32,000 bases of DNA. It comes from Methylophaga frappieri (GTDB lineage Bacteria > Pseudomonadota > Gammaproteobacteria > Nitrosococcales > Methylophagaceae). Every line of letters begins with the position of its first letter. Position 1 is the first letter of the stretch. Positions 1 through 32,000 of the stretch are shown one piece after another. The stretch covers positions 990,001 through 1,022,000 of the forward strand of contig NC_017856.1 in assembly GCF_000260965.1 (NCBI RefSeq), in the 5' to 3' direction. The notes under the pieces are model-generated. The model worked only from the letters and a program-made list of their open reading frames with translations. It did not search any database and was not told the origin of the DNA. The position numbers and the translations under genes are program-made.

Positions 1-1326
1 ATTCTGGTCGATCCCGAAGGTGCGCTGGAGAAGCGCAACCACTGGGAGAAGACTTCGCACGCGCTGCTGGTAGGGGCCATCTTGCATGTGCTGTACGCGG
101 GCGAGGACAAGACCCTGCGCGGCGTCGCCAACTTCCTTTCCGATCCGGCCAGCCCGTTCGAGCTGACCTTGCACAGGATGATGACGACGAAGCACCTGGG
201 CGATGCACCGCACCCGGTTGTCGCGTCCGCTGCGCGCGAAGTGCTGAACAAGTCGGACAACGAACGCTCGGGCGTGTTGAGCACCGCCATGTCGTTCCTC
301 GGCCTGTACCGCGACCCCACCGTGGCGGAAGTGACTTCGCGCTGCGACTGGCGCATCGCCGACCTGATCGCATCCGAGCATCCGGTGTCCCTCTATCTGG
401 TAGTGCCGCCCTCGGACATATCGCGCACCAAACCACTGATCCGGCTGATCCTCAACCAGATCGGCCGGCGGCTCACCGAATCGCTCGACGGCAGCGACGG
501 CATCGAGCGCCGCCACAAGCTGCTGCTGATGCTCGACGAGTTCCCGGCGCTGGGCCGCCTGGACTTCTTCGAGACGGCGCTCGCCTTCATGGCCGGCTAC
601 GGCATCCGCAGCTTTCTCATCGCACAGTCGCTCAACCAGATCGACAAAGCCTACGGCCAGAACCATTCGATTCTGGATAACTGCCATGTCCGCGTGACGT
701 TCGCCACCAACGACGAACGCACCGCCAAACGCATTTCCGAAACCTTGGGCACCGCCACCGAACTGCGCGCCCAGCGCAACTATGCCGGGCACAGATTGGC
801 CCCTTGGCTGGGGCACCTGATGGTGTCGCGGCAGGAGACGGCACGGCCGCTGCTGACGCCGGGCGAAGTGATGCAGCTTCCGACCGACGAAGCCGTGGTG
901 ATGGTGTCCAGCGTGGCACCGATCAAGGCCAAGAAGCTGCGCTACTACGCCGACGCGAATTTCAAGAACCGCGTTTTGCCGCCGCCCGCGCTCGCGGCCG
1001 GGCAGTACGCCGACGCACCACCGGCCCGGCCCGACGACTGGAGCGGCCTGGCGATCCCCGCTGAACCAGCGGCCCCGGCTGCGAGCTTGTCCAGCGATGG
1101 AGCAGGCACCGCCGATGACGGCGGCCCGCGCCGCCAGCCGGAGCTATCCGAAGTCGTGGAATACAGCCCCGAACCGCAGCCCGCCGGCAACGACCTGGCG
1201 CTGCTCGATGACGACGACGACCTGCCGCTGCCAGGTCTTGCCTCTCTCCCCGGCCAGCTCGACCCGGCCATGCAGCGCACGGCCCGGCTCGCATCGCTGA
1301 ATCCCAACGACGGAATCGACCTATGA
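1..1326 (+). CDS. traG: Conjugal coupling protein TraG/VirD4, C-terminal part (5' end cut by window edge)
   Basis: Frame 1 is open from nt 1 (ILVDPEGALEKRNHWEKTSHALL...). It shows a Walker-B-like LLLMLDEFPALG and the conserved FLIAQSLNQIDKAYG / VRVTFATND blocks typical of TraG/VirD4. An acidic/Pro-rich tail ends at the TGA at 1324-1326. Confidence 0.85.
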   Translation: MLVDPEGALEKRNHWEKTSHALLVGAILHVLYAGEDKTLRGVANFLSDPASPFELTLHRMMTTKHLGDAPHPVVASAAREVLNKSDNERSGVLSTAMSFLGLYRDPTVAEVTSRCDWRIADLIASEHPVSLYLVVPPSDISRTKPLIRLILNQIGRRLTESLDGSDGIERRHKLLLMLDEFPALGRLDFFETALAFMAGYGIRSFLIAQSLNQIDKAYGQNHSILDNCHVRVTFATNDERTAKRISETLGTATELRAQRNYAGHRLAPWLGHLMVSRQETARPLLTPGEVMQLPTDEAVVMVSSVAPIKAKKLRYYADANFKNRVLPPPALAAGQYADAPPARPDDWSGLAIPAEPAAPAASLSSDGAGTADDGGPRRQPELSEVVEYSPEPQPAGNDLALLDDDDDLPLPGLASLPGQLDPAMQRTARLASLNPNDGIDL

Positions 1327-1799
1327 GCCAGTACCGCCTCAACCTGTTCATCCAGCCCGAACATGCCAAGCGCCTAGACGAACTGGCCGCCAAGAAAGGC
1401 GTCTCGAAGTCCAGCATCGTGGCCGCCGCCTTGGCGTCCTGGCTGTCGCCGGATGCCGGCGACCAGCGCGAGGCGGCGATTGCCAAGCGCCTTGATCGCC
1501 TGTCGCGGCAGGCCGAGCGCCTGGAACGCGACCAGAACGTCGAAATCGAAACGCTGGCGCTGTTCATCCGCTACTTCCTGACCGTCAGCACGCCGATTCC
1601 CGAAGCCCATCAGGACGCGGCCCGTGCGCAGGGCAAGGCGCGCTTCGAGCAGTTCGTGGAACAGCTTGGCCGCCACCTGCTGCGCGGCCGCAGCCTGGTG
1701 CGCGACGTAGTGGAGGAACTACACCCCGACCCGGTGCGAATGGATGACGCGGCGGCGCTGGCTGAAGCCCAAGAACGTACTGCGGAGCGTGCCTCATGA
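1323..1799 (+). CDS. Ribbon-helix-helix (CopG-like) protein between traG and trbB
   Basis: ATGA overlap with the traG stop. The N-terminus (RLNLFIQPEHAKRLDELAAKKGVSKSSIVAAALASWL) has the beta-strand/helix/helix pattern of RHH regulators. This position is conserved in this type of ICE (from memory). Confidence 0.6.
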   Translation: MSQYRLNLFIQPEHAKRLDELAAKKGVSKSSIVAAALASWLSPDAGDQREAAIAKRLDRLSRQAERLERDQNVEIETLALFIRYFLTVSTPIPEAHQDAARAQGKARFEQFVEQLGRHLLRGRSLVRDVVEELHPDPVRMDDAAALAEAQERTAERAS

Positions 1800-2863
1800 G
1801 CGCCGTTCCGCAAACCCCGCCCGAACGCTCATCCGCTGCGGCTTCGCTGGATCGCCGTATCCAGATGCTGCGCACGGCAATGGGGCCGGTCATCGCCGCC
1901 GCGCTGGCCGACCCTGACGTGGTGGAAATCATGCTCAACCCCGACCGCACCCTATGGGTGGATCGGCTGTCGTCGGGCCGCACGCCGCTGGGCGTGGAAC
2001 TGTCCGAAGACGATGGCGAACGCATCATCCGACTGGTGGCCGCGCACGTCGGCGCGGAAGTGCATCGCGGCCGACCGTTGCTGACCGCCGAGCTGCCCGA
2101 AACCGGCGAGCGGTTCGAGGGCATCTTGCCACCGGCTGCGCCTGGCCCGGCCTTCGCGCTGCGCAAGCGCGCCGTGAGCATCATCGGCCTGGATCGCTAC
2201 GTCGCCGATGGCATCCTGACCACAGGCCAAGCGGACTTCCTGCGCTGCGCCGTGCGCGAGCGCCAGAACATCCTAATCGCCGGGGCGACGAGCAGCGGCA
2301 AGACCACGCTGGCGAACGCGCTGCTGGCCGAGATCGCCGCCACGGGCGACCGCGTGCTGGTGCTCGAAGACACCATCGAGCTGCAATGTGCAGCCCGTGA
2401 CCATGTGCCGTTGCGGACACGCGCGGGCGTCGTGTCCATGACCGAGCTGGTGCGCGCCACGATGCGCCTGCGCCCCGACCGCGTGATCGTCGGCGAAGTG
2501 CGCGGCGGCGAAGCCCTGGACTTGGTGAAGGTGTGGGGCACGGGCCACCCCGGCGGCATCGCCACGATCCATGCCGGCTCCGCGCTGGGCGCGCTGCTGC
2601 GCATGGAGCAACTGATTCTCGAAGTGGCGGTGAACCCGCCGCGTGCGCTGATCGCCGAGGCGGTCAACGTGGTGATCCACATCGCCGGACGCGGCCGCAA
2701 GCGCCGCGTCGAGAGCATCGCCCGTGTCGTTGGCTTCGATGGCGCGGGCTACCGCCTGGCGGACGCGCTGGAAACGCCGTTTCCCGAGCTGACGCCGGTT
2801 CCTCTCGCAGCCGATGCCGCTGCGCCTTCCCCGTCCCTTGACCAACCTGGAGAACTGCCATGA
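1796..2863 (+). CDS. trbB: TrbB, VirB11-family secretion ATPase
   Basis: Walker A GATSSGKTT, Walker B/Asp box RVLVLEDTIEL, His box GTGHPGGIATIHA. ATGA overlap with the upstream gene. Confidence 0.9.
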   Translation: MSAVPQTPPERSSAAASLDRRIQMLRTAMGPVIAAALADPDVVEIMLNPDRTLWVDRLSSGRTPLGVELSEDDGERIIRLVAAHVGAEVHRGRPLLTAELPETGERFEGILPPAAPGPAFALRKRAVSIIGLDRYVADGILTTGQADFLRCAVRERQNILIAGATSSGKTTLANALLAEIAATGDRVLVLEDTIELQCAARDHVPLRTRAGVVSMTELVRATMRLRPDRVIVGEVRGGEALDLVKVWGTGHPGGIATIHAGSALGALLRMEQLILEVAVNPPRALIAEAVNVVIHIAGRGRKRRVESIARVVGFDGAGYRLADALETPFPELTPVPLAADAAAPSPSLDQPGELP

Positions 2864-3246
2864 CGCACGCCCATGCTTTCCGTCTTTCCGTAAATCCGCT
2901 TTCCCACCTGTCCAGCCTCGCGCGGCTGCGCAGCCTGGCCCGCCCGGCGGGGCAAGGACTGCTGCTGGCCGCGCTGCTGCTGTTCCTGGCCGGAACGGCG
3001 CAGGCCGCCGGTTCCTCGATGCCGTGGGAAGGCCCGCTGCAATCCATTCTGGAGTCGATCCAGGGGCCGGTGGCGCGCATCGTCGCGGTCATCATCATCA
3101 TCGCCACTGGCTTGGCGCTCGCCTTCGGTGACACGTCGGGCGGATTCCGCAAGCTGATCCAGATCGTGTTCGGCCTGTCTATCGCGTTCGCGGCTTCGAG
3201 CTTCTTCCTGTCGTTCTTCAGCTTCTCCGGCGGGGCGGTCGTATGA
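2860..3246 (+). CDS. trbC: TrbC, VirB2-like pilin precursor
   Basis: 128 aa with a long leader ending AQAAG, followed by two hydrophobic helices (VARIVAVIIIIATGLALAF, IVFGLSIAFAASSFF). Sits between trbB and trbD. Confidence 0.75.
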   Translation: MTHAHAFRLSVNPLSHLSSLARLRSLARPAGQGLLLAALLLFLAGTAQAAGSSMPWEGPLQSILESIQGPVARIVAVIIIIATGLALAFGDTSGGFRKLIQIVFGLSIAFAASSFFLSFFSFSGGAVV

Positions 3247-3515
3247 GCGGGCCGGATAGCTTCGCGGCCGGCTTCGAGGTGCCGCTGCATCGCTCGCTGA
3301 CCGAGCCGCTTTTGATGGGCGGCGCGCCGCGTACCGTGGCGATTGCCAACGGCACGCTGGCCGCCGCCGTCGGGCTGGGCCTTCAACTCTGGATTCCCGG
3401 TGTCGTGCTCTGGATCGTCGGCCATTCGCTGGCCGTGTGGGGCGCGCGCGTGGATCCGCAGTTCATGCAGGTCTTCGCCCGGCACATCAAGCACAAGCCG
3501 CTGCTGGACGTGTGA
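3243..3515 (+). CDS. trbD: TrbD, VirB3-like inner-membrane protein
   Basis: 90 aa with the LHRSLTEPLLMGGAPR motif typical of VirB3/TrbD and hydrophobic segments. Overlaps the trbC stop. Confidence 0.75.
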   Translation: MSGPDSFAAGFEVPLHRSLTEPLLMGGAPRTVAIANGTLAAAVGLGLQLWIPGVVLWIVGHSLAVWGARVDPQFMQVFARHIKHKPLLDV

Positions 3516-3525
3516 GGGGGATGCC

Positions 3526-5958
3526 ATGCTGAACCTTGCCGAATACCGCCAGCGGCCCGCGCTGCTCGCCGACTGGCTGCCTTGGGCTGGCCTGGTCGCG
3601 CCAGGTGTCGTCTTGAACAAGGACGGCAGCTTTCAGCGCACAGCCCGTTTCCGTGGCCCCGACCTCGACAGCGCCACGCAAGGCGAGCTGATCGCCACCA
3701 CGGCGCGGCTGAACAACGCACTGCGCCGGCTGGGTTCGGGCTGGGCGCTGTTCGTGGAAGCCGAGCGCCGGCCAGCGGCGGACTATCCGCATTCCGACTT
3801 CCCCGAACCGCTGTCGTGGCTGGTGGACGAGGAGCGCCGCGCCGCCTTCGAGGAATCGGGCAACCACTTCGAGAGCACCTATCACCTGACGCTGACCTAT
3901 CTGCCGCCGGAGGAATCCCGCGCCCGCGCGGCCAAGCTGCTCTACGAGCACGCGCCGGGCGAGGGCGTGGACTGGCGCGGCCGGCTCGACGCCTTCGTGG
4001 CGGAAACCAATCGCGTGTTCGACCTGCTCGATGGCGTGATGCCCGAAATCGGCTGGCTCGATGACGCGCAGACACTGACCTACCTGCACGCCACGGTTTC
4101 GACGCGACGCTATCGCATTGGCGTGCCCGAGGTGCCATTCCACCTCGACGCGCTGCTGGCCGACTCCGCCTTGGTCGGTGGCCTCGCGCCCATGCTGGGC
4201 GACCAGCATCTGCGCGTGGTGTCGGTGCGGGGATTCCCGACTTCGACCTGGCCGGGCCTGCTGGACGACCTCAACCGCCTGGGCTTTGCCTATCGCTGGA
4301 GTACCCGGTTTCTCTGCCTCGACAAAGCCGAGGCGGAAAAGGAGCTGGGCCGCCTGCGTCGCCAATGGTTTGCGAAACGGAAGAACGTCATTGCGCTGCT
4401 GCGCGAAACCATCTTCCAGCAGGAATCGCCTCTGGTGGACACGGATGCCAGCAACAAGGCGGCCGACGCGGACGCCGCCTTGCAGGAGCTGGGCAGCGAT
4501 CAAGTGGCCTTCGGCTACCTGACGGCCACCGTCACCGTGATGGACACCGATGCCGCTGCGGCCGACGAAAAGCTGCGCATGGTGGAGCGCGTCATCCAGG
4601 GTCGGGGCTTCGTGACCATCCCCGAAACCTTGAATGCAGTCGATGCGTGGCTGTCGTCCATACCGGGCAACGCCTATGCCAACGTGCGCCAGCCCATCGT
4701 ATCGACGCTGAACCTGGCGCACATGATGCCGGTATCCGCCGTGTGGGCCGGGCCGGAGAAAAATGCTCACCTCGACGGCCCGCCGCTGATCGTCACGCGC
4801 ACCGATGGCGCGACGCCGTTCCGGCTGGTGACGCACATCGGCGACGTGGGGCACACGCTGGTCGCTGGCCCGACCGGCATGGGCAAGTCCGTTTTGCTGG
4901 CGATGCTGGCCTTGCAGTTCCGTCGCTACTTCGGTTCGCGCATCTTCGCCTTCGACATGGGACGATCCATGCGGGCGACGGTGCTGGGCCTGGGCGGTGA
5001 ACACTACGACCTCGGCGCGGATGGCGGCATTGCCTTTCAGCCACTGGCACGGATCGACCGCGTGGGTTATCGCACCTGGGCCGCCGAATGGGTGGAAGGC
5101 CGCCTGCTGCACGAAGGCGTGACCGTCGGCCCGGATGAGAAGGCGGCCATCTGGTCGGCGCTCGGCAGTCTGGCCGGTGCGCCGGTGGAACAGCGCACCA
5201 TGACCGGCCTTTCGGTGCTGCTGCAATCGAACGCGCTGCGCCAGGCCCTGTCGCCCTATGTGCTCGGCGGCGCGCACGGCAAGCTGCTGGATGCCGACCG
5301 CGATCGGCTCGGCAGCGGCGACGTGCAGGGCTTCGAGATGGAAGAACTGATGCACAGCCCCGCCGCCGTGCAGGCGGTGCTGCGCTACCTGTTCGCCCGC
5401 TTCGATGCGCGTTTCGACGGTGCGCCCACGCTGCTGATCCTCGATGAAGCCTGGCTGTTCCTCGATGAACCGTCGTTCGCCGCCCGCATCCGGCAATGGC
5501 TCAAGACGCTGCGCAAGAAGAACGTCAGCGTCATTTTCGCCACGCAATCGCTGGCCGACATCAAGGATTCGAGCATTGCCCCGGCGGTGATCGAAAGCTG
5601 CGCCAGTCGGATTTTTCTCCCTAACCCGCAGGCGACCGAGCCGCAGATTCGCACGATCTACGAAGGCTTCGGGCTGAACTCGCGGCAAATCGAAATCGTC
5701 GCTACCGCGCAGCCCAAGCGTGATTACTACTACCAGTCGAGCCTCGGCAATCGACTGTTCGACCTCGACCTGGGACCAGCCGCGCTCGCCTTCGCGGGCG
5801 CATCCACACCGCAAGACCAACGCGACATCGACTGCGTGCTGACGCAGGACGGCGCTCCCGGCTTCGCCGGTGCGTGGCTGCGCCATCGCGGCCTCAATTG
5901 GGCTGCCGATCTGCTGCCTTCTTCCCCCGCTTTTCAACTACCGGAGGTTTCACCATGA
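3526..5958 (+). CDS. trbE: TrbE, VirB4-family ATPase
   Basis: I place the start at ATG 3526 (MLNLAEYRQRPALL), preceded by GAGGGGG. The track ORF start at 3343 would overlap all of trbD. Walker A GPTGMGKS and Walker B LLILDEAW are present. Confidence 0.9.
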   Translation: MLNLAEYRQRPALLADWLPWAGLVAPGVVLNKDGSFQRTARFRGPDLDSATQGELIATTARLNNALRRLGSGWALFVEAERRPAADYPHSDFPEPLSWLVDEERRAAFEESGNHFESTYHLTLTYLPPEESRARAAKLLYEHAPGEGVDWRGRLDAFVAETNRVFDLLDGVMPEIGWLDDAQTLTYLHATVSTRRYRIGVPEVPFHLDALLADSALVGGLAPMLGDQHLRVVSVRGFPTSTWPGLLDDLNRLGFAYRWSTRFLCLDKAEAEKELGRLRRQWFAKRKNVIALLRETIFQQESPLVDTDASNKAADADAALQELGSDQVAFGYLTATVTVMDTDAAAADEKLRMVERVIQGRGFVTIPETLNAVDAWLSSIPGNAYANVRQPIVSTLNLAHMMPVSAVWAGPEKNAHLDGPPLIVTRTDGATPFRLVTHIGDVGHTLVAGPTGMGKSVLLAMLALQFRRYFGSRIFAFDMGRSMRATVLGLGGEHYDLGADGGIAFQPLARIDRVGYRTWAAEWVEGRLLHEGVTVGPDEKAAIWSALGSLAGAPVEQRTMTGLSVLLQSNALRQALSPYVLGGAHGKLLDADRDRLGSGDVQGFEMEELMHSPAAVQAVLRYLFARFDARFDGAPTLLILDEAWLFLDEPSFAARIRQWLKTLRKKNVSVIFATQSLADIKDSSIAPAVIESCASRIFLPNPQATEPQIRTIYEGFGLNSRQIEIVATAQPKRDYYYQSSLGNRLFDLDLGPAALAFAGASTPQDQRDIDCVLTQDGAPGFAGAWLRHRGLNWAADLLPSSPAFQLPEVSP

Positions 5959-6698
5959 AAACCCAACCCCGTTTGCTGTCCGTCTCGCTCGCCGCAGTGC
6001 TGTCGGTGTCACTGTTGTCCGTTCAGCCTGCGTCTGCGCTGACGGTGTTCGACCCGTCCAACTTCGTGCAGAACACACTGACTGCCGTTCGCACCCTGGA
6101 GCAGATCAACAACCAGATCAACCAGCTTCAAAACGAAGCACAGATGCTGATGAACCAGGCGCGCAATCTGGCGAAGCTGGACTTCAACATCGTCAACCGG
6201 CTGCGCTCGACGCTCGCCACCACCGAACGCCTGATCGCCGAGGCGCAAGGGCTGGCTTTTGATGTGCAGAACATGGATGCCACGTTCTCGCGCCTGTACC
6301 CGGAGCAGTACGCCGCCACCATCAGCGGCGACCAGATGCTGCGCGATGCGCAGGAGCGCTGGAAAAACACGCTGAACGGCCTGCACACCGCGATGCGGAT
6401 GCAGGCGCAGGTGTCGCAGAACCTGGCCCAAGACGAAAGCGCACTGGCCGACCTCGTGAGCCAAAGCCAATCGGCCACCGGCGCACTGCAAGCCATGCAG
6501 GCAACGAACCAGCTTCTCGCCTTGCAGGCCAAGCAGTCCATCCAGGCCCAGCAGCTCCAGATCACGCAAGACCGGGCGGCCTCGCTGGAGCTGGCGCGGC
6601 AGGCGGCGGCGGTGGAACGCGGGCGCGAAGTGACCCGGCGCTTTCTGAGCAGCGGCACGCCGTACACGCCCGAGCGCGTGAATTTCTACGGGAACTGA
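5955..6698 (+). CDS. trbJ: TrbJ, VirB5-like periplasmic protein
   Basis: ATG 5955 has a GGAGG 7 nt upstream and an ATGA overlap with the trbE stop. Signal peptide MKTQPRLLSVSLAAVLSVSLLSVQPASA, followed by a Gln/Leu-rich coiled coil. Confidence 0.8.
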   Translation: MKTQPRLLSVSLAAVLSVSLLSVQPASALTVFDPSNFVQNTLTAVRTLEQINNQINQLQNEAQMLMNQARNLAKLDFNIVNRLRSTLATTERLIAEAQGLAFDVQNMDATFSRLYPEQYAATISGDQMLRDAQERWKNTLNGLHTAMRMQAQVSQNLAQDESALADLVSQSQSATGALQAMQATNQLLALQAKQSIQAQQLQITQDRAASLELARQAAAVERGREVTRRFLSSGTPYTPERVNFYGN

Positions 6699-6710
6699 CG
6701 AGGGGCTGCC

Positions 6711-8090
6711 ATGAACAACGTGACGGTCATTGATCGCTTCCTCGATACCTTCTCGCGCTACATCGACTCGGGCTTTGGACTGTTGCAGGGCGAAGTGGCG
6801 TTCCTGACCGCCACGCTGATCGTCATCGACATGACGATTGCCGGGCTGTACTGGGCGATGAGCCACGCCACTGGCCAGGGCGAGGACGTGATCGCCAAGC
6901 TGCTGCGCAAGGTGCTCTACGTCGGTGCCTTCGCCTACATCCTCAACAACTTCAACTGGCTGGCCGGCATCGTGTTCCGCTCCTTTGCCGGACTGGGTCT
7001 GACCGCATCCGGCTCGACCCTGACGATGGAGAACTTCCTTCAGCCGGGCCGATTGGCCAAAACAGGCATTGACGCGGCTGCGCCGCTTCTTGACCAGATC
7101 AGCGACATGGCGGGCTTCCCCGAAGTGTTCGTGAACATGACGCCCATCGTGGTCATGTTCCTGGCCTGGGCGATGGTGATCCTGTGTTTCTTCGTGCTGG
7201 CGATCCAGCTTTTTATCACCCTGATCGAATTCAAGCTGACCACGCTCGCGGGCTTCGTGCTGGTGCCGTTCGCGCTGTGGAACAAGACCAGCTTTCTGGC
7301 CGAAAAGGTGCTGGGCAATGTGGTGTCGTCGGGCATCAAGGTGCTGGTGCTGGCGGTGATCGTCGGCATTGGCTCTGGCCTGTTTGCTCAGTTCCAGGTG
7401 CATCCGGCCGAACCCTCCATTGACCATGCGCTGGTCATCATGCTGGCCGCGCTGACGCTACTGGCGCTGGGGATCTTCGGGCCGGGTATTGCTACCGGGC
7501 TGGTATCCGGTGCGCCGCAGTTGGGGGCTGGCGCCATGGCCGGTGCGGCCATTGGCGCAGCAGGAGCGGCGGTTGCCGTGGGGGCTGCCGCCACAGGGGT
7601 AGGAGGTGCCGTGATGGCCGGGGCAAGGATGGCACCGGCTGCTGCCAAGCTCGCAGGCGCTGGTGCGCGGGCCGCCACCTCAGCGGCTGGCAGCGCCAAG
7701 TCGGCATTTCAAGCCGGTTCCGCTGCTGCGGGCGGCGGTGCCAAAGGCGCGATGGCGGGATTGGGCAATGTTGCCAAGAGTGGTGCGCAAGCGGCTGGAC
7801 AACGCGCCAGTGCAGGCATCAAGTCAGCGGCAGCGAAGACGACTGCACCTTTCAAGGCAGGCTGGCAAGGCTCTAGCACAGATGGCGGCTCAGGTAGTAG
7901 CGCTGCAGCTTCCGGGCAAGCCGCCTCTGACGAAGCCAACTCTCAGAAGCAAGAACAACCCGGCTGGGCCAAGCGCCTGCATCGCCGACAACAACTCACC
8001 CAGGCCACTACGACTGCCGCGCACACGCTGCGCGGTGGCGACGGTGGTGGTTCGGGCCAAGGCCCAAGCCTGCGGGATTCCGATAGCTGA
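6711..8090 (+). CDS. trbL: TrbL, VirB6-like polytopic membrane protein with Ala/Gly-rich tail
   Basis: Multiple TM helices in the N-terminal 260 aa. The C-terminal 200 aa are low-complexity A/G/S-rich, as is usual for TrbL. Position is after trbJ. Confidence 0.8.
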   Translation: MNNVTVIDRFLDTFSRYIDSGFGLLQGEVAFLTATLIVIDMTIAGLYWAMSHATGQGEDVIAKLLRKVLYVGAFAYILNNFNWLAGIVFRSFAGLGLTASGSTLTMENFLQPGRLAKTGIDAAAPLLDQISDMAGFPEVFVNMTPIVVMFLAWAMVILCFFVLAIQLFITLIEFKLTTLAGFVLVPFALWNKTSFLAEKVLGNVVSSGIKVLVLAVIVGIGSGLFAQFQVHPAEPSIDHALVIMLAALTLLALGIFGPGIATGLVSGAPQLGAGAMAGAAIGAAGAAVAVGAAATGVGGAVMAGARMAPAAAKLAGAGARAATSAAGSAKSAFQAGSAAAGGGAKGAMAGLGNVAKSGAQAAGQRASAGIKSAAAKTTAPFKAGWQGSSTDGGSGSSAAASGQAASDEANSQKQEQPGWAKRLHRRQQLTQATTTAAHTLRGGDGGGSGQGPSLRDSDS

Positions 8091-8107
8091 TTTTCAAGGA
8101 GAACTCC

Positions 8108-8812
8108 ATGCGATTCAAACGACCGCAGGTGCGCTATGCCGATACGCCGCAGCCTGCCACCCCGTATCAAGCCGCAGCCCAGGTGTGGGACGAGCGCATC
8201 GGCTCGGCCCGCGTGCAGGCGAAGAACTGGCGGCTGATGGCCTTTGGCTGCCTGGTGCTCGCGCTGGTGATGGCCGGTGGCCTGGTGTGGCGCTCGGCCC
8301 AATCCATCGTCACGCCCTATGTCATCGAGGTCGATCAGTCCGGCCAGGTGCGCACTGTGGGTGAAGCGGCCACGCCGTACCGGCCCACCGATGCGCAGAC
8401 GGCGCACCACATCGCGCGTTTCGTGACGCTGGTGCGCTCGCTGTCCATCGACCCCATTGTCGTGCGCCAGAACTGGCTCGATGCCTACGACTACACCACC
8501 GACCGGGGCGCGGCGGTGCTCAACGACTATGCGCGGGTGAATGACCCGTTCGCCCGCATCGGCAAGGAATCGGTGACGGTGCAGATCACCAGTGTGGTTC
8601 GCGCCAGCGATGCATCGTTCAACGTGCGCTGGACGGAACGCCGCTACGTCAATGGCGCGGCTGCTGGCCTGGAGAGATGGACGGCGGTGGTGTCCATCGT
8701 GCAGCAGACCCCGCGCACCGAAGAGCGTCTGCGCCGCAACCCGCTAGGCATCTACGTCAATGGCCTGTCGTGGAGCCGTGAACTGGATTCTTCTGAAGGA
8801 GTGAAGCCATGA
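8108..8812 (+). CDS. trbF: TrbF, VirB8-like protein
   Basis: 234 aa with a single N-proximal TM (WRLMAFGCLVLALVMAGGLVW) followed by an NTF2-like domain pattern. AGGAGA RBS upstream. Confidence 0.8.
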   Translation: MRFKRPQVRYADTPQPATPYQAAAQVWDERIGSARVQAKNWRLMAFGCLVLALVMAGGLVWRSAQSIVTPYVIEVDQSGQVRTVGEAATPYRPTDAQTAHHIARFVTLVRSLSIDPIVVRQNWLDAYDYTTDRGAAVLNDYARVNDPFARIGKESVTVQITSVVRASDASFNVRWTERRYVNGAAAGLERWTAVVSIVQQTPRTEERLRRNPLGIYVNGLSWSRELDSSEGVKP

Positions 8813-9813
8813 ATGCACGTATCCGTAAAACCGCATTGCCGGTGATCCTGCTGGCATCGACTGTTCTGTTTGCGGGCTGCGCCACGCAGGGCAAACCGCC
8901 GCCGGTGATCTCGCTCGATGAGCCGGTGCAGGCCCAGCCACTGCCCGAGCCGCCCAAGCCCATCGAAGTGGTGGCAGTGCCCGAGCCGTTGGCATTGCCC
9001 GCACAGTTGAAGCCGCTGCCGGACGTTGATGCGGCCCCGACCACGCCGGAGCCTGCCGACGAGAAGGTGCGCGTCTCGCGTGCCAATGCTGAAGCACGGA
9101 TCGCGCCGACCCGTGAGGGCTACGTCAATGCGATCCAGGTCTGGCCTTTCACCGATGGCGCGCTGTACCAGGTCTATGCGTCCGTGGGCCGCGTGACGGT
9201 GATCGCGCTCCAACCCGGTGAGGAACTGGTGACGGTCGCTGCGGGTGACACAGTGCGCTGGATCGTGGGCGACACCTCCAGCGGCAGCGGGGCCGATCTG
9301 CGCGTCAATGTATTGGTGAAGCCTATCCGCTCTGGCCTGAAAACCAATCTGGTCATCACCACCAGCCGCCGCACCTATCTGCTGGAACTGACTTCGACCG
9401 ACAAGGCGTGGATGGCCTCAGTGTCCTGGGACTACCCGAAGGATCGGATGCTGGCCTTGCAGCGCCAGGCGCAGGCGGCCAGCGCCGCCGCGCCGGTCGA
9501 TGTGGGCCTGTCTTTGGAGAGCATCCGGTTTCGCTATGCGGTCAGCGGCAGCAATCCGCCGTGGAAACCGCTGCGCGCCTTCGATGACGGTGAGAAGGTC
9601 TATATCCAGTTCCCGGCAGGCATCGCCCAGGGCGAGCTGCCCCCGCTGTTTGTCATCGGCGCGCAGGGCGACGGGCAACTGGTGAATTATCGCTTCCGCT
9701 CGCCGTACTACATCGTGGATCGCCTGTTCGGTGCTGCCGAACTGCGTCTGGGAGCCGACAAGGGCGACGTAGTGCGCATCGAGCGCACGGATGGCGTCGC
9801 CGGGAGGAACTGA
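8809..9813 (+). CDS. trbG: TrbG, VirB9-like outer-membrane-associated protein (lipoprotein signal)
   Basis: Lipobox LFAGC after the signal peptide and a Pro-rich linker. Conserved VirB9 blocks are present (VTVIALQPGE, TNLVITTSRRTYLLEL, YIVDRLF). Confidence 0.85.
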   Translation: MNARIRKTALPVILLASTVLFAGCATQGKPPPVISLDEPVQAQPLPEPPKPIEVVAVPEPLALPAQLKPLPDVDAAPTTPEPADEKVRVSRANAEARIAPTREGYVNAIQVWPFTDGALYQVYASVGRVTVIALQPGEELVTVAAGDTVRWIVGDTSSGSGADLRVNVLVKPIRSGLKTNLVITTSRRTYLLELTSTDKAWMASVSWDYPKDRMLALQRQAQAASAAAPVDVGLSLESIRFRYAVSGSNPPWKPLRAFDDGEKVYIQFPAGIAQGELPPLFVIGAQGDGQLVNYRFRSPYYIVDRLFGAAELRLGADKGDVVRIERTDGVAGRN

Positions 9814-9815
9814 GC

Positions 9816-11093
9816 ATGAGCCAGGACGACATTCCCGACCTTGCCACGCCGCAGGCGGACAAGGTGGCTCCCGAGGCGGTGGCGCTACGCGCCCACCCGC
9901 GCCCGGTTACGCGCTTGAACCGGCGCACGCTGGCCATCCTCGCTGGTGGCTTGTCGGTCGGCGTGATGGGCGCACTGATCTGGTCGCTGCAACCGCAGCA
10001 ACGCGGCGCAGGCGAATCCACCGAGCTGTACAACGTGGATCGCGTGTCCAAGTCGGAAGGGCTGGATGCACTGCCGACGGATTACTCAAAGCTGCCAGCG
10101 CTGCCGCCAGATGTGCCGGAGCTGGGGCCACCGCTGCCGGGTGATCTGGGGCCAGCCATCGTCAATTCGCAACAGCCGGTCGCCGCTACCTATGCCGCGC
10201 CCGGCTACGACCCCAACGATGCGCTGCGCAAGGAGGAAGAAGCGGCTGCAGCTTCGTCGGTATTCTTCCGCACCGGCTCCCCGCAGGCTGCGCCCGTGGC
10301 GCAGTCACAAGTCGCTGCCGCACCGGGTTTTGCCGCCGATGCTGCTTTCGATCCGCTGGCCGGTGGCCCGGCCTCGACGGCGGCACAACCTGCCGATCCG
10401 ACTGCCGTGCAGAACCGGCAAGACCAGAAAGCGGCATTCCTGGCTGGCGGTTCTACAGAAACCCGTAATTCCGGCAATCTGCAAATGCCCACCTCGCCGT
10501 ATCAGGTGATGGCCGGAACGGTCATTGCCGGGGCACTGGTCACGGGCATCAAGTCCGACCTGCCGGGCGACGTGATCGCCACGGTGACGGAACCGATCTA
10601 TGACACGGCCACTGGCAAGTTCCTGCTGATCCCGCAGGGGTCGCGCATCCTGGGCAAGTACAACAGCCAGGTCAGCTATGGGCAGAGCCGCGTGCAGGTG
10701 GTGTGGAACCGCATCATCCTGCCCGATACGTCTTCACTCACGCTCGACAATTTGGTCGGTACTGATCCAGCAGGCTATGCCGGTCTGGAAGACGATGTGG
10801 ACTGGCATTGGGATCGGATCTTTGCAGGTGCCATCATGACCACGCTGCTGGGCGTGGGAGCCGAACTGGCTGCACCCGAGAACCGCCAGGATGGTGACCG
10901 CGTCATCATCGCCGGGCGCGACAGCTTGCAGGACACTGTGAACCAGGTCGGCCAGGAAGTGACCCGGCGCAACCTCAACATCCAGCCCACGCTGACGATC
11001 CGGCCTGGAATGCCGGTGCGTATCGTGATCGGCCGGGATTTGGTACTTCGCCCGTACCAGCCGCTGTTCTTCAATAAGGGGACTTCTCGATGA
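9816..11093 (+). CDS. trbI: TrbI, VirB10-like protein
   Basis: N-terminal TM, a long Pro/Ala-rich region, and a C-terminal beta-barrel domain with GTVIAGALVTGIKSDLPG and GYAGLEDDVDWHW motifs typical of VirB10/TrbI. Confidence 0.85.
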   Translation: MSQDDIPDLATPQADKVAPEAVALRAHPRPVTRLNRRTLAILAGGLSVGVMGALIWSLQPQQRGAGESTELYNVDRVSKSEGLDALPTDYSKLPALPPDVPELGPPLPGDLGPAIVNSQQPVAATYAAPGYDPNDALRKEEEAAAASSVFFRTGSPQAAPVAQSQVAAAPGFAADAAFDPLAGGPASTAAQPADPTAVQNRQDQKAAFLAGGSTETRNSGNLQMPTSPYQVMAGTVIAGALVTGIKSDLPGDVIATVTEPIYDTATGKFLLIPQGSRILGKYNSQVSYGQSRVQVVWNRIILPDTSSLTLDNLVGTDPAGYAGLEDDVDWHWDRIFAGAIMTTLLGVGAELAAPENRQDGDRVIIAGRDSLQDTVNQVGQEVTRRNLNIQPTLTIRPGMPVRIVIGRDLVLRPYQPLFFNKGTSR

Positions 11094-11311
11094 GCACAAC
11101 CAAAAAGCTGCGGCTCGGGCCGCTGCCCAAGACCGAAAACGTCAAACTGACCTTCACTTGCCCGGCAGGCCTGAAAGCAAACCTCGACCGCTACGCCGCG
11201 TTGCACGCGCAGGCGTATGGCGAGGCGGTCGATGCCGTGACCCTGATCCCGCACATGCTGGAGGCATTCATGGCAGGAGATCGGGGATTCAAGAAAGGAA
11301 TCAAGCCATAA
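11090..11311 (+). CDS. DUF2274-like small protein that commonly follows trbI
   Basis: 73 aa with an ATGA overlap with the trbI stop. KLRLGPLP...VKLTF..P..L...L..YA is the pattern I associate with DUF2274 (from memory). Confidence 0.55.
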   Translation: MSTTKKLRLGPLPKTENVKLTFTCPAGLKANLDRYAALHAQAYGEAVDAVTLIPHMLEAFMAGDRGFKKGIKP

Positions 11312-11515
11312 GGTAGCCCAACACCGAGCATTCACGATAAACTGAACGCATCTATGACCAAGAGGAAGCATTGGAGCGAGAAGACCGATAGTTCTATCAG
11401 CCTGACGTATCAACAGATTCAGAAGACCGAGAGAACCGTCCGAATGCTGGGTGAGATTCCCACTAACAACAAGCACCGTCCCGTAACCAACGCACAACAA
11501 ACCAAGGAGGTAACT

Positions 11516-11635
11516 ATGAAGAAAACAAACTTCAAACTTAGTTTCGTGGCAAGTTGGGCTGTGGCACTGTCGGTCTTCGTTGGCGCTGGAGGTGCACAGT
11601 ACATCTGTGCTCGATCCAATGCTTCTTCCTGTTGA
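11516..11635 (+). CDS. Possible 39-aa secreted/membrane peptide (MKKTNFKLSFVASWAVALSVFVGAGGAQYICARSNASSC)
   Basis: Strong AAGGAGG lies 6 nt upstream of ATG 11516. The N-terminus is basic and the core is hydrophobic. The ORF is followed by two hairpins. The longer track ORF from 11354 has no RBS. Confidence 0.3.
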   Translation: MKKTNFKLSFVASWAVALSVFVGAGGAQYICARSNASSC

Positions 11636-11666
11636 CATCTTGGGCTTCGGCCCACTGTTGACCTGA

Positions 11667-11697
11667 AAGAACGCGCAGCTCAACGCTGCGCGTTCTT
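11667..11697 (+). terminator. Rho-independent terminator closing the trb operon
   Basis: Perfect 13-bp stem AAGAACGCGCAGC / GCTGCGCGTTCTT with loop TCAAC, followed by a T-containing tail (TTCATTC). Confidence 0.6.
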
Positions 11698-11999
11698 CAT
11701 TCTAGAGGGATGGCGTCCTACTGGGCGATATTCAGCAAAAAAGTCTGCCGTCTGCTGGCAACCGTCCCCGATGCAGTACGACTTGGCCCACTACCCCGAC
11801 GCTCCCATGTGGCTCCTAGCCTACACTTCGGTCGCCCTGAAAAGCAATGCGAAATAGAGCTAACCCCCTGTCTCGTTTAAGCTTTTAGCTTCTTGGTGAT
11901 TTTCAGAATGAGCTTGACACCAGCCATTTTTTATTGCCAAAACATTGAAATAATAGGCAGAATGGCAAAATTTCTGTATATTACGTGCCAGATAAATTT

Positions 12000-12090
12000 A
12001 AGCCTCGGGGTGGTCGCAAGGCCTGAGATTCACCAATTGGTGTAGACCCGATGAACCTGATCCGGTTAATACCGGCGTAGGGACAGGCGG
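12000..12090 (+). promoter_or_regulatory. TPP (THI-box) riboswitch aptamer
   Basis: Conserved THI-box blocks read directly from the DNA: CUCGGGGUG ... GCCUGAGA ... ACCC ... GAACCUGAUCCGGUUAAUACCGGCGUAGGGA. P1 pairs GCCU (12002-05) with AGGC (12085-88). It lies 75 nt upstream of the receptor ATG. Confidence 0.9.
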
Positions 12091-12164
12091 CAACACCTCT
12101 CATTGCGATAACACGCTAATAATGTGATCCCACCTGTCCTTTTTGATTTTTTAAAAGGATAGCT

Positions 12165-14231
12165 ATGAAACCCACGCTGCTTTCAATCACTATTGCCAGC
12201 ATCTTATTCTCCGGCACCGCCTCTGCTGAAGTCGGCCCAGAAGACCTCCCCAGCATGGTCGTCAGCGCTGACTTTCGTCCTGCCGCTGCGCAGGATATTC
12301 CCGTCAGTTTGACCACTTTCGATGACACGATTATTGAATCGCGTGGTGCGCAACATATTGAAGACGTGTTGAACCTGGCGCCAAACGTGAACATCTCCAG
12401 CGGTGCCTCACGTGGTCAGTATTTTCAGATTCGAGGTATCGGTGAACGCAGCCAATTTTCGGCACCGTTGAATCCGTCTGTCGGTCTCATCATTGATGGG
12501 ATTGATTTTAGCCGTACCGGTGGGGCTGCCACCTTATTTGATATCGAACAAGTTGAAGTCTTGCGTGGCCCACAAGGCACACGCTATGGCACCAATGCGC
12601 TGGCCGGTGTTGTCAACCTGCAAAGTAAGCAGGCCACCAACGAATTTGATATGAATTTTGAATCGACTTTGGCTGACTACGATACCCGCGAAATCGGCAT
12701 TGCCGTGGGCGGCCCAATCGTCAAAGATGCCCTGTTAGGCCGAATCGCTGTCCATACACACCAATCCGATGGCTATATGGATAATGACTTTTTAGGTCGT
12801 GATAACACTCAAGATCGGGATGAAATCACTGCCCGTGGTCATCTGAAATTTTTGGTCAGTGATGACTTAACCGTCGATCTGAACCTGTTACACCTGAACA
12901 TTGATAACGGCTACGACGCCTTTAGCTTTGATAATAGCCGTTCAACCCTGTCGGACCAGCCAGGTGAAGATAAACAACGTACCAATGCACTGGCATTAAA
13001 ATCCGACTGGCAAATTAATAATGCCGTGTCGATGCAATCTGCCCTCACCTACAGTAAATCCGATATTACTTACAGCTACGATGCGGACTGGGGTTTTGCC
13101 GGTATTCACCCTGATGAATATATTGCTACAGAAAATTTCATGCGTGAGCGTGAAAATGTCTCGTTTGAATCACGTTTGATTTCTGATGAAGCAGGCCGAA
13201 TCTTTGGCGGCAGCACGGACTGGGTCTTGGGTTTTTATCACCTGTCTCAGGACGAAGATCTGGATCTGGTTTCTGATTTTGGCAACTTGCAAAATGAATA
13301 TGAAACTGAAAACACCGCCGTTTTTGGGCAGCTGGATACTTACCTGACCTCTAAACTGACATTGATTTCTGGTCTGCGAGTTGAACGTTTTTCTGCCGAC
13401 TATGAAGATTCCAACGGGCTGGATCTGGACCCGAGCGAAACGCTGTTTGGTGGCAAACTGGGGCTGAATTATCAGCTGAATGCCGATCACATGGCCTTTA
13501 CCTCCTTATCTCGCGGCTATAAATCTGGCGGTGTGAACAACAACGATGCCCTGCCACTCAGCAAACGTGAATTTGATACCGAGTACATGTGGAATCTGGA
13601 AGCCGGCTTGAAATCATCCTGGCTGGATGGCGATTTGGTCACCAACCTGACCGCTTTCTATGCCTGGCGTCGTGATGCACAGGTAAAAAGCTCGATTGCC
13701 CTGCCCGGTGGTGAATTCCTCGACTCGCTCGATAATGCCGCACGCGGTACCAATGTGGGTATTGAATTTGATGCCGACTGGCTGGTTAATGACAAATTAC
13801 GTTTATTTGCTGCCGTGGGTTTATTACGCGCCACCTTTGATGAGTATGATAATCCTGAACTGCAAGCTGAAGGCTTTGATATCGAAGGTCGCCGTCAAGC
13901 CCACGCCCCTGCTTATCAATTTACCTTGGGTGGTGAGATTTACCTGAATCAAAACTGGACGCTGCGTGCCAATGTCGAAGGCAAGGATGAGTTTTATTTC
14001 TCCAATAGCCACAACGCCAAATCAGGCTCCTACGCGATTACCAATGCCAGCCTCGAATATCAGCATCAAAACTGGCGCGTCACATTGTGGGGTCGTAACC
14101 TGTTTGATAAGGATTACTACACCCGTGGCTTCTTCTTCGGTAATGATCCACGTATTGGCTATGCGGACAAAGCCTACAAACAACTGGGCGATCCACGCGT
14201 TGTTGGCCTGACCGTATCTTACGACTACTAG
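12165..14231 (+). CDS. TonB-dependent outer-membrane receptor (riboswitch context predicts thiamine or thiamine-precursor uptake)
   Basis: Signal peptide ending TASA and a TonB-box-like DLPSMVVSA. Plug motifs are present (IRGIGERS, GLIIDGID, VEVLRGPQGTRYG). The beta-barrel ends with an aromatic residue (..SYDY). Confidence 0.9.
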   Translation: MKPTLLSITIASILFSGTASAEVGPEDLPSMVVSADFRPAAAQDIPVSLTTFDDTIIESRGAQHIEDVLNLAPNVNISSGASRGQYFQIRGIGERSQFSAPLNPSVGLIIDGIDFSRTGGAATLFDIEQVEVLRGPQGTRYGTNALAGVVNLQSKQATNEFDMNFESTLADYDTREIGIAVGGPIVKDALLGRIAVHTHQSDGYMDNDFLGRDNTQDRDEITARGHLKFLVSDDLTVDLNLLHLNIDNGYDAFSFDNSRSTLSDQPGEDKQRTNALALKSDWQINNAVSMQSALTYSKSDITYSYDADWGFAGIHPDEYIATENFMRERENVSFESRLISDEAGRIFGGSTDWVLGFYHLSQDEDLDLVSDFGNLQNEYETENTAVFGQLDTYLTSKLTLISGLRVERFSADYEDSNGLDLDPSETLFGGKLGLNYQLNADHMAFTSLSRGYKSGGVNNNDALPLSKREFDTEYMWNLEAGLKSSWLDGDLVTNLTAFYAWRRDAQVKSSIALPGGEFLDSLDNAARGTNVGIEFDADWLVNDKLRLFAAVGLLRATFDEYDNPELQAEGFDIEGRRQAHAPAYQFTLGGEIYLNQNWTLRANVEGKDEFYFSNSHNAKSGSYAITNASLEYQHQNWRVTLWGRNLFDKDYYTRGFFFGNDPRIGYADKAYKQLGDPRVVGLTVSYDY

Positions 14232-14241
14232 GAGTGTGACC

Positions 14242-14502
14242 ATGCGTATATCTGTTGATATCAGCCTGTATCCCTTAACCGAAGGCTATGTAGAGCCGAT
14301 TCTGGCATTTATCAACAAGCTGGAAGCCAATGATAAATTGATCGTCAAACGCAACAGCTTGAGCACCCAGATTTTTGGTGATTACAAAGAGGTCATGAGT
14401 GCCTTGGATGCCGAAATCGAAGCTGTTTTTGCCGAGTTACCGCACAGCGCATTTGTTCTCAAACTAGTGGGTACAGACCGCGCCGATGTTGTAGATAAAT
14501 AG
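14242..14502 (+). CDS. YkoF/MTH1187-family (DUF77) small thiamine-binding-like protein
   Basis: AGGAG lies 7 nt upstream of ATG 14242. MRISVDISLYPL..GY...I..FI..L resembles the ACT-like fold family that binds thiamine/HMP. There is no signal peptide. Confidence 0.55.
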   Translation: MRISVDISLYPLTEGYVEPILAFINKLEANDKLIVKRNSLSTQIFGDYKEVMSALDAEIEAVFAELPHSAFVLKLVGTDRADVVDK

Positions 14503-15122
14503 TGGAATCGCTATTTAACGCCGTTATCTCTGCTTTGCTGGCACTTCCCCCTTGGGAAGTGCTGGCAGCATCGCTGGGCGTTTTTTATATCGTTTTTGCT
14601 GCCCGGGAATCGCAGTGGTGCTGGCCAATGGCATTTATCAGCACCCTGATCTACACCTTTCTATTTTGGGAAGGCCAGTTGCCGATGCAGGCGTTTTTGC
14701 ACTTCTACTACATGGGCATGGCAATCTACGGATTTATCCTCTGGCGGCGTCATAAACAAGCCGAGTCGGATTTGCCGATCCACCTCTGGGGCTGGTCTTA
14801 TAATCTGCTGTTTATTGCCGTTGGCACGCTGCTGACCTGGTTGTTAGGCCATTATTTACAAACCAACCAAGCCTCTCAAGCGCCATTTTTAGACGCTGGT
14901 GTAACCGTTTTTTCTGTCATGAACACCTGGCTCATGGCCAGAAAAGTCCTGCAAAACTGGCTGTACTGGGTCATCATCGACTTTTCTGCGCTGTGGCTTT
15001 ATCTCCAAACCGGCTTTATCGCCACCGCCGCCTTATTCGGGCTTTATACGATTCTGGCGACACTTGGCTTAATTAACTGGCTTAAACTGTACCGACAACA
15101 AACGACCCTAGCCACCTCCTGA
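14502..15122 (+). CDS. PnuC-family transporter; thiamine-specific (PnuT-like) by context
   Basis: GTG start overlaps the upstream TAG (TAGTG). Seven hydrophobic helices. Pnu signature-like WCWP...ISTLIYTFLFW....YGFILW. Confidence 0.8.
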   Translation: MESLFNAVISALLALPPWEVLAASLGVFYIVFAARESQWCWPMAFISTLIYTFLFWEGQLPMQAFLHFYYMGMAIYGFILWRRHKQAESDLPIHLWGWSYNLLFIAVGTLLTWLLGHYLQTNQASQAPFLDAGVTVFSVMNTWLMARKVLQNWLYWVIIDFSALWLYLQTGFIATAALFGLYTILATLGLINWLKLYRQQTTLATS

Positions 15123-15781
15123 TGCAAGCCGTTATTTTTGATATGGATGGGTTACTGATTGACTCAGAACCTTTCTGGAAACAAGCCGAAAAACGCGTTT
15201 TCACTTCCGTCGGTGTCAATATCACCGACGACCTCTCCGCCAAAACTATGGGCATGACCACCCGTGAAGCTACTATCTTCTGGCTAAATCATGCCGGTAT
15301 CTCGCTGTCACCAAAAGACATGGAAAAAGTCGAAAACGACGTAATTGATGAAGTCGCCATGCTCACTGCAAGCCAAGGCATCGCCCTGCCCGGTGTGCAT
15401 GACTTATTAGAAAAACTGCAGACTGAAAAACTAAAAATCGGCCTCGCCACCAACGCGCCAAGCAGATTAGTGCCCGTCGTTTTAAATCGGCTGGCGATTA
15501 CCGATTTTTTTGACTGCTATGTTGCCGATGAAGACGTCGAACAAGGCAAACCCCACCCAGCGATTTATCAGTTGGCACTCACCCGCCTCAATGCCAAACC
15601 CGAACATTCCCTCGCCTTTGAAGACTCTATTACCGGCATGACCGCCGCCATGAGCGCAGGCATCAAAACCATCGTCGTCCCTTCAAAAGCCAATTTCCAT
15701 TTACCCAAATATGATCTTGCCGTATTAAAGCTGGAGAGCTTGACCGAGCTGCCGCTGCGAACACTACAGAATTTATTTTAA
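15122..15781 (+). CDS. HAD-IA phosphatase (YniC/HxpB-like sugar-phosphate phosphatase family)
   Basis: TGATG overlap with the upstream gene. Motif I is IFDMDGLLIDSE. The motif II region reads GLATNA and motif III/IV reads K.....FEDS..G. The N-terminus matches the E. coli YniC pattern IFDMDGLLIDSEP.W. Confidence 0.8.
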   Translation: MQAVIFDMDGLLIDSEPFWKQAEKRVFTSVGVNITDDLSAKTMGMTTREATIFWLNHAGISLSPKDMEKVENDVIDEVAMLTASQGIALPGVHDLLEKLQTEKLKIGLATNAPSRLVPVVLNRLAITDFFDCYVADEDVEQGKPHPAIYQLALTRLNAKPEHSLAFEDSITGMTAAMSAGIKTIVVPSKANFHLPKYDLAVLKLESLTELPLRTLQNLF

Positions 15782-15946
15782 AGTGAATTGTAGTGTATAA
15801 AAGGCCTGAATAGCCTGTTTCAATTAGACAGCCAAAGTGTCGTGTTTTAGGTTTATTATTTACTTACAGGGAATAAGAGTCCTGATAAAAGTCAGATTTA
15901 TAGGGAATTTTTATTCCGGTTAATTACACTGTTAAGCACACAGGAA

Positions 15947-16789
15947 TTGAGAGGAAAAGTGAACCTTTATCATTACACTGACCAAAACGGGTTTCTTGGA
16001 ATACTAGAGAACAAGGAAATTTGGGCTACTAAAATCCAGTATTTGAACGACGCTAAAGAATACCATCTTGCGAAAGAAATTGCTGAACGAGCGTTGAAAT
16101 CATTGCTTAGAAATCCAGAGTATAAGAATGATCATTTCAGGATTGAAAGGTTTATATCTAATCTAGACAACTACATAGAAAACAACTTGTGTGTTTCTTC
16201 TTTTTCTGAGGAAGGCGATCTATTGAGCCAGTGGAGAGGTTATTCTAGCTCACAAGGCGGATATAGCATAGGATTCGAAAAAGAAGCACTTGAAAAAATG
16301 ATTAATGACGAAGAGTTTAATCTTGAAAAGTGCATATATAAAGAATCAGAGCAAGTAAGAAAAGTTTCAGATTTAATATTTGAATCTCTGGATAGGTTTC
16401 GTGGCTGTATAGAGCCGAATCAAGATTTTGTTGAAGGTTCTTCTGAGTCAACATCCTATTTTTTGGATAAATTGTCATATTTGTCGAGTTTTATAAAAGA
16501 TTCAAGCTTTAGCGAGGAAAAGGAATGGAGAATTGTTGCGCTTGTTCGGTTTGATGATCTTGACTTTCGACCTGGAAAGTCTTCTATTATTCCTTACAAA
16601 AAAATAAAAATTGAAGATTACCTTCCCGAGGTTGTCTCAGATATTTTTATTGGTCATACACCAAACCCTCAATTGGCGATTCAAGCAACAACATGCTTTT
16701 TGATCAAAAATTACCCAATGATGATTGGTAACTCTCTTGAGCATCCATTTTCTGTAAAGGAAAGCAAAATACCGTATAGAAGTTGGTAA
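15947..16789 (+). CDS. DUF2971-like protein of unknown function (start TTG 15947 or GTG 15959)
   Basis: LYHYT..NGFLGIL....IWATKIQYLNDAKE, then SFSEEGDLLSQWRGYS and KDSSFSEEKEWRIV. These are the three blocks I associate with DUF2971. The gene is very AT-rich (about 30-37 % GC in the lines I sampled). Confidence 0.6.
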   Translation: MRGKVNLYHYTDQNGFLGILENKEIWATKIQYLNDAKEYHLAKEIAERALKSLLRNPEYKNDHFRIERFISNLDNYIENNLCVSSFSEEGDLLSQWRGYSSSQGGYSIGFEKEALEKMINDEEFNLEKCIYKESEQVRKVSDLIFESLDRFRGCIEPNQDFVEGSSESTSYFLDKLSYLSSFIKDSSFSEEKEWRIVALVRFDDLDFRPGKSSIIPYKKIKIEDYLPEVVSDIFIGHTPNPQLAIQATTCFLIKNYPMMIGNSLEHPFSVKESKIPYRSW

Positions 16790-16859
16790 GCTTAACAAAA
16801 GGCTGTTGGCGGACGCACCTACGCTGCGCTCCGGCACGCCGCAAAGCCAAGCGTTAACC
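16790..16859 (+). repeat. attC-like (integron 59-be-like) imperfect palindrome
   Basis: Begins GCTTAAC (fits inverse core RYYYAAC) and ends GTTAACC (near core GTTRRRY). TTAAC/GTTAA pair, then a 4-nt unpaired spacer, then a GGCT-TTG-CGG-CG stem with bulged G and A. The core is GC-rich inside AT-rich DNA, and no T-tract follows. Confidence 0.5.
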
Positions 16860-16870
16860 GTAAATAGAAA

Positions 16871-17263
16871 ATGAACCTCTTAAAGAAAATAGTATTCATA
16901 TTATTAGCTCTAGTACTTGCTGGGGTAATTGGAGTTGTTACCACATTCTATTTTTTAACGGGTGACAGCCCCTTTAATGACAAAGAGTTCGATCAAAAAG
17001 TATGGTTATCAATGGATACTGACTGGGATCCAGACAATCCTAGAGGAAAGATGTACGAGGACATAGTCGATAATCACTTAGAAAAAGGAATGAGCAAGCA
17101 ACAAGTAGTCGATCTGCTTGGGCAGCCTGACTTAAAAAATAAGTCCCTGCTTTTTAGCTATAACTTAGGTATGTGGTCGGGATTCCGTATGGATTATGAC
17201 TCATTAGATTTGGTATTCAACTCTAGCGCCAATCTTGAAAAATTTTACAGAGTGCAGCATTAG
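16871..17263 (+). CDS. Membrane-anchored small protein with BamE/SmpA-OmlA-like C-terminal region
   Basis: N-terminal TM IVFILLALVLAGVIGVVTTFYFL. LEKGMSKQQVVDLLGQPD resembles the SmpA/OmlA fold signature. AT-rich. Confidence 0.5.
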   Translation: MNLLKKIVFILLALVLAGVIGVVTTFYFLTGDSPFNDKEFDQKVWLSMDTDWDPDNPRGKMYEDIVDNHLEKGMSKQQVVDLLGQPDLKNKSLLFSYNLGMWSGFRMDYDSLDLVFNSSANLEKFYRVQH

Positions 17264-17270
17264 TGTTCAC

Positions 17271-17366
17271 AGTTAACAAGGCCAACCAGCATGGTGTACT
17301 GCGTGCGCTGGACGGCCTTTCCGCGGCTTCGCCGCTCAAAGACTGCCGCTGGTGGCGTCATTAGAG
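17271..17366 (+). repeat. Second attC-like element (degenerate right core)
   Basis: Begins AGTTAAC. GCCA(A)CCAGC (17281-90) pairs with GCTGGTGGC (17348-56), leaving one bulged A. It ends ATTAGAG where GTTRRRY is expected. The centre is GC-rich. Confidence 0.35.
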
Positions 17367-17405
17367 GGCACAATATGATTCATCTTGTGGTTTTCGCGGC
17401 ACGTC

Positions 17406-17921
17406 ATGGGTAAGAAAAAAACGCTGACACAGGTCTCCTATGGGCTCGATACCCCGGAGGACCTGCTTGCTAAGTTCTTGCACGATGCTCAACGGATTGA
17501 TGTAGCGCCTCATCGGTATGACCTCTTTAATTTTTTTGTGACAGGGGCCGTACTACATGAGTGGTGCCGAAAGTATTTCAGGGATCACCCAATTTCTGGG
17601 CAGCTAGAAGGAGCAGCGGGGAGCAAGCCAAAGTTTGAGAGTCTCCCACCAAAGTCTGCAGAATGGATCACCGATAAATCATGCCTCCCAAATAAAGGAC
17701 AGGACGCAAGACGGCACATTGCCAATGCTCTTCGTATTTGTATCGAAACAGCCAATGCAAGCAAGCATTTTCACTGGTTTGATGGTAGTGGAGTATCGGC
17801 GATTCAAGACCAGCCTCAAGTCAAAGATTGGTACCAATACTACTTCACTTCTGTGGTGCCCGGCGTATATATCGAGTACAACAGCGAGTACTACACCGTA
17901 GAGCAGGTTCGAGACATCTAG
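17406..17921 (+). CDS. Hypothetical protein, about 171 aa, no recognisable family (alternative TTG start 17385)
   Basis: Long ORF at about 50 % GC, unlike its two AT-rich neighbours. The ATG at 17406 overlaps the stop of a 12-codon mini-ORF (17375-17413) that has its own GAGGG RBS. Confidence 0.45.
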   Translation: MGKKKTLTQVSYGLDTPEDLLAKFLHDAQRIDVAPHRYDLFNFFVTGAVLHEWCRKYFRDHPISGQLEGAAGSKPKFESLPPKSAEWITDKSCLPNKGQDARRHIANALRICIETANASKHFHWFDGSGVSAIQDQPQVKDWYQYYFTSVVPGVYIEYNSEYYTVEQVRDI

Positions 17922-17985
17922 GTGCAGTTCTTCAGCGGTCTTCTAGAACATGTTCGGGGCGAAAATGGATCATCACAAGATGTTC

Positions 17986-18004
17986 TCTAACTAAAGCGTT
18001 AACT
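17986..18004. repeat. Short palindromic junction carrying inverse-core-like TCTAAC and core-like GTTAACT heptamers 6 nt apart (possible collapsed attC)
   Basis: TCTAAC-TAAAGC-GTTAACT. The motif AAGCGTTAAC is shared with the 3' end of the 16790-16859 element. Confidence 0.2.
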
Positions 18005-18048
18005 CTTTTACAAATACAGCCAAGTAATTTTGTAGCAATCTGAAACCT

Positions 18049-18489
18049 TTAAAGCGCCCCACTGCAACGCATTTCAAAGAACCCATCATGACGTTTAAAG
18101 ACCCGATCTTTTTGGTTGGCATCTTTAAAATCCAATTCGTCCTCAGTAACCGACACATCGCTAAAAGTAATGCTTTTGGCTGAGTCAGATTCTTTATACA
18201 CATTGAAATCACTATAGGTTTTTGGCATTTGAACTAAGGATGTGCCATTTAACTCCCAGGTGCCAGTCTGTTCATCTACCCAAATTAATTTTTTTATCTC
18301 ACACAGCATTTTCAAAGACACATAAGTGTTATCCGCTTTTAGCTGAAGCAGCCACAGGGTCGACTCGGTGACATTATTATGAATTGTCGCATGCCATGTG
18401 CCGATGACTTCGTCATTGCTCGGATCGGCCTGTGCGGATAGCGAAAGCGATAAGATTGAAACAAGAAGTATCCACTTTGAAACTGTCAT
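18049..18489 (-). CDS. Secreted small beta-rich (lipocalin-like) protein of unknown function
   Basis: Signal peptide MTVSKWILLVSILSLSLSAQA. GTWHA and GTWELNG repeats are typical of lipocalin-like/META-type periplasmic domains. Confidence 0.5.
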   Translation of the reverse strand: MTVSKWILLVSILSLSLSAQADPSNDEVIGTWHATIHNNVTESTLWLLQLKADNTYVSLKMLCEIKKLIWVDEQTGTWELNGTSLVQMPKTYSDFNVYKESDSAKSITFSDVSVTEDELDFKDANQKDRVFKRHDGFFEMRCSGAL

Positions 18490-18724
18490 TTTTCTCTCTC
18501 ATTTTTTGGGATTGCTGCATTAAGCAACGGATAACTCAGGGTATGACTTGGTCAAAACCAGCCGTTTTTTTAACCATCATTACATGACACGCCAGTCAAT
18601 TCTAGTCTCACTTAATAGGACAGTGAAGTTTGAGGGATCGTAGCCGGACAGGGTTAAAAAGCGTAAGTATCTAATAGCGAGTGCACTGGGGCGCTTGCGG
18701 TAGGTGCCGAAAGGCAAGGCGAGA

Positions 18725-18752
18725 TAAAAAATAAGCGGCCATTACGGCCGCT
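18725..18752 (-). terminator. Rho-independent terminator of the siderophore receptor gene
   Basis: On the minus strand: AGCGGCC-GTAAT-GGCCGCT followed by TTATTTTTTAT, 24 nt after the receptor stop. Confidence 0.6.
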
Positions 18753-18775
18753 CATTTTGTCATGCTATGGCTGGC

Positions 18776-20884
18776 TTACCATTTGTGATTCAGGGTTGCC
18801 GTGATTTCACGACCCGGATTGTAGTAATCCGCCGTACCCGAGCCGACCACATGCTGGTCATCAAACAGGTTACGTACAAATAACGTAAAGTCTGTTCCTT
18901 GATAGAAGTGGTAGGTAAACGATCCATCTACGATAGTTGCAGATTCACTTTTTGCCGTGTTTGCAGTATCAAAGTAATACGAACCGGTGTAGCGCACCCC
19001 GAGACCAAAGCTGGCATAGCGATTTGGCAAGGTGTAGTGTCCCCAAACGGATGCCATATGTTTCGGCGCGGCAGTAAATTCTTTACCTTTGATTGAGGTG
19101 CCGCTACGCAGCGTGCCTTTGACCACCTCGGTTTCCATGTAAGAGTAGCCACCGGTCAGGCTGAATTGTTCGGTCAGGTCAATCTTGGCTTCAAAATCAA
19201 CCCCTTGCACTTCAGATTCGCCGATTGTTTCACGCTCAATAATGCCGTTTTCCTGAACAACGGCGATAGTGACATCATCTTTTTCCAGGTCATATACCGA
19301 GACAGAGAACAAGGCGTTTGTGTTAATCGGCGCGTATTTCATGCCGATTTCATATTGCTTGCCTCGCTCCGGTGTGACGCCAATACTTGGCGGCGCAACG
19401 GATTCCACCATGCTGATGTAGGTTGAGACTTCCTGATTCCATTTGTAGGTCAGGGCACCGCGGACAGAAGTTTCTGAGAAATCATCAGAAGATTTGAACC
19501 CGGTGATGTCGGTACTGGATAGATCCAGTCGATCATTTCTGACCCCACCTGTCACAATAAACTTGTCGTTAAATGAAAAATTTTGTTGTAAGAAGGCAGA
19601 CTTGGTTTTGTAATCACGATCATTGCGGCTGTAATAACTCAGGCTGCCCGGTGCACCACTGTATAAAGGGTTCGCAATATTAATCGGTGCGGCATCGCCA
19701 TAGAAGGATTGGTCTTCACTTGATGCATCACGATATTCAAGACCCGCCAAGGTACTGCTGTCGAAGTAGGTAAATTCTGCGTCGTATTGCAGGATAGCGT
19801 TACTGATAAATTCTTCTGCTTCGCCATCGGTGCCAAAGTAAAACCGTGACAGATCCGTGCCGGTACGGCCGGCAAAATCATACAAATAGATATAACCAAA
19901 ATCATCAGTCAGATCGCTGTAACGCATATTGGCTCGGAACAACAGGCCATTATCGAAATCATGGGTAAATTGACCGGTGACACTGGTACGTTCCACCTCA
20001 TGATAGTTAAAGGCAGATTCACCAAAAAACTCATCCCGATCGTACTCTCTATCCAGTGGGTAACCACCGCTGTTTGGCGAGCTATCACGATTCAGGTAAT
20101 CCAGAATCAGGGTTGCCGAGGTAAAATCTGTTGGCTCCCAGGTCAGGCCACCCATCACAAATTCGTTATCATTTTTTGAGTGATCGTATTCGCGATCACT
20201 ATCTTCAATTTTAGCGGTAAAGCGATAAGCGAGCGTGGCGTCCTCATTGAGGCTATCACCTAAATCCAAACCAACTTCTTTGTGGTCGAATGAGCCATAC
20301 GTGACATAGCCGCTGCCGAATTTTTCAAATTTTGGTCGTTTGCTGACAAAATTTACCGAGCCGCCCGGATCTGCCGGACCAAACAAGGTGGAATTCGCGC
20401 CTCTTAATACTTCGACCCGTTCATAAGCATACGCATCTTCACGAACACCACGCATTGACCCTAAGGTGAGACCATCACGATAAGTGGTGGCCTGAAAACC
20501 ACGAATTTGGAAATAATCATTGCGATCATCCGTACCATAGAAGTCAGTAATCACACCGGGGGTATATTCGAGTAACTCTTCCGTGGTGCTGACATTACGC
20601 TGTTCAATTTCTTTTTCGGTAATCACGGATACCGAGGCCGGCGTGTCCAGTACGCTGGTCGCGACTTTACCGCCAACCCAAAGCTCTTCAGCAACGATAT
20701 CATTAGCATCATCATCGACAGCATTGGCCTGCGCATTGACGATAATTGGCGTAAATCGATAGGTTTCGTTATCGCGTGCTTCTTCAGCATGAACAGCCAG
20801 TGATGCCGCCAATACAGGAGAACAAAGCAAGAGCGCTGCTTTATTCACATTGACGCGTTTAAACCGGGATTTTGTTTGAGACAT
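18776..20884 (-). CDS. TonB-dependent siderophore receptor
   Basis: 702 aa with a signal peptide ending AVHA. Plug motifs SVITEKEIEQRNVSTTEELLEYTPGV, IRGF and VEVLRGANSTLFG. The barrel ends ..LNHKW. Confidence 0.9.
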   Translation of the reverse strand: MSQTKSRFKRVNVNKAALLLCSPVLAASLAVHAEEARDNETYRFTPIIVNAQANAVDDDANDIVAEELWVGGKVATSVLDTPASVSVITEKEIEQRNVSTTEELLEYTPGVITDFYGTDDRNDYFQIRGFQATTYRDGLTLGSMRGVREDAYAYERVEVLRGANSTLFGPADPGGSVNFVSKRPKFEKFGSGYVTYGSFDHKEVGLDLGDSLNEDATLAYRFTAKIEDSDREYDHSKNDNEFVMGGLTWEPTDFTSATLILDYLNRDSSPNSGGYPLDREYDRDEFFGESAFNYHEVERTSVTGQFTHDFDNGLLFRANMRYSDLTDDFGYIYLYDFAGRTGTDLSRFYFGTDGEAEEFISNAILQYDAEFTYFDSSTLAGLEYRDASSEDQSFYGDAAPINIANPLYSGAPGSLSYYSRNDRDYKTKSAFLQQNFSFNDKFIVTGGVRNDRLDLSSTDITGFKSSDDFSETSVRGALTYKWNQEVSTYISMVESVAPPSIGVTPERGKQYEIGMKYAPINTNALFSVSVYDLEKDDVTIAVVQENGIIERETIGESEVQGVDFEAKIDLTEQFSLTGGYSYMETEVVKGTLRSGTSIKGKEFTAAPKHMASVWGHYTLPNRYASFGLGVRYTGSYYFDTANTAKSESATIVDGSFTYHFYQGTDFTLFVRNLFDDQHVVGSGTADYYNPGREITATLNHKW

Positions 20885-20974
20885 AAGTTTGCGTGTTCCT
20901 TAAAAATCGACAGATTATGTTGCTTTATAACAACAATTTTCTGGATTATAGACTTTTAACAACACACAATCAAT

Positions 20975-20993
20975 GCAAATGAGATTCAATTTT
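20975..20993. promoter_or_regulatory. Candidate Fur box upstream of the siderophore receptor
   Basis: GCAAATGAGATTCAATTTT matches 12/19 positions of GATAATGATAATCATTATC. It lies about 90-110 nt upstream of the receptor start in an AT-rich divergent promoter region. Confidence 0.35.
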
Positions 20994-21097
20994 ATTTAAA
21001 ATGGATAAGTTCAATTTATAAAATTAAATATTGAGCAAATGGCCGCAACATTCACGATATGATTGCGTTAAGTTAAAGCGCTTGGTGGAGAATCGCA

Positions 21098-21463
21098 TTG
21101 AAAAACCTCAAAACAATCGAACTGAAAGCTTTTATTCCCGCAAAAGACTATGCCCTATCAAAGCAGTTTTACGGTGATTTGGGTTTTACGATGGCATCAG
21201 ATACTAACGGCATTGCCTACTTTCATTTCGAATCATGCAGCTTTTTGCTGCAGGATTTTTATCAGCAGGAATTGGCAGAAAACCTGATGATGCATCTCTT
21301 GGTTGCTGACGCCAATGCCTGGCACCAGCACCTTACTGACATCGGTCTGGCTGAAAAATATGGGATCAAATTATCAAAAGTGAGTGCCCAACCTTGGGGT
21401 ATGCTGGATTTTGTCTTGGTAGATCCAAGTGGCGTGCTATGGCGATTTGGGCAAAATATTTAA
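21098..21463 (+). CDS. VOC/glyoxalase-bleomycin-resistance family protein
   Basis: 121 aa. TTG start with GGTGGAG 7 nt upstream. The beta-alpha-beta-beta-beta pattern (..FY.DLGF.., ..DPSGVLWRF) is typical of the family. Confidence 0.6.
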   Translation: MKNLKTIELKAFIPAKDYALSKQFYGDLGFTMASDTNGIAYFHFESCSFLLQDFYQQELAENLMMHLLVADANAWHQHLTDIGLAEKYGIKLSKVSAQPWGMLDFVLVDPSGVLWRFGQNI

Positions 21464-21488
21464 GAGTGAAATTTGATAGGTAGCCCTG

Positions 21489-21842
21489 ATGGTCTCAGAT
21501 GCGCTTTTTAACATGCCTTTTGCCAAGCTCTATGACTGTTACGTCAATAAAGCACTGCGCAAAAACCGAAATCAGGAAGACGTCGATACGATCATCTGTT
21601 GGCTGACCGGTTACGATTTAACGGGTTTACAGCGGCAGATTGCCAAGCAACATTCTGTCGCCCTGTTTTTTGACCATGCCCCGGCATTGCATCCTCAACA
21701 TACTGAGATTACCGGTGTCGTCTGTGGCGTTCGGGTTGAGCAAGTTTCAGATCCCTTAATGCGGAAAATACGTTATCTCGACAAACTGATTGATGAACTG
21801 GCCAAGGGTAAAACCATGCCACAAATTCTGCGTCAGGTTTGA
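21489..21842 (+). CDS. DUF2200-like protein
   Basis: F.MPFAKLYDCYVNKALRKNRNQEDVDTIICWLTGY matches the conserved N-terminal half of DUF2200 as I remember it. Confidence 0.5.
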   Translation: MVSDALFNMPFAKLYDCYVNKALRKNRNQEDVDTIICWLTGYDLTGLQRQIAKQHSVALFFDHAPALHPQHTEITGVVCGVRVEQVSDPLMRKIRYLDKLIDELAKGKTMPQILRQV

Positions 21843-21857
21843 GGTCTCACCAATAAA

Positions 21858-22754
21858 TTAGCTTTCATCAAACAAATTTGGCTGGCTCAGCCATTTATCC
21901 AAATCGGTTTCACCCAAAACATGCATCAAAAATAACAACAGCCGATAACTCAGCCTACAGGTTGATAAATCCGGCATCTCATGCGTTTCGCAATAGACTT
22001 CTTTAAATAAACGCGCTTGCTCAGACGTGAGCACAAACTCTAGCAACACCAGTTCCAATGTTTTCGGCGCAATGACATAGGCATCCAGATCCACCAAGGC
22101 ATACAACTCTGCATCATTGACCAAAAACTGATCCCAGCGCAGATCGGGCATGACGGCAACAAAAGGCGCTGGCCTTATGCTTTGTGACTCGCGCCAGACT
22201 TGATCTAACAAGGTCGGCGAAATGGTCAGCTTGGCGTGCTCAACCATGTATTGAATGGTTTGCCACAAACGAATTGGCCATTTATCAACCGCGAAGGTTG
22301 GCTTCGCCAAATTTCCCCACTGGCTAAAAGTCTGCTGGTGTAATGCCGTAATATGTCTTGCCAGCGTTCGAACCTGCTCCGCCGTGATCGCCGACTCATC
22401 AGGCATGTTACCGTTCAAAAACCGGCTTAGCATAAACCCTTTTGCGCTGGCGGCTAAACACTCTGGAATAGCCAATCTGCCGTGTTGCTGCAAAAAGGCA
22501 ACCACCGACATCATCTGATTTAATGATGCCGGAAAGTTCATTGCAAATAGGCGGTTCATCCCCTGCCAGAATGCCGACTGACGAATTTGTCGGGTATCAC
22601 AAACCTTTAAAATCGCTGGTCCAGAAACGGTTTCACAACGCCAAAGTTGATGCGTACTATCCGCATACCGTTGCGGTAAGGCAATGGCAGGTGCCGTCAG
22701 CACTGGCAGCGTTCGTTGTTGAACGGCAGCCAGTGCCGGATAGGCGTTTACCAA
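21858..22754 (-). CDS. Divergent protein-kinase-fold / aminoglycoside-phosphotransferase-like protein
   Basis: AILKV (beta-3 Lys). A catalytic-loop-like MPDLRWDQFLV sits where APH has HGDLHPGN. LVDLDAY is the metal-binding DxD/DFG equivalent. The TTG start overlaps the SDR stop by 7 nt. Confidence 0.5.
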   Translation of the reverse strand: MVNAYPALAAVQQRTLPVLTAPAIALPQRYADSTHQLWRCETVSGPAILKVCDTRQIRQSAFWQGMNRLFAMNFPASLNQMMSVVAFLQQHGRLAIPECLAASAKGFMLSRFLNGNMPDESAITAEQVRTLARHITALHQQTFSQWGNLAKPTFAVDKWPIRLWQTIQYMVEHAKLTISPTLLDQVWRESQSIRPAPFVAVMPDLRWDQFLVNDAELYALVDLDAYVIAPKTLELVLLEFVLTSEQARLFKEVYCETHEMPDLSTCRLSYRLLLFLMHVLGETDLDKWLSQPNLFDES

Positions 22755-23422
22755 GGCAGAATTTCACCATTCATGTGCCAGAAAGTACCGGTATTATTCA
22801 GGGTCAAATCCGTCATTCTGGCGATTAAACCGGATGCTGATTCATCGGCATCGACCAGCCCGCCATGCCCGGTCATGTCGGTGCGAACCCAGCCGGGATG
22901 GAGAATTGCCACGGCAATACCATCACTTTTCAAATCTAATGATAAGGATTTACCGGCCGCATTTAGCGCTGCTTTTGACATGCGGTAAGCATAACTGCCA
23001 CCAGAATCATTATCGGCAATCGAGCCCATTCGACTGGTAATTAAGCCGACCTTACTGCCTGATTGCAGGTGTTTACGTAGAATCTGTGTGGTCACCAGTG
23101 GGCCAAGACTATTCACTTCATACATGCGTTTGAAGTTTTCCAAAGTATTGACGTCAATATCATTGAGGCCCAGACCACCGGCAATACCGGCATTATTTAT
23201 TAACCAGTCAATTTTGCGATCACCCAAGGTATTGGATAATGTTTTTAAACTGGCTGGGTCGCTGACATCAACGTCGCTGATCACTTCGACATCGAGCGCA
23301 TTTAGCGCCGATGAGGCTTGTCGACAAGTTGCGATGACTGAAAATCCTTGCGCTTGTAATTGTCGGCATAGTTCCAGCCCGATGCCACGATTGCTGCCGG
23401 TAATTAATGCGGTTTGTGTCAT
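22748..23422 (-). CDS. Short-chain dehydrogenase/reductase (CsgA/C-factor-like, 224 aa)
   Basis: TGSNRGIG cofactor motif, NNAG, and catalytic S...YRMSK. 4-nt overlap with mtnA. Confidence 0.85.
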   Translation of the reverse strand: MTQTALITGSNRGIGLELCRQLQAQGFSVIATCRQASSALNALDVEVISDVDVSDPASLKTLSNTLGDRKIDWLINNAGIAGGLGLNDIDVNTLENFKRMYEVNSLGPLVTTQILRKHLQSGSKVGLITSRMGSIADNDSGGSYAYRMSKAALNAAGKSLSLDLKSDGIAVAILHPGWVRTDMTGHGGLVDADESASGLIARMTDLTLNNTGTFWHMNGEILPW

Positions 23423-24480
23423 ATTGTGTTCCTCCTCTCTCTTAACGATTGCATTGTAACGGCTGAGGGCGATTTCACCACCCCGGTTTCCGTAACAATC
23501 GCGGTAATCAACTCTGCCGGCGTGACATCAAACGCCGGATTACTAATCTCAACCTCATAGGGCGCATGGCGATGCTGGCCAATGTGCGTCACTTCACGAC
23601 GCTCGCGTTGTTCGATGGGTATTCGGCTGCCAGACTCACACTGCCAATCAATGGTTGCCGTAGGCGCGACCACCATCATCTTCACCTGATGATATTGTGC
23701 CAATACAGCCAGACCATAGGTACCAATCTTGTTGGCAACATCGCCATTGGCTGCAATACGATCTGCGCCGACAATAATCCAGTCAACTTTGCCGGTTGCT
23801 AATAACGCTGCTGCTGCCAAGTCAGCTTGTAACACGCAAGGAATATGGTCTCGCATCAACTCCCATGCGGTCAGTCGAGCCCCCTGCAACCAGGGCCGGG
23901 TTTCATCGACATAAACACGGCTGATTTTCCCCTCGCTGTGAGCCTGACGAATCACACCAAGCGCCGTCCCAAATCCGCCTGTCGCCAGAGCGCCGGCATT
24001 GCAGTGCGTTAAGACCGTGCTGCCGGGTTGAATAAGCTCTGCACCTAATCGACCCATCGTTTTGTTATCGGTAATATCCGCGTCATGGATAGCTTTGGCG
24101 GCATCTAACAAAACCGCTTCGGGTTGCTGATTATTGGGCAAAGCGTCGATGCGACGCTGCATGTGGTTAATCGCCCACTGCAAATTCACTGCCGTGGGAC
24201 GCGAAACCGCCAGATCCCGAAGAGGCCGCGTCATCGCTTGCTTCCAGATTGTTCCCTTTTTCGCCCAAGCATAGCGGCTGGCTAAGACAACGGCATAGGC
24301 TGCAGCAATGCCAATGGCTGGCGCTCCTCTGACGACCATTTGCCGGATGGCCAAGGCAACGTCGCCACAGCTCTCAAATTCCAGCCAAACTTGCTCAAGT
24401 GGCAGACGTCGCTGATCCAACATCACTAATTTACCGGCTTGCCAACGCAGGGGTTGTATTGAAGAGTTTAATTCTGACAC
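23419..24480 (-). CDS. mtnA: S-methyl-5-thioribose-1-phosphate isomerase
   Basis: MVVRGAPAIGIAAAY, RPTAVNL, THCNAGALAT, DETRPWLQGARLTAWEL and VGADRIAANGDVANKIGTY are all present. I place the start at GTG 24480, with AAGGAGA 5 nt upstream. The track start at 24528 would overlap mtaD. Confidence 0.9.
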   Translation of the reverse strand: MSELNSSIQPLRWQAGKLVMLDQRRLPLEQVWLEFESCGDVALAIRQMVVRGAPAIGIAAAYAVVLASRYAWAKKGTIWKQAMTRPLRDLAVSRPTAVNLQWAINHMQRRIDALPNNQQPEAVLLDAAKAIHDADITDNKTMGRLGAELIQPGSTVLTHCNAGALATGGFGTALGVIRQAHSEGKISRVYVDETRPWLQGARLTAWELMRDHIPCVLQADLAAAALLATGKVDWIIVGADRIAANGDVANKIGTYGLAVLAQYHQVKMMVVAPTATIDWQCESGSRIPIEQRERREVTHIGQHRHAPYEVEISNPAFDVTPAELITAIVTETGVVKSPSAVTMQSLRERRNTI

Positions 24481-24517
24481 TGTGTTCTCCTTTGCCGGAC
24501 AGTTATAATCAAACGCT

Positions 24518-25837
24518 ATGAAAGCCATTGATCTGTTGATTCATGCCCGCTGGTGCCTGCCAATGACAGGCAGCACTGATATTTTTGAACATTATGCGCT
24601 TGCTGTTCACCAAGGGCATATCGTGGCATTACTGCCTCAAGATCAAGCTGACCAACAGTTTACCGCGACACAAGTTCACCGTCTTGATGATCATGTGTTG
24701 ATGCCCGGCCTGATTAACAATCATGGCCATAGCGCGATGACCCTGTTTCGTGGCTTGGCGGATGATTTGCCCTTGATGCAATGGCTGCATGAACATATCT
24801 GGCCGGCGGAGCAACGCTTTGTTGGGGATGCCTTTGTTGAGGCAGGTTCCGCACTGGCAGTCGCCGAAATGCTGCGGGGTGGCACCACCACCTTCAGTGA
24901 TATGTATTTTTTTCCGGAAGCCACGGCTCGTGTGGTTGATAGAACTGGTATTCGTGCCAGTCTGGGTATGGTTGTCATTCAGTTTCCCACCAACTGGGCT
25001 AGCGATGTGAATGAGTACTTACATAAAGGGCAGGCGCTGCATGATAAGTACCGACATCATCCCCGCATTACCACAAATTACGCACCGCATGCACCCTACA
25101 CCGTCGACGATGCCACACTGGCACAAATCATGGTGAATGCGGAAGAACTGGATGTGCCTATCCAAATGCATATCCATGAAACGGTGAGTGAAATTCAGAC
25201 CAGCATCGATAATTATGGCAAAAGGCCGCTAGCCCGCCTAAAAGAACTTGGTCTCCTCTCACCAAGACTGATTGCCACGCATATGACCCAGTTATTGCCT
25301 GAAGAAATTGCCGACTGCGCGCGGGCCGGTGTGCATATCGCACATTGCCCCGAATCCAATATGAAGTTAGCCAGCGGTTTTTCGCCCATTGATGCAATGC
25401 ATCAGGCTGGGCTAAATATCACCATTGGCACCGATGGCGCAGCATCAAATAATGATTTGGATATGTTTGCTGAAATGCGCCAAACCGCTTTACTGGCCAA
25501 GGCCGTCTCCGGTAATCCCAGTGCTGTCCCGGCGTATAGTGCTTTGGAAATGGCCACTATCAATGGAGCGAAAGCGCTGGGCATTGCCGAAACCACGGGC
25601 TCACTTGCCGTTGGCAAAGCCGCAGATATGATTGCCGTAGAACTGACAGATATCGAATCTGTTCCGATGTACGACCTTGCCTCGCAACTGGTCTATGCAA
25701 CTGGTCGTGATAAAGTCACCGATGCTTGGGTGGCTGGCAAACACGTCTTGAAACAGAAACAGTTAACAACGCTGGATGCGTCCAAAATTTTATCTGATGC
25801 TCAACAATGGGCGAAAACCATAAAGGCTAGTTCATGA
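24518..25837 (+). CDS. mtaD: 5-methylthioadenosine/S-adenosylhomocysteine deaminase (amidohydrolase)
   Basis: [22 protein letters not shown] (HxH metal site), HIHET, and [12 protein letters not shown], typical of MtaD/TrzA-type deaminases. Confidence 0.85.
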
Positions 25838-26538
25838 CTACTGACAATGTCGATCACGCTGAAGTGGCAAAATTTGATGCCTTGGCCGATAGCTGGTGGG
25901 ACCCGGAAGGTCAGTCCAAACCCCTGCATCAAATTAATCCGTTACGGCTTAAATTTATTCAGGATGCTTTATCACTGCCGGGTGTGAATGCGATTGATGT
26001 TGGTTGCGGTGGCGGTATTTTAAGTGAATCTCTGGCCCAGGCCGGGGCCATTGTCAAAGGCATTGATATGGGTAAATTACCCTTGGAAATTGCACATTTA
26101 CATGCCCTGGAATCCGGTGTGACCGTTGATTACGAACAGATTACCGCAGAGGCCATGGCGATACGCCAGCCCGGTGAGTTTGATCTGGTCACCTGCATGG
26201 AAATGTTGGAACATGTTCCTGACCCTAAGGCCATTATTGAGGCCTGCGCGACCATGGTCAAACCGGGCGGCGATGTCTTTTTTTCTACCTTGAACCGACA
26301 TCCAAAAGCCTGGCTTCTTGCCGTATTCGGGGCCGAATATGTCATGCAAATGTTACCCAAAGGCACGCATGATTATGCGCGGTTTATCAAACCCTCTGAG
26401 CTCGCTGCCGCCTGCCGTGAATATGGCTTATCTCTTGTTCGCATGAGCGGGATCCGTTACGCACCACTACAGCAGCGCTTTGAACTTGATAACGATGTCG
26501 ATGTAAATTACCTGATGCACTGTCGGCGGCTCGCATGA
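25834..26538 (+). CDS. ubiG: Ubiquinone biosynthesis O-methyltransferase
   Basis: FD..A..WWDPEG..KPLH.INP.R, SAM motif [11 protein letters not shown], and [14 protein letters not shown] overlap with mtaD. Confidence 0.9.
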
Positions 26539-27197
26539 TTTTAAGCCGCTTTACCGTCTTGTTATTGGATTTAGATGGCACGCTGGTCGATACCGCTCCC
26601 GATCTTGCTTACGCATTGAATCAACTGCTTCAGGAGCAGGGTAAATCACCGCTGGATTATGCCTTAATCCGCCCGGTTGCCAGTCATGGTAGCGCGGGGC
26701 TACTCAAGCTTGGCTTTGGTCTTACACCAGACGATGCTCAATACCGTACTTTTCAACAACGTTTTCTTCAGCTCTACGCTGATAATATTGATCGTGAATC
26801 CCGTTTATTTTTAGGGATGGAGAAAGTGCTGGATACGCTTACGGAACAAGGACGTCGTTGGGGCGTTGTCACTAACAAGCCGGCTTTTTTAACAGATCCG
26901 TTAATGTCGGGCCTGAACTTATCTGAGCGAGCCGCTTGTATTGTGAGCGGTGACACAACAGCACATAGCAAACCGCATCCAGCACCGTTGTTACATGCGT
27001 GTGAATTAATGGATGTACCCGCTGCAGATTGTATTTATATCGGCGATGCCGAGCGAGATATTCAGGCGGCCAAAAATGCTGGCATGCGTTCTGTGGTCGC
27101 ACGTTATGGTTATCTGCAACCGGATGAACAACCAGAACACTGGCAGGCAGATTGCATCATCAACCATCCATTGGAGATTTTACAGTGGACTGGCTAA
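26535..27197 (+). CDS. HAD phosphatase of the phosphoglycolate phosphatase / MupP type
   Basis: [16 protein letters not shown] and [14 protein letters not shown]. The position after ubiG matches the Pseudomonas ubiG-mupP arrangement (from memory). Confidence 0.75.
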
Positions 27198-28474
27198 GCC
27201 TCATTGAAGCAAATCAGATACTCATTGCTGTGTTTGCCGGCGGACTCTTGGCGGGTGGATTACTTGTTTATGTCATTCGTCAGCGTCATGTCAATACTTT
27301 AGGACAGGCCCTAAGAGAGTGTCAGTTGCAACGGGATTGGCAACAGCAAAATCAAGAGCAGCTCGACACCATTCTGGATCAAACCCGAGATCAGTTAGCC
27401 AGCACTTTTAGTCAGCTATCTAACGAAGCATTGACTCGCAACAATAGCCATTTTTTACGTCTGGCTGAAGAAAACTTAAAACGCTATCAAAGCGAGGCCA
27501 AAGCAGAACTGGGCAGTAAAGAAAAAGCCATTGAGCAATTGCTTAAACCCATCAATGAGGCGCTGCAAAATACCCATAAACAAATCCATGATATCGAAAA
27601 AGAACGCAAAGAAAGTTACGGCAGCCTGAAAACCACTATTGACCAGATGACCCAAAGCCAGCAGCAATTGCAGCAGGAAACACAAAATCTGGTACAAGCA
27701 TTACGGCGTCCTGAAGTGCGCGGTCAATGGGGGGAAATGACGCTGCGCAGACTGGCAGAATTAAGTGGCATGGTCGCGCATTGTGATTTTTTTGAACAGA
27801 CCCACACCCAAACCGAGACGGGCAGCATCCGGCCAGATATGATTGTGCGCCTGCCAGAACAACGTGAAATCGTTGTGGATGCAAAAACGCCACTGGATGC
27901 GTATTTATCGGCTATTCAGGCAAAAGATGATGAGACGCGTCAGCGAGAATTGAAACGGCATGCGCATGTCATTCGTAGTCGGGTAAAAGAACTGGCACGC
28001 AAGAACTACTGGGCCGAATATGCTAACTCACCCGAATTTGTGGTGTTGTTTATCCCTGGCGAACAGTTTCTGGCTTCAGCACTGGAGGTTGATCCTGAGC
28101 TACTCGAAGACAGTATGAGTCAACACATTATTCTGGCCACACCGACTAACTTTATTGCCTTGCTGCGCGCTGTTTCCTACGGTTGGAAACAACAAAAACT
28201 GGCGGAAAACGCTGAAATTATTCGTGAACTTGGTGAAACGCTATATAAACGACTGAGCACGTTTGGCAACCACTTGAGGAAAATGGGCAACAGCCTTGGC
28301 CAAAGTGTCAATCACTTTAATAATGCGGTTGGTTCACTGGAACGAAATGTATTACCTGGCGCACGCAAATTTACTGAAATGGGTATTAGCGTAAAAAACG
28401 AACTGGATGAACTCCCACCGGTTGAGCAACAACCTCGACACGTACAAACACAGCCTGATGACAACGACGGATAA
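27185..28474 (+). CDS. rmuC: DNA recombination protein RmuC
   Basis: N-terminal TM, a long Gln/Glu coiled coil, and a C-terminal nuclease-like core (RPDMIVRLPEQREIVVDAKTPL..., FVVLFIPGE). The GTG 27185 start has GGAG 8 nt upstream. The track start at 27152 lies inside the upstream gene. Confidence 0.8.
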   Translation: MDWLSLIEANQILIAVFAGGLLAGGLLVYVIRQRHVNTLGQALRECQLQRDWQQQNQEQLDTILDQTRDQLASTFSQLSNEALTRNNSHFLRLAEENLKRYQSEAKAELGSKEKAIEQLLKPINEALQNTHKQIHDIEKERKESYGSLKTTIDQMTQSQQQLQQETQNLVQALRRPEVRGQWGEMTLRRLAELSGMVAHCDFFEQTHTQTETGSIRPDMIVRLPEQREIVVDAKTPLDAYLSAIQAKDDETRQRELKRHAHVIRSRVKELARKNYWAEYANSPEFVVLFIPGEQFLASALEVDPELLEDSMSQHIILATPTNFIALLRAVSYGWKQQKLAENAEIIRELGETLYKRLSTFGNHLRKMGNSLGQSVNHFNNAVGSLERNVLPGARKFTEMGISVKNELDELPPVEQQPRHVQTQPDDNDG

Positions 28475-29351
28475 AGCAATTAATCAGGCCTATCGCTATT
28501 GTCAGCAATTAGCAAATTCACATTACGAAAATTTCCCGGTTGCTTCAATTCTATTGCCAAGACAGCTCCGTAAACCGGTCTCGGCAATTTATGCTTTTGC
28601 CCGAACCGCGGATGATATTGCCGATGAAGGCACCGCACCGCCGGAGCAACGGCTGGCAAATTTAAATTACTACCGCAGCTTGCTTACACAAATTGAACAG
28701 GAAAAATACGCCGGCAACGATCCGATTTTTATTGCATTACAAGATGCCGTTAACCGCTATACCTTACCCGTATCGTTATTTGCCGATTTGCTCACGGCAT
28801 TTGAGCAGGATGTAGTCAAAAACCGGTATGCCGATTTTGCAGAACTGCATCGCTATTGTCGGTATTCCGCTAACCCGGTTGGCCGATTAGTGCTTCATTT
28901 ACATGGCGCCCCTGACAGCGAACAACTTATTCAGTCTGATGCGATTTGTACGAGTTTGCAGTTGATAAACTTTTTTCAGGATATTGTCCAAGATAAGATC
29001 GAACAAAATCGTATCTATTTGCCTCAGGATGCATTATCGGCGGCGGGCATTAGTGAATCAGCGCTGTTTACTGATAAGCGTGCCCTTGCCTGCATTCTTC
29101 GCCCGTTGTATCAAAAAACAGCGCAGATACTCTCTGCAGGGATTCCACTAGGCGCCCATCTTTCTGGACGACTTGGCTGGGAAATACGGGGAGTGATACT
29201 TGGTGGCCTTATCACACTTAAAAAATTACAAAATCAATTAGATGCCGATCTGCTTAGCCGACCACGATTATCACGTATGACGCAACTGCAGTTGTTAATA
29301 AATAGTGCCTCACCTGACCGTTATTTACGCGTTGCCTATAAGTTTTCGTAA
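28458..29351 (+). CDS. Squalene/phytoene synthase family protein, HpnC-like
   Basis: HYENFPVASILLP...R....IYAFARTADDIADEG (first Asp-rich motif) and a second region FQDIVQD. The start at ATG 28458 overlaps the rmuC end by 17 nt. Confidence 0.7.
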   Translation: MTTTDKAINQAYRYCQQLANSHYENFPVASILLPRQLRKPVSAIYAFARTADDIADEGTAPPEQRLANLNYYRSLLTQIEQEKYAGNDPIFIALQDAVNRYTLPVSLFADLLTAFEQDVVKNRYADFAELHRYCRYSANPVGRLVLHLHGAPDSEQLIQSDAICTSLQLINFFQDIVQDKIEQNRIYLPQDALSAAGISESALFTDKRALACILRPLYQKTAQILSAGIPLGAHLSGRLGWEIRGVILGGLITLKKLQNQLDADLLSRPRLSRMTQLQLLINSASPDRYLRVAYKFS

Positions 29352-31682
29352 CGGTTGGCATCAAAAATACCGGCTTCTAATGGTTGCTGTTCACGTTGCC
29401 ATTGGGTGAAATCATGGAAGATTTTCCAGAAATCTGGATGCGTTCGTCGTACACCCCAACGCAACACCATCTGTTCAAATTTCGTTTCATTGTCTGCCTG
29501 TTTCAGGGCCAATGTAAACTGACCTACCTCGTCCGCTGGAATATCAAAAATAAAGTTTGGATAACTGCCTGCAATCCCTGGGTAGACGGTTAAATAATCG
29601 GCTTCAGGCTGACGCCTTAAGGATTCACCGAATAAAAAAGCCACATTACTGTGCGCTCTGTTCCGAATCAGAGAGTAAACCGTACGCATGTCATCAGATC
29701 GCACTCTTAAAAATGTGATCTCAGGTAAATATCGTAGCCCTGGTAAAGCGGGAGAGGAGATTGATGAAATACCGGCCAGGCGTACATCGGTTTGTTGTAT
29801 CCACTCAGGTTGTAACGGCCGAAAACAATCGTGACCGAAACACCGGTTTAACACGTCATTATCCTGCGCATTGATGGCGTTAAATTCTGCGAACAACCTG
29901 TTTGCCAATATTTTCTTACTCGGCTTATCTTTATTTTCATAAGCATCTGCACTGCGAGTCTGCTCGTCGAGTGCGGCGTAACTGATATGCGTCTTAATGG
30001 CCCCCATTCCCTGGTACCAATCATCGAGCAAGGACCGACGTTCATTCGCAGGAAGCAGTCTTAAAAAATTATGCTCAGCGCCATTTCGAATCAAATCAAA
30101 ATAGAGTCGGGTTTGTAGTTGATGCGCGACATTGCCAAAGACATCAAAATTCACAACTAATTCGTAATAACTGCGTTCAAATAACGGGTAATCCATCCAC
30201 CAAATTGTTTGTGGCACCCTGCCGACAAGCCCCTGCTGAACACTGGCACTATCAAAATGTCTGAACACCGTTAAGAGTGCATTCTTGTTATAACCTTCGC
30301 CATCCCAAATGGATTGTATCGATGCCCAATCAGGTGCAAATTCCCGATAAGCCCGCTGACGATGATCTTGGTAGCGGTTTCGTTGGTCACGATATTTATC
30401 CCAGTTTGTACCTGCTTCAAGTAAATCATCATCTTGTCCAGGCAAGCCTAGCAATGGACTGACTCGACTCCTATAGTCCGCGTCCGTAACAAATAAATCC
30501 TTATCCGGATCTTGATATAACACCCAAAAATGATCGCGAATGACATCGGTTGCAATCTGCCCACGACAAACCGGCCCGCGGATAAATGTCCGCGTAAAAT
30601 ATTGCGCGTTATCAAGCATAAATTGATATTTGGCTCGCGCTGGTATTGCAGCAAAAGTCATGAAGGGGTTTGCACGGTGAGAATAGTCATACCCAGGCAA
30701 CGCATCAACAGACCACGCTTCTGAAAAAAATAATGTTTTGACCCGTTCCCGCGTTTGACGACTAAAATCGAGGGTAATGTGTCTTTTATGCACGATACTG
30801 CCTGTCACCGGTCTTAATCGGTAGTAGAAAGGCTTTTCCGGATCCTGATTAGGCAACCGCGTACTGACTGGTTTGAGTGGTTCACCTGAAGGGGTATAAG
30901 ACCTGACTAACTCAAAAAAACGTGGCGCAGGGCTTGGTGTTTCAAAATAAAGATGAGCCAAAAATAAATGCTCATACAACCATCGTGCAACCAATTGATG
31001 ACGATGATCAGGTTGATTTAACAGGTTTTCCCAATGCTGAATCTCATCAAGCTCTGCGTCAGTCAAAATGACCGGTGACACAGCCACATGAGCCCCCTGT
31101 TTTAACCAGCCCATCATCTGTGCATATTCTTCATCCGTGAGACCCGCAATCGCCAGCGGCATGCCTTCCATCGGATGTTCGGCAGCAAAATCTTTAAAAC
31201 TTCTCTGGCAAAGGACATTGATTCTGCCGTTTTGTCCCCAACCGAATAGAGTCACTAACTTTTTCGTGCGCAACGTGAGGATATTGTTTGGCTAGTTTCA
31301 ACATGTTTGCCATCAATGACGGCACATTCTCATTGGTCTCGATTACAGAATAGAAATCTAAAGATCGCCATTCACTGACGGTATCGGCATCTATACCTAA
31401 ACGCGTGGCTCTTTGCGGCTCAGTCCGAACACCATCGTAAACCTCATCTTGACTTGCACCGCGCAGTAAACCCATTGGGGTTTCCAGTTTCAATTGACAT
31501 GGCGCATCGAAACAGCTGTGACAAGCAAGACATTTATTCTCAATGATTGGGCGGATTATCTCGTTAAAAGAAACGGGGTAGTCAACTGGAGCCGGCACAG
31601 TTTGAGGCGCTGGCAAGACAGGCTTATCATCACATGCCGTTATGATTAGCAAGGCAAAACCGATTAGCAGGCGAAACACCAT
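29336..31682 (-). pseudogene. cti: Fatty acid cis/trans isomerase (Cti), reading frame interrupted once at 31194-31199
   Basis: The N-terminal ORF (31194-31682) carries the heme c motif CLACH followed by SCFDAPCQLKL. The 645-aa ORF (29336-31273) continues the family. The two join seamlessly (..CPLPEKF|KDFAAEHP..) if one T of the mRNA TTTT run is skipped, giving about 781 aa. Confidence 0.8.
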
Positions 31683-31836
31683 GACACATCCAATTTTATG
31701 AAGGTGATGATATTGCCATCACAATGCGGATTAAGGAGTTGAAACGATACCGTTACGGCGGCTTTTAGGCAATCCGTTGGATTAACGAATCTTCTTGGTA
31801 TTGCTTAGAGTAAAGGTCAATACAACTCTCAGAGAC

Positions 31837-31872
31837 AAAAAAATACCCGGTCCTCTCTGAGAGGCCGGGTAT
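31837..31872 (-). terminator. Rho-independent terminator downstream of 5S rRNA
   Basis: On the minus strand: ATACCCGGCCTCTC...GAGAGGACCGGGTAT hairpin followed by TTTTTTT, 12 nt after the 5S 3' end. Confidence 0.6.
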
Positions 31873-31884
31873 CTTTATATAAAA

Positions 31885-32000
31885 GCCTGGCAGTGTCCTA
31901 CTTTCACATGGGAACTCCCACACTATCATCGGCGCTGAGACGTTTCACTACTGTGTTCGGGATGGGAACAGGTGGTGCCAACTCGCTATGGCCGCCAGGC
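31885..32000 (-). rRNA. rrf: 5S ribosomal RNA (runs to the window edge)
   Basis: The reverse complement reads GCCTGGCGGCCATAGCGAGTTGGCACCACCTGTTCCCATCCCGAACACAGTAGTGAAACGTCTCAGCGCCGATGATAGTGTGGGAGTTCCCATGTGAAAGTAGGACACTGCCAGGC. This aligns along its length with the E. coli 5S consensus. Confidence 0.95.

Follow-up and report, generated by a model that had tools for sequence, protein, structure and literature searches.

The segment at positions 15931-18004 of a 32 kb stretch of the Methylophaga frappieri chromosome (this whole stretch is called the window below), which sits beside a thiamine operon, raises the question of whether it is built of integron gene cassettes and, if so, what has become of them in a place where no integrase is found. 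A first-pass annotation had described it as an integrase-less array of integron-type cassettes and had assigned it to the CALIN type. We consider it probable that the segment is a short integron cassette array stranded in the chromosome without an integron integrase, likely composed of one intact cassette and two fossil cassettes.

The locus and its setting

The features discussed here are the following.

15782-15930, no strand: left flank, AT-rich (33% GC), from the stop codon of a HAD gene to the first crossover
15931-15937, + strand: left crossover core GTTAAGC (G|TTAAGC), TTAAGC being the first six bases of cassette 1
15932-16853, + strand: cassette 1, 922 bp, a DUF2971 gene with its attC site, El1
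15959-16789, + strand: ORF1, 276 aa, DUF2971, with a GTG start after the ribosome-binding site GAGAGGAAAA; the longest ORF runs from TTG 15947
16790-16859, + strand: El1, 61% GC, beginning at the base after the ORF1 stop codon
16854-17360, + strand: putative cassette 2, 507 bp, 42% GC, its left boundary being the El1 crossover
16871-17263, + strand: ORF2, 130 aa, with a hydrophobic segment at the N-terminus and a weak match to BamE
17271-17366, + strand: El2, a degenerate attC-like element, 60% GC, starting 8 nt after the ORF2 stop
17361-17998, + strand: putative cassette 3, 638 bp, 48% GC, its first six bases TTAGAG
17406-17921, + strand: ORF3, 171 aa, of no known family; the longest ORF runs from TTG 17385
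17985-18004, + strand: relic CTCTAAC-TAAAGC-GTTAACT, 20 nt, an inverse core plus a core, with neither L boxes nor a centre

All of the landmarks on which the first-pass annotation had relied, that is, three co-directional ORFs, GTTAAGC at 15931-15937, both GC-rich elements, and TCTAAC-N6-GTTAACT at 17986-18004, are present where it had placed them. Its cassette sizes of about 920, 510, and 640 bp agree with the 922, 507, and 638 bp that we measured, and its steps in gene GC content (33, 35, and 50%) come close to the values of 35.0% for ORF1, 37.9% for ORF2, and 48.3% for ORF3. For the entire cassettes, GC content is 37%, 42%, and 48%, respectively, and that of the neighbouring host genes is about 48%. 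The surroundings had been described as an operon gap between the thiamine operon and a siderophore receptor, a description that needs amending on its right side: the receptor is itself absent from the locus in related genomes, as 15782-21857, receptor included, is extra DNA in comparison with three other Methylophaga genomes, and the receptor is separated from the array by a lipocalin-like ORF on the reverse strand (18049-18489). Upstream of the array, at a distance of 4 kb, is an ICE-type T4SS module.

The left flank might represent the target-site side of an insertion or possibly an attI remnant. Between 15782 and 15930 there is no attC model match and no AAC-type inverse core, and direct repeats TTACAGGGAAT/TTATAGGGAAT, at most candidates for attI repeats, are found at 15864 and 15898. 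We found no + strand promoter match in 15782-15946, and a terminator scan from the HAD gene to ORF1 found no terminator. Rfam matches in the window correspond to a TPP riboswitch and 5S rRNA only; to our knowledge, Rfam includes no attC family.

That no intI is visible was confirmed by a tblastn search with IntI1 against the six frames of the 32 kb window, which revealed no IntI-like ORF (best E about 5); the query itself was validated against NCBIfam PRK15417 (799 bits). The term integrase-less refers here to the window, which covers about 16 kb to the left and about 14 kb to the right of the array. For CALINs and SALINs, the integrase criterion is that there be none within 4 kb (IntegronFinder), with a pseudogene search within 10 kb.

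Cassette 1 and its attC site

We searched for attC sites using home-made covariance models. Two of these, R1 and R2, derive from the attC sites of 80 metagenome loci with intI1-type integrases and contain no relatives of El1; in the training loci, 122/122 matches with E ≤0.1 fall on the array side of intI. A third model, R3, is enriched in marine-type and El1-family sites. All three are biased to class-1-type sites and their E-values are rough. The bona fide attC sites of dfrA1 and catB score only 13 bits with R2, and the default filters of Infernal lost El1 in a 1.5 Mb run.

El1 is a real attC site, as the first-pass annotation had proposed for 16790-16859. In the window, it is the best match of both R1 (+ strand, 20.4 bits, E 4e-3) and R2 (+ strand, full length, 24.9 bits, E 9e-4), its score lies within the R2 range of 13-62 bits for bona fide attC sites in annotated integrons, and its - strand obtains no more than 4.1 bits with R2. 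The 49.6 bits that it obtains with R3 are not independent, given that R3 contains El1 relatives. R2 found no match other than El1 in 15700-21900. The element consists of R'' GCTTAAC, spacer AAAA, L'' GGCT(G)TT(G)GCGG, a variable centre, L' CCGCAAAGCC, spacer AAGC, and R' GTTAACC, with the crossover between G16853 and T16854, and its layout of R'', 4-nt spacer, 4 bp, and bulge presumably resembles that of Vibrio-type repeats.

The relatives of El1 are found in true integrons. Its identity is 88% with the attC that follows both bla cassettes of a plasmid integron in Marinobacter, next to which an integron integrase is annotated; 85% with the attC of an E. coli class 1 integron cassette that lies between dfrA1 and qacEdelta1; and 83% with a site in Thiolapillus pTBH10. 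None of these homologies extends beyond TAAC...GTTA. Base pairing in the L stem reaches 97% across the family, and El1 keeps every family-invariant position, GTT included.

The R and L boxes of El1 and two G bulges in its 5' half, conserved across the family, are seen in the model alignment, as expected in the first-pass annotation. Fold energies proved uninformative, with neither El1 nor El2 folding more stably as a single strand than its shuffles do (z = +0.1 to -1.2). The extrahelical bases on the bottom strand of attC sites are usually T and G; the bulged bases of El1 are C on that strand. The bottom (-) strand of El1 would fold into a hairpin of R box, unpaired spacer, and L box with two bulged bases, and IntI would cut it between the G and TT.

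The boundaries of the cassette are fixed by a second copy. A metagenome contig, L181, is 95% identical (blastn) to positions 15931-16856 of the window and to nothing outside them, so that the homology runs from the G of GTTAAGC to the GTTA of El1, and other attC-bounded cassettes flank this copy on both sides. The covariance models, the homologous attC sites in intI-linked arrays, and the L181 copy with its breakpoints at G|TT thus establish cassette 1 as a discrete mobile cassette with exact boundaries and a bona fide attC.

The three ORFs had been taken as orphans, which does not apply to ORF1. Its product matches Pfam PF11185 (DUF2971; E 2e-14) and has 2086 homologues, the closest being 93% identical and likewise 276 aa long, and it weakly matches the PADLOC candidate defence family PDC-S31 (E 5e-7).

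The second and third units

El2 comprises R'' AGTTAAC, spacer AAG, L'' GCCA(A)CCAGC, a branched centre of 53 nt, L' GCTGGTGGC, spacer GTC, and R' ATTAGAG, an architecture that was read from the sequence, with the single bulged A seen by eye only. The GTT that is conserved at the crossover is present in El1 (GTTAACC) and in the relic (GTTAACT); in the R' core of El2 (17360-17366), the crossover G is changed to A. None of R1, R2, and R3 gives a full-length match to El2 or the relic, with partial local scores of 5.0-6.4 bits that include those of an 821-bp local search; the relic has no fold and is too short for a model test. The claim of integron-type cassettes without an integrase stands for the first unit, while El2 and the relic go undetected by every model. 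The first-pass annotation had itself stated that the lack of an attC covariance-model match would refute its proposal, and this is what we found for El2 (17271-17366), not for El1.

Nevertheless, the best reading is that El2 and the relic are likely decayed attC sites, for three reasons. The first is the register of their inverse cores, discussed below. The second is that the centre of El2 (17310-17347) resembles that of a catB-cassette attC in a class 1 integron: the two are 84% identical in the same orientation, a match of marginal E (0.08) that includes a compensatory GCGGC/GCCGC swap. The third is that the 10-mer AAGCGTTAAC is found in the window only at the relic and at the 3' end of El1.

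ORF2, which matches Pfam BamE below the family cutoff (E 2.6e-4), has 30 homologues and ORF3 has 20, each set including one 100% match in M. frappieri, that of ORF3 being 171 aa long. None of the ORF2 homologue contexts that we examined is attC-linked. Ordinary chromosomal contexts are seen for homologues of ORF2 and for most of those of ORF3; in one ORF3 homologue lineage (L087), an attC-like element of 34 bits lies just upstream. Searches of plasmids by tblastn with ORF2 and ORF3 yielded only distant BamE matches or nothing, and copies of cassettes 2 and 3 in other contexts were not found. Two homologues with array-like neighbourhoods, one of ORF2 (L083) and one of ORF3 (in Halomonas, L086), were set aside as evidence, as neither had attC matches with R2 or R3. 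Repeats at four other loci (L182-L185), first taken as collapsed attC sites, read better as dif-like Xer sites and were likewise set aside.

The register of the inverse cores

In integron arrays, each inverse core is complementary to the opening bases of the cassette to which it belongs. We devised a test of this rule with the sequence already in view; here, the inverse core matches the start of its own cassette at 7/7, 6/7, and 6/6 positions for cassettes 1, 2, and 3, respectively, and the adjacent core at only 6/7, 3/7, and 4/7. GTTAAGC at 15931 is the exact reverse complement of GCTTAAC, the inverse core of El1; the start of cassette 2, (G)TTAACC, pairs 6/7 with AGTTAAC, the inverse core of El2; and the start of cassette 3, TTAGAG, is the exact complement of CTCTAA in the inverse core of the relic. 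The probability that the exact matches of cassettes 1 and 3 would jointly arise by chance is about 0.003, and the L181 array, which served as a positive control, obeys the rule too. The inverse core of El2 also matches the third core at 7/7, a result due to the common palindrome GTTAAC to which we give no weight. As a bare motif, the core GTTRRRY is at chance level in the window (42 copies vs 52 expected), and of the five GTTAAC sites in the 32 kb, three are at predicted cassette junctions.

Possible history and other explanations

We infer that units 2 and 3 were once cassettes. Their attC sites would have decayed, that of cassette 2 by loss of the crossover G in El2 and the third by collapse to a 20-nt scar, leaving both cassettes fixed in place. 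An IntI may have recombined the array into a secondary GTT site of the genome, or the array could be a fragment of a larger integron from which intI was lost. Its promoterless genes might be transcribed by read-through from the upstream TPP-riboswitch operon.

The explanation that best survives besides this one is that there is one cassette only, a SALIN-type insertion of the DUF2971 gene and El1, and that ORF2, El2, ORF3, and the relic came in by horizontal transfer without any relation to it, their likeness to attC being a coincidence. It would account for El1 alone passing an attC model, for the mainly non-integron contexts of ORF2 and ORF3 homologues, and for the chance frequency of GTTRRRY cores, and genomes do hold 3400 SALINs vs 2961 CALINs (Loot et al., bioRxiv 10.1101/2022.09.11.507474). 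We still regard it as unlikely, since coincidence would have to extend to the inverse cores of El2 and the relic, each of which is complementary to the start of its own unit (6/7 and 6/6), to the 10-mer common to El1 and the relic, to the placement of three of the five GTTAAC sites at predicted junctions, to the match between the El2 centre and a real attC in the right orientation, and to a block of 60% GC located 8 nt past the stop of a gene of 38% GC.

The reading of one intact and two fossil cassettes can also be taken further, to a proposal that we offer as speculation with little chance of being correct as a whole: that the array is a time series of cassette domestication, from a live attC through a dead crossover base to a 20-nt R''-spacer-R' scar, placed behind a TPP-riboswitch-controlled operon without an intervening terminator. 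If this were true, promoterless cassettes, including a DUF2971/PDC-S31-like candidate defence gene, would be under thiamine control, and hairpin collapse would be a regular route from integron cassettes to fixed chromosomal genes.

It is improbable that the array is no fossil but lives on as a satellite of some complete integron or In0, encoded elsewhere in the genome or on the conjugative element next to it, with an IntI that can still excise cassette 1 in trans. The intact family-invariant positions of El1, GTT included, and the nearby ICE-type T4SS module would suit such an arrangement, half of CALINs are in IntI-encoding replicons, and CALIN cassettes may be mobilised in trans (Cury 2016, PMC4889954). 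However, the 32 kb window has no IntI-like ORF, no partner attC or attI is found to the left of cassette 1, and El2 lacks the crossover G.

Host-specific intergenic repeats of the REP/BIME type, unrelated to integrons, are often GC-rich imperfect palindromes just downstream of genes, as the elements here are. The first-pass annotation had named them as the alternative that could overturn its proposal, and they found no support: neither the 32 kb window nor the three Methylophaga loci contain a further copy of El1, El2, or the relic, El1 and El2 are mutually unlike, and the relatives of El1 are cassette attC sites on plasmids of unrelated hosts (E. coli, Marinobacter, and Thiolapillus), so that we give this possibility hardly any credit. 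Least credible of all, to the point of being negligible, is that these GC-rich, stem-forming sequences right after stop codons are terminators or attenuators of the three genes, as El1 belongs to a sequence family of attC sites, the folds are no better than shuffles, and, in agreement with the first-pass annotation, neither element has a T tract and the terminator scan is empty at both.

Comparison with known systems

An array is labelled a CALIN only when two or more attC sites are detectable in it (Cury 2016, PMC4889954). The assignment of the M. frappieri array to this class is not upheld: one site passes R1-R3, with the class being judged using home-made models. A complete integron has intI together with an attI beside it and the Pc promoter. 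The array is not one, as there is no intI in the window and no + strand promoter match in 15782-15946; for attI sites, no general model exists. It agrees with the definition of a SALIN in that El1 stands with ORF1, with no other att site matched and no integrase nearby. In formal terms, it counts either as a SALIN, the single-attC class, or as a degenerate CALIN.

Like CALINs, it has co-directional promoterless cassettes, an attC, no intI nearby, and genes of unknown functions rather than resistance, and it is small, as are the 83% of CALINs that hold fewer than six sites (Cury 2016, PMC4889954); the difference is that one attC only is detectable in M. frappieri. SALIN/attG insertions are lone cassettes that IntI inserts at genomic GWT sites (Loot et al., bioRxiv 10.1101/2022.09.11.507474). 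The array resembles them in its one detectable attC with a CDS and no att site or integrase nearby, in its left junction, which is a bare G|TT in AT-rich intergenic DNA without attC or attI features, and in its position downstream of a host operon able to drive expression. It differs from them in having two more cassette-like units, which would imply either that several cassettes were inserted together or that the resident attC received one insertion after another, and in that CRGM, the right-hand attG motif reported with IntI1 in E. coli, is absent, GTTAAC being followed by TCTT.

The attC sites of E. coli pEc98_2 (NZ_CP024094) and of the plasmid integron of Marinobacter sp. SBY-1 (NZ_CP152381) belong to the same family as El1 (85-88% identity over about 69 nt), with identical L boxes (GGCTGTTG.CGGAC...GCCGCAAAGCC), 4-nt spacers, and the same orientation to the gene. 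However, they are plasmid-borne, integrase-adjacent, and associated with other genes, whereas El1 follows a DUF2971 gene in a chromosome with no intI in the window. Sedentary chromosomal integrons such as the Vibrio superintegron likewise consist of small genes arrayed in a chromosome, most of them defence-like or without a known function, but here no intI or attI is found, there are three units only, and the attC sites are mutually unlike rather than homogeneous.

Elements of this kind are already well described, and the locus is an ordinary example of them; with thousands of SALINs and CALINs in RefSeq genomes, integrase-less cassettes are common and the interest of one more is modest. It serves as a caution that covariance-model thresholds class such degenerate arrays as single sites, and it illustrates the decay of attC sites once the integrase is gone. 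In addition, it offers cassette boundaries that a second copy, in another array, places with single-base precision, and it links an attC family of a clinical class 1 integron to the chromosome of a marine methylotroph.

Detection of an attC Site

Every motif described in the first-pass annotation, which had read the palindromes of this array as attC sites, was found in the sequence where it had been placed, and a terminator scan bore out the statement that neither El1 nor El2 is terminator-like.

Features of the array
15931-15937: core GTTAAGC
15932-16853: cassette 1, with ORF1 (15959-16789, a DUF2971 gene) and El1
16790-16859, + strand: El1, attC site of cassette 1; 61% GC; its first base is the base after the ORF1 stop
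16854-17360: unit 2, with ORF2
17271-17366: El2, attC-like; 60% GC; starts 8 nt past the ORF2 stop; 3′ end ATTAGAG (17360-17366)
17361-17998: unit 3, with ORF3
17985-18004: relic, CTCTAAC-TAAAGC-GTTAACT

Taken alone, neither the GTTRRRY cores in the window (42 observed vs. 52 expected) nor the fold stability of El1 and El2, which is no better than that of shuffled sequences, rises above chance. As Rfam contains no attC model, we built covariance models of our own. An IntI1 query, confirmed by a score of 799 bits to NCBIfam PRK15417, led to 80 metagenome loci carrying intI1-type integrases, and ten attC sites of 57-66 nt from the arrays of such loci, with the R-box and L-box pairs set by hand, formed the seed of the first model, R1. 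In the 80 loci, R1 found 122 sites at E <=0.1, all 122 on the array side of intI; the 77 best R1 sites were used to build R2, and a third model, R3, was enriched in marine-type and El1-family attC sites.

With filters off, the top window match of both R1 and R2 was exactly 16790-16859, on the + strand and at full length, with 20.4 bits (E 4e-3) and 24.9 bits (E 9e-4), respectively; the best - strand match reached only 4.1 bits, and scaled to the 2.7 Mb M. frappieri contig, the E-value of El1 is about 0.08. The calibration looks reasonable, as six matches were obtained at E <=10, where about 10 are expected by the definition of the E-value. R2 gives 13 to 62 bits to bona fide attC sites of annotated integrons, among them 19.8-23.8 bits to El1's own attC family; El1, at 24.9 bits, is thus a normal true positive. 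The limited sensitivity of the model shows in the dfrA1 and catB sites, which belong to the same set and receive only 13 bits. A search of 1.5 Mb of control loci with default filters, which drop El1 itself, returned nothing but a cassette array in Treponema and an attC-like site beside an ORF3 homologue. The runner-up in the window, 29846-29885 (14 bits, E about 0.25), is probably a chance match; it lies within a long ORF of the reverse strand and reads GTTTAAC...GCGTTAAAT, with R boxes that pair but without L boxes.

Mobility of Cassette 1

El1 is an attC site, and the unit that it closes, cassette 1, is a true mobile integron cassette that sits in the chromosome; the window around it contains no integrase. 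When the region was compared by blastn with 72,556 plasmids, nothing but El1 matched. In the Marinobacter sp. SBY-1 plasmid integron, which carries an annotated integron integrase, the sequence that immediately follows each of the two bla cassettes shares 88% identity with El1; the figure is 85% for the sequence behind the cassette flanked by dfrA1 and qacEdelta1 in the E. coli pEc98_2 class 1 integron, and 83% for a site on Thiolapillus pTBH10. Across the alignment of this family, homology extends from TAAC of the inverse core to GTTA of the core between unrelated flanks, and the L stem is 97% paired.

The nearest ORF1 homologue (93% amino-acid identity) is encoded on a metagenome contig, L181, where it is one of a series of small ORFs pointing the same way (HNH, PIN, and others). 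At the DNA level, this contig is 95% identical to the window over 15931-16856, with nothing else matching. The match is preceded on its left by another attC, ending ...GAGGC|GTTAAGC; on its right follows a different cassette, which starts with TTATAGC and has an attC of its own beginning GCTATAAC. The two ends of cassette 1 are therefore fixed to the predicted G|TT crossovers.

As for its function, ORF1 has a weak match (E 5e-7) to PDC-S31, a candidate defence family of PADLOC, and in Vibrio cholerae (L186/L187, 4457-6810) a DUF2971 homologue stands immediately behind Thoeris ThsA/ThsB, which together hint that cassette 1 may encode an anti-phage function. Another ORF1 homologue, 63% identical (contig L182), lies amid BrnT/BrnA toxin-antitoxin pairs and repeated dif-like sites, CTGCGCATAA-CGCATG-TTATGTAA (about 1004-1190, 2839-3182, and 4014-4393), adjoining GTTCGCTA...TAGCGAAC hairpins. 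They resemble Xer-dependent modules more than integron cassettes.

Status of Units 2 and 3

In an integron array, the final six bases of a core are already the start of the next cassette, and an inverse core (R′′) should therefore pair best with the opening bases of its own cassette, a rule that is reproduced in the L181 array.

Pairing of the inverse cores
R′′1 GCTTAAC: exact complement of GTTAAGC at 15931
R′′2 AGTTAAC: 6/7 with GTTAACC at 16853
R′′3 CTCTAAC: 6/6 with TTAGAG at 17361

With the adjacent cores, the three inverse cores match at only 6/7, 3/7, and 4/7 positions, respectively. The exact matches of cassettes 1 and 3 have a joint chance probability of about 0.003 in a test devised after the sequence had been seen. 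Furthermore, three of the five GTTAAC sites in the 32 kb fall at array junctions, the 10-mer AAGCGTTAAC is restricted to the El1 3′ end and the relic, and the El2 centre (17310-17347) shares 84% identity with the equally oriented centre of a catB-cassette attC from a class 1 integron (E 0.08), with a compensatory GCGGC/GCCGC swap in the small hairpin.

Against this, the models that recovered 16790-16859 left 17271-17366, the second attC claimed by the first-pass annotation, undetected, and neither El2 nor the relic was found by any model, including R3 in an 821-bp local search. No second copy of either unit was found in another context in searches that included the 72,556 plasmids, and homologues of ORF2 and ORF3 occur mostly in ordinary chromosomal settings. 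On balance, we consider it likely that units 2 and 3 are former cassettes with decayed attC sites. El2 would have decayed by losing the crossover G, and the relic would be an attC deprived of its L boxes and centre, plausibly through hairpin deletion.

An attC-like element (34 bits; L087-L092, about 5890-5949) with core GCTATGG instead of GTT... was met in an uncultured lineage, between a 105-aa ORF and an ORF3 homologue wedged between dxs and tlyA. This is another integrase-less cassette, apparently fixed inside a cluster of core genes; at this position, a second lineage (L180) carries a small ORF of a different kind.

Chromosomal Setting and Origin

ORF2 and ORF3 agree at 100% identity with M. 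frappieri proteins encoded on a 2.70 Mb contig, which places the window in this species. A TPP riboswitch (76 bits, 11996-12101) upstream of the cassettes heads an operon encoding a TonB-dependent receptor, a YkoF-like protein, a PnuC-like transporter, and a HAD phosphatase. In the three other Methylophaga genomes compared, the counterpart of the convergent gene at 21858-22754 comes next after the HAD gene, at a distance of about 15 bp or less, and all of 15782-21857 (6.1 kb) is therefore extra in M. frappieri.

Extra DNA beyond the three small ORFs of the array
18049-18489, - strand: lipocalin-like ORF, 146 aa, directly after the relic and opposite to the array; signal-peptide-like N terminus; weak match to GH43_C (E 8e-4); 41.5% GC
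18776-20884, - strand: FhuA/FoxA-like siderophore receptor
21098-21463: glyoxalase/bleomycin-resistance-like gene
21489-21842: DUF2200 gene

The siderophore receptor, being absent from these relatives, is thus no fixed landmark of the locus. The GC contents of the four small ORFs are 35, 38, 48, and 42%, against about 47-49% around them, and only the first 2.7 kb of the extra stretch is atypical. Further left, a conjugative type IV secretion module occupies 82-11093 (TraG coupling protein, CopG-like, TrbB-like ATPase, TrbC pilin, TrbE, TrbL, VirB8, CagX/TrbG, and TrbI); since no nucleotide homology with the Methylophaga relatives is seen over 5001-12001, this ICE-like element seems to end just left of the riboswitch.

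As the first-pass annotation had stated, no intI is visible: a tblastn search with IntI1 came up empty across the window, which covers about 16 kb to the left and 14 kb to the right of cassette 1. A model search of the left flank (15782-15930) found no attC features. The array may have entered at a secondary genomic GTT site, a type of IntI insertion shown experimentally (Loot et al., bioRxiv 10.1101/2022.09.11.507474), or it could be the remainder of an integron that lost intI (cf. Cury et al., PMC4889954). Sequence scans found neither a promoter match nor a terminator between the HAD gene and ORF1, so the cassette genes are likely expressed by read-through from the riboswitch operon.

Comparison with Other Arrays

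The searches also brought up two other arrays. A Treponema MAG contig (L046), retrieved solely for its HAD-family gene, is a cassette array in a spirochaete: a strong attC (34 bits, 2181-2298) stands behind that gene, and two further attC matches lie upstream, at 1276-1387 and 67-130. The 10.5 kb plasmid pTBH10 of Thiolapillus brandeum has attC matches at 2868-2927, 4142-4247, and 5005-5074 (50, 29, and 20 bits) between IS91 and IS21 transposases, with no annotated integrase in the 5.6 kb viewed, and looks like a plasmid-borne CALIN, or integrase-less attC cluster. The same label had been given to the M. frappieri array; within the window it is indeed integrase-less, but with one detectable attC it is, by published definitions, either a SALIN (a single attC with a CDS) or a CALIN in degenerate form. 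RefSeq contains thousands of such elements (Loot et al., bioRxiv 10.1101/2022.09.11.507474), and the M. frappieri locus adds one example to this already known class.
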